A DNA stretch of 64,000 bases, from NCBI GenBank assembly GCA_947646655.1, contig CANSHI010000002.1:147123-211122 (forward strand). The letters are read 5' to 3'. The notes beneath the pieces are model-generated. The model was not told the DNA's origin, ran no database searches, and saw nothing but the letters and a program-made list of their open reading frames with translations. The translations under genes were made by a program, and so were the position numbers. Position 1 is the stretch's first letter. Each line of letters starts with the position of its first letter. This document shows, one piece after another, positions 1-64,000 of this stretch. The DNA comes from an uncultured bacterium. GTDB taxonomy: Bacteria > Bacillota_I > Bacilli_A > RF39 > UBA660.

Positions 1-697
1 ATACGTTATGGATCACGATAATGTGTACGTAGTAGTAACAGCGAGTGCACTTGAAAAAAAAGTAGTGGAACGAAGAGGAAAAAAGAATTTGGCTTTTTCT
101 TCGAACGGTGTAGATTATAGTTTTTATGAAAATTATGATGAAAATTTTGAGTTTGATGATGACTTTAAAAAAGTATTGGACATTGGAAAGCCAATTGTAT
201 GTTACTACGGAGCTCTTGCAAAATGGTTCGATTATGAGCTTGTGAAAAAAATAGCAAAGACCGATAAATATAGTATAGTTTTATTCGGTATTAAGTATGA
301 TGATGCTTTAGAAAACAGTGGTTTAGAGCAAGAAAAAAATGTTTATTTTATGGGACCGAGAGATTATAAAGTTTTAAAAAATTATGCAAAAAAGTGCGAT
401 GTTTTGACAATTCCATTTTTGTTAAATAGCATAACTGAGGCGACTAGTCCTGTTAAAATATTTGAATATATGGCATTGCATAAACCTATTGTTATCACAG
501 ATCTTTTAGAGTGTAGACAATATGAGAGTGTGATGATAGGTCATAGTCATGAAGAGTTTATACAAAAATTAGATGAGGCTCTTAATAAAAAAGATAATAA
601 AAAATATATAAATCTTTTAGATAAAGAAGCAAAAGAAAACGATTGGAGTAGTAAAGCTCAATCGATAATCGAATTGATAAAAAAGGATGAACATTAG
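1..697 (+). CDS. Glycosyltransferase family 1/4, C-terminal domain; the 5' end probably lies upstream of the window (the first in-window ATG is at 8)
   Basis: ORF 8..697; GT-B C-terminal-like motifs (EYMALHKPIVITD, GxxY core); no RBS context visible at the window edge. Confidence 0.5.
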   Translation, partial: YVMDHDNVYVVVTASALEKKVVERRGKKNLAFSSNGVDYSFYENYDENFEFDDDFKKVLDIGKPIVCYYGALAKWFDYELVKKIAKTDKYSIVLFGIKYDDALENSGLEQEKNVYFMGPRDYKVLKNYAKKCDVLTIPFLLNSITEATSPVKIFEYMALHKPIVITDLLECRQYESVMIGHSHEEFIQKLDEALNKKDNKKYINLLDKEAKENDWSSKAQSIIELIKKDEH

Positions 698-728
698 AGG
701 TTATAAATAGAAGGAAGGAAAAATTTAT

Positions 729-1334
729 ATGAAAAAAAGAGTGTTTACTTTATTAATATTGTTTGTAATGGTTTTAACAATGAGTTCTTGTGGAAAGACT
801 GAAAAGGAACCGAATATCGTTAAAGCAGAAATTACTATAAAAGGTAAAGGAGTAATAAAATTAGATTTAGATGCCGACACTGCGCCTATTACAGTGGCCA
901 ATTTCGTTAAGCTTGCCGATAGTGGATTTTATGATGGCTTGACTTTCCATAGAATCATCAAGGGATTTATGATACAAGGTGGTGATCCTCTAGGGACTGG
1001 TATGGGTGGTTCTGATGAGAAGATTAAAGGAGAGTTTAGTAAAAATGGAGTTGAAAACAATATAAGTCATAAACGTGGGGTTATATCTATGGCACGTTCA
1101 TCAGATAAAAATAGTGCTAGTAGTCAATTCTTTATTGTTCACGAGGATAGCCTTTATTTAGACGGTGAATATGCTGGATTTGGTCATGTTACAGAAGGTA
1201 TGGAAATTGTAGATGATTTAGCAGAAAATACTCCTGTGACTGATGGTGAAGGGACAGTAGCTAAAAAGAAACAGCCGGTTATTGAAAGTATAAAAATAAT
1301 ACATGAGGGAACAACTTTTGATGTAGAAAGCTAA
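729..1334 (+). CDS. Cyclophilin-type peptidyl-prolyl cis-trans isomerase, lipoprotein
   Basis: Signal peptide plus lipobox (LTMSSCG); cyclophilin core FHRIIKGFMIQGGDP; RBS GAAGGAAGGA upstream. Confidence 0.85.
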   Translation: MKKRVFTLLILFVMVLTMSSCGKTEKEPNIVKAEITIKGKGVIKLDLDADTAPITVANFVKLADSGFYDGLTFHRIIKGFMIQGGDPLGTGMGGSDEKIKGEFSKNGVENNISHKRGVISMARSSDKNSASSQFFIVHEDSLYLDGEYAGFGHVTEGMEIVDDLAENTPVTDGEGTVAKKKQPVIESIKIIHEGTTFDVES

Positions 1335-1414
1335 GTCGGCATTATAAGCTGACTTTTTAATTTGGTGAATAATTTTACGAATAAAGCGTAATATAATAAT
1401 GATACAATAAAAAA

Positions 1415-1441
1415 TTAGCACTTAGTATTGACAAGTGCTAA
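1415..1441. promoter_or_regulatory. CIRCE element (HrcA operator) upstream of hsp20
   Basis: TTAGCACTT-N9-AAGTGCTAA is a perfect 9-bp inverted repeat and matches the CIRCE consensus TTAGCACTC-N9-GAGTGCTAA at all but one position per arm; it overlaps the -35 element. Confidence 0.75.
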
Positions 1442-1456
1442 CTATAGTGATATGAT
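1428..1456 (+). promoter_or_regulatory. SigA-type promoter for hsp20 (-35 TTGACA, 17-nt spacer, -10 TATGAT)
   Basis: TTGACA at 1428-1433 and TATGAT at 1451-1456, 26 nt upstream of the hsp20 ATG. Confidence 0.55.
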
Positions 1457-1481
1457 TAGTTCAGAAAGGTGATGAAGAATT

Positions 1482-1874
1482 ATGAATTTAATTCCGAGAA
1501 AATATTTTTTAGACGACGATTTCTTTAACGATTTCTTTGAACCTACTTTAAGGGATCAAATGAAATGCGATATTTATGAGAAAGACGGTAAGTATCATAT
1601 AATTCTCGATGTACCAGGATATGATAAAGATGACATTAAGTTAGAATGTGATAATGGATACTTAACGATTTCTGCTGAAACAAGTTCTGAAGAGAACGAA
1701 GAGAATAAAAATTATATAAGACGTGAAAGACGTTATGGTTCGTTTACTAGATCTTTTTATGTGGGGGATATAGAAACAGATAAAATAGAGGCAGAATTTA
1801 AAAAAGGTACTTTAAAAATTATTGTTCCTAAAATAGATGAAAAGCCAACAAAAAAACAAATAGAAATTAAATAA
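1482..1874 (+). CDS. Hsp20/alpha-crystallin family small heat-shock protein
   Basis: 130 aa; alpha-crystallin domain pattern (DIYEKDGKYHIILDVPGYDKDDIKLE...GTLKIIVPK); CIRCE upstream. Confidence 0.9.
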   Translation: MNLIPRKYFLDDDFFNDFFEPTLRDQMKCDIYEKDGKYHIILDVPGYDKDDIKLECDNGYLTISAETSSEENEENKNYIRRERRYGSFTRSFYVGDIETDKIEAEFKKGTLKIIVPKIDEKPTKKQIEIK

Positions 1875-1980
1875 AAAAGTTTGTATATTTTTGGATTAAC
1901 TATCCATAATAATAGTGTAGATAATATTATCTACATCACTTGTAAGACGGTGAATAGTTTAGGCTCTGGCCTAGAAATTT

Positions 1981-2002
1981 GATAACTTAGGTTATCTTTT
2001 TT
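1981..2002 (+). terminator. Rho-independent terminator after hsp20
   Basis: GATAAC-ttag-GTTATC hairpin followed by TTTTTT. Confidence 0.5.
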
Positions 2003-2042
2003 CTTTAGTAAAATTGAATTGACAATTAAATAGTAAAATGGG

Positions 2043-2072
2043 TTGACCTTTATATAGCATTTCTTATATAAT
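2043..2072 (+). promoter_or_regulatory. Candidate SigA promoter for the tsaE operon (-35 TTGACC, 18-nt spacer, -10 TATAAT)
   Basis: TTGACC at 2043-2048 and TATAAT at 2067-2072. Confidence 0.45.
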
Positions 2073-2091
2073 TAAAATGGAGTGATAAAAT

Positions 2092-2559
2092 ATGAATAAT
2101 GAAAATGAATATAAATATACAAGCCATTGTGAAGAAGATACAATGGAGCTTGCCGAAAATATCGAATCTGAAAAATTTCCTAATATGGTAATTTGCCTCA
2201 AAGGAGAACTTGGAAGTGGGAAAACAGTTTTTGTAAAAGGTTTTGCAAAATCTTTAGGTATAGAAGAAACTATAACTAGTCCAACTTTTAATTTAGTAAA
2301 AGAATATGTGGTAGGAGAAAGCCCTCTTTATCATATGGATGTTTATAGATTAGAGGATGGCGACGACGGAACAGTTGGACTTACTGATTATTTTTCTAAA
2401 CGCGGCGTTACTATAATAGAATGGTCTGACATCATAAAAGATTCATTGCCTGAGGAAAGATTAGAAATAAAATTTAAAGTAATCGATGAAGACACTAGAG
2501 TTTTGACTTTGATTCCTTATGGACAAGTTTATGAAGATTTACTAAGCGCTGTTTTATAA
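2092..2559 (+). CDS. tsaE: tRNA threonylcarbamoyladenosine biosynthesis ATPase TsaE
   Basis: P-loop GELGSGKT; size and position at the head of the tsaE-tsaB-rimI-tsaD operon. Confidence 0.85.
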   Translation: MNNENEYKYTSHCEEDTMELAENIESEKFPNMVICLKGELGSGKTVFVKGFAKSLGIEETITSPTFNLVKEYVVGESPLYHMDVYRLEDGDDGTVGLTDYFSKRGVTIIEWSDIIKDSLPEERLEIKFKVIDEDTRVLTLIPYGQVYEDLLSAVL

Positions 2560-2665
2560 GTGCTTTTTTTGTGAAACAAGATTTAAAAAACTGTACTATA
2601 TAAGTTTAACGTGATAAAATATTAAAAGAAGAAAGCGAAAAAATTAACGTGAGGAGGAATAAAAA

Positions 2666-3229
2666 ATGAAAACTTTATTTATCGATACACATTCTGAAAA
2701 AGTAACAATTATTTTAGATACGGGGGTAGAAAAATTTAGAGGGGAAGCTCTAAGTGACAGAAGTCATAGTGAGACTGTCATTCCATTATTGAATGAATTG
2801 TTAGAAAAAGCTGATTTAAGTTCTAAAGATTTGGAACAGATAATCGTCGTGAATGGACCTGGTAGTTTTACAGGAGTGAGGATAGGAGTTACCATTGCTA
2901 AAACAATAGCTTATTTAGTGAACATTCCTATTAAGTCGATAAGCTCTCTAGAGATGTTTGGCGTAAGTGCTACAGAGGATTTTGATTTAGTGGGAGTATC
3001 TGACTCTAAAGGAGTTTATAGTGCTTTCTTTAAAGATGGGGAGTTTTGTGATTTTCAATATCAGAAACGTAGTATTTTTGAAGAAATGGTAAAAAGTGAA
3101 AATTTAAAAGTGTTAGAAAGTAAAACTATCGATTTAGATAAAATTTATAAATATTTAGAGACTAAAAATAGTGAAAATCCTCATTTAGTAAATCCTATTT
3201 ATATAAAGGAAATTGATGCGTTAAAATGA
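2666..3229 (+). CDS. tsaB: TsaB (YeaZ), the inactive Kae1 paralogue of the t6A pathway
   Basis: 187 aa; ASKHA-like N-terminus MKTLFIDTHSEKVTIIL; RBS GAGGAGGA; operon context. Confidence 0.8.
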   Translation: MKTLFIDTHSEKVTIILDTGVEKFRGEALSDRSHSETVIPLLNELLEKADLSSKDLEQIIVVNGPGSFTGVRIGVTIAKTIAYLVNIPIKSISSLEMFGVSATEDFDLVGVSDSKGVYSAFFKDGEFCDFQYQKRSIFEEMVKSENLKVLESKTIDLDKIYKYLETKNSENPHLVNPIYIKEIDALK

Positions 3230-3630
3230 TAAGAAAATATGAAGATAAAGATAAGATTAGAGTTACGGTACTCGGAAGAGTAATTTCAAGTAGTTACGAT
3301 GTAAGAAGTAAAAATGAAAAAGAAGAAATTTTAGTTTATGAAAAAGATGGGGAAGTTATCGGTTTTATTCAATATTTAAAGCTTTATGAGGTTTGTGATA
3401 TAGTCGATATTGTGGTTGATGAAAGATATAGACGAAGAAATATAGGTACTTACTTTTTGATGTATTTAAGTGAAGATCTAGATATTAAAAAATTTATGTT
3501 AGAGGTTCGTGAGTCTAATACAGTAGCGATTAAATTTTATGAAAAAAATGGATTTAAAAAATTAAGACCGATCGAAAATTACTATAAAAATGGGGAGACA
3601 GCTTTTGTAATGGAAAAGGTGATTAGATGA
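3226..3630 (+). CDS. rimI: Ribosomal-protein-alanine N-acetyltransferase RimI (GNAT)
   Basis: GNAT motif (RRRNIGTYF...KFYEKNGF); ATGA overlap with the tsaB stop. Confidence 0.8.
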   Translation: MIRKYEDKDKIRVTVLGRVISSSYDVRSKNEKEEILVYEKDGEVIGFIQYLKLYEVCDIVDIVVDERYRRRNIGTYFLMYLSEDLDIKKFMLEVRESNTVAIKFYEKNGFKKLRPIENYYKNGETAFVMEKVIR

Positions 3631-4643
3631 AAGATGTTTATATTTTAGGAGTTGAGACTAGTTGTGATGAGACAAGTATTTCCATAGTTAAAAATGGTTT
3701 TGTAGATGTTTATACTTGTGTTGCTACTCAAATGGATACCCATGCAGAGTTTGGTGGGGTTGTTCCTGAAATCGCTAGTAGAATGCATACAGAAAGCATT
3801 ACTTTGGTATTGGAAGATGTTCTTAAAAATTCTAATGTGTCTTGGGATATGATCGATGCCATAGCAGTTACTTATGCACCTGGTTTAATGGGATGTCTAT
3901 TAATAGGACTCGAGTTTGCAAAGACTTTGAGTTTGGTTCATAATAAGCCATTGATTAAAGTTCATCATATTGCTGGGCATATTTATGCTAATAACTTGGT
4001 TGAAAAAATCGAATTTCCGAGTCTAGCATTGGTTGTAAGTGGTGGACATACTGAGTTAGTTTTAATGAAAGATGATTATGACTTCGATGTATTGGGTACT
4101 ACTTTAGATGATGCAGTTGGGGAATGCTTTGATAAAGTGGCTAGAGTTTTAGGTTTAAAATATCCAGGTGGACCTAACGTGGAGAGATGTGCACTTCAAG
4201 GAAAACCTATATACGATTTGCCAATTCCTATGAATGACGATAGTTTGAATTTTTCTTACAGTGGATTAAAGAGCTTTATTATTAATTTAGTTCATAATGA
4301 AAATCAAAGAGGTGTAGAGATAAATTCTTGTGATGTAGCTAAATCTTTTCAAGATGTTGCAATCGAACAATTGGTCCGTAAAACTAAAATGGCTATCGAA
4401 AAGTACGGAATTAACAGAATGGTTGTTGCAGGTGGTGTTAGTGCAAGTCAATATTTAAGAGATGAGTTAACAAAGATGTGCAAAGAAAAAAATGTTCATC
4501 TTTCTATACCACCTTTAAAATATTGTACAGATAATGCAACAATGATTGCGGCAGCTGCATATCCACTTTTCTTAAAAAAAGAATTTAGTGATTATTCAAT
4601 AAATGCTAAAAGTCATGAATACTTTTTCGACAAAAAAGACTAA
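3627..4643 (+). CDS. tsaD: tRNA N6-adenosine threonylcarbamoyltransferase TsaD
   Basis: Kae1/TsaD signatures (GVETSCDETS, metal-binding H..H, VVAGGVSAS); ATGA overlap with rimI. Confidence 0.9.
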   Translation: MKDVYILGVETSCDETSISIVKNGFVDVYTCVATQMDTHAEFGGVVPEIASRMHTESITLVLEDVLKNSNVSWDMIDAIAVTYAPGLMGCLLIGLEFAKTLSLVHNKPLIKVHHIAGHIYANNLVEKIEFPSLALVVSGGHTELVLMKDDYDFDVLGTTLDDAVGECFDKVARVLGLKYPGGPNVERCALQGKPIYDLPIPMNDDSLNFSYSGLKSFIINLVHNENQRGVEINSCDVAKSFQDVAIEQLVRKTKMAIEKYGINRMVVAGGVSASQYLRDELTKMCKEKNVHLSIPPLKYCTDNATMIAAAAYPLFLKKEFSDYSINAKSHEYFFDKKD

Positions 4644-4685
4644 TTGAAATAATTAATAAATCGTAGTAAAATAAATTAGGTGAAA

Positions 4686-5213
4686 ATGATGGAAAACCAA
4701 AATTATTTTGTATTTGCAGTCATGATTGCTATAATCGTACCAGTGGCGATTGGAAGTATTTATTTTATTAATATGTATAAAAAAAGGGGTTCTGGTGTGT
4801 ATATTTCTAATTTGATTACCGAAAATGAAATACTTATATTGGGGGATTTAGAATTGGATAATCTTACAAATAAAAAAGAACAAGTTCATTCTCTCGATTT
4901 AGTAGTTAAATATACATATGGAGTAAGTGAAGTTCAAAATTATAATATTTATTTAGATGAAGTTTTTTTAAAACCTGGTATAAGTCTTAAAAAAATAAAA
5001 TGGGATCTTTTAATGTTAGATGAAGATGACAATAAATATTTACAACTCGATTTTGGGGATTTTGATGAATTGGTTAATGGGAAATTAAGCATAAGTCCAA
5101 ACATTCAAATTGGAAAAGGTCATACTCAGAGATTTAAATTAAACTATTATTATAATTCGGAAGATGAGATTTTTAACAGGACAGATTTTTATGCAAAAGT
5201 AATTTTAGAGTAG
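4686..5213 (+). CDS. Hypothetical protein with an N-terminal transmembrane anchor
   Basis: The ORF-track start at 4680 is GTG; ATG at 4686/4689 follows AGGTGA; one hydrophobic helix, then a soluble domain. Confidence 0.5.
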   Translation: MMENQNYFVFAVMIAIIVPVAIGSIYFINMYKKRGSGVYISNLITENEILILGDLELDNLTNKKEQVHSLDLVVKYTYGVSEVQNYNIYLDEVFLKPGISLKKIKWDLLMLDEDDNKYLQLDFGDFDELVNGKLSISPNIQIGKGHTQRFKLNYYYNSEDEIFNRTDFYAKVILE

Positions 5214-5224
5214 GTGGTAGTTAT

Positions 5225-5956
5225 ATGGCTTTAATAGCAACTTTAATAGCGGGAATGTTTTTTTTAGTAGGAGCAGTCTTAGCGATTTTTGGAAAAAATA
5301 AAAAATGGTTAACAGAGTTTTCTATAGGAATGGCTTTTAGTGTTATAGTATTACTTTTAACATTTGACATTGTACCAGAGGTTACAGAATTATATGGAGA
5401 TTCCAAAATATTTATGTACATTTTTATAGTCATAGGAATAGTTACTTTAAAGCTTATTGATTTGTTAGTTCCTCATCACGATCATGAGAGTGAAATAAAG
5501 ACACATGAAAGACATTTGAAACACATCGGGATTATCAGTTCATTAGCTTTAATCGTGCATAATATTATAGAAGGAATCGGTATATATAATATAACATTAT
5601 TAGATTCGAAAGCTGGCTTATTAATGGCTATTGCCGTAGGACTTCACAATGTGCCTTTTGGAATAGAGATTACTGCAACTTTAAATGAAACAAAAAAAGG
5701 TAAAATTAATACAATAGTAAACGTTTTACTTTTAACATTTAGTACTGTAGTGGGTGCATTATTAATGATGATATTTAAGTCTATAAGCGATTTTGTTTTA
5801 GCATCTTTAATGAGTTTGACTATTGGAATGATTATATATTTAATATTATTTGAATTATTAGTTGAAATCGGTTCTTCTAAAAGTAGAAAGTCATCTACTT
5901 TGGGAATCGTTTTAGGAATAATATTAATGGTTTTAGTTTTGGTTATTGGAGGCTAG
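5225..5956 (+). CDS. ZIP-family divalent metal transporter (ZupT-like)
   Basis: Polytopic; His-rich loop HHDHESE; conserved HNxxEG and GLHNVPFG motifs. Confidence 0.8.
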   Translation: MALIATLIAGMFFLVGAVLAIFGKNKKWLTEFSIGMAFSVIVLLLTFDIVPEVTELYGDSKIFMYIFIVIGIVTLKLIDLLVPHHDHESEIKTHERHLKHIGIISSLALIVHNIIEGIGIYNITLLDSKAGLLMAIAVGLHNVPFGIEITATLNETKKGKINTIVNVLLLTFSTVVGALLMMIFKSISDFVLASLMSLTIGMIIYLILFELLVEIGSSKSRKSSTLGIVLGIILMVLVLVIGG

Positions 5957-5959
5957 TAG

Positions 5960-6862
5960 ATGAGAGATGTTTTGATTACAGGTGGTATTGGTAAAATCGG
6001 TTTTGATTTGGTTAATAGATTATTAGATACAAATTGTAATATTACAATTCTCGATTTAGATAGTAAAAAAGCTTTAAAAAAAATTAGTAAAATAAAAGAT
6101 CGAGTGAGAGTAGTTTATGGAGATATTGAGGATGTAAATCTGATAAGAGATCTAGTTAAAAGAAATGATATTGTAATAAATTATGCTGGTATTATGCCTC
6201 CTTTGGCAAACTTAAATGAGTCACTGGCAAATGCGACTAATTATATTGGTGTTAAAAATATTGTCGATATGATAAATGAAGTAAATCCTGATTGTTTGCT
6301 CATTCAGATGTCATTCATTAGTATATATGGAATAAGTGATAATGTAAAAAGAAAAATAAATGTGGAGTCTTTGAGCACTTATCCCGATGATTATTATTCT
6401 ATCAGTTTAATGAAAAGTGAAAATTATATTAAAGAAAAATTAAAGAAATATTGTATTTTAAGAATGCCAATCGTTCTTACTCAAAAAAATTATTTTATCG
6501 ATCATATGAGTTTAAACAAGAACATCGATTTTATAACTAAAGAAGACTTAAACGAAATAGTTATAAATATTATGAAGAACAAAAATATACATGGAAAAGT
6601 ATTTAATATTAGTGGATTTAAAGTTAATAGCAATAGAATTGTGGAGAAAATGTATAAAGAGACAGGCATCATACATTTGTTAGGAAGAAAGCTTTATTAT
6701 GGGGAATATGAAGATGCTAATAAAATAGAGAAAGTTTATAAAATGGATTATACTCAATTTGAAAAAATTGATAAAAGTAAAACGAGCTTTTTAGTAGTAA
6801 TTCGAAAAGTAATTAATTTACCAAAGTACTGGATTTTTAAGAGTAGATGTAAGAAAAAATAA
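5960..6862 (+). CDS. NAD-dependent epimerase/dehydratase (SDR) family protein
   Basis: Rossmann motif ITGGIGKIGFDL at the N-terminus; RBS GGAGG. Confidence 0.7.
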   Translation: MRDVLITGGIGKIGFDLVNRLLDTNCNITILDLDSKKALKKISKIKDRVRVVYGDIEDVNLIRDLVKRNDIVINYAGIMPPLANLNESLANATNYIGVKNIVDMINEVNPDCLLIQMSFISIYGISDNVKRKINVESLSTYPDDYYSISLMKSENYIKEKLKKYCILRMPIVLTQKNYFIDHMSLNKNIDFITKEDLNEIVINIMKNKNIHGKVFNISGFKVNSNRIVEKMYKETGIIHLLGRKLYYGEYEDANKIEKVYKMDYTQFEKIDKSKTSFLVVIRKVINLPKYWIFKSRCKKK

Positions 6863-6865
6863 TAC

Positions 6866-6895
6866 TTGGCTTATCCAGGCTTTTTTATTATGGTT
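6866..6895 (+). terminator. Possible terminator after the epimerase-family gene
   Basis: CTTGG-cttat-CCAGG hairpin followed by CTTTTTTATT. Confidence 0.4.
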
Positions 6896-6962
6896 AAAAA
6901 TGTACGGGAGTTGACAATCATTTCAAAAACAATTATAGTTAGATTGTTAGGACGTGATCACC

Positions 6963-7733
6963 ATGGAAATAAAAAATTTTAAGAAGCTTCGAGGAAACGT
7001 TTATGAAATAGAGTTGGATGATTTTAGAAAGTTCAAACTTTATGACGATATAATTTTAAAATATGAACTTTTAATCGAGAAAAGACTTACTAAAAAAAAG
7101 TTAGAGACTATTATTAATGAAAACAACTTGTTAGATGCCTATTACCAATCATTAAAATACATAAGTATTAAGATGAGATCTGAGGTTGAAGTTAGAGAAT
7201 ATTTAAGAAAAAAAAGCTTTAGTGTGTTTGAGGCAGACTATGCAGTTACGAGACTGAGAAACGATGGTTATATTAATGAGGTTTTATATGTTCAAGCTTT
7301 CATAAATGATGCTTTAAATTTAAGTTTAGATGGTCCTAAAAAAATAAGTGAAAACTTGAAGCGATTAGGTATTGATGAGTCCTTAGTAAATGAGCATTTA
7401 AACAAAGTGAATAGGAAAGAGTGGCTAAATAGAATTGAGAGAGTCCTTCAAAAAAAAGCTAAGATAAATAAAACTAGTGAGAAAATGTTTAAAAATAAAA
7501 TTACTGCTGATCTTTTAAATTTGGGTTATTTTTATGAGGATATTAAAAATCGTGTAGATGATTTTCATATCGATGCGAGCGGGGCATTTTTAAAAGAAGC
7601 AGATAAAATCTATAGCAAACTAGCCATAAAATACAGTGGTACAGAGCTAGTACTGCGTTTTAAGCAAAAGCTTTTTACTAAAGGTTACGATGCCGATTTA
7701 ATAAATAATTATATAAATGAAAAGAGCTACTAG
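6963..7733 (+). CDS. recX: Recombination regulator RecX-like
   Basis: About 257 aa, with repeated helical modules typical of RecX (..YINEVLYVQAFINDAL.., ..GPKKISENLKRLGIDESLV..); the track start at 6954 is GTG and ATG 6963 follows an RBS. Confidence 0.5.
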   Translation: MEIKNFKKLRGNVYEIELDDFRKFKLYDDIILKYELLIEKRLTKKKLETIINENNLLDAYYQSLKYISIKMRSEVEVREYLRKKSFSVFEADYAVTRLRNDGYINEVLYVQAFINDALNLSLDGPKKISENLKRLGIDESLVNEHLNKVNRKEWLNRIERVLQKKAKINKTSEKMFKNKITADLLNLGYFYEDIKNRVDDFHIDASGAFLKEADKIYSKLAIKYSGTELVLRFKQKLFTKGYDADLINNYINEKSY

Positions 7734-7748
7734 CTCTTTATTTTATGA
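7721..7748. terminator. Possible bidirectional terminator between convergent genes
   Basis: AAAGAGCTA-c-TAGCTCTTT hairpin with T-rich flanks; it overlaps both stop codons, so support is weak. Confidence 0.35.
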
Positions 7749-8121
7749 ATTTATTATTGTTATTATAATTGTCAGAAAAGTTGTCGATTGGAGTATTATC
7801 TTCGGTCCTTTTAGTTAGATCAACACCAAAAGGATTAACTTTTTGTTCTTGTTCCATTACATCACTAGTAACAATGTTGACTTTTTCTTGGTTATTGATA
7901 AATTGGTCTTGATTGTTATTTTTAAATTCTACATTTTTTTTCTCATCCATAATTTTTACTAGTGACTCTTCTTCATGTAGTTTGGTCGGATCGAAAAGGC
8001 TTTTTTCTTTTTTCCCCTGTTTATTTTTGATTAAGAAAGTAATTAGGAAGTAGATCCCTAAAAGTACTATTATACTAATTAATACGACAATTATTATTAA
8101 TATGATCTGATTAATATCCAT
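7738..8121 (-). CDS. Hypothetical small membrane protein
   Basis: The start is moved to the internal Met (MDINQIILIIIVVLISIIVLLG) with RBS GGAGAA, because the longer ORF would run through the prsA terminator; one TM helix. Confidence 0.45.
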   Translation of the reverse strand: MDINQIILIIIVVLISIIVLLGIYFLITFLIKNKQGKKEKSLFDPTKLHEEESLVKIMDEKKNVEFKNNNQDQFINNQEKVNIVTSDVMEQEQKVNPFGVDLTKRTEDNTPIDNFSDNYNNNNKFIK

Positions 8122-8166
8122 AATATCTATTCTCCTATTCAATGAGATTATATCATATTTTTGATC

Positions 8167-8188
8167 AAAAAAAAACCACAATTTGTGG
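8167..8188 (-). terminator. Rho-independent terminator of prsA
   Basis: On the minus strand there is a CCACA/TGTGG hairpin immediately after the prsA stop, followed by a run of 9 T. Confidence 0.6.
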
Positions 8189-9220
8189 CTATTTTGAAGA
8201 GTCTAGATTGCTTTGACGTGCTTGCTCGAGTAATCTATCGACATATCTGTTGTAATCTTTATTAACTTCAGAATCGATAATGTTTACACCTTTTGATTTA
8301 CGCAATTCTGATATTGCTGTTACTTGTAATGTCGCATCTTCTGTTAATTTTTTATCAGCTAGAGTCTTTTTTATATCGTCTTTTTTACTATCCAATGAAG
8401 CTTTTTCATTTTCACTTTTAACGAATACGATTTCGTAGCCATTTGTCGTTTTTACAGGAGTAGTAGAAAACTCTCCAACTTTAAGATTATAAACTTCTTT
8501 GTCAAATTCATCACTACCATAATCGCCTTTGTTGATGAAGCCTAAACTTCCTCCTGATTCTTTAGTAGAATCATCTTGAGAATTTTCTTTAGCTAAATCT
8601 TCAAAAGATTTTTCTCCTTTTTTTAGGCTAGCAATAATGGATTTTGCTTTATTTTCAGCTTCTTCTTCTTTAGATTTCTTTTCTTCATCAGTCATAGAGT
8701 CTTTTACATCTGGAATTATTTGAATATGTAGAACTTCACGATCTCCAACAATTTCATCTTCATAGTATTTCTCAATATCTTTATCAGAAATTAATCCTGC
8801 TGCATAATCGTCAATTGCTTTATTTCTTAAAAAGTTTATTCTGACAGATTCTTGAAATTCTTCTAATGAATTATAACCATAGTATTGTTTAATACTTGCT
8901 AATAGTTCCTGTTCATTGTAATTTCCATTTTCGTCTTTTGAGTAATTTTTTAAAGAATCGATATAGTTTGCTGCGTATGTTTTAGAAGCCTCAATTTCAT
9001 CTTTGTATTGATCCTCCAGTATTTTCTTATCGATCATATCTATTATAAGAGATGTTGCATAAGATTTTTTAAGTTCATTATATAGTTCATCAACACTTAT
9101 TTTAGATCCATCTTCAAAAGTAACTACTGCATTTTGTCCATTTTCAAGTGTTGGTATTGTTTTGCCACAGCCACTCATCAAAGTCAAAATTGCTACTCCT
9201 AAAATTATTTTCTTTTTCAT
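8189..9220 (-). CDS. prsA: Foldase PrsA (parvulin-type PPIase lipoprotein)
   Basis: Lipobox LMSGCG; PpiC/parvulin domain (GGSLGFINKGDYGSDEFDKEVYNLKVGEFS). Confidence 0.85.
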   Translation of the reverse strand: MKKKIILGVAILTLMSGCGKTIPTLENGQNAVVTFEDGSKISVDELYNELKKSYATSLIIDMIDKKILEDQYKDEIEASKTYAANYIDSLKNYSKDENGNYNEQELLASIKQYYGYNSLEEFQESVRINFLRNKAIDDYAAGLISDKDIEKYYEDEIVGDREVLHIQIIPDVKDSMTDEEKKSKEEEAENKAKSIIASLKKGEKSFEDLAKENSQDDSTKESGGSLGFINKGDYGSDEFDKEVYNLKVGEFSTTPVKTTNGYEIVFVKSENEKASLDSKKDDIKKTLADKKLTEDATLQVTAISELRKSKGVNIIDSEVNKDYNRYVDRLLEQARQSNLDSSK

Positions 9221-9402
9221 TTTATTTCCTCCCTAACATTAATTATCATATCAAATTGAAGTTTAAAATACAAGTAAATAAGGGAAATTTTATGAATTTG
9301 ACAAAGTTGAGTAAATAAGGGAATTATTTTAATGCAAGATTAAGAACCTTTTAGATGACTTTGCCATACAATACAATGTAAAGATAAAAAGGAGGGGTAA
9401 TT

Positions 9403-9507
9403 ATGAATCAATGTGGTTGTTCAAACAATACTGGAGTTACTGGTGCAGCATTTATCTTAGTATTATTCATTTTATTAGTTATCATTATCGGTGCAGCTCT
9501 TTACTAA
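9403..9507 (+). CDS. YjcZ-like small sporulation-family membrane peptide (34 aa); below the ORF-track size cutoff
   Basis: The peptide MNQCGCSNNTGVTGAAFILVLFILLVIIIGAALY has strong RBS AAAGGAGGGG 7 nt upstream; its Gly/Cys N-terminus plus FxLIVVLFILLIIxG core resembles the YjcZ family. Confidence 0.55.
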   Translation: MNQCGCSNNTGVTGAAFILVLFILLVIIIGAALY

Positions 9508-9554
9508 GAGTAGCAGTAACACGGTAAAACTTAGTCATTTATTCTTCTAATTTG

Positions 9555-9584
9555 GTTTAGCCAAAAAAAAGTTGCTTGTAATTA
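9555..9584 (-). terminator. Possible terminator of rpmB
   Basis: On the minus strand a TGCTT-aattac-AAGCA hairpin spanning the stop is followed by 8 T. Confidence 0.4.
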
Positions 9585-9758
9585 AGCAGCTTTTTCATTT
9601 TTCTTAAATGTTCTATATTCTCTTGCACTAAGGACAACTTTTTGTCCATTTATAGTAACTTTTTGAGTGTTAACTCCCTGTTTTTTCTTAGTAGCGTTAA
9701 GAGCATGTGATCTTGCATTAGCAAAATTCGGTTTTTTTCTAGTTATTTTTGTTGCCAT
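9582..9758 (-). CDS. rpmB: 50S ribosomal protein L28 (58 aa); not in the ORF track
   Basis: My manual minus-strand translation is MATKITRKKPNFANARSHALNATKKKQGVNTQKVTINGQKVVLSAREYRTFKKNEKAA, which has the L28 pattern (SHALNATKR...NLQKV...SARAL); RBS GGAGGG. Confidence 0.85.
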   Translation of the reverse strand: MATKITRKKPNFANARSHALNATKKKQGVNTQKVTINGQKVVLSAREYRTFKKNEKAA

Positions 9759-10006
9759 AATTTTCCCTCCTTAAGCGACAATTGCTTTTTGATTATAGCA
9801 TTTAAAAGGGCTCTTGTCAAATTTTTTGTTTAAAAATTTTATTTTAAATAAGTTTAATACTGAAAAGTGAAAATAGTTTTTAATTTTTTTTTAAATAAAA
9901 ATTAAATTTAGTAGGTTTAAATTAAGAAATGCATTTGCCTTTTTAATCAATATGTGTTATGATTTGGTTAACAATAACAGGTAGTTTGTTGATGAGGAGA
10001 AGTATT

Positions 10007-10753
10007 ATGAAAAAAGTTTTAACAGTGGTTTGTTTAGGTTTAATGTTGTTGGCGACTGGGTGTGACAAACCTCCAGTAAGTGAAGGTCAAGATGTTAAAG
10101 AGTCTAGAGATGAAAAAGTAGAATTTGAAAAGATTAATTTTAAAGAAATAGATATTGTCGAAAAAGATATAAAGGTACTTTTAGGTTACGATACTATTGA
10201 AGAACTAACTAATAATGACAAACTTTATATTGCTTTAGAAAGTTATGCTAGTAAAAGCGGTCTTAATAATATGTTTGAAATTAAAACAGTGAAAAAAAGT
10301 GACGTTATAAATGCTTTTCAAAATACCATATTTGGTGATTTAGATCTCGAGCACGAAGATGTATTATGTGAATGTAAGAGTAAACTTTTCGTTTATAATA
10401 AAGAAAAAGAAGAATATGTTTACAATGAAGAGCATGGAGGACATGGTTTTTGCAAAGTTTATAAAGAATTTACAAAATTAGTAGATTTTTATGAGAAAGA
10501 TGGCCAATATATTGCTAGTTATAAATATGCTTTTGGAAATTATTGTGAAGATGATTCTACGCAAATTTTTGGTAGTTACTCTGATGCAGAAAAGCAAAAA
10601 AATCCTATTTATAATGATGATATTTTATCTCAGGAAACAGAAGATACTGTAAAGCAAGATTATGAAGAAATAAAAGACAAACTAATGACTTATACTTATA
10701 CTTTTGAAAAAGTAGGTGGCAAAATAAAAATAGTAGATTTTAAAAGAAGTTAA
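10007..10753 (+). CDS. Hypothetical lipoprotein
   Basis: The internal ATG after GAGGAG gives MKKVLTVVCLGLMLLATGCDK (lipobox); the track start at 9959 has no RBS. Confidence 0.6.
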   Translation: MKKVLTVVCLGLMLLATGCDKPPVSEGQDVKESRDEKVEFEKINFKEIDIVEKDIKVLLGYDTIEELTNNDKLYIALESYASKSGLNNMFEIKTVKKSDVINAFQNTIFGDLDLEHEDVLCECKSKLFVYNKEKEEYVYNEEHGGHGFCKVYKEFTKLVDFYEKDGQYIASYKYAFGNYCEDDSTQIFGSYSDAEKQKNPIYNDDILSQETEDTVKQDYEEIKDKLMTYTYTFEKVGGKIKIVDFKRS

Positions 10754-10873
10754 AGTCTTTTTTTTATGTAATTTTGAAACTAAAAACTTTTAACTTTATG
10801 GTGGTTATTTTGATAAAAAGCAGTGTAAAAAATTTATTTGAATGGTATAATTATATTAATTAGGAGGTTTATC

Positions 10874-13741
10874 ATGAAGTACGTACCAATAAGTTTTAAA
10901 AGCGACTATTCACTTCTAAAGAGTATGCTTAAAATGAAAGATATAATTTCTTATGCTTTAGAAAATGATTTTAAATTTGTAGGTATATTAGATGATAACC
11001 CTTATGGAATTATGGATTTTTATGAAAAATGTACATCTAATGGGTTAAAATGTGTATTTGGAATGGTAGTAAAAATTGGAGATAATAAAATTTACTTGTA
11101 TGTAAAAGATTATCAGGGATATAAAAATATTATTAAGATTAATGACTTAGTGCAAGATAATAAACTTACTTTAAACGATATCTTTAAATATAATGAGGGC
11201 ATTATTTGTGTTTTACCATTTGAGCATTATAACTTATTTAATAGATTTAAACCAGTTTTTGAAGTTTATTTGGGATATAAAAATGATATAGAACTTAAAA
11301 ATGCTATCTTGATTACAAAGAAGGTTTTATTTGTAAACGAAATTCAATGTTTTAACAAAAATGATAAAAAATTATTAGATATTTTATATAAAATTGCTGG
11401 TAATCAATTTTGCGAGCATGAAAATTATATTTTGGAGGCGAGCGAGGCGGATATTAAAACTATAGAAGAATTTCAAGAAAATATAGAGTTATATTTTGAA
11501 TTTGATAAACGATATATTAGAAAATATTGTAGGAGTTTGGAAGAATCTCGTAATTTACTTTTTAAATTGTCTAAAAAGGGCTTGGAAAAAAGATTAGATG
11601 GAAAAGTTAGTGAAGAATATAAAAGGCGATTAGAATACGAACTAAGTGTTATCGATTCAATGGGATTTATCGATTATTTTTTGGTTGTTTATGATTATGT
11701 AAAGTTTGCTAAACAAAACAATATATATGTAGGACCTGGTAGGGGTAGTGCTGCGGGTTCTTTGGTCAGTTATACTTTAGGTATAACCGATGTCGATCCG
11801 ATTAAATATGACTTGCTATTTGAAAGATTTTTGAACCCTAAGAGAATTACGATGCCTGATATCGATATCGATTTTGAAGATATTAGAAGAGGAGAGGTTA
11901 TAGACTATGTTCGTCATAAATATGGTGAAAATGCTGTTTCTTTAATCGTTGCATATGGAACTTTTGGCGCGAGACAAGCAGTTAGAGATATTGGAAAAAT
12001 AATGGGTGTTCCTGAAAGTGTGATTAGTGAGCTTTCAAAACAGTTAAATCCAAAATTTTCTTTAAAAGAAAACTTGAATAATAAAAGTTTGGTTGAATTT
12101 ATAAAATCCAAAAAACTTGAAACTGTTTATAAAGTTAGTATGAAGTTTGAAGGATTAAAAAAGAATACGACTATACATGCTGCTGGAGTTTTAATATGTG
12201 ATAGACCTCTTTTGGAGTTAGTACCTACTATGACAAATGGCGATACACTGCTCACAGGGTTTACGAAAGAATATTTGGAAATGTTAGGTCTTTTAAAAAT
12301 GGACTTTTTGGGTGTTAGGAATTTGACAACTTTAAATAATACTGCAAAATTAGTAAAAGGTATAAATAAAAGTTTTAGTCTTAAAGAAATTCCACTTAAT
12401 GATGCTAAGACGTTTAAACTTTTGAGTAGTGGAAACACTGATGGAATATTCCAGTTCGAAACACCTGGAATGACTAAATTCTTAAAAAAGTTAGAGCCTA
12501 GTACATTTGATGATTTAATCGCGGCTGTCGCGCTTTTCAGACCAGGTCCTATGGATAACATAGATGAATACATTAAAAGAAGAAAAGGCTTAATAAAAGT
12601 GTCATATATTCATAAAGATTTGGAAGATATCCTTAAAAGTACATATGGAATAATAATATACCAGGAGCAAATTATGCAAATTCTTGCTCTTATGGGTGGA
12701 TATGATTATGCTGAGGCAGATCTGATTAGACGTGCTATGAGTAAGAAGAAAAAAGATGTCATGGAAAATGAAAGAGTTAAGTTTGTAAGTGAATCAGTAA
12801 AAAGAGGATATGAAGAGAATATTGCCAAAGAGGTTTATGACTTAATAGTCAAGTTTGCTAATTATGGATTTAATAAAGCACATTCAGTTGCATATGCTTT
12901 AATCGGTTATCAAATGGCTTATTTAAAGGCTAATTACATGGAACAGTTTTCTTTAAATACTTTAAATATGAACATTGGAAGTGATGCGAAAACTAAGGAT
13001 GTTATAGAAGATGCTAAAAATAAAGGATTAAAAATAGTTAAGCCTAGTGTTAATAGAAGTCAGCTGAAATATGTCATAGAGAATGGTGAACTTATTTTGC
13101 CTTTAACGGCGATTAAAAATGTCTCATCATTGCAGAGTAAAGTTATTGTAGAAAATGCACCTTACAGAGACTATTTTGACTTTTTTAAAAAAATTAATGG
13201 CAAGGGTATTAATAAGATGTTAGTGGAGACGTTAATTAAGGCTGGTGCGTTGGAAGATTTTAGTAAGTCAAAAAAAACACTTCTGTCTAATATCGATTAT
13301 GCTCTGACATATGTAGAACTTGTAAACAATTTAGATGAATCTTTGGTGATGAAACCTGAATTAGAAGTGTCTCAAATCCCTGATGAAGAGTACTCAGAAT
13401 TAGATATTTTCGGGTTTTATGTGTCTGGACATCCATCTTTAAAGTATCAAGGTACTGATAGAGTCAAAGTTAAAGACGTAGAAAAATTTATGGGAAGAAA
13501 GATATTGTTAGTTGGACTTGTGGAAAAAGTCAAAGTTATCAACACCAAAAAAGGTGAAGAGATGGCTTTTGTCGATATTAACGATGAGACTAAGACTATC
13601 GATTGTGTCATTTTTCCGAGAAATAATGGTTTAATCAAAGATCTTGTCGTGGGAGAATTATATAAAGCATGGGGACAGGTAACAAAAAAAGGAGAAGAAG
13701 TTCAAATTATAATTTCCAATGTCGAGAAAATGGAAAAATAA
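10874..13741 (+). CDS. dnaE: DNA polymerase III alpha subunit DnaE (PHP plus polymerase core)
   Basis: PHP N-terminus (FKSDYSLLKS), GPGRGSAAGSLVSYTLGITDVDP, and PDIDIDF; the track start at 10838 is TTG and ATG 10874 follows AGGAGG. Confidence 0.9.
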   Translation: MKYVPISFKSDYSLLKSMLKMKDIISYALENDFKFVGILDDNPYGIMDFYEKCTSNGLKCVFGMVVKIGDNKIYLYVKDYQGYKNIIKINDLVQDNKLTLNDIFKYNEGIICVLPFEHYNLFNRFKPVFEVYLGYKNDIELKNAILITKKVLFVNEIQCFNKNDKKLLDILYKIAGNQFCEHENYILEASEADIKTIEEFQENIELYFEFDKRYIRKYCRSLEESRNLLFKLSKKGLEKRLDGKVSEEYKRRLEYELSVIDSMGFIDYFLVVYDYVKFAKQNNIYVGPGRGSAAGSLVSYTLGITDVDPIKYDLLFERFLNPKRITMPDIDIDFEDIRRGEVIDYVRHKYGENAVSLIVAYGTFGARQAVRDIGKIMGVPESVISELSKQLNPKFSLKENLNNKSLVEFIKSKKLETVYKVSMKFEGLKKNTTIHAAGVLICDRPLLELVPTMTNGDTLLTGFTKEYLEMLGLLKMDFLGVRNLTTLNNTAKLVKGINKSFSLKEIPLNDAKTFKLLSSGNTDGIFQFETPGMTKFLKKLEPSTFDDLIAAVALFRPGPMDNIDEYIKRRKGLIKVSYIHKDLEDILKSTYGIIIYQEQIMQILALMGGYDYAEADLIRRAMSKKKKDVMENERVKFVSESVKRGYEENIAKEVYDLIVKFANYGFNKAHSVAYALIGYQMAYLKANYMEQFSLNTLNMNIGSDAKTKDVIEDAKNKGLKIVKPSVNRSQLKYVIENGELILPLTAIKNVSSLQSKVIVENAPYRDYFDFFKKINGKGINKMLVETLIKAGALEDFSKSKKTLLSNIDYALTYVELVNNLDESLVMKPELEVSQIPDEEYSELDIFGFYVSGHPSLKYQGTDRVKVKDVEKFMGRKILLVGLVEKVKVINTKKGEEMAFVDINDETKTIDCVIFPRNNGLIKDLVVGELYKAWGQVTKKGEEVQIIISNVEKMEK

Positions 13742-13770
13742 AAAATTCGGTGATCCCGAATTTTTTAATA
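13742..13770. terminator. Bidirectional terminator between dnaE and rubrerythrin
   Basis: AAAAATTCGG-tgatc-CCGAATTTTTT hairpin, T/A-rich on both sides. Confidence 0.5.
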
Positions 13771-14304
13771 GTTAGTTGCTTTTAATTCCATATAACTTTC
13801 TGGATGATTACATACTGGGCAAACTTTTAGAGCATCTTTACCATAGTATACATGCCCGCAGTTTCTGCAGATCCATACAGTGTCTTCGCTTTTGTGGAAA
13901 ACTTCGTTTGATTCAACATTTCCTAAAAGTTTTAAATATCTTTCTTCATGATTTTTTTCGATTTCTCCAACCATTTCAAAAAGTCTAGCGATTTGGTCAA
14001 AGCCTTCTTCTTTAGCAGTTTCTGCAAATTCTTTGTACATGTCAGTCCATTCAAAGTTTTCTCCTGCAGCTGCATCACGTAAATTCTCGGCAGTAGATGG
14101 TACTGAACCTCCATGTAATTGTTTGAACCACATTTTTGCGTGCTCTTTTTCATTATTAGCTGTTTCTTCAAAGATAGCAGCGATTTGTTCATAGCCCTCT
14201 TTCTTTGCTTGACTAGCATAATAAGTGTATTTGTTTCTCGCTTGGGATTCTCCAGCGAATGCAGCCATTAAATTGGCTTCAGTTTTAGAACCTTTTAATT
14301 CCAT
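13765..14304 (-). CDS. rbr: Rubrerythrin
   Basis: Ferritin-like diiron E..H repeats plus a C-terminal rubredoxin-like CxxC...CxxC ([10 protein letters not shown]...CPVCNHP). Confidence 0.9.
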
Positions 14305-14452
14305 ATTGTTTTACTTCCTTTCTTTCACCTGATTTGGTGTTACGTGTTTAAGTATATCATAGTGACATTTATTTTTGAAGAGGCAATTTTTAAGTTCTTA
14401 ATTTTACTTTGCCTTTTCTTATTTTTTTTGTATAATGGAAGTGGTGATAAAT

Positions 14453-15763
14453 ATGTTTGAATACATGGGAGATAGAATTAGTAATGCGATTAAAAATATT
14501 AGAGGGTTAGGTAAGATAACAGAGTCGAATATCGATGATGCTGTTCGTGAAATTCGAATGGCTTTGCTAGAAGCTGATGTCAATTTTTCAGTAGTTAAAG
14601 AATTTGTCGCGAATGTTAAGGAAAAAGCTTTAGGTGAAGAAGTTGGGAAAAGCTTAAAGCCTGATGAAGTTTTTATAAAGATAGTACGAGATGAGTTAGT
14701 TAGTTTACTTGGTGAGAGTGGGGAAGCTCTTAAAACAGATGGAAATCCTACTATAATTATGATGGCTGGATTACAAGGTAGTGGTAAAACAACTCACTCT
14801 GGTAAAATTGCAAACTATGTTCGTAAGAAATGCGGAAAAAAACCTTTGCTCGTTGCGTGTGATGTTTATAGACCCGCGGCAGTTGATCAGTTAAAACAAA
14901 TAGGATCATCGTTAGGCATTCCTGTGTATGATGAGGGGACAGATGTTAAGCCTGTCGAGATTATTAGACATGCTCTAGAATATGCTAAGGAAAATAAAAA
15001 CGACTTCATAATTATAGATACAGCTGGTCGTCTTCAAATAGATGAAGCTTTAATGGATGAATTGGTAGAAATAAGCAATAATTTTAAACTTGATGAAATT
15101 CTTCTCGTTATAGATGCAATGATGGGTCAAGATGCTATAAATGTAATTAATGGATTTAACGATAAATTGAAACTTACTGGTGCAATTTTAACTAAAATGG
15201 ATGGAAATACTAAAGGTGGTGTTGCACTTTCAGTAAGACATCTTACAAATGTTCCAATTAAATTTATTGGAGATTCTGAAAAAATGGATGGTTTGACAGC
15301 ATTTGATCCAAAAAGAATGGCTGATAGAATACTTGATATGGGAGATATTTTGTCAATTGTAGAAAAGGTTGAAGAAAATATCGATATAGATGAAACAACA
15401 AACTTAGCTAAAAAAATGCAAAAAGGTAAATTCGATTTAGATGATTTTTTAAAGACTTTTAAACAAATTAAAAAAATGGGGCCACTTGAGAACTTGTTAA
15501 AGTTAATACCAGGAGCTAGAAACGCTGGGTTAAATAATGTTCAAATAGATCCTAAAGAGATAGCCCATGTAGAAGCAATTATTTTATCGATGACGTCTTA
15601 TGAAAGAAAACACCCTGAAGAAATTAAACATTCGAGAAAACAAAGAATTTCTAAAGGTTCAGGAAGAAGTGTGGAAGAAATTAATAAACTTTTAACACAA
15701 TTCGAGCAGATGAAAAAGATGATGAAGCAACTTACGAGTGGAAATATGAAAATGCCATTTTAA
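14453..15763 (+). CDS. ffh: Signal recognition particle protein Ffh
   Basis: SRP54 N, G and M domains (GLQGSGKTT, DTAGR, Met-rich C-terminus); ATG 14453 follows GGTGA. Confidence 0.9.
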   Translation: MFEYMGDRISNAIKNIRGLGKITESNIDDAVREIRMALLEADVNFSVVKEFVANVKEKALGEEVGKSLKPDEVFIKIVRDELVSLLGESGEALKTDGNPTIIMMAGLQGSGKTTHSGKIANYVRKKCGKKPLLVACDVYRPAAVDQLKQIGSSLGIPVYDEGTDVKPVEIIRHALEYAKENKNDFIIIDTAGRLQIDEALMDELVEISNNFKLDEILLVIDAMMGQDAINVINGFNDKLKLTGAILTKMDGNTKGGVALSVRHLTNVPIKFIGDSEKMDGLTAFDPKRMADRILDMGDILSIVEKVEENIDIDETTNLAKKMQKGKFDLDDFLKTFKQIKKMGPLENLLKLIPGARNAGLNNVQIDPKEIAHVEAIILSMTSYERKHPEEIKHSRKQRISKGSGRSVEEINKLLTQFEQMKKMMKQLTSGNMKMPF

Positions 15764-15863
15764 GTGGGAGCGAAATATGAAAAAATGTATTAATTTAATT
15801 TGTCAAATATGGCTGTATGTATATTTTGTTTTAAAATTATTAATTTAGAAATGAGGAATAAAT

Positions 15864-16445
15864 ATGTTAGAACTAAGTGAAGAAATGAAGGAATATGCTA
15901 GGAAGTCAGCATTGGAATTTCAAAAAAATTTGAATTTTAATCAAACGCTTACGAAGAAATTGCTATCAGACTTCGATTATATTAACTGGTTAGTAAATTT
16001 CTATAGAAGTCATGATTATTTTTATGATGATGATTGGTTGTATACTCCTGAAGCGATAACTGAAGAGGATAGCATGCAATTAAGAAAATTAGATAACTTT
16101 CTTACAGGTATAGTGGAGTATGTCAATAAAATGAATTTGGTATTAGACGAAGATTACTATCTTATTAAGTTTGAGGATGAGATGTTGACATTAAGAGAAT
16201 TTCATGGCCAAGGAGTTCATATTCAGGTTAATAGAGTCGAAGAAAATTTAGAAGGTAAAGTAATCGATATAAAAGATGTGGTAGAATATTATTCTGTGGG
16301 TAATGATTTAAGTCAAATATCTTTTGCAATTAAAAATGCCTTTCGTAATGGTATCTCTGAAGAGGTAATAATCGAGAAAGTTAGTAATACTTTGGAGCAA
16401 TTAAATGTCGAACAACAAAAAAGAATGCTGTTTAATTCAGATTAA
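15864..16445 (+). CDS. Hypothetical cytoplasmic protein, first gene of the kinase cassette
   Basis: 193 aa, no recognisable motif; RBS GAGGAA. Confidence 0.5.
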   Translation: MLELSEEMKEYARKSALEFQKNLNFNQTLTKKLLSDFDYINWLVNFYRSHDYFYDDDWLYTPEAITEEDSMQLRKLDNFLTGIVEYVNKMNLVLDEDYYLIKFEDEMLTLREFHGQGVHIQVNRVEENLEGKVIDIKDVVEYYSVGNDLSQISFAIKNAFRNGISEEVIIEKVSNTLEQLNVEQQKRMLFNSD

Positions 16446-16562
16446 ATTTTTGAGAACATTTAACGATGTTCTTTTTTATACATTGATAATTTTGTCTATA
16501 TGCATTGATTGTAAGTAGATTTCATTTTTGGTATAATGATAATATCAAAGGAGGTCTTTGAA

Positions 16563-17747
16563 ATGAAATGTTTACTTATGAATAAAAATACAGAAGTATT
16601 ATTGGTAGAGTTTAATACGAGTTTTGGAATATTTGATAAAGTGTATGAAATCAGGAATATGGATTATGCACCACTTGTACTAAAAAATTATTATGAAAAA
16701 GAAAAAGATGAAATATTATTACTTAACAGATTAACAGAATGGTTTAAAGGAAGGGGAATACCTAGTTGGAGGGATAAACTCGATATACTTCTGCACCGTC
16801 TTAATGTTGAGACTTCTTGCGAGCTTTTAGATAAATCTTTTGGTTTATCTTTGTCTGACCAATATTGGTTAAAACCTAATGATTTAGATATAAGTTATAA
16901 AGAGATAAACTTTTTTGACAATGACTTCGACTATGCAGAATTTTTAGAAGCCTCCTTGTCTTTAAATGGTGGACCTGTTGAGAGGGAAGAAGCATTAAAA
17001 ACACCTAATAATACTACAGATGGAATGCTAAGAAAAGCTTGGATTATCGAGGGTAAATCAAGGTATTTACTTAAAGGTGGTTATAGGAATGAAATATTGC
17101 AACCATTTAATGAAGTGCTAGCTAGTATGATTTGTGAAAGATTAGGTTTTTATCATGTTGAGTATACTTTGGATACTTATAAAGATTTAGTAGTTTCCAA
17201 ATGTCCGTGTTTTATAACTAAAGATACAGAACTTGTCACTGCATATCAAATAAAAAATGGTATGAAAAAATACGAATCTGAAGATGATTATGAAGATTAT
17301 ATAAAAAAACTTGAAGAAATGGGCATAGAAGATGCTAGAACTCAAATGGAAAATATGTACATTTTAGACTTTCTAATCATGAATGAAGATAGACATTTAA
17401 ATAACTTTGGTATTATAAGAGATGTTAATAATTTAAGATGGATAAGTGTTGCTCCTATATTTGATAATGGAATGGCTTTAAAAGTAGATTATTATAGTGA
17501 AGGAGAGGCTGCTATTTCTGGGTATGGTCGATTATTTTATGAGGTTAAGCCATTTGACGATATCATAAAAGTTGTTAAGAATATTAAAAGAATTGACATA
17601 AGCAAATTAGATGGAATAGTAGAAGAGTTTGAAGCTCTTTTGACTGAATACCAAAGTATTACAAAAATGAGTGATGAAAGAATTCAGTTATTGTGTGTGC
17701 TACTAGATAGGCAAATTAGTAAGCTTAGAGATTTGACAGAAGAATAG
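16563..17747 (+). CDS. HipA-like serine/threonine kinase family protein
   Basis: The C-terminal catalytic motif MNEDRHLNNFG matches HipA D-x-H-x-KN-F-S, and APIFDNG matches HipA aPaYD; a GxxxK P-loop-like motif lies upstream; start after AAAGGAGG. Confidence 0.6.
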   Translation: MKCLLMNKNTEVLLVEFNTSFGIFDKVYEIRNMDYAPLVLKNYYEKEKDEILLLNRLTEWFKGRGIPSWRDKLDILLHRLNVETSCELLDKSFGLSLSDQYWLKPNDLDISYKEINFFDNDFDYAEFLEASLSLNGGPVEREEALKTPNNTTDGMLRKAWIIEGKSRYLLKGGYRNEILQPFNEVLASMICERLGFYHVEYTLDTYKDLVVSKCPCFITKDTELVTAYQIKNGMKKYESEDDYEDYIKKLEEMGIEDARTQMENMYILDFLIMNEDRHLNNFGIIRDVNNLRWISVAPIFDNGMALKVDYYSEGEAAISGYGRLFYEVKPFDDIIKVVKNIKRIDISKLDGIVEEFEALLTEYQSITKMSDERIQLLCVLLDRQISKLRDLTEE

Positions 17748-17835
17748 TTTTCTTCTTTTTATATATGTTTCAAAAAAAATTGATTTTTCTAAAAAATTTG
17801 TTAATATTAAACTTACTGTGAAAAGGGCGGGTTTT

Positions 17836-18627
17836 ATGCAAATAGGTAAGGTTAGTGACAATATTTCATCTATAAAAATAAGTAAAAGAGACTTAGGCAA
17901 TAAATATCATTTAATAGATTATGGCCAAGAAGGAGAAGTTTTTAATTATAATGATATGTATGCTCTAAAGATTTTTAATTTTTGTTCCGACAGCAAGTTT
18001 GAAAAAGTAAAATCATTATTGAGATACTTTGATAAAGATTTTTTGTTTCCCCTTGGTCTAGTTTTCTTCGAGTCAGATTTTTTTGCTGGATATTTTATGA
18101 AGCTTGTTCAGACTAATTATGAAGTTGCCATAGGGAATTTTGAAGATTTAAAGTTAAGTAATATTAAAATGCAGATAGCACTGTTGAGAAAGGCAAGTAT
18201 TGCTTTAAAGAAAGCACACAAAAATGGGATTATCATTGGAGATGTTAAGTCGGATAATATTTTGGTAGACGAGAATTTAAATCCATTGTATGCAGATGTA
18301 GATAATTATAAATATGGTAGAGAGTTTGATTATGATTTGAGACCAGATAGAGCTACGTGGTTAGAGGAATTATATAAAAAAAGTTTTACTGAAGATAATA
18401 ATGATAAATTTCTTTTTGCACTTCTTACACTTGAAGTTATTTTAAATATTTATGAAATAAACTTTTGTAGAGAGTCGATAGACGATGCTTTAAATCGAAT
18501 AAAAAATAAATTATTAAGAGAAGGATTAGAACAAATTTTGGCAGATACCCAAGACAAACCTTATGTTCACGAAATTTTGATGGAAGCTTTAAAAGATCAG
18601 GATCTTCAAAAAATAAAAATAATATAG
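17836..18627 (+). CDS. Protein-kinase-like fold protein (ePK/RIO/Kdo-kinase-like)
   Basis: A VAIK-like Lys (YALKIF), catalytic-loop-like IIIGDVKSDNILVD (D-x-K-x-x-N), and DFG-like ADVDNY; the track start is GTG and ATG 17836 follows AGGGCGGG. Confidence 0.5.
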   Translation: MQIGKVSDNISSIKISKRDLGNKYHLIDYGQEGEVFNYNDMYALKIFNFCSDSKFEKVKSLLRYFDKDFLFPLGLVFFESDFFAGYFMKLVQTNYEVAIGNFEDLKLSNIKMQIALLRKASIALKKAHKNGIIIGDVKSDNILVDENLNPLYADVDNYKYGREFDYDLRPDRATWLEELYKKSFTEDNNDKFLFALLTLEVILNIYEINFCRESIDDALNRIKNKLLREGLEQILADTQDKPYVHEILMEALKDQDLQKIKII

Positions 18628-18712
18628 TTGAAGTTTTAAATTATCGTTAGACTTTTACCTAAACAATATTTTTAATGTTTCATAATATATACTAGAAAGG
18701 AAAGTGTATTTT

Positions 18713-19051
18713 ATGTTCAAAAATAGATGTTGTGAAAGACCTATGTCTTTTAGTCAAGAAACACAAATGAACTTTACAAGTGGAGATGTTTATCCAACTG
18801 CAGTTGATGCAGGAATGATGGGAATGGGAATGGGAATGCCTGGATGTGGTTGCACTATGCCACCAGTTCAAGAATGCCCTCAAGAAAGAGTTTGTCATAA
18901 AGAATTCGTTCATGAAGTTCCTCATATCGTACCAATCAATACTAGAGTTATAAATCATCATATTTATAGACATTCTTATACTCCTTGCTATACTTGCTGT
19001 GAGGAAAATGTAGTTAGTAATGTTTACGATGGATGCCCTAATAAATTCTAA
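18713..19051 (+). CDS. CotD-like Cys/His-rich small protein with a (GM)n tract
   Basis: HKEFVHEVPHIVPINTRVINHHIYRHSYTP resembles the CotD inner-spore-coat family pattern (V.H.VPHI.P...VNHH.Y.H); MMGMGMGMPGCGC repeat; the track start is GTG and ATG 18713 follows AGGAAAG. Confidence 0.5.
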   Translation: MFKNRCCERPMSFSQETQMNFTSGDVYPTAVDAGMMGMGMGMPGCGCTMPPVQECPQERVCHKEFVHEVPHIVPINTRVINHHIYRHSYTPCYTCCEENVVSNVYDGCPNKF

Positions 19052-19193
19052 TGATTAAAAAGTTACATTTTCTCGTAACTTTTTTTGTTCGTTCAAATTA
19101 AAATAAATGTCAAGTTTTGAACATTTTTAATGATAAATAACAAATAAAAAAATAATTGTGTTATAATGTTTTAGAGAATAAAGGGTGATGTTG

Positions 19194-20582
19194 ATGCGTA
19201 AAACTATATTATTACTTATAAATGGATTTGGCATTGAAAGAAAGGATTCTACAGAAGTTTATTCTTCTAAATTGATGCCAAATTTTGACGCGATGATGAA
19301 AAACTATCTTTTTACTAATTTAGCTTCGACTGCTGGAGATTATAACAATGCCTACAGAATGTTTAGTATACCTGAGGTTTCAAAGGGTAGTGAGGATGAA
19401 ATCGATAATTTGATCTTTGATAAAAAATTAGGCGAAAACCCAAATCTACAAGCAGTAAGGGATAATATTGGAACAGAAAACAAATTGCACATTTTTTATA
19501 TTATTGAAAATGCTAATAAACTTCATCATTTTAAGGAATTCGTAAGTGTCATTAATCCTAATAAAGATAAAAAAGTTTTTGTTCATTTAATTTTGACAGC
19601 TACTTCGACTGCAAGTTACGATGCGATTATAAAAGTTATAAGTAAAATCTCTTTTGAACTAAGTGATTATTGTAAAATTGGAATGGTTGTTGGACGAAAT
19701 AGAATTAATGACGATGATGTTAGAAGAGCTTTTTATAGAGAACAAGGTGAGCATTGGAATGAATCTACTAAAAAGTTTGAAATATTAAAAAAAGAAATTG
19801 TTAACCCTGAAGATGCAGGTGTATTTATTATAACAGGGGGATTTGCACTTAAAGAAAATGATTCAGTGCTCTTTATGAATTATGACGAAGTTCAAATGGA
19901 CGTTTTTTATAACGATTTTACTAAAATGCCATTAAAATTATATAGTATCTATCCTTTTAAAGATAATATGCCTTATAGTTTTAAAAAAAATAAAGATGTA
20001 GGCAATTCATTTGCCAGTACAGTGGAAAACTATGGTATTAAAATATTACATATGACAACACCTGAAAGAATAAATGATGTAAACTATTATTTAAATGGAA
20101 TGGAGAAAAAGAAAAGTCCTAATATTACTTTTGCGGTTAATGACAAATCATTATTTTCATCAAAAGAAAGTATAATAAAATTAATAGATGGCAATAATTT
20201 TGATGGATTCATACTCGACTTTTATATCGGTGGCATGAATAGAATGGAAAACATTAAAAAAGAATTGACAGATATAGATAATATAATTAAAAATATAAGT
20301 GAAACAGCAAAAGAAAAAGATTATACTTTTATAGTTAGCAGTTTATATGGAATACATTTGCCTGTAACAGAAGGTGTCATTCAAAAAGTCATAAATTTTT
20401 CAGGAAAGGTGCCTTGCATATTTCAAAGTAATCTCTTTAATAAACAAGAGTATTCATTGAACTCTGCTAATACATATGCTTTAGAACAGACGTTTTTAAC
20501 TAATATTAACGACGAGGTGAAAGCTAATAAGCTTGTACACAAATTGACTTCTTTAGAAAAAATGTTAAATAAAGGAAAATAA
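19194..20582 (+). CDS. Cofactor-independent phosphoglycerate mutase (iPGM)-like protein, probably non-catalytic
   Basis: The N-terminus ILLLINGFGIERKD...KLMPNFDAMMKNY..TNLAS aligns with iPGM ILDGFG...KPNFDRYWNEY..TTLKA, but Asp-to-Asn at the metal site and no GNSEVGH Ser motif; the track start is GTG and ATG 19194 follows AAAGGG. Confidence 0.5.
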   Translation: MRKTILLLINGFGIERKDSTEVYSSKLMPNFDAMMKNYLFTNLASTAGDYNNAYRMFSIPEVSKGSEDEIDNLIFDKKLGENPNLQAVRDNIGTENKLHIFYIIENANKLHHFKEFVSVINPNKDKKVFVHLILTATSTASYDAIIKVISKISFELSDYCKIGMVVGRNRINDDDVRRAFYREQGEHWNESTKKFEILKKEIVNPEDAGVFIITGGFALKENDSVLFMNYDEVQMDVFYNDFTKMPLKLYSIYPFKDNMPYSFKKNKDVGNSFASTVENYGIKILHMTTPERINDVNYYLNGMEKKKSPNITFAVNDKSLFSSKESIIKLIDGNNFDGFILDFYIGGMNRMENIKKELTDIDNIIKNISETAKEKDYTFIVSSLYGIHLPVTEGVIQKVINFSGKVPCIFQSNLFNKQEYSLNSANTYALEQTFLTNINDEVKANKLVHKLTSLEKMLNKGK

Positions 20583-20705
20583 GTTCTTGAAGGAGGACTT
20601 TTTTGTTTGGTTGATTTTTGGAAAAGTAAAAATTTTATAAAAATAGTCTTTACAAAGTTGGTGGTTTTTGTTATCATGTTATCAGAATAAAAAGGTGTGA
20701 GAAAA

Positions 20706-22181
20706 ATGAAACAATTAGATTTTGAAACAAGCAGTTATAAGTTTAAAGAGGAAGTTAAAACATATGTAAATGGTTTTAATGATCTTACTGAGAAGTATTT
20801 GAAGTCTTTTGAGAACAGTGATGCGGATCTTAAAAAAGTTACTGGAAATATAGAGAAAAAAAATTCTGCGATTCAAAAATTAGAAACTTCTTTATTAGAT
20901 TTTAATAATCGTACAGATGAATTAAAAGCCTTAAAGGAGTTATCAAATGCTGATATAAAATCTTTAGAAGCTAAAAAAGCTGAAATTTCTTATACTGATA
21001 GTGAAGTTCAAAAGATGGAAATCGATGATATCAATTCACAAATTTCATCTAAAAAAGGTAAAATTTCTAAGATCGATGCTAAATTAGAATCTACTAAAGC
21101 AAAGATTAAAACTAGTAATGAAGAGAAGAAAACGCAAGAGAAACAGTTAAAAGATTTAGAGAAACAAAGACGTAACGAAGAAGAAGCATTATTCAAAACA
21201 GATGCAATTTTAAATCTTATAAAAGATACAAAAGAAACACTTAATAGTAAAATTTTAGAGATAATAAATGCTACTTATAAGCCTAGTGTAAATGAGATCG
21301 AAGTAGTAAACGATACTGAGAAAAATGCAAAATCTCATAAAGAAAGCAAGGAAAGAAAGAAAACTCAGGTAGAAGAGAAAAATATAGAGTTCAAAAACAA
21401 TGAAGGAAATGCTTTTGGAATTACGGAAGAAGATTTGTCTATTTTGGATTTTGTCGATGAAACTCCTGATTTGGATGCGAAGATATTCTTCCCTACTTTG
21501 GATACTGAATCTAGTAAACAAAAATCTGATAACATTTTTAGTAAGCGTGACGATAAGAAAAAAGAAGTGTCTCCATTAGAAAAAGCTTTGAAGAAAGAAT
21601 CTTTGGATTTGAACAGTTTTAGCAAAAAAGCAAAAGAGAAAATGTTAGAAAATTCTGAAACAGTTTTAGCGAATTTAGAAATTTTGAAAAAACATAATGT
21701 TCCTCTTGAATATACTGTTGAACAAAGTGAGATATTTTATGATATAACTAGTCAAGATTTGGATGATCTATTAAGCATTATTACAACTGATAGTGAAGGT
21801 AATGGAATGGGCTTCAGTATAGATTTTGTATATAATATATTAGGTGAACTTTCTAAAATAAATGTCGATAAATTGATCGATGTATATAATGAAGAATTTA
21901 TGAATATTAATTCAAAAAGTGGTATTATTCATTTATTGAAATTAACTAATCCAAGTTTAACTAGTTTTCCGAAAAATAGAGAAGCTAATATTGAAACTTT
22001 AAAATCTATCGGTACTGCTACAGTGGATAGTATTGTAAAAAAATATCCAGAATTTATAGATATGGATTCTCCTCTATTCTTACAAGTATTGAATGTCTTC
22101 GATAGAAGTGATCTAGTAGATAAGTTGAATTCAGATGTAGAAGTAATTCCTAAAATTATGGATTATTGGAAAAATAACTAA
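20706..22181 (+). CDS. Hypothetical protein with a long N-terminal coiled-coil
   Basis: The first roughly 200 aa are K/E-rich heptad-like, followed by a globular C-terminal region; the track start is GTG and ATG 20706 follows AAAGGTG. Confidence 0.5.
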   Translation: MKQLDFETSSYKFKEEVKTYVNGFNDLTEKYLKSFENSDADLKKVTGNIEKKNSAIQKLETSLLDFNNRTDELKALKELSNADIKSLEAKKAEISYTDSEVQKMEIDDINSQISSKKGKISKIDAKLESTKAKIKTSNEEKKTQEKQLKDLEKQRRNEEEALFKTDAILNLIKDTKETLNSKILEIINATYKPSVNEIEVVNDTEKNAKSHKESKERKKTQVEEKNIEFKNNEGNAFGITEEDLSILDFVDETPDLDAKIFFPTLDTESSKQKSDNIFSKRDDKKKEVSPLEKALKKESLDLNSFSKKAKEKMLENSETVLANLEILKKHNVPLEYTVEQSEIFYDITSQDLDDLLSIITTDSEGNGMGFSIDFVYNILGELSKINVDKLIDVYNEEFMNINSKSGIIHLLKLTNPSLTSFPKNREANIETLKSIGTATVDSIVKKYPEFIDMDSPLFLQVLNVFDRSDLVDKLNSDVEVIPKIMDYWKNN

Positions 22182-22341
22182 GAATTTATGAAGAATAGAT
22201 TCTTTTTTAATGCAATAATCAAAAAGTTGGTGATAAATATTTGAAGAAACACTATTGCAACTATCCAAAATCCCAAAAAGTAATACTTGACATAACCAGG
22301 TGAGGTGATATAATACTTGCCGTATTTGAGGTGTAGAGAAA

Positions 22342-22992
22342 ATGGAAAAATTAAAAAATGAATATAGTTTTGCTCTAAAAAGAGAAAGTAAAAATGGTCG
22401 TTTGTCAAAACCCATAATATTTAATGGTATTAAAAAATTTGTAGCAGGTGTAATGATTGCAGTGACAGCATTATTGCCTCTATCAGCGTGTGAGAATAAG
22501 GAAGAAATAACTAGCGCAGTTGATGAGAGCGGTGTAAATTATGACCTAATAAATGGTTTACAAGATCTTATGGATAGAATAGAAAATGATGATCATTTTG
22601 CTAGTTCTGAAATTCTAATTGTAAGTGTGCGAGATTTAGTGGTCGATGAAAAATATCTAGTAGATGCTTTAACAGATGATTTTATTATGTTAATAAAACT
22701 CAAAACAGAAAGATACAGCGAGGCGGGATTTGATGAATATATAAATCTGTTATCTACAGCACGGGCACTTGTCAGTGATAAATTATTCTTGTATGAGGAT
22801 AAAAATGCATTTTTATCAGCAGAAATGATTTTTAATCGTGATAACATTTATTCTCTTGATGTATTTTTAAAATCATATTGTAGAGAAGACTTAGTGAAAG
22901 AAGATGGCTATACTCGTTCAGATTTGGTTAAAATTATTCAGCAAATTAATGGAATAGAAGTAGAAGAATCTAAAACAATGGCACTTAAATAG
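22342..22992 (+). CDS. Hypothetical lipoprotein
   Basis: TM/signal segment ending in lipobox LPLSAC; RBS GAGGTG. Confidence 0.5.
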   Translation: MEKLKNEYSFALKRESKNGRLSKPIIFNGIKKFVAGVMIAVTALLPLSACENKEEITSAVDESGVNYDLINGLQDLMDRIENDDHFASSEILIVSVRDLVVDEKYLVDALTDDFIMLIKLKTERYSEAGFDEYINLLSTARALVSDKLFLYEDKNAFLSAEMIFNRDNIYSLDVFLKSYCREDLVKEDGYTRSDLVKIIQQINGIEVEESKTMALK

Positions 22993-23063
22993 AAAATGTA
23001 AGCGGGCTTGCATTTTTTCTTTTTGTATTTTATAATTATAACAGTTAAAAGGACGTGAATTAT

Positions 23064-24542
23064 ATGGAAAAAGTTTTATCAGAACAAGAAATAGTTCGAC
23101 GTGGAAAGTTGGAAGAAATTGCAAAAGTTTGCAACCCTTATCCAGAAAAATTTGAAAGAACTCATGAATTAAAAGACGTTAAGTTTTTAGAAGATGGTTT
23201 TACGAATGTCAAAGTTGCTGGACGTATTGTCTTTATGCGCAAAATGGGAAAACTTAGTTTTGTTAGAATACGTGATATCGAAGGAGACTGCCAGTTAGAG
23301 TTAAAGATCGATTTATTGGGCGAGGAAAAATATGGATTTTTTAAGAGCTTAGTTGATGTTGGAGACTTCATTGGAGCAGAGGGGGAAATTTTTACTACTC
23401 AAACGGGTGAAAAAACTATAAGGGTTTCTTCTTTTGAATTTTTAGGTAAAGCTTTGAAGCCGCTTCCTGAGAAATTTCATGGACTTACAGATATTGAGAC
23501 AATTTATAGAAATAGATACCTAGACTTGATTATGAATCAAGAAAGCAGGGAAAGATTTTTATTCAGAAGTCGTTTAATTCGTGAAATAAGAAATTTCATG
23601 GATGATCAAGGATATATTGAAATAGAAACACCTGTACTCAGTTCGAAAGCGAGTGGCGCTCTTGCTAAACCATTCATAACTCATCATAATGCACTCGATA
23701 TCGATGTATATTTAAGAATTGCACCTGAGACATACTTGAAACGTGCTGTTATTGGAGGTTTTACTCGTGTTTATGAAATTGCTAGAAATTTCCGTAATGA
23801 AGGAATGGATGCGAGTCATCTTCAAGATTTTACAGCAATTGAAGGATACGGGGCTTATTTAAATTATGAAGATAACATAAAGCTTATGGAAAACATGATT
23901 AAATCTATCGTTATGAAGTTATTTGGTAAGTTGGAAATAACAGTTGAAGGTGAAATAGTCGATATAAGTGGCGAATGGGAAACAGTATCTATGAGAGATT
24001 TAATATTAAAGCATTCTTCTATAGATATTAAAGAATATAATACTAAAGAGAAACTTTTAAACAAAATAAAAGAAGAAAAATTAGAAATAGATAGCGAAAC
24101 ACCTTTAGAAAATTTAGGCTATGGTAATTTAGTCGATCAGCTTTATAAAAAAGTAGCTCGCAGTAAAGTAGTTAAACCTATTTTCTTAACAGAACATCCA
24201 ATAAGTTTATCTCCACTTGCGCGTGCTAATGATGAGGATAAGAGTCTTACGGATAGATTCCAGCTTGTCATCAATGGGGCTGAAATTATAAATGGATACT
24301 CCGAATTAGTTGATCCAATCGAACAAGAAAGAAGACTAATCGAACAGGCAAGCCTTAAAGATTCTGGCGATGAAGAAGCGATGATGATGGATCAAGATTA
24401 TATAAGTGCCATGGAATATGGAATGCCACCAATTTCAGGTTGGGGGATGGGAATAGATAGATTAGTACAAATATTGACGAGTGCTGAGAATATTCGTGAT
24501 TGTGTAATGTTCCCAATTATGAAACCAGAAGATAAAAGATAA
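23064..24542 (+). CDS. lysS: Lysine--tRNA ligase, class II
   Basis: OB anticodon-binding N-terminus and class II motifs (FRNEG, GMGIDRL); the track start is GTG and ATG 23064 follows AAAGGA. Confidence 0.9.
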   Translation: MEKVLSEQEIVRRGKLEEIAKVCNPYPEKFERTHELKDVKFLEDGFTNVKVAGRIVFMRKMGKLSFVRIRDIEGDCQLELKIDLLGEEKYGFFKSLVDVGDFIGAEGEIFTTQTGEKTIRVSSFEFLGKALKPLPEKFHGLTDIETIYRNRYLDLIMNQESRERFLFRSRLIREIRNFMDDQGYIEIETPVLSSKASGALAKPFITHHNALDIDVYLRIAPETYLKRAVIGGFTRVYEIARNFRNEGMDASHLQDFTAIEGYGAYLNYEDNIKLMENMIKSIVMKLFGKLEITVEGEIVDISGEWETVSMRDLILKHSSIDIKEYNTKEKLLNKIKEEKLEIDSETPLENLGYGNLVDQLYKKVARSKVVKPIFLTEHPISLSPLARANDEDKSLTDRFQLVINGAEIINGYSELVDPIEQERRLIEQASLKDSGDEEAMMMDQDYISAMEYGMPPISGWGMGIDRLVQILTSAENIRDCVMFPIMKPEDKR

Positions 24543-24556
24543 AAAGAGGTAAATTA

Positions 24557-24898
24557 ATGAAAAAAATAACTATAATTTGGACGATTACTTTGGTTATGAT
24601 CGTATCAGGTTTGACTTTTATAGGCTTTCAAATTAAAAAACAAAATATTAATAACTTTATGGAAGAAGCTTTAGTTGAACAAGCTAAAAAATATTTAGGA
24701 ATGTATCCTGGTTTTTATCCGACTCTCGGAAATAGTAAGAAATTTACTAGTGCAGAATTAAAAGATCATGATTATGATCCTAAATTAGAAGAAAATTGTC
24801 GAGGATATGTTGTTGTAGAAAATAAAAACAGTGGGTTTGATTACAAAGCGTATGTATCTTGTCCCAATTATAAGACAGAAGGTTATTCAGAGGAATAG
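24557..24898 (+). CDS. Hypothetical membrane-anchored small protein
   Basis: 113 aa, N-terminal TM, two Cys in the C-terminal half; RBS AAGAGG. Confidence 0.45.
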   Translation: MKKITIIWTITLVMIVSGLTFIGFQIKKQNINNFMEEALVEQAKKYLGMYPGFYPTLGNSKKFTSAELKDHDYDPKLEENCRGYVVVENKNSGFDYKAYVSCPNYKTEGYSEE

Positions 24899-24987
24899 TC
24901 TTTTTTCTTTACGCTTTATGTAAATACTTTTTAATTTCTTAAATTATTTGTCCAACAAAGTGATATACTTAGTTAGAGGTAATTTAT

Positions 24988-25593
24988 ATGAACAAAGATA
25001 CATACAAGATGTTATTAAAAATTATCGGATGTCTGTTGTTGTTATTAGTTTTTTTTACGGTTATTTATTCATGTAATCATTTTAAAAAAGAAGTGTTGGA
25101 TGATGGTATGATAAAAGATCAAGAGGAAATTCAGAATAAAACAGAATATATTAAAGTCAGTGAACTTTGTGCGAACTCAAGTTGTGAAAAAGAATGGAAA
25201 GTAGATTTTTCCAGTGATAAGTTATCGACGTTTTTAGTTAAGCGTTCAAGTTTTGAGGATAATGTGATAGATGTACTTCAAATAGACGGGACAAATATAA
25301 ATATTCCTGAAGGGGCTAGATTGGACGAAATAGGAATATTGCAAAGCAAATACTATGTCATATCCTATGTATTAAATTTTAAGAAAGTTTTTTACTATAT
25401 GGATGTCGAATTTAGAGAAGCTAAGACGGTTAGTGGTATTTTAGGTGAAGTTCATATCGATGATGTTGAATATGAGTATCAAGGATGTTCTACAGTAGAT
25501 GGTGAGATGAAACATACTTATAAAATGAGCATTTTAAGTAATGGAACTTTTTTAAGTAAGATTATAAATTCTGAGCAAGGTACTTGTGAATAA
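24988..25593 (+). CDS. Hypothetical membrane-anchored Cys-containing protein
   Basis: 201 aa, N-terminal TM, several paired Cys; RBS GAGGTAA. Confidence 0.45.
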   Translation: MNKDTYKMLLKIIGCLLLLLVFFTVIYSCNHFKKEVLDDGMIKDQEEIQNKTEYIKVSELCANSSCEKEWKVDFSSDKLSTFLVKRSSFEDNVIDVLQIDGTNINIPEGARLDEIGILQSKYYVISYVLNFKKVFYYMDVEFREAKTVSGILGEVHIDDVEYEYQGCSTVDGEMKHTYKMSILSNGTFLSKIINSEQGTCE

Positions 25594-25609
25594 AAAGTTT
25601 ATTTTTTTC

Positions 25610-25638
25610 TTGACGTGAAGAATAGGATATGCTATATT
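25610..25638 (+). promoter_or_regulatory. SigA promoter of the str operon (-35 TTGACG, 17 nt, -10 TATATT)
   Basis: TTGACG at 25610-25615 and TATATT at 25633-25638, about 95 nt upstream of rpsL. Confidence 0.6.
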
Positions 25639-25732
25639 AGTGTTGCATTTAAATTGTGGTTCTACTTCGGTAGGACCGTGATTTAGGGGAATTTTGATAC
25701 ACCAGGAAGTGTGTACGTAGAAAGGAAATTAT

Positions 25733-26146
25733 ATGGCGACAATTAATCAGCTCGTTAGAAACAAGAGAGGAAAAAAAGTAAGAAAAGGTAAAAGTCCAGC
25801 TTTAAATGTTGGATTAAACAGCTTACGAAGAAAACCTACTGATACAGATCATCCTCAAATGAGAGGAGTTTGTACTCGTGTAGGAACAAAAACACCAAAG
25901 AAACCAAACTCAGCTTTAAGAAAATATGCTCGTGTAAGACTTTCAAATGGACGTGAAGTGGATACTTATATTCCAGGAGAAGGACACAACTTACAAGAAC
26001 ATAGTGTTGTTTTAGTACGTGGTGGACGTGTTAAAGATTTAATCGGTGTACGTTATCATATCGTACGTGGTGCCTTAGATACTCAAGGAGTTAACGAACG
26101 TAAACAAGGACGTAGTAAATATGGTACTAAAAAACCTAAGAAGTAA
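25733..26146 (+). CDS. rpsL: 30S ribosomal protein S12
   Basis: Highly conserved S12 sequence ([23 protein letters not shown]). Confidence 0.95.
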
Positions 26147-26171
26147 AATACAATTATAAAGGAGGAAAATT

Positions 26172-26639
26172 ATGCGTAAGGGACGCGCGGTTAAACGCGA
26201 TGTGTTACCAGATCCTATATATAATTCAAAAGTTGTTACTAAGTTAATCAATCAAATTATGAATGATGGAAAACGTGGTACAGCTGAGAAAATTTTATAT
26301 CAGGCATTTGAAACAATAAAAGAAAAAACTAAACAAGACCCAATGGAAGTTTTTAATAAAGCGATTGAAAATATTACACCTGCTTTAGAAGTTAAAGCTA
26401 GACGTGTAGGTGGTTCAAATGTTCAAGTTCCACTTGAAGTAAGTACTACTCGTGGACAAGCTTTAGCACTTCGTTGGCTTGTAAATTATGCTAGACTTCG
26501 CCCTGGAAAAGGTATGGCAGATAGACTAGCTAGTGAAATTATGGATGCTGCAAATGGTATCGGTGGAGCTGTTAAGAAACGTGAGGATACTCACAAGATG
26601 GCAGAAGCTAATAAGGCGTTTGCACACTATAGATGGTAG
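26172..26639 (+). CDS. rpsG: 30S ribosomal protein S7
   Basis: Conserved S7 sequence; RBS AAGGAGG. Confidence 0.95.
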
Positions 26640-26651
26640 GAGGAAAATCAT

Positions 26652-28727
26652 ATGGGAAAAAGAGATGTACCTATTGAGCAATTAAGAAATTTTGGTATCA
26701 TGGCTCATATCGATGCCGGAAAAACTACTACAACTGAGAGAATTTTATTCCATACTGGAATAACTCATAAAATTGGTGAGACTCACGATGGTGAATCTCA
26801 AATGGACTGGATGGAACAAGAGAAGGAACGTGGAATAACTATTACTAGTGCTGCAACTACTGCTCACTGGAAAGGGTATCGACTAAACATTATCGATACT
26901 CCAGGACACGTAGACTTTACTATCGAAGTTCAAAGAAGTTTGAGAGTATTAGATGGTGCTGTTGCATTAATCGATGCACAAGCAGGTGTTGAACCTCAAA
27001 CTGAGACTGTTTGGAGACAAGCAAATGAATATAAAGTACCTAGAATGATTTGTGCTAACAAAATGGGTAAAATTGGAGCAGACTTCTATTACAGTTTGAC
27101 TACAATTAAAGATAGATTGGGAGCTAAAGCTGCACCTATCGAATTACCTATCGGAGCAGAAAATGAGTTCTGTGGTGTTGTTAACTTAGTTACTATGAAA
27201 GCTTATAAGTTCGATGGAACTGAGCAAGAAAATGCTCAAGAAATCGAAATACCAGCAGACATGGTAGAAAAAGCAAAAGAGTATAGAAGTAAACTAATCG
27301 AAGCAGTTGCTGATTATGATGAAGAATTGATGATGAACTACTTAGATGGAAAAGAAATCGAAGAAGCTCAGTTAAAAGCTGCTATTCGTAAGGCAACATT
27401 GAGTGCTGAATTCCATCCAGTATTATGTGCTGATGCACTATCTAACCAAGGTGTAAAACCATTACTTGATGCAGTAGTAGATTATTTGCCTGCACCAACT
27501 GATATCGAGGCTATCGAATGTACAGATAAAAACGGTAATGATGTTAAACGTCATCCTAGCGATTCTGAACCATTTACTGCACTTGCATTTAAGATTATGG
27601 CTGACCCTTTTGTTGGAAGATTATCTTTCTTCCGTGTTTACTCAGGTGTATTACAAAGTGGTTCTTATGTTTTGAACTCTACTAAGGGTGAGAAAGAGAG
27701 AATTGGACGTGTATTACAAATGCATGCTAACCAAAGAAAAGAGATTACTGAAGTATTTGCAGGAGAGATTGCTGCGGCAGTAGGACTTAAATACACTACT
27801 ACAGCAGATACACTTTGTGATGAGAAAAACTTCTGTATCATGAAGGGTATGGAATTCCCTGAACCAGTTATCGATATAGCAATCGAACCTAAGAGTAAAA
27901 ACGACCAAGATAAGATGGCACTTGCTATTCAAAAACTTGTAGAAGAAGACCCTACTTTAAGAGTTAAAACAGATGCTGAAACTGGTCAAACAGTATTATC
28001 AGGTATGGGTGAATTACACTTAGATGTAATCGTCGACAGAATGAAACGTGAGTTTAACGTTGAATGTAATAAAGGTCGTCCTCAAGTTGCTTATCGTGAA
28101 ACTATTACTCAAACTGCCGATTGTGAAGGTAAATATATTAAACAATCTGGTGGTCGTGGACAATATGGTCACGTTTGGATTAAGTTTGAACCAAATCCTG
28201 GTAAAGGTTATGAGTTCGTAGATGCAGTTGTAGGTGGTGTCGTTCCTCGTGAATATATACCTGTAACTGATAAAGGATTACAAGAAGCTATGGCTGGCGG
28301 AGTACTTGCGGGATATCCTCTAGTAGATGTTAAAGCAACTCTATTCGATGGATCTTATCACGATGTAGACTCAAGCGAAATGGCATTTAAAGTTGCTGCA
28401 AGTTTGGCTTTAAAAGAAGCTAAGACTAAGTGTAATGTCGTTCTATTAGAACCAATAATGAAGGTTGTAGTAGATGTACCTGAAGAATATTTAGGTAACG
28501 TTATGGGTGACTTAACTAGTCGTCGTGGACGTCCTCTAGGACAAGAGTCTATCGGTAATTCTCTACGTATTTCTGCAATGGTTCCATTGTCTGAGATGTT
28601 TGGATATGCTACAGACTTGCGTAGTAATACTCAAGGACGTGGAAACTTCCAAATGGAAAAAGACCATTATGAAGAAGTTCCAAAATCTATCGCTGAAGAA
28701 ATTATAAAGAAAAACGGCGGTAATTAG
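26652..28727 (+). CDS. fusA: Elongation factor G
   Basis: GTPase G1-G4 motifs ([21 protein letters not shown]) and EF-G domain order. Confidence 0.95.
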
Positions 28728-28774
28728 TAGAAGTTAAAAATTCGTCAAAAATTGGCGCTTAAAGTAAATAGTAC

Positions 28775-28805
28775 TTGATATTTTGTCGAGTATTAGATAA
28801 AATAA
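28775..28805 (+). promoter_or_regulatory. Possible internal promoter for tuf (-35 TTGATA, -10 TAAAAT)
   Basis: TTGATA-N17-TAAAAT in the fusA-tuf spacer; weak. Confidence 0.3.
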
Positions 28806-28837
28806 TATTATATTTAAGAAAGGAAAGGAAAAATATT

Positions 28838-30007
28838 ATGGCAAGAGAAAAATATGATCGTAGTAAGCCTCACGTTAATATTGGTACAATTGGTCACGTT
28901 GACCACGGTAAAACAACATTAACTGCTGCTATTACAAAATATTTTAGTAAAACTTTCATGGACTATGCCGAAATCGACAAAGCTCCTGAAGAAAGAGAAC
29001 GTGGTATTACTATTAATACTGCACACGTTGAGTATGAAACTGACAAACGTCACTATGCTCACGTAGACTGTCCAGGACATGCTGACTATGTTAAAAACAT
29101 GATCACAGGTGCTGCACAAATGGATGGAGCAATCTTAGTTATTGCTGCAACTGATGGACCTATGGCCCAAACTAGAGAACACATTCTACTTGCAAGACAA
29201 GTTGGTGTACCTAAAATTGTTGTATTCTTAAATAAATGCGACATGGTTGACGATCCTGAACTAGTTGATCTAGTTGAAATGGAAACTCGTGAACTATTAG
29301 GAGAATATGGATTCGATACTGAATGTCCAATCATTAGAGGTTCTGCTCTTAAAGCTCTTGAAGGTGACGAAGGTTACGCTGAAAAGATTAAAGAACTTAT
29401 GGCTAAGGTTGACGAATATATCGATGACCCAGTTCGTGACGTTGATAAACCATTCTTAATGAGTGTTGAAGACGTATTCACAATTTCTGGACGTGGTACT
29501 GTTGTTACTGGTCGTGTTGAAAGAGGACAATTAAAACTTAACGATGAAGTTGAAATCGTTGGTCTTAAAGATACTCAAAAGACTGTTGCTACTGGTATCG
29601 AGATGTTTAGAAAATCATTAGACTATGCTGAAGCAGGAGATAATGCTGGTGTACTATTACGTGGTATTTCTCGTGATGATGTTGAAAGAGGACAAGTATT
29701 GGCTAAACCAGGAAGTGTTACTCCACATCATAAATTCAAAGCTTCTGTTTACGTTCTATCTAAAGAAGAAGGTGGACGTCATACTCCATTCTTCAGTAAA
29801 TACAGACCTCAGTTCTATTTCAGAACTACAGACGTTACAGGTGTAATTGAACTACCTGCAGGTGTTGAAATGGTTATGCCAGGTGATAACATCGAAATGG
29901 AAGTTGAACTTATCAGCCCAGTAGCTCTTGAAAAAGGTACTAAATTCTCTATCCGTGAGGGTGGTAGAACAGTTGGTGCTGGTTCTGTATCAGAAATTAT
30001 TGAATAA
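28838..30007 (+). CDS. tuf: Elongation factor Tu
   Basis: [28 protein letters not shown]...; ATG 28838 follows AGGAAAGGAA; the track start at 28775 is an upstream extension. Confidence 0.95.
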
Positions 30008-30016
30008 TTAAAATAA

Positions 30017-30041
30017 AGTCTCACTTTGGTGAGATTTTTTA
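30017..30041 (+). terminator. Rho-independent terminator of the str operon
   Basis: TCTCAC-tttg-GTGAGA hairpin followed by TTTTTT. Confidence 0.7.
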
Positions 30042-30112
30042 TGTTTAAGAAAAATTACGTCTTGTCGTAAAAACTGCTTGTTTTAATGTTTTTTTACGGT
30101 ATGGCGTAAATT

Positions 30113-30141
30113 TTGACTTTTGATAAACCATAGTGTATAAT
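30113..30141 (+). promoter_or_regulatory. Near-consensus SigA promoter (-35 TTGACT, 17 nt, extended -10 TGTATAAT)
   Basis: TTGACT at 30113-30118, TG at 30134-30135, TATAAT at 30136-30141. Confidence 0.55.
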
Positions 30142-30255
30142 GTTTGCAGAGATTTAACATTAAAGATGTTGATTTACTAAATAGGGTAGTTACCTATATA
30201 TTGACTAATCCTGCCAAGCTTTTTCTGCGGAAAGTTTAGTTAAGTATTTTAAAGC

Positions 30256-30390
30256 ATGTCTAAAGCTGTTTCATTAGAAACAATTTATAAATATTTAGAC
30301 TATATTACTCGAGCTTACTTGGTTAGTAAAGCAGAGAGATATGATGTTCGAGGAAAGAGAACAAATAGGAGCCTATTTAAAAAATATTGA
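30256..30390 (+). pseudogene. 44-aa remnant resembling the C-terminus of a DUF4143-type AAA ATPase
   Basis: MSKAVSLETIYKYLDYITRAYLVSKAERYDVRGKRTNRSLFKKY* matches the ..L..AYL......YD..GK......KKYY pattern of DUF4143 C-termini and is truncated just before the expected KYY..D.G motif. Confidence 0.3.
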
Positions 30391-30453
30391 ATATAATGAA
30401 CTTATTTCAAGAGCTTATAATGTTTATATAGGTAATGTAGAAAGTGAGAAGTT

Positions 30454-31290
30454 ATGAGAAAAGCTGAAAAGAAAAAAGAAAGTTTTCATAAACAATTAAG
30501 GAGAATTGCCAAGGAAAGTAATAGAAGTTCAATTTGGGTTTATTTTATACTTAGAGGATTAGTAATAGCCTGTATGGTTTTAGAGTTTTTAAGAGGGGAT
30601 ATGAATAATGCTTTTCTATGTTTGTTATCTCTGGTTTTATTCTTAATGCCATTTTTTATAGAAAAACATTTTAAAATTAAATTGCCGAATATGTTAGAAA
30701 TTATTATAATGCTGTTTATATTCTCGGCAGAGATATTGGGTGAGATAAATAATTTTTATGGAATAATTCCATATTGGGATACGACACTTCATACATTAAA
30801 TGGCTTTTTGGCTGCAGGTGTCGGTTTTGCTCTATTCGATTTATTGAATAAAAATACAAAAAATGTAAATTTATCACCTTTGTTTTTATCTATTGTAGCA
30901 TTTTGTTTTTCGATGACAATAGGAGTTTTGTGGGAATTTTTTGAGTTTAGTACAGATATGTATTTTAGGACGGATATGCAAAAAGATAGGTATGTGACTA
31001 GTATAAGTTCGGTATTGATGAATGAAAAAAATGAAAACGTTCCAGTTAAGTTTAAAGATATCGAATATACGATAATTGGCACACGAGACAACGAAAATAA
31101 TATTATCGAGACAAGAATTGATAAAGCATATTTAGATATAGGTTTGATAGATACTATGAAAGATTTACTTGTTAACTTTTTAGGGGCGACAATATTTAGT
31201 ATATTTGGATATTTATATATTAAAAATAGAGATAAATTTAGTTTTGTAAACAATTTCATTCCACTTAGAAATGAAGACTTTAAGGGATAG
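30454..31290 (+). CDS. Hypothetical polytopic membrane protein
   Basis: At least 5 predicted TM helices with basic cytoplasmic loops; RBS GAAAGTGAG; I prefer it over the overlapping antisense ORF 30789..31397. Confidence 0.6.
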   Translation: MRKAEKKKESFHKQLRRIAKESNRSSIWVYFILRGLVIACMVLEFLRGDMNNAFLCLLSLVLFLMPFFIEKHFKIKLPNMLEIIIMLFIFSAEILGEINNFYGIIPYWDTTLHTLNGFLAAGVGFALFDLLNKNTKNVNLSPLFLSIVAFCFSMTIGVLWEFFEFSTDMYFRTDMQKDRYVTSISSVLMNEKNENVPVKFKDIEYTIIGTRDNENNIIETRIDKAYLDIGLIDTMKDLLVNFLGATIFSIFGYLYIKNRDKFSFVNNFIPLRNEDFKG

Positions 31291-31355
31291 AGTTTTTTTA
31301 CTTGATATTCTTTATACAATATATTAATATTAAAGTGTAGAAAGTAGAGGAAAAA

Positions 31356-31586
31356 ATGAGAAAAGAAAGCATAGAAATAGGTAGTAAGTGGCAACATTTT
31401 AAGGGAGATATTATGGAAGTTTTAATGATTGTCAAACATTCTGAAACTTTGGAAGAAATGATTATTTATAAGCACGGCGAGAGTGATTGGGCGAGACCTA
31501 TTAGTAGTTTTTTAGCAGACGAAGATATAAGTAAAAGGGAAGATAATAAAACGGGACAAAAATATAGATTTGAAAAGATCGATTAA
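31356..31586 (+). CDS. DUF1653-like small protein
   Basis: KWQHFKGDIMEVLMIVKHSETLEEMIIYKHGESDWARPISSFL matches the DUF1653 pattern (YRHFKG..Y.V...A.HSET.E..VVY....G..W.RP...F); RBS GAGGAAAAA. Confidence 0.6.
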   Translation: MRKESIEIGSKWQHFKGDIMEVLMIVKHSETLEEMIIYKHGESDWARPISSFLADEDISKREDNKTGQKYRFEKID

Positions 31587-31688
31587 AATTAAAAATATTT
31601 ACATTAAAAATGTAATATTGTTTTAAGTGCCTCAATTTTCTTGAAAAAGATTGGGGCTTTTTGTATAATAATATGTGAGGTGGAAACA

Positions 31689-32867
31689 ATGAAAATATTA
31701 TCAGTAAACGCGGGAAGTTCATCATTAAAATTCACGATGTTTGAATTACCTGCAGGCAATGTTTTAATAAGTGGTAATTTTGAAAAAATTGGAATCGGTA
31801 ACAGTTTTTATAGTATAAAATTAGATGGTGAAAAAATAGTAAAAGAAAAAGACTTGAAAGATCACTCGATTGCAGTTAGTACTTTAATAGAAGAATTAAT
31901 AGATAATAAAATAGTTAATTCTTTAGATGATATCGATGGTATAGGGCATAGAGTGGTCCATGGAGGGCCTAATTTTAAAGAGAGTGTTTTAATTAATAAT
32001 GCTTTTCTTGAGGAATTCAAAAATTGTATAGAATATGCTCCTCTTCATAATCCTGCTCATTTAATGGGAATAAATGCATTTATGGAGGCTTTACCTAATA
32101 CACCTCAAGTAGTCGTGTTTGATACTGCTTTTCATCAATCGATGGATGAAGAGATGTACTTATATCCTTTACCTTATGAGTGGAATGAAAAGTATCATAT
32201 TAGAAGATATGGTGCGCATGGTACAAGTCATAGATTTATTAATAAAACAATTTCGGAGAAGCTTGATAGAAATGATTTAAAAGTAATAAGCTGTCATATT
32301 GGAAATGGTTCTAGCTTATGTGCTATAAATGCTGGTAAGGTTGTGCATACTAGTATGGGATTTACTCCTTTAGCTGGAACTATGATGGGAACTCGTTCAG
32401 GTGATGTAGATGCGAGCATTATTCCATTTATAGTGCAAAAAGAAAATAAAACTTGTGAAGACGTTTTGAACGATTTAAATAAAAAAAGTGGTTTATTAGG
32501 TGTAAGTGGTGTAAGCTCAGATTTTAGAGAAGTCCAAAATGGAATTAATGAAGGCAATCATCGTTGTAAATTAGCATTTAAAATGTTGTGTCAAAGTATA
32601 GCAAATTATATTGCAATGTATAATAATATGCTAGATGGATCCGATGTTATAGTGTTTACAGCAGGTATTGGTGAGAACAGTGTTACAATGAGAAGACAGG
32701 TTATCGAAAATATTAAGAGTCTTGGTGTTACAATCGATGAAGAAGCGAATGGTAAAAGAGGAGAGTTTGTTTTAATCAGTGGTAAAGACTCAAAAATTCC
32801 TGTGTATGTTTTGCCAACTAATGAAGAATTGATGATCGCAACTGATACATATAATATAATAAAATAG
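31689..32867 (+). CDS. ackA: Acetate kinase
   Basis: MKILSVNAGSSSLKF N-terminus and ASKHA motifs (VHGG, DTAFHQS); ATG 31689 follows GAGGTGGA. Confidence 0.9.
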   Translation: MKILSVNAGSSSLKFTMFELPAGNVLISGNFEKIGIGNSFYSIKLDGEKIVKEKDLKDHSIAVSTLIEELIDNKIVNSLDDIDGIGHRVVHGGPNFKESVLINNAFLEEFKNCIEYAPLHNPAHLMGINAFMEALPNTPQVVVFDTAFHQSMDEEMYLYPLPYEWNEKYHIRRYGAHGTSHRFINKTISEKLDRNDLKVISCHIGNGSSLCAINAGKVVHTSMGFTPLAGTMMGTRSGDVDASIIPFIVQKENKTCEDVLNDLNKKSGLLGVSGVSSDFREVQNGINEGNHRCKLAFKMLCQSIANYIAMYNNMLDGSDVIVFTAGIGENSVTMRRQVIENIKSLGVTIDEEANGKRGEFVLISGKDSKIPVYVLPTNEELMIATDTYNIIK

Positions 32868-32883
32868 AAATGAGTGATTTTTT

Positions 32884-33849
32884 ATGAACTCTAAAATTAG
32901 AGCTATAGAAAAGAGAATAAAAGAATATAAGACGATTGTTATTGCAAGACATGTAGGACCTGATCCCGATGCGATAGCGAGTCAAATAGCTTTAAGAGAT
33001 GCAATAAAACTAAGATTTCCTTCTAAGGAAGTTTATGCAGTTGGGACACCTGTTAATAAATTTAAAAGTTATGGTAATTTAGATAAAATTGAAGATGGGA
33101 AACTTAGTGATGCCTTACTGATCGTTTTAGACTGTCCCAATATTGTAAGGATTGATGGAGTAGATATCAACAACTATAAAGAAATTATAAAAATAGATCA
33201 TCATCCTTTTGAAGATAAAATGGGTACAATCGAATGGATAGATACTAACTCTTCTAGTACTTGTGAAATGATTACAGAGTTTTTAATATCGGCAAGATAT
33301 AGAGCAAATAAAGCGATTGCAGAAAATTTGTTTTTAGGTGTTGTTGCAGATTCTGATAGATTTTTACTGTCTTCTGCTAAAACTTTGGAATTAATGGCTG
33401 TTCTTATTAAAAACTCTAAAATTGATATTAGTGAAATATATCCTCGATTGTATTTAAGACCACTCAATGAGGTGAGATTTCAGGCTTATATTACGGAACA
33501 CCTAAATGTTACAAAAAATGGTTTTGCATCGCTTAGAATCGATAAAAAGATTATAGAAAAATATGGAGTAGATGCAGGGACAGCTTCTAATTTGGTGAAC
33601 AATTTTAATCATATTCAAGAAATTATTTGCTGGGCTTTAGTATCTTATGATGAAAAACTAAAACTGTTTAAAGTTAACATTAGAAGTAGAGGTCCTGTAA
33701 TAAATGAAGTGGCATCTAAGCACAATGGTGGCGGACATGCCAAAGCAAGTGGGGCAAGAATTAAAGATAGTAAAGATATTGAAAAACTATTTAACGATTT
33801 AGATCTCGAATGCAAAAAGTATAAAGAAGATCAAAAAAAATTAAAATAA
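32884..33849 (+). CDS. nrnA: DHH/DHHA1 phosphoesterase, NrnA-type oligoribonuclease / pAp phosphatase
   Basis: DHH motifs (ARHVGPDPDAIAS, IDHHP) and a C-terminal DHHA1 GGGH motif. Confidence 0.8.
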   Translation: MNSKIRAIEKRIKEYKTIVIARHVGPDPDAIASQIALRDAIKLRFPSKEVYAVGTPVNKFKSYGNLDKIEDGKLSDALLIVLDCPNIVRIDGVDINNYKEIIKIDHHPFEDKMGTIEWIDTNSSSTCEMITEFLISARYRANKAIAENLFLGVVADSDRFLLSSAKTLELMAVLIKNSKIDISEIYPRLYLRPLNEVRFQAYITEHLNVTKNGFASLRIDKKIIEKYGVDAGTASNLVNNFNHIQEIICWALVSYDEKLKLFKVNIRSRGPVINEVASKHNGGGHAKASGARIKDSKDIEKLFNDLDLECKKYKEDQKKLK

Positions 33850-33968
33850 ATTAAAATGTTATTCTATTGATTCGAATAACTTTTTTTGTTCTCAAGTTTT
33901 GTGAAGTTTGTGTGAGATTGCTTTACAAACTCTTTTTTTTAGGTTAAAATGATACTGGTGAATAGTAT

Positions 33969-34847
33969 ATGAGTAGCAGAGTGAGAAATTACAAGAAAAA
34001 TCATTTATTATCACGTTTAATATGTCTTCTAATAGGTAGTTTTATAATAACTTTTTTATATAATAAATTTTTAGTGCCATATGACATAGTTGTTGGAGGA
34101 TTAAGTGGACTAGCTGTCGTTGTCAAAGAGGCATTTGGAATCAGTACAACGGTTTTTATAAATATTGGAAATGTTATTTTAGTTATATTAAGTTTTATAA
34201 TGCTCGGCAAGAAAAAAACGATAGATCAATTGATCGGTACAGTGATGTATTTAGTTATGTTAAATATAACGTCACCACTTGCTAAAATGGTCAGTTTTGA
34301 GTTTGAGTCCGAAATGTTGATGATGGTTATAGTATCCATTTTTTATGGTATTTGTTTAGGTCTGATATTTAGACCAGGCTATTCTACTGGGGGAAGTGAT
34401 TTTCTCGCGGCTATTATATCAGAAAAAATGAAGATACCGATGACTAAGGTGAGTTTAGTGTTTCAAGTTTTAGTTATTATGTCTAGTATTTTTATATTTA
34501 GTATTCCAAAAGTTATGTATTCATTAATGGTCATTTATTTATCTAATAAAGTAACTAACTTAGTGCTGTTTGGAATAAGTACTAGTAAAATGGTATATGT
34601 CATATCAGATGCGAATGATGAGATCAAAGACTATATCATGAATAAAATAAATACTGGGGCGACTGAGATTAGAGTAAATGGTGGCTTTTTGAAGAAAAAG
34701 AAACAGATGTTATTATGTGTAGTCCATAATGCACAGTATGAAAGATTTAAAAATAATGTAATGGAGATGGATTCTAAAGCATTTATAATAAGTAATAATT
34801 GTTATGAGGTTAGTGGTGGTCAAAGGTTCAGCATATTACCTTTTTAA
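33969..34847 (+). CDS. YitT-family membrane protein (DUF161 membrane domain plus DUF2179)
   Basis: Polytopic N-terminal half and a soluble C-terminal domain typical of YitT; RBS GGTGAA. Confidence 0.75.
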   Translation: MSSRVRNYKKNHLLSRLICLLIGSFIITFLYNKFLVPYDIVVGGLSGLAVVVKEAFGISTTVFINIGNVILVILSFIMLGKKKTIDQLIGTVMYLVMLNITSPLAKMVSFEFESEMLMMVIVSIFYGICLGLIFRPGYSTGGSDFLAAIISEKMKIPMTKVSLVFQVLVIMSSIFIFSIPKVMYSLMVIYLSNKVTNLVLFGISTSKMVYVISDANDEIKDYIMNKINTGATEIRVNGGFLKKKKQMLLCVVHNAQYERFKNNVMEMDSKAFIISNNCYEVSGGQRFSILPF

Positions 34848-34936
34848 AGTGATAAGTTTTACGTAAAGGGAACTTTTGCCAATAGGTAAAATACTTTATC
34901 GATGTTATAATAGAGTGTGAGGAAAGTGATGTAGTC

Positions 34937-35638
34937 ATGAGTTTTATAGAATTGCAAAACGTTTATAAAATATATAAAAATGGTGTAACAGCTATAGCAG
35001 ATATGAATCTTAAAATTAAAAAAGGTGATTTCGTGTTTGTCATCGGGCATACGGCTTGTGGTAAATCGACATTAATTAAAATGCTATATAGGGAAGAGAA
35101 ACCTACTAAGGGTAATGTCTATGTCGGAGGAATTAATGTAGCTAAGTTAAAAAATAGTAAAATTTATAAACTGCGTAGAAAAATAGGAATAGTTTTTCAG
35201 GACTATAAATTGTTACCAAAGCTCACTGCTTATGAAAATGTTGCGTTCGTTTTAGAAAGTTATGGATATAAGGCAAGTGAAATTAAACCAAAAGTAATCG
35301 AGGCACTTACAAGAGTAGGATTGAAAGAGAAGCTTAGGAGCTTTCCTGATGAAATGAGTGGGGGAGAGCAACAAAGAGTTTGCATTGCTAGAGCAATTGT
35401 TAACAAACCTAAAGTTCTCGTGTGTGATGAGCCTACAGGAAATTTAGATCCAGATACATCAAAAGAGATTATGAAAGTTATTGAAACTATTAATAAGGAG
35501 ATGGGAACTACCATTATTATGGCGACTCATGACCGCGATATTGTAAATCGTATGAAAAAACGCGTTATTGTAATTAAAAATGGTGTTCTATCTGGTGATT
35601 ATGCGAAAGGAAGTTATAAAGTAGATGAAGCCCGTTAG
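34937..35638 (+). CDS. ftsE: Cell-division ABC transporter ATP-binding protein FtsE
   Basis: Walker A GHTACGKST, ABC signature MSGGEQQR, Walker B VLVCDEP; followed by ftsX with an overlap. Confidence 0.85.
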   Translation: MSFIELQNVYKIYKNGVTAIADMNLKIKKGDFVFVIGHTACGKSTLIKMLYREEKPTKGNVYVGGINVAKLKNSKIYKLRRKIGIVFQDYKLLPKLTAYENVAFVLESYGYKASEIKPKVIEALTRVGLKEKLRSFPDEMSGGEQQRVCIARAIVNKPKVLVCDEPTGNLDPDTSKEIMKVIETINKEMGTTIIMATHDRDIVNRMKKRVIVIKNGVLSGDYAKGSYKVDEAR

Positions 35639-36524
35639 AATTTTAGGTAGAAGTCTTGCCAGTGCTTACAGAAGTGTTGTAAGAAATTTTAGTTTAAGTT
35701 TGGCTTCTATATCATGTATTATTATCACTTTGATTATCGTATCTTTTGCTATTCTTTTAAGCTATAACGTGAACAATTTTACTAGAGATATCGAATCTGA
35801 TTTAACTATAGTTATGTTTGCGACTAAGAGTGCAACTGATGAACAGATACAGGAATTAAGAAAAAATATAGATGCTGTTCCAAATATAAAAGAGATCGTT
35901 TATAAATCTAAAGATGAGATTAAAAGTGATATGCAAAATCAAAATGAAGCTTTTAGAAAAATAATGGAAGAATGGAAAGATGGAGAAAATCCTCTGCAAG
36001 CGAGTTTTATTATAACCGTAGACAATATAGATAATATGGGAGAGACAGCTAAAACCTTACAAAACTTGCAGTATGTAGATATAGTAAAATATGGAGAGGG
36101 AACTGTTGAACAGTTGGTGTCAATTTTCAATATAGTTAAAAAAGTTATGATAGTCGCGGTGATCGCCTTAGTGTTTGTAACTGCGTTCCTAATTAGTAAT
36201 ACAATTAAAATAACTATTTATAGTAGAAAAAATGAAATAGATATTATGCGACTAGTTGGAACGTCTAATATGGTTATTAGATTGCCGTTTATATTTGAAG
36301 GTTTATTTTTAGGTATTATAGGAAGTATTATACCTATATTAGTAACAATTTATGGATATGTTTTCTTCTATGATAAAATGGGTGGAGTAATGTTTACTAA
36401 TATTATTTCATTGATTAAGCCTTATAATTTTGTATTTTATGTAAGTGCAATTTTGTTGTGTATTGGGGCTGTTGTTGGAATGTTTGGAAGTTACAGATCC
36501 GTTAGAAAGTATTTGAAGATATGA
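35625..36524 (+). CDS. ftsX: Cell-division permease FtsX
   Basis: 4-TM FtsX topology with a large first extracytoplasmic loop; start overlaps the ftsE end. Confidence 0.85.
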   Translation: MKPVRILGRSLASAYRSVVRNFSLSLASISCIIITLIIVSFAILLSYNVNNFTRDIESDLTIVMFATKSATDEQIQELRKNIDAVPNIKEIVYKSKDEIKSDMQNQNEAFRKIMEEWKDGENPLQASFIITVDNIDNMGETAKTLQNLQYVDIVKYGEGTVEQLVSIFNIVKKVMIVAVIALVFVTAFLISNTIKITIYSRKNEIDIMRLVGTSNMVIRLPFIFEGLFLGIIGSIIPILVTIYGYVFFYDKMGGVMFTNIISLIKPYNFVFYVSAILLCIGAVVGMFGSYRSVRKYLKI

Positions 36525-37765
36525 TGAAAAAGATATTTAAAGGTATAGTTATATTTGCCTTTATTGGGGCAATGATTATTAATAGTTTTTTAAACCCTTC
36601 TACTGCTTCGGCTGCTTCGGCATCTAAAGCAAATAATTTAAAGGAGTTGCGAGCTGAGTTGGCAGCTTATCAAGCTAAGATGAATGCTGCTAAACAAGGT
36701 TCACAAAATGCTCAAAATAAAATTAATTCGAATAAAAATTCGATTACAGCTGCTGAGGCAGAAATCAATACTAATAAGCAGAAAATAGAAGATTCTAAAA
36801 AGAAGATAGAAGAGTTAAATGTAGAAATAAAGGACACAGAAGAGCAAATCAAAGAACTTTTGAGATCTTACGAAGTTATGAAAGGTGACAATGTATATTT
36901 AGATTATATTTTTGGCGCTACAAGTGTATCAGATTTTATTATTAGATGTAGTATAAGTGGTCAATTAGCTTCGTATAATGATGAGCTAGTAGCTTCTTAT
37001 GAAGCAAAAATTTCTGAGAATGAGCAATTACAAATCGATTTAAATAATCGTGAGAAGCAGCTCGATACTCAAATCGAAAATTTAGAAAATTCGATAACTT
37101 CGCTTGGAGAACAAATAAGACAGTTCGATAGTGAGGCTGTAAAATTTGAAGATGAAGTTAAGGCTACACAGGAGTCGATTAATTATTATGTTAAACAAGG
37201 TTGTAAGGAAACGGAGTCATTTGATTCTTGTGTATCTATGAGAAGTGATACAGGTTTTGTCAGACCTTTAAAAAAAGGTGTTAGAACTAGTAACTTCGGT
37301 TATCGTGGTACTAATCCAGCAACAGGTGCTCCAAATGATTATCATAGTGGAGTCGATATCGGAGGTAATGGTGAAGGAACGAATGTTTATTCTGTTGCGA
37401 ATGGAAGAGTAGGTAAAATTGTTAGACGTTCAAGCTGCGGTGGAAATGTCGTTTATGTTTATCATACTATCAATGGTACTAAGTACACATCAGCTTATAT
37501 GCATTTATTGTCAATTAAGGTAAATGTAGGTGATTTAGTAACAAATACAACAGTAGTTGGAACTGTTGGGGGTGGAGCAGGTACAAGAAGTTATGATAAA
37601 TGTAGTACTGGTCCACATCTTCACTTAAGTTTAGGAACAGGTTGGTATGGAAGTACTTATGTTTCATATTCTTCTTGGAGAAGTCATTTAGTAGATCCTG
37701 GTAAAAAGGATTATGTAAATATTCCAGCTAAAGGGAAATGGTTCTATTCTAGAACTTGGAACTAA
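36521..37765 (+). CDS. Coiled-coil M23 metallopeptidase (EnvC/PcsB-like FtsEX-coupled hydrolase)
   Basis: Signal peptide, roughly 200-aa coiled-coil, C-terminal M23 LytM domain (HxxxD: YHSGVDIGG; HLH: GPHLHLS); ATGA overlap with ftsX. Confidence 0.8.
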   Translation: MMKKIFKGIVIFAFIGAMIINSFLNPSTASAASASKANNLKELRAELAAYQAKMNAAKQGSQNAQNKINSNKNSITAAEAEINTNKQKIEDSKKKIEELNVEIKDTEEQIKELLRSYEVMKGDNVYLDYIFGATSVSDFIIRCSISGQLASYNDELVASYEAKISENEQLQIDLNNREKQLDTQIENLENSITSLGEQIRQFDSEAVKFEDEVKATQESINYYVKQGCKETESFDSCVSMRSDTGFVRPLKKGVRTSNFGYRGTNPATGAPNDYHSGVDIGGNGEGTNVYSVANGRVGKIVRRSSCGGNVVYVYHTINGTKYTSAYMHLLSIKVNVGDLVTNTTVVGTVGGGAGTRSYDKCSTGPHLHLSLGTGWYGSTYVSYSSWRSHLVDPGKKDYVNIPAKGKWFYSRTWN

Positions 37766-37790
37766 AGAGTTATCTTTAGTTTCTTTTTTT
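37762..37790 (+). terminator. Rho-independent terminator after the ftsEX-M23 operon
   Basis: CTAAAGA-gtta-TCTTTAG hairpin followed by TTTCTTTTTTT. Confidence 0.55.
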
Positions 37791-38168
37791 GACAAAGTTT
37801 TAGTCTGACAAGTGTTATACTAAGATATATTTATTATTGGCTTGAAAAAATTGTGTATAACGTATATAATTAATAATAGAAAAAGACCATTGAGAATAGC
37901 ACTTGATTGGAGAAGATTTTAGTATGGAAGAAAAGACTAGAATAAGAAAACAGTATTAATAGTGGTTATAGTGTGTGCTTTAATTTTGGTAGGAAATTTA
38001 GGATCATACGCTTTCTTCATAGGTCAAGTAGGACAAAATAGGAACGATATTTTTAGCACTAGAATATGTGGATGATTGGCAATGGCACTATAGAATTTCC
38101 GTTTGAAGTAAAGAACGGACAGTATTGAATAAAACATGTATTATATAAAAGGGAGAGTACGAAGAAGA

Positions 38169-39500
38169 ATGAATAAAAAGAAAAAAATAATACTTGCTTC
38201 TATTTTAGGAATTTTAATAAGTTTTCTATTAATAAATTATGATAGTTCTTTTGTCACAAAGCCTTCTAGCAGTAAAACTTTAGCAGTGTATATACAAGAT
38301 GATAATAGTGAGACAGGATATAGTAAAAATGAATCCACAAACTTTCCGACAGATGGGTATGTATTAAATTTAGAAAAGAGTACATGTACAAATGGAGGAG
38401 AATTGAGTCAAGATTCAAATACAAAAAAGATTTCATTAAGTGTAGGATACAAGAGTAAATGTTCATTGTATTTTGATAAGGAAATAAAGTTGGATTCTTC
38501 AACAACTTTAGCAAAATTAGGCAAAACAGTCAAAGAGGATGTACCAAATTTTGCAGAGGCTGCAACAACAGATGAAACAGTCGATGGCTTGTATGCTACG
38601 GAAGATGATTATGGGACAAGCTATTACTATCGAGGAGCTACCACAGATAACTATGTAAAATTTGCAAATTTTTATTGGAGAATCATCAGGATCAATGGGG
38701 ATGGAAGCTTGAGAATAATATATGATGGGACGAGTGTGCATGCAAATGGAACGAATAATACGAATAGATTGGCAATAACAAATCATAAATATAATGCACA
38801 TAACTTTGATGCAAAATATGTCGGATACATGTATGGTCCGAGTGGAACAGGGGCAAGTACAAGTAAAAGTCTAGCACAGACTAATACAGCTGACTCAGAT
38901 ATTAAAAAAGCTATAGAGGCTTGGTATAAGACAAATATATCAGAAAAAGGGTATGATGCCTTTGTAAGCGACAACATATTTTGTAATGATAGAACGACAC
39001 CAGGAAAAGAAAAAACTGGATGGAGTAGTGATACATCTTTAGGGTACGGAAAAAATGCAACAGGATATGGTGCATTGTCACGAATAATGACAGGAAATAA
39101 TAGTACGAGTTTAAGTGGAAAGGATAATCTAGAACTGAAGTTTAAATGTGAGAATAAGAATGATGCATTTACAAAGGAAGATATGGATAAAGGAAATGGA
39201 AAGTTAGAACAAAAAGTAGGGATGATAACAGCAGATGAGATAGTAGCAGCAGGAAGTGGAAAATACGGAGCATCAAATAGTCAATATTATTTATATAAAG
39301 GGAATAGCTATTTCTCTCTTTCACCATATTCTATGCTCAATAATGATGCAAATGTATTTTACGTTAGTAATACTGGAGGAATAAGTGGTTTATATGCTTA
39401 TTACTCATCAGGTGCGGCTCCAGTTATAAATTTAAGTGTAGAATACGTAAGCACAATGAGTGGAAACGGTTCTATGGAAAGTCCATATGAAGTGAAATAA
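38169..39500 (+). CDS. Membrane-anchored extracellular protein, tandem paralogue A
   Basis: N-terminal basic region plus TM (MNKKKKIILASILGILISFLL); conserved Cys pairs; about 60% identical to the downstream paralogue; the track start at 38136 has a less plausible N-terminal extension. Confidence 0.6.
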   Translation: MNKKKKIILASILGILISFLLINYDSSFVTKPSSSKTLAVYIQDDNSETGYSKNESTNFPTDGYVLNLEKSTCTNGGELSQDSNTKKISLSVGYKSKCSLYFDKEIKLDSSTTLAKLGKTVKEDVPNFAEAATTDETVDGLYATEDDYGTSYYYRGATTDNYVKFANFYWRIIRINGDGSLRIIYDGTSVHANGTNNTNRLAITNHKYNAHNFDAKYVGYMYGPSGTGASTSKSLAQTNTADSDIKKAIEAWYKTNISEKGYDAFVSDNIFCNDRTTPGKEKTGWSSDTSLGYGKNATGYGALSRIMTGNNSTSLSGKDNLELKFKCENKNDAFTKEDMDKGNGKLEQKVGMITADEIVAAGSGKYGASNSQYYLYKGNSYFSLSPYSMLNNDANVFYVSNTGGISGLYAYYSSGAAPVINLSVEYVSTMSGNGSMESPYEVK

Positions 39501-39558
39501 GTGATGAACAACATTGAATAAAACATGTATTATATGAAAGTAAGAGGATAAAAGAGAA

Positions 39559-40923
39559 ATGAAAAAAAATAAAAAAATAATTCTTATTTCTGTTTTAGTA
39601 GTGACAATGAGTTTTTTAGTCTTGGTAAAATTATTAGATGATAAATTAGTAAAAAGGGAGGACTCTTTTATCGAACCTTTTTCCAAACAAAATCAAGCCT
39701 TAGCGGTATACATAGAAGACGAGAATAGTGACATAGGATATATTAAAAATGAATCTACAATCTTTCCGACAGAAGGATATATATTAAACATGGAAAAAAG
39801 TACGTGTACAAATGGTGGATCACTAAGTCAGGATTTGAGTACAAAAAAGATATCGCTAAGAATAGAACATAAAAGTAGTTGCTCATTGTACTTTGATAAA
39901 GAAATGCTTAGTGCTTCTGAAGTACTAGAAGCAAAGATTGCAAACGCAAAATCATCAGATAATCTAAATTTTGCAGAGCCAGCGACGACTGATGAAACGT
40001 CCGATGGATTTTATGTCATGGAAGATGACTATGGAACGAGCTATTATTATCGAGGTGCCACAACAGATAACTATGTCAAATTTGCAGGGTTCTATTGGAG
40101 AATTATACGAATCAATGGAGACGGTTCATTACGTATTTTATATGATGGAACTGAAGCTCATGCAAATGGAGTGAGTAGTGCGAATAGATTAGCATTACAA
40201 AGAATGGCATGGAATACACCAAACTACAACGATGCAAAATATGTAGGATATATGTATGGAGGAGCAAACGGGGTAGCAAGTACAAATAAAAGTGAAGCAC
40301 AGGCAAATGAGACAAATACTAATATAAAAACTGAGCTAGAGAATTGGTATAAGATGAACATAGCAGATAAAGGATATGGTGAGTTTGTAAGTGACGTCAT
40401 ATATTGTAATGACCGGACAACACCAGGGAGTAGTGTAACATTATGGACAAGTGATACAGGATTAGGATATGGATGGCAAACAACAGGATATGGTGCACTG
40501 TCACGAATAATGACAGGGAATAATAGTACAAGTTTAAGTGGAAAGGATAATCCAAAACCGAAGTTCAAATGTGAGAATAAGAATGATGCATTCACAAAGG
40601 AAGATACAGAGAAAGGAAATGGAAAGCTAGAACAAAAAGTGGGAATGATAACAGCAGATGAAATATTAGCAGCAGGAAGTGGAAAGTATAATACAAATAA
40701 TAGCAGTTATTACTTATATAAAGGGAATTGGTATTGGTCGCTCTCGCCTTGTGATGTATATGGCTGGTATGCTCGTGCGTTTATTGTCGATAATAGTGGG
40801 TATATTTACGATACTAATGTTAATAGCTTGGGCGGTGTCGCCCCAGTAATCTCGCTGAGTGCAGAATATGTAAGTACAATGAAGGGAAATGGTACCATGA
40901 AAAAACCATTTGAAGTGAAATAA
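39559..40923 (+). CDS. Membrane-anchored extracellular protein, tandem paralogue B
   Basis: Same architecture and shared blocks (GYGALSRIMTGNNSTSLSGKDN, KFKCENKNDAFTKED, KGNGKLEQKVGMITADEI); RBS AGAGGA. Confidence 0.6.
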   Translation: MKKNKKIILISVLVVTMSFLVLVKLLDDKLVKREDSFIEPFSKQNQALAVYIEDENSDIGYIKNESTIFPTEGYILNMEKSTCTNGGSLSQDLSTKKISLRIEHKSSCSLYFDKEMLSASEVLEAKIANAKSSDNLNFAEPATTDETSDGFYVMEDDYGTSYYYRGATTDNYVKFAGFYWRIIRINGDGSLRILYDGTEAHANGVSSANRLALQRMAWNTPNYNDAKYVGYMYGGANGVASTNKSEAQANETNTNIKTELENWYKMNIADKGYGEFVSDVIYCNDRTTPGSSVTLWTSDTGLGYGWQTTGYGALSRIMTGNNSTSLSGKDNPKPKFKCENKNDAFTKEDTEKGNGKLEQKVGMITADEILAAGSGKYNTNNSSYYLYKGNWYWSLSPCDVYGWYARAFIVDNSGYIYDTNVNSLGGVAPVISLSAEYVSTMKGNGTMKKPFEVK

Positions 40924-41062
40924 GCAAAAAACTTATTTCTTTTTTCTTACCGAAAAAATAAATACTTTATTTGTTAATAATTTACATTAATATAAATTTG
41001 TGCTAGAATATAGCTTGTCAATGAAAGGGCGAGTAAATAATTTAGCTAAGGAGGGCGACTAT

Positions 41063-41833
41063 ATGAGTAGAAAGAAAAAAAAGTTAATAGGTAATATTGT
41101 TCTTTCTGTTACAGTTGTAATAAGTATTATTTTGTTGATGTTTGCTATTAGAATATATTTAGGTAGAGTTGATGAGAAAACAAAAGAAATCATGAAAGAG
41201 ACTGATGCTACATATACTTCTAAAGAGAATGCTCTAAATGATAAAGGTTTTTATGTTGCGGAGTTAAAACGAGATTTAAGTGATTATTTAGAAGATTTTG
41301 ATGTAAAAACGATTACTTATAAAATAGAAGGAGAACCTTTTTATTTAGATATTCAGATTGTAGAAGATGAAACAGGTGAGAAAATATTTTCTATACAAAG
41401 AATAATAAATGAAGAAAAGAAAGTTTTTGCTAGAATGAATATGGAAGGTATCGAATCTATTGAATATAGAACGGGAAATGTAAATGGTGCATCTGTGCTT
41501 AAAATCAATACAGAGTATTATAGTGATTACTTTGTAATAACTAATGAAAATCATTACTTTTTAGGTTCTGATATCGAAAATGTTAGTTTTTCTGAAGATC
41601 AATTTTATTATTTAAGCTATAATCCAAATTATAGAATATTAGATAAAGCTAAGCTATGTAATAAAGAATTAAAAAGTCAGATTGACGGTTTTAGTAATAA
41701 AGATTTTTACTATAAATATGGAAAGATAAATTTCTTATCAGATTATTATCAGAAGTTATCATCTAAGAAGTTTACTGTAGGAGAACGTTGTGAAGAATTG
41801 AAAGCAGTAGCAGAGAAAGAAGATGAAGACTAA
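41063..41833 (+). CDS. Hypothetical membrane-anchored protein
   Basis: The internal ATG after AGGAGGG gives MSRKKKKLIGNIVLSVTVVISIILLMFAI (TM anchor); the track start at 41000 lacks an RBS. Confidence 0.5.
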   Translation: MSRKKKKLIGNIVLSVTVVISIILLMFAIRIYLGRVDEKTKEIMKETDATYTSKENALNDKGFYVAELKRDLSDYLEDFDVKTITYKIEGEPFYLDIQIVEDETGEKIFSIQRIINEEKKVFARMNMEGIESIEYRTGNVNGASVLKINTEYYSDYFVITNENHYFLGSDIENVSFSEDQFYYLSYNPNYRILDKAKLCNKELKSQIDGFSNKDFYYKYGKINFLSDYYQKLSSKKFTVGERCEELKAVAEKEDED

Positions 41834-42462
41834 TGCCTAATAGGGGATTTGAAGTTGAACTAGTGCTAGCGTTACATGGATTGTTAAGAGGTAGATTTCT
41901 TGAAAAAAGTGAATTTCAAGTTATAAATTGTGCGACAGAAGAAGAAAAGTTTAAAGCTTTTGATAAAGTTGTTAGTAGATTGCTATATGCAAATTCTGAA
42001 CAAGCAATGCAGAAAGTCAGGAATTTTAAATTAGCTTTAGGTTTAATACAAATTCTTAAAAATGGTAGTACTATCACTTTAAAAACAGCATCAGGTTTTG
42101 AAAAAATAAGCTTAATGTCTAAACAAGAGTTTATGAATACTTATGTTCACTTGTATGATAGCTTTTTAGAAAAGTCTCTCAGACGTTTGATAAGTGGTGA
42201 ACAACTAACAGAAATAGAAATTTTAGGTATAAGCGTTGCTGAAGAGATTGAGCTGTTTGATATTTTTTCTATAATATTAATAGATATATTATCTAAAATA
42301 GATGATAATTTAGGTGAGGTAGCGGATTTAAATATTTTTATACTTAAGTCATTGAAACTTACAAACTCTTTTGAAATGAATGGAATAAACATAGATTCTA
42401 TATCGAGAGAAGACTATGAGTTAGCTATGACTAAATCCGAGGGAGTTTCCGCTAGATTATAA
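41833..42462 (+). CDS. Hypothetical cytoplasmic protein, translationally coupled to the upstream gene
   Basis: TAATG stop/start overlap; no recognisable motif. Confidence 0.5.
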   Translation: MPNRGFEVELVLALHGLLRGRFLEKSEFQVINCATEEEKFKAFDKVVSRLLYANSEQAMQKVRNFKLALGLIQILKNGSTITLKTASGFEKISLMSKQEFMNTYVHLYDSFLEKSLRRLISGEQLTEIEILGISVAEEIELFDIFSIILIDILSKIDDNLGEVADLNIFILKSLKLTNSFEMNGINIDSISREDYELAMTKSEGVSARL

Positions 42463-42473
42463 TATAAAAAAAA

Positions 42474-42502
42474 TTGAATTTTTATGTTATTTGTGATACA
42501 AT
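42474..42502 (+). promoter_or_regulatory. SigA promoter of the pheST leader (-35 TTGAAT, 17 nt, -10 TACAAT)
   Basis: TTGAAT at 42474-42479 and TACAAT at 42497-42502. Confidence 0.5.
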
Positions 42503-42509
42503 TAGCATG

Positions 42510-42730
42510 TTATTTACGAAGATTATGAATTTTAGTAGTAGTTTATATTTTCTTATAGAGAGAAGTGGATTAGCTGGAAGCACTTTAGAAAATAAACTTA
42601 CGAATTTCAATCATAGGAGTAAAACGTAGTTGGGCGTTAACCAAAAAGAGAGCTAGAGATTCTAGAAATTGGGTGGTACCGCGGTTTTTAAAAATCGTCC
42701 CATGATCTGGATTTTTTTTAATGGAAAGGA
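42510..42730 (+). ncRNA. T-box riboswitch leader (Phe specifier) controlling pheS-pheT
   Basis: The canonical T-box sequence AAATTGGGTGGTACCGCGG lies at 42666-42684; AGAGAG (AG-box-like) and a UUC-containing loop (GAATTTCAAT) lie upstream; a T-run follows at 42711-42719. Confidence 0.75.
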
Positions 42731-42737
42731 AAAGTTT

Positions 42738-43775
42738 ATGAAAGAAAAAGTTGAAAAGATAAAAGTAGAATTAAAGGCTTCTTTAGAAGGAAATATTTCT
42801 ATACAAGATCTTGCGAATATTAAAGCAGAATATTTAGGGAAGAAAGGAAAGATTACAGAGTTATCAAATCAGTTAAAAGACTTAAGTAATGAAGAAAAAA
42901 AAGAGTTTGGTAAAAGTTTAAATGAAATTAAAACTTATGCAATTTCTTTGATCGATGAGAAAAGTAAAAGTATAGAAGAAGCGATTTTAAACGAAAAACT
43001 AGAGAAAGAAAAAATAGATATAAGTTTGCCTGGAGTTACTGTAAAAAATGGTGCTCCTAGTATGATCGAAGGGTTAATAGAAAGCTTAGAAGAACTATTT
43101 TTAAGTATGGGTTATGATGTAGTAGAAGGACCTGAAGTTGAAAAGGATTTATATAACTTTGAACTACTTAATTTGCCGAAAGGACATCCAGCAAGAGATG
43201 CACAAGATACATTTTATATTAAAGATGAAGAAATTCTTTTGCGCAGTCAGACTAGTCCAGTTCAAATTAGAACTATGCTTTCAAATGAAGATAAAAGTTC
43301 TATAAGAATTATTTGTCCAGGAAAAACTTATAGACGTGATGATGACGATGCGACTCACACACATCAGTTTACACAAATGGAAGGTTTATTGATCGATAAG
43401 GGAATAAGTCTTGCCGATTTGAAGGGTACATTAGATATCATAGCAAAATATTTGTTTGGAGAGAAAACAGAAACGAGATTTAGAAGTTCATTTTATCCTT
43501 TTACTGAACCAAGTGTTGAGTTCGATGTAAGCTGTCATGCATGTAGTGGAAAGGGTTGTCCTATATGTAAGCATACAGGGTGGATAACTGTTGGAGGTGC
43601 TGGAATGGTACATCCTAAAGTTTTGACTAATTGTGGATATAATCCGGATATAGTTTCAGGATTCGCGTTTGGTTTTGGCATTGAAAGATTAGCAATGTTA
43701 AAGTATGGCGTTACTGATGCGAGAACTTTTTATACAAATGATTTAAGGGTTAATCCCGATAGAAGGGAAGTGTAG
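42738..43775 (+). CDS. pheS: Phenylalanine--tRNA ligase alpha subunit
   Basis: Class II core motifs (FRSSFYPFTEPS, GFAFGFGIERLAML); ATG 42738 follows GGAAAGGAAAAG; the track start at 42669 would run through the T-box. Confidence 0.9.
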   Translation: MKEKVEKIKVELKASLEGNISIQDLANIKAEYLGKKGKITELSNQLKDLSNEEKKEFGKSLNEIKTYAISLIDEKSKSIEEAILNEKLEKEKIDISLPGVTVKNGAPSMIEGLIESLEELFLSMGYDVVEGPEVEKDLYNFELLNLPKGHPARDAQDTFYIKDEEILLRSQTSPVQIRTMLSNEDKSSIRIICPGKTYRRDDDDATHTHQFTQMEGLLIDKGISLADLKGTLDIIAKYLFGEKTETRFRSSFYPFTEPSVEFDVSCHACSGKGCPICKHTGWITVGGAGMVHPKVLTNCGYNPDIVSGFAFGFGIERLAMLKYGVTDARTFYTNDLRVNPDRREV

Positions 43776-43779
43776 GAAG

Positions 43780-46158
43780 ATGATGCGAATTAGTACAAGT
43801 TGGCTTAACGACTATGTCGATATTAGTGATGAAAATTTAAAAGAGCTTGCCGATAAAATTACTAATGCTGGTGTTAATGTTGAGACTGTTGAAGAATATA
43901 ATACACCTAATCTAGTCGTTGGACATGTATTGGAATGTGAAATGCATCCCGATTCAGATCATTTACATGTTTGTAAGGTCGATGTAGGGGATGAAGTATT
44001 ACAAATAGTTTGTGGTGCCCCAAATGTAGGAGCTGATAAGAAAGTTATCGTATCTAAAGTAGGGTGCCTGTTACCTGGTGACATCGAAATTAAAAAGTCA
44101 GTAATGCGTGGTGTAGAATCTAATGGTATGTTATGTGCTTTGTCAGAGTTAGGATTAGAAGAAGATACTCCTGAAAATCATGCAAAAGGTATCCATATTT
44201 TGCCTGATGAAGCGATTGTAGGTAGTAATCCATATAATTATTTAGGATTAGATGATACGATTTATAATTTAGATTTGAACCCTAATAGAGAAGCAGATTG
44301 TACGAATCATATCGGATTTGCCTATGAAGTTGCAAGTGTACTAGGTCGCAGGGTTGAGATGCCTGAAACATGGAGCAATCCTGTAAAAGAAAGTGTGACT
44401 GATGAATTAGAAGTCGATGTTATTACAGACAATTGTACAATGTATAATGCTAGAAAAGTTAAAAATGTAGTTATTAAAGAAAGTCCTGAATTTATTAGAA
44501 ATAGACTAACGAATTGTGGGATGAGATCGATCAACAATGTAGTCGATATAAGCAATTATATTATGTTGGAATATGGTCAACCTCTTCACTTTTTCGATGC
44601 TAAAAAATTAGGTAATAGTATACTAGTTAGAATGGCCGAAGATGGTGAAGAGATAGTTACGTTGGATAATGAAACAAGAAAGTTAACTGGCGAAGATATT
44701 GTTATTACTGACGGAGAAAAACCAGTTGCTATCGCTGGTATAATGGGAGGAATAAATAGTTGTATCGATGAAAACACTACCGATGTAGTTATCGAGTCTG
44801 CTATATTTGATCCTTTAAAAATTAGATATACTTCTAAGAGATTAGATTTAAAAAGTGAAGCTAGTAGAAGATATGAACATGGATTAAATCATGAGTATAC
44901 GATGAATGCAATTGACAGGGCATGTTATTTACTAGAAAAATATGCTGATGCAGAAGTATTGTCTGATACGATTACACACGATATAATAGATAAAACTCCT
45001 AAAGTAGCCAAAGTATCATTAGAAAAAATTAATACACTTTTAGGATTAGAATTAACTTTGGAGGATGCAAAAAGATCTTTAGAAAATTTACAGTTTCCAT
45101 ATGAATTAAAAGAATCTGAATTTATCGTTACAATTCCGATTAGAAGAGGCGATGTTTCTATGAGAGAAGATCTTGTAGAAGAGATTGGAAGACTTTATGG
45201 TTATGATAAAATTGTTGGTAAACTTCCTAAGTTAGATGTAAGACGTGGAGTATATGTCGGTAATGTCGGTTTAAGAAAAAGCATTTCTAAAAGACTAAGA
45301 TCTTTAGGTCTTAATGAAACTAGAACTTATACTTTGATCAGTCCTAGTATGGACAGTCTATTTCAATATAATCGTGGCAATTCTATTACTCTTTTAAAAC
45401 CTATGAGTGTCGATAAATCTATTGTTAGACAAACACTTTTACTGTCATTATTAAATGTTTATGATTATAATATTGCCCATGGAGTAAAAAATATTAATAT
45501 ATATGAAATCGCAAATACTTATAGTGATGTCGATATAGAAGATGAAAAGTTGACAGTTTTAATGAGTGGCGAATATATGAGTAATATGTGGCAAGGGATT
45601 AAAGTTAAAGCTGATTTTTACTTATTAAAAGGTATTATAGAAAATACTCTTGAGTATTTAGGTTATAAAGGTAGAATTAGTTTTGCCGAATCGTGTGATA
45701 TACCAAATATGCATCCAGGTGCTACGGCAATTATAAATATTGATAATAGGGAAGTAGGATTTATAGGTAAAATTCATCCTTTACTTTGTAAGCAAGAAGT
45801 TTACTGCTTAGAGATTTCTCTTAAAAAATTAGCGGAGAAAAAAACACGTGGATTTAAGTTTAAGGAAATGAATAAATTCCCTAGCATTGTTAAAGATGTT
45901 GCCTTTGTAATGCCAGATGATATGTCTTCTTCAGTTGTGGAAAAAGAGATTAAAAGAAGTGGCGGTAAACTATTATTAGATATTCAAGTGTTCGATTTAT
46001 ATAAGGGAGATAATATTGGAAATAATGAAAAATCTATTGCCTATTCTTTAACTTTTGAAAGTGAAGAGAGAACTCTTACAAGTGATGAAGTAAATGATCT
46101 TTTCAACAGAGTTATCGATGAAGTTTGCACGAAGTTAAATCTTAGAATTAGAAATTAG
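43780..46158 (+). CDS. pheT: Phenylalanine--tRNA ligase beta subunit
   Basis: 792 aa; tRNA-binding OB N-terminus, B3/B4, B5 and FDX-ACB order; ATGATG start right after pheS. Confidence 0.9.
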   Translation: MMRISTSWLNDYVDISDENLKELADKITNAGVNVETVEEYNTPNLVVGHVLECEMHPDSDHLHVCKVDVGDEVLQIVCGAPNVGADKKVIVSKVGCLLPGDIEIKKSVMRGVESNGMLCALSELGLEEDTPENHAKGIHILPDEAIVGSNPYNYLGLDDTIYNLDLNPNREADCTNHIGFAYEVASVLGRRVEMPETWSNPVKESVTDELEVDVITDNCTMYNARKVKNVVIKESPEFIRNRLTNCGMRSINNVVDISNYIMLEYGQPLHFFDAKKLGNSILVRMAEDGEEIVTLDNETRKLTGEDIVITDGEKPVAIAGIMGGINSCIDENTTDVVIESAIFDPLKIRYTSKRLDLKSEASRRYEHGLNHEYTMNAIDRACYLLEKYADAEVLSDTITHDIIDKTPKVAKVSLEKINTLLGLELTLEDAKRSLENLQFPYELKESEFIVTIPIRRGDVSMREDLVEEIGRLYGYDKIVGKLPKLDVRRGVYVGNVGLRKSISKRLRSLGLNETRTYTLISPSMDSLFQYNRGNSITLLKPMSVDKSIVRQTLLLSLLNVYDYNIAHGVKNINIYEIANTYSDVDIEDEKLTVLMSGEYMSNMWQGIKVKADFYLLKGIIENTLEYLGYKGRISFAESCDIPNMHPGATAIINIDNREVGFIGKIHPLLCKQEVYCLEISLKKLAEKKTRGFKFKEMNKFPSIVKDVAFVMPDDMSSSVVEKEIKRSGGKLLLDIQVFDLYKGDNIGNNEKSIAYSLTFESEERTLTSDEVNDLFNRVIDEVCTKLNLRIRN

Positions 46159-46159
46159 A

Positions 46160-46195
46160 GGTTAGTTTTAAACTAGCTCCTTTTTTATAAATCGT
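46160..46195 (+). terminator. Probable terminator after pheT
   Basis: An imperfect GTTAGTTT-taaa-AAACTAGC hairpin followed by TCCTTTTTTA. Confidence 0.4.
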
Positions 46196-46285
46196 ATAGT
46201 GCAACTAAAAAGTTACACAAATACAACTTAAATTTGGTAGAATGCAACCCGCGTTCCATGTTATATTTTTTACGAGGTGAAAGAA

Positions 46286-47818
46286 ATGAGTTTTAATGAA
46301 AAGTTACAAACTTTAAGAAAAGAAAAGAAATTATCACAAGAGCAACTAGCGGATATGCTCGATGTAACGAGACAGTCAGTTTCGAAGTGGGAATCAGGTA
46401 CAACTTATCCTGAAATGGATAAATTGATTATGTTGTGCAAAATATTTAAATGTAGTTTAGACGACTTAACTAATGATGAAGTTACGAATCTCAATATTTC
46501 TGAAAAGAGAGAAGGGACACAAAATAATTTTTTAAGAAGCATATTAGATATTATTACGAAAACGGTTTATATGTTTAAAGCGATGAGTTTTAAGCAAATT
46601 ATCGGTTGCATTATTTCGATGTTTATACTAGCTTTAATATTGTTAATATTTAGGATTCCTTTTAGTTTAATTGAAGAAGGTTTTAGAGATGTAATTTATT
46701 CTTTACTTACAAATATTAGGGCACAAAAGATAGTGATGGGGTTATTTTGTTTTATACTTGATATAATTTACTATGCACTTTATATACTCGTTTATGTATA
46801 TATTTATAAGTTAGCTTTTTTAGACAAATATGAGTTTGTCGATAAGGTTGAGAAGAAAACACTAATAACTAATGAGACCGATACTGTAAGTGAGAAACAT
46901 GAATCTGTTAAAGAAGTCATTATAACGAATAAAGAGTCACATGAAAATTCTTTATTTAAGCTTTTAGGAACTTTAGCACTTGGTTTTATAAAATTTTTAA
47001 CTATAGTGTTTAGTTTTCCAATAATATTTATTTTAATAATATTATTTTTCTTCATTGTATTTGCATTATATTTTATGTTAGAAGGAATATTCTTTTTTGG
47101 TATATTGTTGGGATTAATTTTTGCAGCTATATTAGTTATATGGTTCTTAGTTTTAGTTAGTAGTTTTATATTTAACAAAAAGGTATCTTTTAAAAAAATG
47201 CTTTTAGTTTTTCTTATCAGTCTTATAGGATTAGGAATATCAAGTGGTATTACCGTTTTAGAGATTTCTAAGTTAAATTATAAATCTGATGTACTGGTTG
47301 ATGCAGAAGAGAAAAATGTGACTTTTGAAAAAAGCATGAGTGAAAGTTTATATATCGATATGTACAACCATTATGGAAATTTATTATATGAAGAAAATGA
47401 AACACTGGACAATGTTTTAATCGAAGTTCATTATTATGGTAAGATGTATAAAATAGATTTGCTAGAAAGTAAAGATGTAATAGATTTTGATATATATTAT
47501 AGTGATGAGTTTGATAGAACGAAGTTTATGTTTAAAACAATTAAAGATGGATTAAAAAAACGAGAAATATATAATTTAGATAAAATTTTACGTTATGATA
47601 TTAAAATAAAAGCTAATAGTAAAAACATAAATAAAATAAAACAAAACACTATAAGTTATTGGGAAAGTGTTAGAGAAAAAGAAAGAGAAGATAGTTGCAA
47701 TTCTTATAATATATCTATTTTGGATTACGAAAATAGATATAATGAATTGTTAGAAGAAAACGAATATTTAAAAGAGAGAATAGACATATTAGAAGAAGAA
47801 ATACGAGAAAATGAGTGA
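46286..47818 (+). CDS. Membrane-tethered XRE-family transcriptional regulator
   Basis: The N-terminal HTH_XRE (LRKEKKLSQEQLADMLDVTRQSVSKWESG) is followed by multiple TM helices and a C-terminal coiled-coil (EENEYLKERIDILEEEIREN); the track start is GTG and ATG 46286 follows GAGGTGA. Confidence 0.65.
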   Translation: MSFNEKLQTLRKEKKLSQEQLADMLDVTRQSVSKWESGTTYPEMDKLIMLCKIFKCSLDDLTNDEVTNLNISEKREGTQNNFLRSILDIITKTVYMFKAMSFKQIIGCIISMFILALILLIFRIPFSLIEEGFRDVIYSLLTNIRAQKIVMGLFCFILDIIYYALYILVYVYIYKLAFLDKYEFVDKVEKKTLITNETDTVSEKHESVKEVIITNKESHENSLFKLLGTLALGFIKFLTIVFSFPIIFILIILFFFIVFALYFMLEGIFFFGILLGLIFAAILVIWFLVLVSSFIFNKKVSFKKMLLVFLISLIGLGISSGITVLEISKLNYKSDVLVDAEEKNVTFEKSMSESLYIDMYNHYGNLLYEENETLDNVLIEVHYYGKMYKIDLLESKDVIDFDIYYSDEFDRTKFMFKTIKDGLKKREIYNLDKILRYDIKIKANSKNINKIKQNTISYWESVREKEREDSCNSYNISILDYENRYNELLEENEYLKERIDILEEEIRENE

Positions 47819-47836
47819 CTCGTATTTTTTAATGTT

Positions 47837-48265
47837 TTATAATAAAAGTTGTATTTTTATATATAAATTATTTTCTTCATTTTTTAAATTGTTTATATGA
47901 GTTTGGAGTATTTGGTTAATCGATGTATTTTCATATTTCGCTTGTAAATCATTCATATATGTTAGGGCATCCTTTTTAAAGTTAAAAACTTTAATTTCAT
48001 AATAGTCAGATACGACATGGTTTTTTGAGTAAAAGACACCAACTCGATAGTCTAGAAGATTGATTGTTTCTAAACAGATTAAAACTTTTATATTAGAAAA
48101 ATGGTATTCATTGATAATAAGCTTTTTAGCATTTTCAGCGGATATATTTTTAATTTTTGTTTTTGGATCGTAATGTTTTAATAAAGTATAATATTGTTTA
48201 CGAAGGTTTTTAACTGATAATTCTTTTTGTATCAGGTAATCGAATGTGTCATCAATAATATGCAT
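47837..48265 (-). CDS. Hypothetical 142-aa protein (repeat copy A)
   Basis: Identical to 51602..52030 except for the last residue; no recognisable motif. Confidence 0.55.
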   Translation of the reverse strand: MHIIDDTFDYLIQKELSVKNLRKQYYTLLKHYDPKTKIKNISAENAKKLIINEYHFSNIKVLICLETINLLDYRVGVFYSKNHVVSDYYEIKVFNFKKDALTYMNDLQAKYENTSINQILQTHINNLKNEENNLYIKIQLLL

Positions 48266-48368
48266 AGGCTGGCCTTTCTTGACTTTATTATATCACATTC
48301 TGCTCGTATTTAGGTCATTTTATCGAATAAAATAAAATTTTTTGCGAAAATTGTATATAAGGTGGTAT

Positions 48369-48830
48369 ATGATGAATAGCACAAGATTTACTGATTTACG
48401 TGAAGAATTGGAGCTAAGTAGGAAAGAGTTAGCTCAAAAGCTAGATGTTTCACCTTCTGTATATGGAAGATGGGAGAGAGCTAAGGCTACTATTCCAACA
48501 GAAAGAATGTATCAATTATCTAATTTTTATCGTGTTAATTTAGACTATTTACTTTCTTTTATAGATGATAAAGTTGAAATATTAAGTGATGACGAAATCG
48601 ATATGGACTTAGTTTCTAAAAGAATAAAAGAGATTAGAACTGACACAGGTGAAACTTTAAGAGCTTTTGTCAAAAGATTAAATACTACAAATTCTACTTG
48701 GAGTGCATATGAAACAGGTAAAGTTCTAATATTAGCAGACTTTTTGTTGGAGATATGTAAAAAGTATAATTATTCTGCTGATTGGATTTTAGGTAGATCT
48801 GATGTAAAGTTTAGAAATATTGAAGACTAA
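48369..48830 (+). CDS. Tandem-HTH XRE-family transcriptional regulator (repeat copy A)
   Basis: Two consecutive HTH_XRE domains (LSRKELAQKLDVSPSVYGRWER; TGETLRAFVKRLNTTNSTWSAYETG); ATG after AAGGTGG; divergent from the 142-aa gene. Confidence 0.7.
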   Translation: MMNSTRFTDLREELELSRKELAQKLDVSPSVYGRWERAKATIPTERMYQLSNFYRVNLDYLLSFIDDKVEILSDDEIDMDLVSKRIKEIRTDTGETLRAFVKRLNTTNSTWSAYETGKVLILADFLLEICKKYNYSADWILGRSDVKFRNIED

Positions 48831-48980
48831 AAAATCTATTTTTGAAAATTTTGTTACTAATTAAATACTATATTCAGATTAAATATAGTGTTTTTTATTA
48901 TATTAAATAATTATAACTTTTATTTTAAGTTTTCTGTTTTTGTGATAAAATATAACTAGAAGAAAGGAAGAAGACATTTT

Positions 48981-49628
48981 ATGAAAATAACTAAATACCC
49001 TCAATCATGTTTATTGGTTGAAACAAATAACAAAAAAATATTAGTAGATGCAGGAGGATTAAAATACAAAGAAAAATATTTTGATATATGGAAACAAGCT
49101 GATATTATTTTATTAACTCATAAGCATGGCGATCATGTAAATTATGATGTTTTAAAAAATATTGATGTTCCTATTTATTCTACTTTAGAGGTACAAAATA
49201 CTTACCCTGAATTAAAAATTAATATTATTAAAGAAAATGATAATATTCCTTTAGATAATATAAATATTGAAGTTGTTAAAGCCGTTCATGGCTATAATCC
49301 AAATTTAAAAAATGGTGGCGAAGTATTTGAAAATGTAGGTTATATAATTAATGATAATAAAACAAGACTTTATATAACAAGCGATACAATATGTTTTAAC
49401 AATGATTATAAAGCCGATATTGTTGCTTTACCTGTTACAGCCTATGGATTAACAATGTCTAGTTATGAAGCATCTTTATTCGCAAAGGATTTAGGCGCTA
49501 AATTAGTTCTACCTATTCACATGGATAATGAAAAATATCCTACTAATTTAGAATATATGAAAAATAATTTTGAAATATTTGATATAAATTATGAAGTATT
49601 AGAAATTGAAGAAAGTTTGGAGGTTTAG
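48981..49628 (+). CDS. Small MBL-fold metallo-hydrolase
   Basis: HxHxDH motif LTHKHGDHVNYD; 215 aa; RBS GAAAGGAAG. Confidence 0.7.
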   Translation: MKITKYPQSCLLVETNNKKILVDAGGLKYKEKYFDIWKQADIILLTHKHGDHVNYDVLKNIDVPIYSTLEVQNTYPELKINIIKENDNIPLDNINIEVVKAVHGYNPNLKNGGEVFENVGYIINDNKTRLYITSDTICFNNDYKADIVALPVTAYGLTMSSYEASLFAKDLGAKLVLPIHMDNEKYPTNLEYMKNNFEIFDINYEVLEIEESLEV

Positions 49629-50011
49629 ATAGGGAAAAAAATTATTAAGTTTATGACAAGTGACAGAGAAATAATATATTCAAACTTTTGTAAGAATTTT
49701 TAAAAATATCGCTTACAAATATATCATGAATTTAAAAATTCAAATATAAGTAATTTACATAAATCCTTTTTCAACTCAGAATATTGTCGGATTATTAAAT
49801 TATAATCATACTTATTACAAAAGATTTGAAAGTGGTTAAAGAAAATCTTATAAATAATTACCTTTTTTATGTTTTTGCATAAAATTTCTTTTTTTATAAG
49901 GAGAAAAAATTTTGATGCATCAAATAGTAACATTTAATCAACTTATTCCAAAGTTGACGACCTTTGGCAATTTATAATTGAAGGTGGTTTATACGAAATT
50001 TATCATTTGTA

Positions 50012-50941
50012 TTATAAATCTTTTAATTTTTCAAAATTTTCTGGTAAATGTATTATAGATAGTAATTGATTTCTATTAAGTGAACCGATTTCTTCATCAT
50101 ATTTAGTTATTAAATCTGATAAATTATCTATTAATATATTAAACTTATTTTTACTTGAAAAAATCTTAATAGATATTAAAATCGCAAACAAATCTTTTTT
50201 ACCTTGTATTATATTATTATTTTTATCTTTCTTTAAATTAAATTCATTATGATATTTAGTTGTTTTAATACCTAATTTATCATCAATAAATGATAAAAGA
50301 ATATCATCGTGGCAGCATATATTCCTTACTCTAACAAGTAATCTTAACATATTGGCAACTTCATTACTATTAATTTTTTCACTAGTTAATTTTTTCTTCA
50401 TATAATCTTTATCATTAGTTTTAGATACATAGAACATATCACGTATCATACCAAATGATAATATTTTCATATATACCCATAATGGAATAAATGAATGATT
50501 ATTCCTATAAAACATTACAGCTTTATTTTTATTACCAAAATCATTTAATTGTTTATCTAAATTAGATAATGTATCACTTAAGTAATTATTTGATAAATTA
50601 TAATTATTGCTATTTAATATATCATTAACTTTAAATCCATATCTATAACAATAATTGTTAATGTAAATTGTTTTTAATTTTTGTTCTATTTCAAGTATAG
50701 AATCTAAAACAATTAACTTTAACATTTTATCAAATATATATAATGAGTATATATCTTCAAAAGAAGTATTATCTTTATAAGTTCCATCAATATTTTTGAA
50801 AGCAAACTTATAACCCATAATAAAATAATAATTATTAGTTTCCAAAATGTTTCTAACATTATTTTCGTTTTTAATATTAATATTTTTAGATTTAATGTTA
50901 TTTATTAATTCATCAATAGTTAAAAAAGTTTTTTCTGACAT
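50012..50941 (-). CDS. Abi_2 (AbiD/AbiF-like) abortive-infection family protein
   Basis: The N-terminus LTIDELINNIKSKNINIKNENNVRNILETNNYYFIMGYKFAF follows the Abi_2 pattern (..eq...L..rGl.i.d...a...L..i.YYrl.gY); about 310 aa; the internal ATG after AGGTGA is preferred over the track start. Confidence 0.6.
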   Translation of the reverse strand: MSEKTFLTIDELINNIKSKNINIKNENNVRNILETNNYYFIMGYKFAFKNIDGTYKDNTSFEDIYSLYIFDKMLKLIVLDSILEIEQKLKTIYINNYCYRYGFKVNDILNSNNYNLSNNYLSDTLSNLDKQLNDFGNKNKAVMFYRNNHSFIPLWVYMKILSFGMIRDMFYVSKTNDKDYMKKKLTSEKINSNEVANMLRLLVRVRNICCHDDILLSFIDDKLGIKTTKYHNEFNLKKDKNNNIIQGKKDLFAILISIKIFSSKNKFNILIDNLSDLITKYDEEIGSLNRNQLLSIIHLPENFEKLKDL

Positions 50942-51062
50942 ATAATCATCACCTGTAATTATTATATCAGAAAAAGACACAAAAGAATAATCCTTTGTGT
51001 GCTCACTTGCAGGAAATTATATTCCTACACTAATAATATATGCAAATATTGAATAAATATAC

Positions 51063-51093
51063 AAAAAAGACTGGAAGACCGTAGTTCTTTCCA
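51063..51093 (-). terminator. Candidate minus-strand terminator upstream of the Abi gene
   Basis: CTGGAAGA...TCTTTCCAG hairpin; on the minus strand it is followed by TCTTTTTTG. Confidence 0.4.
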
Positions 51094-51511
51094 GTGCTCA
51101 CAACTAAATATTACCAAAAATAGATGGTTTTGTCAAATCATTTTGTAAAAGTTTTATGATAATGTCAGTATAAATAGTTTTTTGAAAATGACAGTAAATT
51201 GATAAAATAAATAATGGTAATATCCCATATATATTATTTGGCTTTCTTTGTGATATTTGTTTATCTATTGGCCAAATAAAGGTAATAATAAATCTAACGA
51301 AATTGCTACAATACCTGAACTTTTAGGTATACGATGTTAAAGGCAAGATTATAACAATTAATGCTATCGGTACTCAAGAAGAAATTGACTCGTTATCTTT
51401 ATGATTTTCACAATATTGAGAATTTTATTTTCAACATTATTCCTTTTCTTTAGTATTTCTCTTTACGTCTTTTTTTATGTGATTGCCTTATGCGTTTGAT
51501 ATTAAAATACA

Positions 51512-51544
51512 AGTAGTAAATTAGTAGTAAATTAGTAGTAAACT
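51512..51544. repeat. 3 tandem copies of an 11-nt unit (AGTAGTAAATT)
   Basis: Seen directly, in the roughly 600-bp non-coding stretch between the Abi gene and repeat copy B. Confidence 0.8.
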
Positions 51545-51601
51545 GGTATATTCTTTTGCATAAGTCTATAAATAAAGTTTTTAATAATTAAATTACAATT
51601 T

Positions 51602-52030
51602 TTATGATAAAAGTTGTATTTTTATATATAAATTATTTTCTTCATTTTTTAAATTGTTTATATGAGTTTGGAGTATTTGGTTAATCGATGTATTTTCATA
51701 TTTCGCTTGTAAATCATTCATATATGTTAGGGCATCCTTTTTAAAGTTAAAAACTTTAATTTCATAATAGTCAGATACGACATGGTTTTTTGAGTAAAAG
51801 ACACCAACTCGATAGTCTAGAAGATTGATTGTTTCTAAACAGATTAAAACTTTTATATTAGAAAAATGGTATTCATTGATAATAAGCTTTTTAGCATTTT
51901 CAGCGGATATATTTTTAATTTTTGTTTTTGGATCGTAATGTTTTAATAAAGTATAATATTGTTTACGAAGGTTTTTAACTGATAATTCTTTTTGTATCAG
52001 GTAATCGAATGTGTCATCAATAATATGCAT
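51602..52030 (-). CDS. Hypothetical 142-aa protein (repeat copy B)
   Basis: Duplicate of 47837..48265. Confidence 0.55.
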   Translation of the reverse strand: MHIIDDTFDYLIQKELSVKNLRKQYYTLLKHYDPKTKIKNISAENAKKLIINEYHFSNIKVLICLETINLLDYRVGVFYSKNHVVSDYYEIKVFNFKKDALTYMNDLQAKYENTSINQILQTHINNLKNEENNLYIKIQLLS

Positions 52031-52133
52031 AGGCTGGCCTTTCTTGACTTTATTATATCACATTCTGCTCGTATTTAGGTCATTTTATCGAATAAAATAA
52101 AATTTTTTGCGAAAATTGTATATAAGGTGGTAT

Positions 52134-52595
52134 ATGATGAATAGCACAAGATTTACTGATTTACGTGAAGAATTGGAGCTAAGTAGGAAAGAGTTAGCTC
52201 AAAAGCTAGATGTTTCACCTTCTGTATATGGAAGATGGGAGAGAGCTAAGGCTACTATTCCAACAGAAAGAATGTATCAATTATCTAATTTTTATCGTGT
52301 TAATTTAGACTATTTACTTTCTTTTATAGATGATAAAGTTGAAATATTAAGTGATGACGAAATCGATATGGACTTAGTTTCTAAAAGAATAAAAGAGATT
52401 AGAACTGACACAGGTGAAACTTTAAGAGCTTTTGTCAAAAGATTAAATACTACGAATTCTACTTGGAGTGCATATGAAACTGGTAAAGTATTAATATTAG
52501 CAGACTTTTTGTTGGAAATATGTAAAAAGTATAATTATTCTGCTGATTGGATTTTAGGAAGATCTGATGTAAAGTTTAGAAATAATGAAGACTAA
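52134..52595 (+). CDS. Tandem-HTH XRE-family transcriptional regulator (repeat copy B)
   Basis: Duplicate of 48369..48830 with 2 aa substitutions. Confidence 0.7.
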   Translation: MMNSTRFTDLREELELSRKELAQKLDVSPSVYGRWERAKATIPTERMYQLSNFYRVNLDYLLSFIDDKVEILSDDEIDMDLVSKRIKEIRTDTGETLRAFVKRLNTTNSTWSAYETGKVLILADFLLEICKKYNYSADWILGRSDVKFRNNED

Positions 52596-52757
52596 AAATT
52601 CTTTTTAAAGTAAAGAAGAAAAATACGTGAAATAAATGAGATATTTAATCTTTAGATTAGTTATAAGAAAATATTTAAATAGTATTTTTTTTTTAAATTA
52701 TTTATTGTATAATATCCATAATGCATAGGTATTTTAGATTTTATACGGGAGGAACGC

Positions 52758-55058
52758 ATGTTAAAACTAACAAATATAAAAAAAGAATATCAGGGAAAAG
52801 TAGTTTTAGAAGATATAAATTTAGAGTTACCAAATAAAGGGTTAGTTTTATTAAAGGGTCAAAACGGCTCAGGTAAAACTACTTTATTAAATATAATTGG
52901 TGGACTTGAGACTCCCACAAGAGGTTATATAGAGATAGATAATAAAAAACTATCAGTAAGAGAAAAAGAACTTTGTAAGTATCGAGAGGAATATATAAGC
53001 TATATATTTCAAGAAAATAATTTATTTGATAATTTGAGTGTAGAAGAGAATATAAATATAACAGGTAAATCTGAAAAATTTGACGAGATAGTAGAAATAT
53101 TAAAACTAAGAAAACTATTAAATCAAAAGGCAAAAAGTTTATCAGGAGGGGAAAAACAGAGAGTAGCAATAGCAAGAGCAATTACAAAAAAGTCAAAAAT
53201 AATATTAGCGGATGAGCCGACTGCATCAATAGATGCGGAGTCTAAAGATATAATATTAAAATTACTTAAAGAGCTGAGTGAAAGTAGATTAGTAATTTTA
53301 ATATCTCATGATAAAATAGAAATACCTTATTTTGTAGATGAGACTATGTGTTTAAGTCAAGGTAAAGTAACTTTTATGAACAAAAAGAAAGAAAAAAAAG
53401 AAGAATTAGAAGATATTTCAAAATATTATAATAATTTTAACTGTTATCAGTTTACTTTTAAACATCTTTTTGTTAACAAAAAAATGCTAATAAGAAATAG
53501 CATAATTTTAATCTTTCTTATTTTCATACTTTTTATATCATTAATTATCTCTTTTGAGAATATAATGGATGTTCATATTAACACTTTGTTAGCAGAAAAC
53601 GATACTTCATTGATGATTAGTAAACAAAAAGAGTTGGAAGATTTTTCGTGGATAAATGATCGTGATGGCTTTTTAGAAGAGGATCTTGAATATTTTGATG
53701 ATTTAAAATTTAAAAATTCTTTTATTGATCTTAAAACTATACAAGCTCATTACGAACCGGTAAAGTTTGAGATACCTTTTTTACCAGGAAATAGTTATTT
53801 GATCAATCTTAATCAGTTATATTATGCTTCCGATAATTATATTAATCCGAAATATGGAAAAAAGCCTACCTATAAAAATGAAATTGTAATTTCTACATAT
53901 TTAGCAGATAGTATAGTAGAATTTGGAATAATTGATAGTCAAGAAGAAACATTTTATCCTAAAAATTATGAAGATTTATTAAAAACAGATAAATATTTAA
54001 AATTAGGGCCTGCAGACGTTAAAATTGTAGGAATATACGAACTAGATTTGAATAATTATAATAACATAAAAACTGGTAATTTTAATGCAGAACAATATGA
54101 AATATTTAAAAGATATGTTAATAAGTATGCTAGTATTGTGTATGTAAAAGACAGTTTTTATGATCTGTATAAGGATTTAGAATCTTTGCTATATCAAGAT
54201 ACAAAATTTTACATATTAGAAGAAGAATTTACTTATAATATAAATGTTTTTAATAAACCTATAATATTGGAGAATGGAAATACTATAAATGAATTAGCTG
54301 ATAACGAAATTATAATTGGTGAAGAGATTATAAAATTATTAAATGTTAGTAGTAATAGCGTAGACGAAAGTATAGTCTTAACTATAAAATCAAATACTGC
54401 AGGAGTAAAAAAAGATTTATCATTTAAAATAGTTGGAGTATCACAAGCTAATGAAATATATATTAACGAAAGAAATGTTAGTGATTTTTATTCTAAAAAT
54501 ATTGTAGTTAGCAATGTTTTAGTCAACGGATATAGTAAAGAAGATTTAAAAAATATTTTTAATATTTTTCCTTACTACAATAATAAATATATATTATCAA
54601 CTTGTTTTAGTGAAAAATATATTATTATAGAAAAAGAGATAAAAATTATTAAAATTGTGTTAATTATTTTTTCTATAATTTTAATAAGTATAATTATAAT
54701 TTGTGTTATAAATTATTTATTTGATAGTATTGAATTGCACAAATCTGATATATCAATACTTAAATCGTTAGGTATACATGATTCAAAAATAATGTCTTTA
54801 TTTTTTATCGAATCATTTATTGTATTGTTTATTTCTTATATAATAGCTATAGGAATATTTTTACCGATCAGATTGATGTTTAATGTTTATTTTTCTACTA
54901 AAGTAGCATTTAAATGTGAGATTATTCATAATAGTATTTTTATAATAATATTATCGGGAATAATATTATTAATGGCTGATTCGGCTATATTATTTCGTAT
55001 ATTAAATAAAATTAAAAATATATCTCCTAAGGTTATTACAGGAAGTAGTGAATTATAA
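52758..55058 (+). CDS. Fused ABC transporter: ATP-binding domain plus FtsX/MacB-like permease, paralogue 1
   Basis: Walker A GQNGSGKTT, signature LSGGEKQR, Walker B ILADEP; the C-terminal half has an N-proximal TM, a large extracytoplasmic domain and a C-terminal 3-TM bundle; RBS GGGAGGAA. Confidence 0.8.
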   Translation: MLKLTNIKKEYQGKVVLEDINLELPNKGLVLLKGQNGSGKTTLLNIIGGLETPTRGYIEIDNKKLSVREKELCKYREEYISYIFQENNLFDNLSVEENINITGKSEKFDEIVEILKLRKLLNQKAKSLSGGEKQRVAIARAITKKSKIILADEPTASIDAESKDIILKLLKELSESRLVILISHDKIEIPYFVDETMCLSQGKVTFMNKKKEKKEELEDISKYYNNFNCYQFTFKHLFVNKKMLIRNSIILIFLIFILFISLIISFENIMDVHINTLLAENDTSLMISKQKELEDFSWINDRDGFLEEDLEYFDDLKFKNSFIDLKTIQAHYEPVKFEIPFLPGNSYLINLNQLYYASDNYINPKYGKKPTYKNEIVISTYLADSIVEFGIIDSQEETFYPKNYEDLLKTDKYLKLGPADVKIVGIYELDLNNYNNIKTGNFNAEQYEIFKRYVNKYASIVYVKDSFYDLYKDLESLLYQDTKFYILEEEFTYNINVFNKPIILENGNTINELADNEIIIGEEIIKLLNVSSNSVDESIVLTIKSNTAGVKKDLSFKIVGVSQANEIYINERNVSDFYSKNIVVSNVLVNGYSKEDLKNIFNIFPYYNNKYILSTCFSEKYIIIEKEIKIIKIVLIIFSIILISIIIICVINYLFDSIELHKSDISILKSLGIHDSKIMSLFFIESFIVLFISYIIAIGIFLPIRLMFNVYFSTKVAFKCEIIHNSIFIIILSGIILLMADSAILFRILNKIKNISPKVITGSSEL

Positions 55059-55217
55059 AGTTTTCTTGTCTTGTAATTATTCTTAAAAAAAAACTGTCAA
55101 AATGGTTTTTGGCAGATATTAGAAACTTTTTATAGACTTTATTCGTTATTTGAGTTATACTTGTCCTAGAAATACTAAACTATAAAATAGTGGTATAGAA
55201 TTAGGATAGTGAATAGC

Positions 55218-57500
55218 ATGTTAAAGCTAACAAATATAAAAAAAGAATATCAGGGAAAAGTAGTTTTAGAAGATATAAATTTAGAGTTACCAAATAAAGG
55301 GTTAGTTTTATTAAAGGGTCAAAACGGCTCAGGTAAAACTACTTTATTAAATATAATTGGTGGACTTGAGACTCCCACAAGAGGTTATATAGAGATAGAT
55401 AATAAAAAACTATCAGTAAGAGAAAAAGAACTTTGTAAGTATCGAGAGGAATATATAAGCTATATATTTCAAGAAAATAATTTATTTGATAATTTGAGTG
55501 TAGAAGAGAATATAAATATAACAGGTAAATCTGAAAAATTTGACGAGATAGTAGAAATATTAAAACTAAGAAAACTATTAAATCAAAAGGCAAAAAGTTT
55601 ATCAGGAGGGGAAAAACAGAGAGTAGCAATAGCAAGAGCAATTACAAAAAAGTCAAAAATAATATTAGCGGATGAGCCGACTGCATCAATAGATGCGGAG
55701 TCTAAAGATATAATATTAAAATTACTTAAAGAGCTGAGTGAAAGTAGATTAGTAATTTTAATATCTCATGATAAAATAGAAATACCTTATTTTGTAGATG
55801 AGACTATATGTTTAAGTCATGGTAAAGTAAGTTTTATGAGAAGACTAAATATTGATATTGCAACTTCTAAAATAAACAATAGAAATAATGTATACAATTT
55901 TAATATCTTAAGTTTTACGAAAAAAAATTTTATAACTGACAAAAAGAAAACTGTCAGAAACAGTATTTTACTGCTGATTACATTTTTGTTTCTGCTGTTA
56001 ATATCCTCTATCTCAAGCATCGATTTTAAAATGATGTTAGTTGACACCTTAACTTTGGAAAAAGATAATTTGTTAATGTTTAATAAATCAAACAGTACAA
56101 TTAATGATTTCAAGGAACAAGAAATAGTTTTTTTTAAAAATAATATTAATTCGGAAAAATTAGAATTAGGCTATAGTATAGAAGATAATTATAAATCAAT
56201 CAATTTTGAGATTAACTATAATTTTGGCAAATCATTAAATAATTTATATTTTTTGAATGCTAAGTTTATAGAACCAGATTACGGAACTAAGCCAATGAAA
56301 GATGATGAAATTGTTATATCGTCATACTTAGCTGATTTAATTATTCAGTCTAATGTTGATAACAATATAAATAGTTCTACTAATTATGAAACTTTAGTTA
56401 ATGGATTTTCGTTGAAATTAGGTAATCACTTAGTTCGTATTGTTGGAATATATAAAGTTAATTTGCCATCGTTACAAGAAATGAAAGTAAAAAATATTTA
56501 TAAGCAAGAAATATATGAAGAGATTATTAAAAATAGTGCAAGTAACATATATGTAACAGATAACTTTTTTAATATTTATGATGACTTAAATAAAGTAATT
56601 GATGTGGAGAATTATGTTTTTCCTTATAAAGAGTTTCAACCTAATCAAACTTCCTTTGGTGGATATGATCCGCATTCATTTAAAATTTTTAAAAATTCCG
56701 TAAATCTAGTAGATGGGACACTTATAAAAGGCATAGATGATCATGAAATTATTGTAAACACTGATGTATTAAATTATGAACATTTAAAGGTTAATGATTG
56801 TATTGGTAAAGAAATAATATTTAATATAGGTGATAATAATTATAATAACATTGGTAAAATTAAAGGTGTTATTAAGGGAGTATCAGCTGATAATAATATA
56901 TATATAAATCAGAGCAATATTCCTGAATATTTGACTAGTAATATAAAAATTAGAAAAGTAATGATTCATGAGGATAATCGAGAATTATTAGAAAGTTTAA
57001 TTACAAATGATCCTTTATCTTTTAATGAAAATACTTATGTAGTTTGGACTAATTATAGTAAAAAATTTGAAAATTTGAAATATACAATTGAAGTATTAAA
57101 AAATATTTCAATCGTAATCACAATAATTTTTTTAGTAATATCTGTAGCGTTCTTATTTAATTATGTTAAATCTAATATTGAATTACATAAAAAAGATATA
57201 GCCATTTTAAAATCATTAGGCATATCAAATGTTAAAATAATGCAATCTTTTCTTTATAAATCGATAAACTTAACTATAGTGGCATTAATTTATTCTTTAT
57301 TTTCATTTGTTATCATACGATTTATAATCAATGTGACAGTTAGTAATATTTTGGCCTTTAAAACAAATATTATTCCATTACGCTGGTATCTGTTATTGTT
57401 AATCCCTATTTTATCTTTATTGATAAATTGTTTAATATCTTTATTAACCTTTAATAAGATTAATAAGATATATCCTCAAACTTTATTAAAGAAGTTTTAA
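55218..57500 (+). CDS. Fused ABC transporter: ATP-binding domain plus FtsX/MacB-like permease, paralogue 2
   Basis: The first roughly 200 aa are identical to paralogue 1 and the permease half is divergent; the start is placed at MLKLTN by analogy, whereas the track starts 3 codons earlier. Confidence 0.8.
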   Translation: MLKLTNIKKEYQGKVVLEDINLELPNKGLVLLKGQNGSGKTTLLNIIGGLETPTRGYIEIDNKKLSVREKELCKYREEYISYIFQENNLFDNLSVEENINITGKSEKFDEIVEILKLRKLLNQKAKSLSGGEKQRVAIARAITKKSKIILADEPTASIDAESKDIILKLLKELSESRLVILISHDKIEIPYFVDETICLSHGKVSFMRRLNIDIATSKINNRNNVYNFNILSFTKKNFITDKKKTVRNSILLLITFLFLLLISSISSIDFKMMLVDTLTLEKDNLLMFNKSNSTINDFKEQEIVFFKNNINSEKLELGYSIEDNYKSINFEINYNFGKSLNNLYFLNAKFIEPDYGTKPMKDDEIVISSYLADLIIQSNVDNNINSSTNYETLVNGFSLKLGNHLVRIVGIYKVNLPSLQEMKVKNIYKQEIYEEIIKNSASNIYVTDNFFNIYDDLNKVIDVENYVFPYKEFQPNQTSFGGYDPHSFKIFKNSVNLVDGTLIKGIDDHEIIVNTDVLNYEHLKVNDCIGKEIIFNIGDNNYNNIGKIKGVIKGVSADNNIYINQSNIPEYLTSNIKIRKVMIHEDNRELLESLITNDPLSFNENTYVVWTNYSKKFENLKYTIEVLKNISIVITIIFLVISVAFLFNYVKSNIELHKKDIAILKSLGISNVKIMQSFLYKSINLTIVALIYSLFSFVIIRFIINVTVSNILAFKTNIIPLRWYLLLLIPILSLLINCLISLLTFNKINKIYPQTLLKKF

Positions 57501-57558
57501 TTGGTTTGTATTTTAATTTAATATATTAGAATATAAATAGAAAGAAGGTAAAGACTTT

Positions 57559-58035
57559 ATGAAAATGAAAAAAATTTTGTTAATTGCTTTTGCATTTGTT
57601 GCTAGCATATTTGTGGCACAAGATGTTCATGCTGCGTCATATACAATAAATTTTAATAATTTTAACAATTATCAAAATCTTGGAGCTGCTTCGACTTTTG
57701 GTGGAATTAGCCGGATTAAATATGTCAAAGTTAATGTAACTAGTACAACAGGTAAATATACCGTTGAATTTGGAAGACAAATAGCATCTGCTGGCAGTTA
57801 TGAGATGGTTTCACAAGCTATTTCTACCTATAATGGTGCAAGCACTATTTATTTCATTCCTCAAAGCATGAGTTGTCCATCAGGATATACAACATGTGTG
57901 ACAGTTTCAGAATCAAAGCCAGGAGTTAGTCATGATTATATTTCTGATAATACATTAAGATCAATCGTATATCTAAAGAGTAAAGCAGTTTTAGGATCAT
58001 CAAAGATGACGGGTTCAATTACAGTATATAATTAA
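57559..58035 (+). CDS. Small secreted protein (signal peptide, Cys pair)
   Basis: MKMKKILLIAFAFVASIFVAQDVHA/AS signal peptide; about 130-aa mature part with CPSGYTTC; RBS GAAAGAAGG. Confidence 0.55.
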   Translation: MKMKKILLIAFAFVASIFVAQDVHAASYTINFNNFNNYQNLGAASTFGGISRIKYVKVNVTSTTGKYTVEFGRQIASAGSYEMVSQAISTYNGASTIYFIPQSMSCPSGYTTCVTVSESKPGVSHDYISDNTLRSIVYLKSKAVLGSSKMTGSITVYN

Positions 58036-58239
58036 AAAGTTAAACTATCAATTGATAAAATTGGTAGTTTTATTAATAGCTTTCGAATTTTATTGCTATT
58101 ATTTTTGCTCGTAACCATTAACATTTTTAAAATTCTTTTTATATCCTATAATTGGCATTTTTACCTTCTAAAATTAAAACCACTTATCTAGTTTAAGTGG
58201 TTCATATATTAACTACAAAATTTTGTAGTACCAGTCTAT

Positions 58240-58314
58240 TGGAGGAACCGACCAGATTTGAACTGGTGATCAGGGTGTTGCAGACCCACGCCTTACCACT
58301 TGGCTACGGTTCCA
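58240..58314 (-). tRNA. tRNA-Cys (anticodon GCA)
   Basis: The minus strand reads GGAACCG-TA-GCCAAGTGGTAAGGC-G-TGGGT-CTGCAAC-ACCCT-GATC-ACCAGTTCAAATCTGGT-CGGTTCC-T-CCA, a cloverleaf with a TTCAAAT T-loop, anticodon loop CU-GCA-AC, and encoded CCA. Confidence 0.85.
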
Positions 58315-58547
58315 TTATTGTGAAAATAGAGTTTTCACAGATAATTGTATTTTACAATATTATATTATTAAAGTCAATGCATTTTGTTGTCTGACCATTA
58401 TATTTTATGCGATTTTAAACTGAAAATGATTATAAATTTATTTTCATTATTATTTTTGCTGAAATTCTAACAATCATAATTAATTTTAATATATAAATAT
58501 ATTTATATTTAAGTAATAAAAAAGAGTCTAATAATAAACTCAAATAT

Positions 58548-59057
58548 TTATTCAAAGTAAATAGAATTAAGAATCATTTTTATATCTTCTAAATCATAAA
58601 ATTGCTTAGTTATACGGATAAGATATACTTTTCCGTTATGATATAAATTTAACTCGTTAAAAGAATCTATATTTAAAGTTTCATTACTATAAAGGCCTTT
58701 TAAATCACCCTTTATTTCATAAAAAATTTTGTGTGATTGATTTTTTCCTGAACTCGTGAAATATTTTGACCAGTGTAACATCTTAATTTTAGAAATGCTT
58801 GATAATATATTTGGTTTTTTATCTTTATTAGTTTCGGCATATTTTACTAAATCTAATTCTTCTTTTATATCATATTTTTTGGTTAGATAATTAATATCTT
58901 TTTCAGTCGTATTTTCTATTACATAAGGAAAGTCATCGTCATAAACTGTTACCCAAAAATGAATTTTACCTTCGGCTTTATAAAAGTATCCAATTTCTCC
59001 TCTATCCGAAGTTACCGAAGTCTCTTCATAAATTTTATCTCCTAAACGAATATGCAT
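58548..59057 (-). CDS. Hypothetical protein
   Basis: 169 aa, no motif; weak RBS. Confidence 0.45.
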   Translation of the reverse strand: MHIRLGDKIYEETSVTSDRGEIGYFYKAEGKIHFWVTVYDDDFPYVIENTTEKDINYLTKKYDIKEELDLVKYAETNKDKKPNILSSISKIKMLHWSKYFTSSGKNQSHKIFYEIKGDLKGLYSNETLNIDSFNELNLYHNGKVYLIRITKQFYDLEDIKMILNSIYFE

Positions 59058-59075
59058 ACCTTCAATTATTTTGTT

Positions 59076-59255
59076 TTAAAGACTTCTGTCAGTTTGCACA
59101 TTAATCGGATCCGCTAGCTCTACTTTAGTATCATAGTTTGCACATGGGTACTTTATATTTAAAAGATATAACTTAAATACTATAAAACTTCCTGTTAGGA
59201 TAAATAATATTAGACTAAATACGATTATATATACTATTTTTTTACTATGTTTCAT
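59076..59255 (-). CDS. Possible 59-aa single-TM small protein; below the track cutoff
   Basis: My manual minus-strand translation is MKHSKKIVYIIVFSLILFILTGSFIVFKLYLLNIKYPCANYDTKVELADPINVQTDRSL; it ends 18 nt before the start of the next gene. Confidence 0.3.
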   Translation of the reverse strand: MKHSKKIVYIIVFSLILFILTGSFIVFKLYLLNIKYPCANYDTKVELADPINVQTDRSL

Positions 59256-59436
59256 TAATATTCTCTAAACTTTCTATCATAACTATATCATACTTTAGTC
59301 TCTTTTCCTACGAGATATTTAGAAGGTTGACAAAGTTGATGGTAAAAGCACCTAATAATATGTGATAAATGTAATTTATTGCTTAACTAAATGATCCTAT
59401 GTTATAATATGAACTGATCACTGAGGTGAGATTCCG

Positions 59437-60777
59437 ATGAAAAAAATAGTAATTATTATTTTATTTTTAATGATGGTTTCAGGTTGCTCTCTTAAGTTAA
59501 AAAGTGAAGAAGAATTGAAGAAAAGTATTATTTATAACATAGAAAAAATTTCACATAGAGCCACCAAAAATTCTAGTTATGATTATGTAAACAATAAATA
59601 CTTTAGAAAAATCATAAAGAATGGCTACGATGTAGTCCCAATAATGTTACAAATGTATTATGATGATGAATTTAATGAAGTGGGTAAATATGTGGCAGCT
59701 TTTGCTATTCAAGAAGTTACAGATTGTAATATTTTTGAAATTTATGGACTAATTTGGGATCATCCTGATGAATTTTTTGAAATATGGAAAAACAATAATT
59801 GCTATGGAATGCAAGATTCGATGAATGAAAATTTTAATGCCTTGCTAGAAAAATATTCTGACTTTTCTAAAGTTGTTAAAGAATGTAAAATTAACTTACC
59901 AATATTTCATAATATGATTCCACAGGGTATAACTGAAATGGGTAAATATTATTTAATCACAGCTTACGACAGCATGGAAGAAAATAATTCTCAGGTTTAT
60001 GTATTAGATAAAGAAGGGAAAATTTTTAATATAGTAAATTTAGATACCAACTCACATGTGGGCGGTATAGAATATGACAAATATAATGACTTCGTATGGA
60101 TACCAGGAAATAAGGGGAAACTAAATGTTTATAATGGTAAAGATTTTTTAACTAATAAAGAAGTTAAGTCTATATTTAAAATTGAAAATATGAGTGAGGG
60201 GTTAGTTAATTATCAAAATAAAGGAAAAAATCAAATAGCTTATTTAAGTGTTATAGAAAATCGTCTTTATATAGGAAGTTTTTCTTTATTTAAAAAAGGG
60301 TTAGTGAAAGAATATAAAATTACTAATGAAAATAATAATCTAGAATTAATTTTTAATCGTTCTTTTTCAGTTCCAAGTAAAGTTCAAGGAATAACTTTTT
60401 ATAAAAAGAGTGATATATATTTTATGATTTTAAGTAGATCATATGGAAGGCATAATTCTTCATATTTAAATGTTTTTGAGTTTGATGAAAATATTGAAGA
60501 TTATACTTCTTCTGATATCATTAAGCTATCTTTAAAACTTCCTCCTATGTTGGAACAAGTTTCTATGAAAAGTGAATTATATTCTATATTTGAATCCAAT
60601 GCGAAGAAGTATAATAACTGTTTAGAAAAGATAGGAAATATATGTATTTTGAATGTGGAAGATTTAATCGAAAGCTTTATTGTACAAAAAAATATTAAAG
60701 AAGAAGAACTGGCAAAAAAGGAAAAGGAAGCTGATCGATTAAAAGATAAAGCTAAGAAAAGTAAAGGGAAAAAATGA
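59437..60777 (+). CDS. Hypothetical lipoprotein with a Lys-rich C-terminal tail
   Basis: Lipobox MMVSGCS; 446 aa; RBS GAGGTGAG; ATGA overlap with ogt. Confidence 0.6.
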   Translation: MKKIVIIILFLMMVSGCSLKLKSEEELKKSIIYNIEKISHRATKNSSYDYVNNKYFRKIIKNGYDVVPIMLQMYYDDEFNEVGKYVAAFAIQEVTDCNIFEIYGLIWDHPDEFFEIWKNNNCYGMQDSMNENFNALLEKYSDFSKVVKECKINLPIFHNMIPQGITEMGKYYLITAYDSMEENNSQVYVLDKEGKIFNIVNLDTNSHVGGIEYDKYNDFVWIPGNKGKLNVYNGKDFLTNKEVKSIFKIENMSEGLVNYQNKGKNQIAYLSVIENRLYIGSFSLFKKGLVKEYKITNENNNLELIFNRSFSVPSKVQGITFYKKSDIYFMILSRSYGRHNSSYLNVFEFDENIEDYTSSDIIKLSLKLPPMLEQVSMKSELYSIFESNAKKYNNCLEKIGNICILNVEDLIESFIVQKNIKEEELAKKEKEADRLKDKAKKSKGKK

Positions 60778-61292
60778 AGTATAAGAAATTATATAGTTCC
60801 CCTATTGGTGATTTAGTTTTGACAAGTGATGGAGAATTTTTGACAGGATTATATTTCTTGAAAGCCTTAAAAAGTAAAATTGATTATTTAGAAGAAGATC
60901 TTGAAGTATTTAAAGATACAATTAGTTGGTTGAATATTTATTTCTGTGGAAAAGTGCCGGGTTTTACACCGAAAATTAAACTTGAGAATTTAACTCCTTT
61001 TAGAGAAGACGTGTTAAAAATACTTTTAGATATTCCTTATGGCACTACTGTAAGTTATGGCGACATTGCTAAAACTATTGCAAAAAAGCGTGGAATTAAA
61101 AAGATGTCTAGTCAGGCTATTGGAGGAGCAGTAGGGTGGAATCCAATTTGTATTATAATTCCTTGTCATAGAGTTATAGGATCAAATAATCGTTTAACTG
61201 GTTATAGTGGTGGAATAGAAAATAAGATTGCTTTATTAAAATTAGAAAATGTGGATCTAAAAAGTTTGCGGGAAGGAAAAGTAAAAATATGA
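60774..61292 (+). CDS. ogt: Methylated-DNA--protein-cysteine methyltransferase
   Basis: Active-site IPCHRVIG motif; 172 aa. Confidence 0.8.
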   Translation: MKYKKLYSSPIGDLVLTSDGEFLTGLYFLKALKSKIDYLEEDLEVFKDTISWLNIYFCGKVPGFTPKIKLENLTPFREDVLKILLDIPYGTTVSYGDIAKTIAKKRGIKKMSSQAIGGAVGWNPICIIIPCHRVIGSNNRLTGYSGGIENKIALLKLENVDLKSLREGKVKI

Positions 61293-61846
61293 TGAGAAAA
61301 ATAAGATGTAAATGGTGTAATTTAAAAAATGAGGTGTATGTAAAATATCACGATGAAGAGTGGTGTCGTCCAAATTTTAGTGATGCATATTTGTTCGAAA
61401 TGTTAATATTAGAATCGTTTCAAGCTGGATTGTCTTGGGAATGTGTTTTAAATAAGAGAGAGTATTTTAGAAGGGCTTTTGATAATTTTGACATAGAAAA
61501 AATAATCAAGTATGATAATGCAAAGATAGAGATGCTATTAAGCGATGAGAAAATAATTCGTAATAAGTTAAAAATTAATGCAACTATAAGTAATGCAAAA
61601 ATTTTTAAAAGTATTGTTTTAGAATTTAGTTCTTTTTATGAATATTTAAAACAATTTGCAAAAGATGAAATCATATACGAGATTGGCAAGGCTACAAACG
61701 AAGTATCTGATGCTATTTCTAATGATTTGAAAAAACGTGGAATGAAGTTTGTGGGAAGTACAATTATTTATTCTTTTTTGCAAGCTGTAGGCATTATTTA
61801 TTCACATGAAAATGATTGTTTTTTATACAAGGGGGAGTATTTATGA
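61289..61846 (+). CDS. tag: DNA-3-methyladenine glycosylase I
   Basis: Tag signature YHDEEWCRP with zinc-binding Cys/His; ATGA overlap with ogt. Confidence 0.85.
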   Translation: MMRKIRCKWCNLKNEVYVKYHDEEWCRPNFSDAYLFEMLILESFQAGLSWECVLNKREYFRRAFDNFDIEKIIKYDNAKIEMLLSDEKIIRNKLKINATISNAKIFKSIVLEFSSFYEYLKQFAKDEIIYEIGKATNEVSDAISNDLKKRGMKFVGSTIIYSFLQAVGIIYSHENDCFLYKGEYL

Positions 61847-62724
61847 ATAATAATTTTAACGAATTAAAAAAATATATTGAGTATTCTGAGGTGCGAAAGT
61901 TTAACGAAGAGATCAGTGTAAGATTATCAAAAGAGTTAGCAATTAAATATGATAAGGGTAGCTATTATAATCGTTTAGAAAGAATAGGATTTTGGTTTAA
62001 AAAGTTGAAAGCACTAAACATTTTATATCCAGGAAACGCACATCCTGTTTTATATATTTATATAGTTCCCGATGAAAACTATCAAAAGCTTTTAAATTTT
62101 CCGGCAATTTTTGATAAAGGTAAAGGAGGAGGAAAGGCAGTACCATGTTTTGATTTGAATGGCTTTAATTCTGCGTATGCAATTAGTCAAAATTTAGTTG
62201 AAGATTTTATAAATAATAATATAGCTCATGATGTAAATACGGTTCATGAATTAGCGCATGTAATTCATAGTCAGTTTTTTTATAAAAACTCTATTATTTG
62301 TGAAGGATTTGCAGACATGGTACCTTTGTATATTTTAGATTTAAAGGATCAATTTCTTGAGTATAAAATGATGTTAGCTAGCTTGGATATTGAGCACGTT
62401 CTTTCGGCTGAAGAAATAATAGATTCTGAAAGAAAAGGTACTTTTGGTAAAGATGATGGCAATAATCGAAGAATGTGTTCTTTTAGAATTTCGTATGTAT
62501 CTTCATTTTTATTTGTAATGGTTTGCATGAAATTAATAGAGAAACAGTATGGGCTTTCGAAAGTTCAAGCTATGCAAAAATTTTTAACGATGATAAGGCA
62601 ATGTAATGGTGTTAATGATTATCTTATTTACGAAATTGCTGATAGTCTTTTTGTACCTAGAGAAGAATTGTTGAGTGGAAAAAGATTACAACTAAATATA
62701 TTGAACGATTTAATAAAAAAATAA
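61843..62724 (+). CDS. Hypothetical protein with an HExxH motif (possible zinc metalloprotein)
   Basis: VHELAHVIH; the track start is TTG and ATG 61843 follows AGGGGGAG, overlapping the tag stop (ATGA). Confidence 0.5.
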   Translation: MNNNFNELKKYIEYSEVRKFNEEISVRLSKELAIKYDKGSYYNRLERIGFWFKKLKALNILYPGNAHPVLYIYIVPDENYQKLLNFPAIFDKGKGGGKAVPCFDLNGFNSAYAISQNLVEDFINNNIAHDVNTVHELAHVIHSQFFYKNSIICEGFADMVPLYILDLKDQFLEYKMMLASLDIEHVLSAEEIIDSERKGTFGKDDGNNRRMCSFRISYVSSFLFVMVCMKLIEKQYGLSKVQAMQKFLTMIRQCNGVNDYLIYEIADSLFVPREELLSGKRLQLNILNDLIKK

Positions 62725-63378
62725 AGCTTCGGGATATAATGTTTATTATTGGTTTATAAATAAAAGTCGATTACATTCATTTTTATGATTGATTTTTTTG
62801 CTACAGTTTTTCTTTGAAATAATATAACTTTTTTACTATTGAAGAATAGTTGACTAAAGATAGATCCATTTTTTTAATCTCAGCAATTTTTTTGCATAAA
62901 AACATACTTAAATATGTAAAATAAAAATCATTAATTATATCATCATCGCATTTTTTATCTAATATAATTTCATCATTATAATAGTTTTTTGCAATTCTTT
63001 TATATATCTCATCTATTTCACTATTGGTGCTTAACAATATTAAGTGACCATTGTAATTATGACTTAATGTGCTTTTGCCATGACAATAATCATATTTGTC
63101 ATGAATAATAGGTATTCCTATTCCTGATTCTGTTAACGTCGATTCAATGACTCTTGCTGTAGTGCTTGTTTCAAAACTAGATATTCCTTTCTTTGTGTAA
63201 GTTTCCTTGTCATATTTATAACATCATAAAAACGACTTTTTTACAAGTCGGTTTGCTATTTTAACTCGAAGTTTGAGTATCAATCAAATTTGGTGCCCGA
63301 AAGAGAGAAGTACAACAACTCCTTAGACAAAAGAAAATAGTTAGTAATAAATTTAACTAACTAAGTATATCATATTTT

Positions 63379-64000
63379 TTATAATATTGCTTTTATTTTT
63401 TCTTTATCTATTGCCATCAAGAATAATCCTAATTTTGGGCCTTGATCTGTACCTAAAAGCATATTATATAAAATTTGGAAATATCTTTTTTGTGCCTGTT
63501 TTAATTCCTTATCGGCTAAAATACCATCTTTAACTACATCATATAATGCTGTTTGCAAATCATTAGTTGTCTTAAAATTCTCTTCTAACAATAATATTGT
63601 ATTTTTTAACCATTCTTTTTCTAAATTACTTAAAGATTCATAATATTCAATGTTTCTTTCATTTAAAAGATTAACTTGATAGTCTGCACCATAATTATTT
63701 ACCCAATTTGTTGCTAGTTCTAATCTTTGATTAAATTCTTTAGTATTAACATTAATATTTTCTTTGCTTAATAACTCTTTTAATAAGTCGATGTCAAAAT
63801 TAACTATCGGAAGAAATGTCGCTAAATAACTAAAATTTGGATTGTTTAAATATTCTTCTTTTACATTTGTTAAATCTAAAATGCTTTTATTTTTGTCATC
63901 AATGTTACCATTAAAATATAGTTTTACCCATCTATCAAATTCACTATAATATCTAATAACATCATTATCTAGTGCAATATCAAAAGCATGCATGTTATCA
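63379..64000 (-). CDS. C-terminal part of a larger protein that runs off the window; possibly class I lysyl-tRNA synthetase (weak)
   Basis: The ORF is open to the window edge; the C-terminal ..YFQILYNMLLGTDQGPKLGLFLMAIDKEKIKAIL is reminiscent of class I LysRS C-termini, recalled from memory and not verified. Confidence 0.3.
   Translation of the reverse strand, partial: DNMHAFDIALDNDVIRYYSEFDRWVKLYFNGNIDDKNKSILDLTNVKEEYLNNPNFSYLATFLPIVNFDIDLLKELLSKENINVNTKEFNQRLELATNWVNNYGADYQVNLLNERNIEYYESLSNLEKEWLKNTILLLEENFKTTNDLQTALYDVVKDGILADKELKQAQKRYFQILYNMLLGTDQGPKLGLFLMAIDKEKIKAIL

Follow-up and report, generated by a model that had tools for sequence, protein, structure and literature searches.

Two adjacent genes of an uncultured bacterium, here called ABC-A and ABC-B, each encode an ATPase fused to a MacB-type (type VII) permease, and comparison of their sequences with those of relatives indicates that a 0.62-kb ATPase-coding segment of these genes evolves in concert in this clade, while the permease halves follow orthology. 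The pair lies in the window, by which we mean the whole 64,000-nucleotide stretch of DNA analysed, and is followed by a gene for a small, predicted secreted protein, whose family is also found beside pairs of this kind in further uncultured bacteria of the gut type (Table 1).

Table 1. Features of the ABC-A/ABC-B locus, in positions of the window.
Feature	Positions	Strand	Description	Evidence or remark
Candidate promoter block	52697-52721	+	putative extended -10 TGTATAAT at 52706-52713	conserved; upstream of ABC-A
Homogenised block, copy 1	52756-53379	+	NBD-coding 5' end of ABC-A	
ABC-A	52758-55058	+	766 aa, fused MacB-type (type VII) ABC protein	Pfam ABC_tran 2.3e-34, FtsX 7.7e-9
ABC-A, parts	residues 1-207; ~241-265; ~266-617; 618-753		NBD; TM1; extracytoplasmic domain; TM2-4	
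A-B spacer	55059-55217	+	159 nt, unique sequence	possible internal promoter and ABC-B RBS
Homogenised block, copy 2	55216-55839	+	NBD-coding 5' end of ABC-B	
ABC-B	55218-57500	+	760 aa counted from ATG, paralogous fused MacB-type ABC protein	Pfam ABC_tran 2.3e-34, FtsX 1.7e-10
158-aa protein	57559-58035	+	predicted Sec-type signal peptide, jelly-roll beta-sandwich, C106-x6-C113 loop	unannotated family
tRNA-Cys	58240-58313	-	conserved downstream boundary of the locus	ARAGORN and Rfam

Results

As the first-pass annotation of this DNA had proposed, two tandem reading frames for fused ATPase-permeases are present, each with an ABC_tran (PF00005) and an FtsX (PF02687) domain, the latter exceeding the gathering score in both proteins. 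The program-made list of reading frames starts ABC-B at a GTG at 55209. On alignment, Walker A, Q-loop, signature, Walker B and H-loop are canonical in both nucleotide-binding domains (NBDs), which are identical at 203 of 207 residues; the remainder of the two proteins is about 31–34% identical, and BLASTP aligns the permease halves end to end at that level.

At the DNA level the NBD-coding ends form a direct repeat of 624 nt at an offset of 2460, with four mismatches (gene positions 9, 591, 603 and 614), bearing out the near-identity noticed earlier over roughly the first 600 nt of the genes. The repeat begins 2 nt ahead of the ATG and stops at codon 207, the end of the NBD; because these 2 nt are all that is common upstream of the ATG and the 5′ UTRs differ, the accompanying claim of a partly shared 5′ UTR was wrong. 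Alignment of the two genes maps the identity breakpoint to the 3′ edge of the block, past which identity drops to about 53% of nucleotides and 31% of amino acids. The collapse of identity past the ATPase had thus been described correctly, but the description of the permease halves as alike in architecture only was not, as they are clear paralogues. Two identical antisense reading frames (52879–53181 and 55339–55641) have the same 100-aa translation and are, as suspected, by-products of the repeat.

All of the sequences compared are metagenome assemblies. Within genomes, NBD identity between ABC-A and ABC-B was 0.994 both in the window and in L003, which is the same strain assembled a second time (a figure probably inflated by repeat collapse, as discussed below), 0.986 in L004 and 0.975 in L002, whereas between the window and L004, an orthologous locus about 18% diverged from it, the orthologous NBDs were only 0.826 identical. 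The permease halves of the same two loci grouped by orthology instead (A–A 0.809, B–B 0.786, against 0.52 for A–B), and the trees are incongruent, in that NBDs of one genome cluster together and permeases cluster with their orthologues. NBD paralogues are therefore closer within genomes than orthologues are between them, with flanks that follow orthology, which is the pattern of concerted evolution and supports the idea, raised from the window alone, that gene conversion homogenises the ATPase domains. Its counterpart, that the extracytoplasmic domains are diversifying, did not hold: the A and B permease halves diverged anciently, and their orthologues evolve at housekeeping rates (70–74% amino acid identity vs 74–76% for pheS/pheT). 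Neither the pumps nor the small protein, when examined for accelerated evolution, showed any; they are syntenic, evolve at about housekeeping rates and carry no arms-race signal.

The tufA/tufB genes and the rRNA operons are examples of bacterial paralogues in concerted evolution by gene conversion. The present pair resembles them in that paralogues are closer within a genome than orthologues between genomes and the tract edges are sharp, but differs from cases of the tufA/tufB type in that conversion would be limited to one domain, leaving mosaic paralogues with parts that are 99% and 31% identical. In the literature on NBD-specific gene conversion in ABC paralogues we found nothing directly comparable.

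Tandem fused ABC pairs recur in seven loci. Separate scans of genome contigs and of metagenome contigs gave few loci, seven and one, respectively, with the window's own species in neither. Relatives with divergent NBDs (36–70% amino acid identity) have the same tandem layout, which indicates that each gene of the pair needs its own NBD. The spacer between the genes is 162 nt long in L004, with motifs partly conserved with those of the window, and only 8–10 nt long in the tandem pairs of other lineages.

An AF2 model of ABC-A (pLDDT 85) has helices at residues 241–265, 618–660, 675–716 and 727–753 and a mixed alpha/beta domain at residues 266–617, and its best Foldseek matches are MacB structures, matched over the full length (5lil, 5lj7, 5gko and 5nik; E 2e-29 to 6e-23, TMt 0.54–0.64). 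The modelled topology is thus that of MacB throughout, with an N-terminal NBD fused to a four-TM, FtsX-type permease in which a large extracytoplasmic domain separates TM1 from TM2, and together with the Pfam domains it upholds the FtsX/MacB-type assignment made at first reading. In the extracytoplasmic domain, of about 350 aa, the likeness to MacB is at the level of the fold only, and MacB_PCD (PF12704) matched neither ABC-A nor ABC-B at E ≤ 0.01. The corresponding domain of MacB has about 200 aa, and MacB is encoded by one homodimer-forming gene where two tandem paralogues are found here. A further difference concerns MacAB–TolC as a whole: the host is apparently a monoderm of the Bacilli type, to judge from the MAG names and from Spo0A in relatives, and neither a MacA/HlyD adaptor nor a TolC-like outer-membrane duct was found among the reading frames scanned (about 46–61 kb).

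The 158-aa protein has the two features attributed to it at first reading, an N-terminal signal-like segment and two cysteines (C106 and C113), both of which are invariant in the family alignment (C-x6-C). Its AF2 model (pLDDT 78) is all-beta, and Foldseek returned only generic jelly-roll matches, which are weak (TM about 0.5) and include a carbohydrate-binding module and Ena pilus subunits. No match was found in Pfam, NCBIfam or PADLOC, so no bacteriocin or toxin family was recovered for this protein, which had been thought a plausible cargo or competition factor, and with no Pfam or NCBIfam model matching it the protein belongs to an undescribed, unannotated family of putative secreted proteins. 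Members came to light only through exhaustive HMMER searching and a profile, word-based homology search having given two clusters; clustered at 50% identity, the matches of the exhaustive search gave about 15 representatives, of which 12 are small proteins.

The suggestion that the small protein is linked to the pumps gained weight from its relatives, as homologues directly adjoin tandem fused ABC pairs in six lineages (window/L002, L005, L013/14, L019, L020 and L022). In L005 the homologue lies upstream, at 861–1385, with a TTG start; a downstream 151-aa reading frame proved not to be homologous, and a 244-aa secreted protein of the same locus was rejected as unrelated by hhalign. The small gene is present or absent as a clean 640-bp difference between strains with 99% identical ABC genes, the pumps being intact; it is missing from L004, whose two pumps are intact, so that tRNA-Cys directly follows ABC-B there. 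This presence and absence beside intact pumps fits an orphan-immunity pattern.

Upstream of ABC-A, the window and L004 share an identical stretch of 25 nt despite diverged flanking intergenic DNA, and the consensus-level elements in this block lead us to regard it as a putative promoter. In DNA this rich in AT, a general scan for promoters and terminators was not informative (67 sites vs 62 expected). The duplicated XRE cassette that had been reported upstream exists, as two copies of about 1 kb with seven mismatches (47835–48835 and 51600–52600). Its proposed role as regulator of the pair was rejected: the cassette brackets an islet of AbiD and MBL genes in the window, is absent from L004, L005, L013, L019 and L020 and so is not conserved with the pair, and the ABC-A promoter block conserved in L004 occurs there without it. 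An Rfam scan of 46–60 kb matched tRNA-Cys only, and therefore gave no riboswitch or leader.

Discussion

Taken as a whole, the explanation that we moderately favour joins homogenised ATPases, a heterodimer and a small-protein target. Recurrent intrachromosomal gene conversion between the direct copies would hold the NBDs at about 98–99% identity in each genome, the conversion tract reaching no further than the homology block itself, from the start codon to codon 207, and the permease halves would retain their old divergence (~31% aa). ABC-A and ABC-B may then pair, bringing together two different permease and extracytoplasmic halves and two effectively identical ATPases in a LolCDE-like stoichiometry. 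Such a complex would work by mechanotransmission at the outer face of the membrane, its putative target being the neighbouring jelly-roll protein, predicted to be exported by Sec and to carry a disulfide loop, which it may expel or release, or from which it may shield the cell as in toxin/immunity systems. We infer, in short, a heterodimeric type VII ABC system that either acts on the secreted protein or protects the cell from it. Precedents for such a target are bacteriocin-associated ABC systems and MacAB, as MacB acts on the enterotoxin STII, a small, Sec-exported, disulfide-bonded protein (PMC5985334).

Among known machines, LolCDE is the closest analogue for different permeases with identical NBDs: LolC and LolE are paralogous MacB-type permeases that form a heterodimer with two copies of one ATPase (PMC5985334). 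The analogy differs in that LolD is a separate gene, whereas here an NBD is fused to each permease and identity would be kept at the DNA level by conversion; sequence similarity to LolC/E is weak (E about 1e-3 to 5e-6), and the heterodimer is put forward here as a proposal. AS-48H is a further MacB-type protein (PMC5985334), and in the lactococcin 972 operon a bacteriocin is accompanied by a putative ABC transporter for immunity (PMC4055356). Like that operon, with its Sec-dependent bacteriocin and orf2–orf3 ABC immunity, the present locus places a small, beta-rich, Sec-exported protein next to a dedicated ABC system. TIGR03608 (L_ocin_972_ABC) was the top NCBIfam match of the NBDs in most proteins tested, including both window proteins, but the latter, at 168.8 and 172 bits, lie under the cut-off of 254.85 and hence outside the subfamily. 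The permeases also differ, being FtsX-type and fused rather than a separate 7-TM protein; the model for that protein, TIGR01654, matched neither window permease half and gave only a weak match to L013_1 (7e-4, 18 bits). Nor does the small protein share family or fold with lactococcin 972: it has no match to the Pfam or NCBIfam models of the structural gene (PF09683/TIGR01653), and the lactococcin 972 structure is absent from the top 50 Foldseek PDB matches of its model.

It is possible, although we would not expect it, that the small protein is instead a non-toxic extracytoplasmic accessory or structural protein, either an adaptor that docks on the large extracytoplasmic domains, as EnvC does with FtsEX, or a surface or fibre subunit that the ABC machine releases. 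Such a role would suit its jelly-roll fold, with the carbohydrate-binding and Ena pilus likenesses, and its roughly housekeeping rate of evolution; moreover, one subfamily (subfamily 3) sits elsewhere, beside a SipW-like signal peptidase, DUF5305 and an HTH regulator weakly matching SlrR, a neighbourhood that recalls matrix-fibre operons. The different setting of this subfamily, the missing arms-race signal and the failure of the small protein to match any bacteriocin or toxin family also weigh against the explanation that we favour. The structural matches are weak, however, and the loss of the small gene from L004 with intact pumps speaks against the accessory reading.

We think it unlikely that ABC-A and ABC-B are independent homodimeric pumps for different substrates, such as those of antimicrobial-peptide or xenobiotic resistance, with homogenisation a neutral by-product and the small protein no partner. 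MacB and FtsX are indeed homodimers (PMC5985334), L006 has a single gene instead of a pair, and L004 dispenses with the small gene. A degenerate ATP site was also looked for in the NBD alignment as a sign of an obligate heterodimer and none was seen; since all NBD motifs are canonical, no such site forces A–B pairing. Against separate pumps stand the recurrence of the pair in seven loci, mostly with short spacers typical of co-translated partners, the joint retention of separate, old position-1 and position-2 clades in the clade of about 650-aa proteins, and the six lineages in which the small-protein family adjoins tandem pairs.

With regard to how the NBDs came to be alike, the comparison covers only two species-level lineages, and a single recent NBD replacement in each could give the same picture as recurrent conversion. 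We consider this improbable, because the block has the same boundaries in both (the ATG and, at the 3′ end, nt 622/623), because the L004 block carries nine differences clustered at nt 42–77 that look like a partial tract, and because the A/B 5′ patches are swapped in the fragments P0166 and P0167. P0167 also hints that recombination between the 0.62-kb direct repeats may, by deletion, leave a single hybrid pump.

The degree of identity, as distinct from its existence, is affected by assembly. L003 differs from the window at 41 positions in 12.5 kb, and 40 of these lie in one or other of the two repeat families, where both copies differ in parallel; the remaining one is a 1-nt indel at 50195. 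The exact within-genome identity and the apparent co-varying SNPs are therefore probably artefacts of collapse. The 99.4% identity of the A and B blocks is probably inflated in this way, and their true divergence is probably about 2% (12/624), that is, an identity of about 98%, with eight sites at gene positions 279–535 predicted to differ between A and B. Between-assembly SNPs restricted to repeats in metagenome assemblies can thus mimic co-conversion and should not be taken for biology. That the assembler itself made the second NBD copy or the near-identity, by threading one collapsed repeat node twice through genes that really carry ordinary divergent NBDs, is very hard to credit even though these parallel differences, the closeness of the surviving A/B differences to the repeat edges (about one k-mer or less) and the contigs of several assemblies that break inside the NBD would all suit it, for collapse is possible only between copies already above roughly 95% similar, breaks there are the expected product of a genuine repeat, the block edges carry copy-specific variants, both reading frames are intact and run in frame into different permeases, and the same layout with species-specific NBD sequences recurs in two species, across four independent assemblies.

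Recurrent conversion thus being the reading we retain for the NBDs, the locus is a clean natural case of concerted evolution limited to one domain in a pair of bacterial multidomain genes, in which the engine is homogenised and the substrate-facing halves are about 70% different, and it bears on the evolution of heteromeric ABC machines. More tentatively, we can imagine an undescribed three-part envelope system of uncultured Bacilli, in which a fused type VII heterodimer, its NBDs kept identical in one clade by ongoing conversion, would release the jelly-roll protein, export it through the wall or neutralise it; this is a doubtful step beyond the present comparisons, yet if true, conversion would restore, at the level of DNA, a machine of "two permeases, one ATPase". 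The new family of putative secreted proteins, with its conserved tandem MacB-type partner, offers a way to test what type VII ABC proteins do in Gram-positive gut bacteria.

Two tandem transporters share a repeat that ends at the ATPase domain boundary

The locus lies in a low-GC (about 25-31% GC) bacterial chromosome, and its relatives come from MAGs named "Bacilli bacterium" with Spo0A nearby. Upstream of pheST, positions 38136-39500 and 39559-40923 encode tandem 454-aa paralogues (74-84% nt identity) with no Pfam match. Two tandem genes, ABC-A and ABC-B, each encode an N-terminal ATPase domain (NBD) followed by a permease half. The ORF prediction for ABC-B begins at GTG 55209; ATG 55218 (760 aa) is the likelier start, because the N-terminus read from there reproduces that of ABC-A.

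Features of the locus and Cys-loop family members (loci L002-L022 are from other assemblies)
Feature	Locus	Position	Strand	Remarks
pheS/pheT	window	42669-46158
XRE repeat copies	window	47835-48835 and 51600-52600		direct repeat, ~1 kb, 7 mismatches
MBL-fold gene	window	48981-49628		between XRE copies
AbiD/Abi_2 gene	window	50012-50980	minus	between XRE copies
25-nt block with extended -10 element (TGTATAAT)	window	52697-52721		upstream of ABC-A; identical in window and L004
ABC-A	window	52758-55058	same as ABC-B	ORF, 766 aa
158-aa ORF	window	57559-58035		3' of ABC-B
tRNA-Cys	window	58240-58313	minus	beyond 158-aa ORF
Cys-loop member	window/L002			downstream of ABC pair
Cys-loop member	L005	861-1385		upstream of pair; 32% identity, E 3e-11
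Cys-loop member	L013/L014			adjoins tandem ABC pair
Cys-loop member	L019			adjoins tandem ABC pair
Cys-loop member	L020			adjoins tandem ABC pair
Cys-loop member	L022	2902-3408		downstream of single N-terminally truncated ABC gene
Cys-loop subfamily (176-179 aa, motif KCPGKKxxCV)	L015; L017; L021	8001-16461; 8001-13144; 8001-12872		heads conserved cluster; positions are of the cluster

The near-identical 5' ends reported in the first-pass annotation correspond to a direct repeat of 624 nt at an offset of 2460 (52756-53379 and 55216-55839), with four mismatches at gene positions 9, 591, 603 and 614; the identical antisense ORFs reported with them are its by-products. The repeat starts just 2 nt upstream of the ATG, beyond which the sequences differ, so it does not include part of the 5' UTR as had been claimed, and it stops at codon 207, where the modelled NBD ends. 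Past this codon the genes share ~53% nt and 31-34% aa identity, and since the proteins align end to end, the permease halves are, judged by alignment, old paralogues rather than alike in architecture only. The tandem-paralogue observation is real; these two details of it are wrong, and assembly has probably raised the exact identity.

Both proteins match PF00005 (ABC_tran, 2.3e-34) and, at their C-termini, PF02687 (FtsX). The structure of ABC-A was predicted with AlphaFold2 from a 21-sequence alignment (pLDDT 85). The model comprises the NBD, TM1, an extracytoplasmic domain of ~350 aa with mixed alpha/beta structure (about 266-617) and another three TM helices, and its best Foldseek matches in the PDB are MacB structures, aligned along the full length (5lil, 5lj7, 5gko, 5nik; E 2e-29 to 6e-23). 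Sequence searches of the PDB matched the NBD only, the permease halves gave weak LolCE, FtsX and MacB matches, neither protein matched the Pfam MacB_PCD domain, and a scan of neighbouring ORFs identified none resembling MacA. With ~23 clusters, every one of them from MAGs of uncultured Bacilli-type bacteria, the full-length family is small; it is also very divergent, with pairwise identities of ~25-35% in the permease halves and ~50% in the NBDs. In each pair examined, all NBD motifs of both members are canonical. The lactococcin-972-type ABC ATPase is the best NCBIfam match of the NBDs, under its cut-off, for both proteins of the window and for three of four relatives tested. At another locus (L007 687-9686), the tandem pair is preceded by a 521-aa sortase-domain protein and by a protein of 1007 aa that matches no family.

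The ATPase domains evolve in concert

We compared the window with the orthologous locus in other assemblies: with L003, from the same species in a different sample, and with L004 and L002, from another species whose pheS/pheT are just 74-76% aa identical to the window's. In codon-aligned comparisons, the NBDs of ABC-A and ABC-B are 0.994 identical in the window and in L003, 0.986 in L004 and 0.975 in L002, as against 0.826 between orthologous NBDs of the window and L004. The permease halves of these two loci are 0.809 (A-A) and 0.786 (B-B) identical between orthologues; A and B permease halves are 0.52 identical. The NBDs thus cluster within genomes and the permeases with their orthologues, a conflict repeated in neighbour-joining trees, and the block has its 3' edge at nt 622/623 and its 5' edge at the start codon in both species. 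On this concerted-evolution signature, homogenisation must have happened in each lineage following their split, and the proposed gene conversion of the ATPase domains is well supported. Among the lineages compared, NBD homogenisation and a ~160-nt spacer are peculiar to the window/L004 clade, other tandem pairs having divergent NBDs (36-70% aa) and spacers of 8-10 nt.

Interior A/B differences in L004 number only nine, clustered at nt 42-77 in what looks like a partial tract, and in P0166 and P0167, fragments from other assemblies of L004-like strains, the A/B 5' patches are swapped. P0167 joins an A-type 5' patch to a B linker and P0169 is a B permease, both attributed to one 8.3-kb contig; either recombination has deleted the stretch between and left an A-NBD::B-permease hybrid, or the assembly is chimeric. 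In a distant relative (L005 1473-6104), the NBDs of the pair (73% nt) also cluster together in the NBD tree, as they would after a conversion further back in time or a duplication within that lineage.

Assembly has probably affected the fine detail of the repeat. Across 12.5 kb, 41 positions distinguish the window from L003, 40 of which fall within the NBD repeat or the 1-kb XRE repeat, in parallel in both copies; the other is a 1-nt indel at 50195 that breaks the L003 AbiD gene into 59-aa and 267-aa ORFs (the window copy, 322 aa, is intact), and the remaining unique DNA is 100% identical. Surviving A/B NBD differences sit near the repeat edges, and contigs break within the NBD in several assemblies. 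These observations are explained most simply if short-read assemblers merged the paralogue-specific variants of the interior and used one allele for both copies; the real A/B divergence would then be ~2% (12/624; cross-copy BLAST 98.1%); the seemingly co-converted SNPs should not be read as biology. This caveat does not rescue the idea that the second NBD copy is itself an assembly duplication: collapse is possible only for nearly identical copies, both ORFs are intact with in-frame junctions to different permeases, edge variants specific to each copy exist, and four assemblies from two species show this layout, each species with NBD sequences of its own.

A family of secreted Cys-loop proteins adjoins the transporters

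The 158-aa protein is, as in the first-pass annotation, predicted to be a small secreted Cys protein, with a Sec-type signal (MKMKK n-region, hydrophobic core, VHA|AS cleavage motif). It had no match in Pfam, NCBIfam or PADLOC, and a word-based search found one relative only; exhaustive HMMER and profile searches defined a family of signal-bearing proteins (136-191 aa) with invariant Y98, P101, C106, P107 and C113. Its AlphaFold2 model is an all-beta jelly roll (pLDDT 78) with generic, weak Foldseek matches (TM ~0.5; Ruminococcus CBM, Ena pilus subunits, PirA, viral capsids), among which lactococcin 972 was absent.

Gene neighbourhood is informative evidence on this protein. Family members directly adjoin fused ABC genes in six lineages, as a tandem pair except in L022, where the ABC gene (76-2795) lacks its first ~66 codons and abuts an ORF for an FtsX-like C-terminus, suggesting a rearranged or deleted pair. 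A third subfamily (L015, L017, L021) has another neighbourhood. Besides an HTH regulator and two unknown proteins, this cluster encodes DUF5305 and a protein of 383 aa whose signal peptidase domain is of the SipW/archaeal type; it is a possible operon for a matrix or fibre. The ABC genes of L002 and L004 are 99% identical, and the two loci differ cleanly, by 640 bp, in the presence of the small gene: L004 lacks it and keeps both pumps intact.

The duplicated XRE cassette is probably not the regulator

In each copy of the duplicated cassette, now mapped, the minus strand has a 142-aa ORF and the plus strand encodes a double-HTH XRE protein of 162 aa. The cassette's suggested role as pump regulator is made less likely by its absence at L004, L005, L013, L019 and L020 and by conservation, in cassette-less L004, of the 25-nt block, around which the intergenic DNA has diverged. 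More probably, the cassette belongs, with the MBL-fold and AbiD/Abi_2 genes that it brackets, to a small defence islet, which L004 lacks.

Possible function of the system

MacB-type transporters move no substrate across the membrane and act by ATP-driven mechanotransmission on targets outside the cytoplasm. MacAB-TolC expels enterotoxin STII, a disulfide-bonded protein exported through Sec; the LolC/LolE heterodimer works with two LolD subunits, and AS-48H is a MacB-type part of a bacteriocin system (PMC5985334). The Lcn972 operon encodes a secreted bacteriocin and a putative ABC immunity transporter (PMC4055356). Given these precedents and the NCBIfam match of the NBDs, we favour a reading in which ABC-A and ABC-B would form an A-B heterodimer that acts on, or protects against, the secreted Cys-loop protein. 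Two independent homodimeric pumps are a live alternative, as is a non-toxic accessory or fibre role for the small protein. That L004 has kept the pumps in the absence of the small gene is more compatible with a role in immunity than with that of an obligate subunit. Against a conflict-system reading stand the synteny from pheT to tRNA-Cys and the pace at which pumps and small protein evolve, about that of housekeeping genes. The first-pass account of pumps with a secreted cargo or competition factor is supported only as far as conserved gene linkage. The locus belongs to known kinds, as a MacB-type ABC system and as a case of paralogues evolving in concert, of which it is a variant; the family of partner proteins that accompanies it has not been described before.
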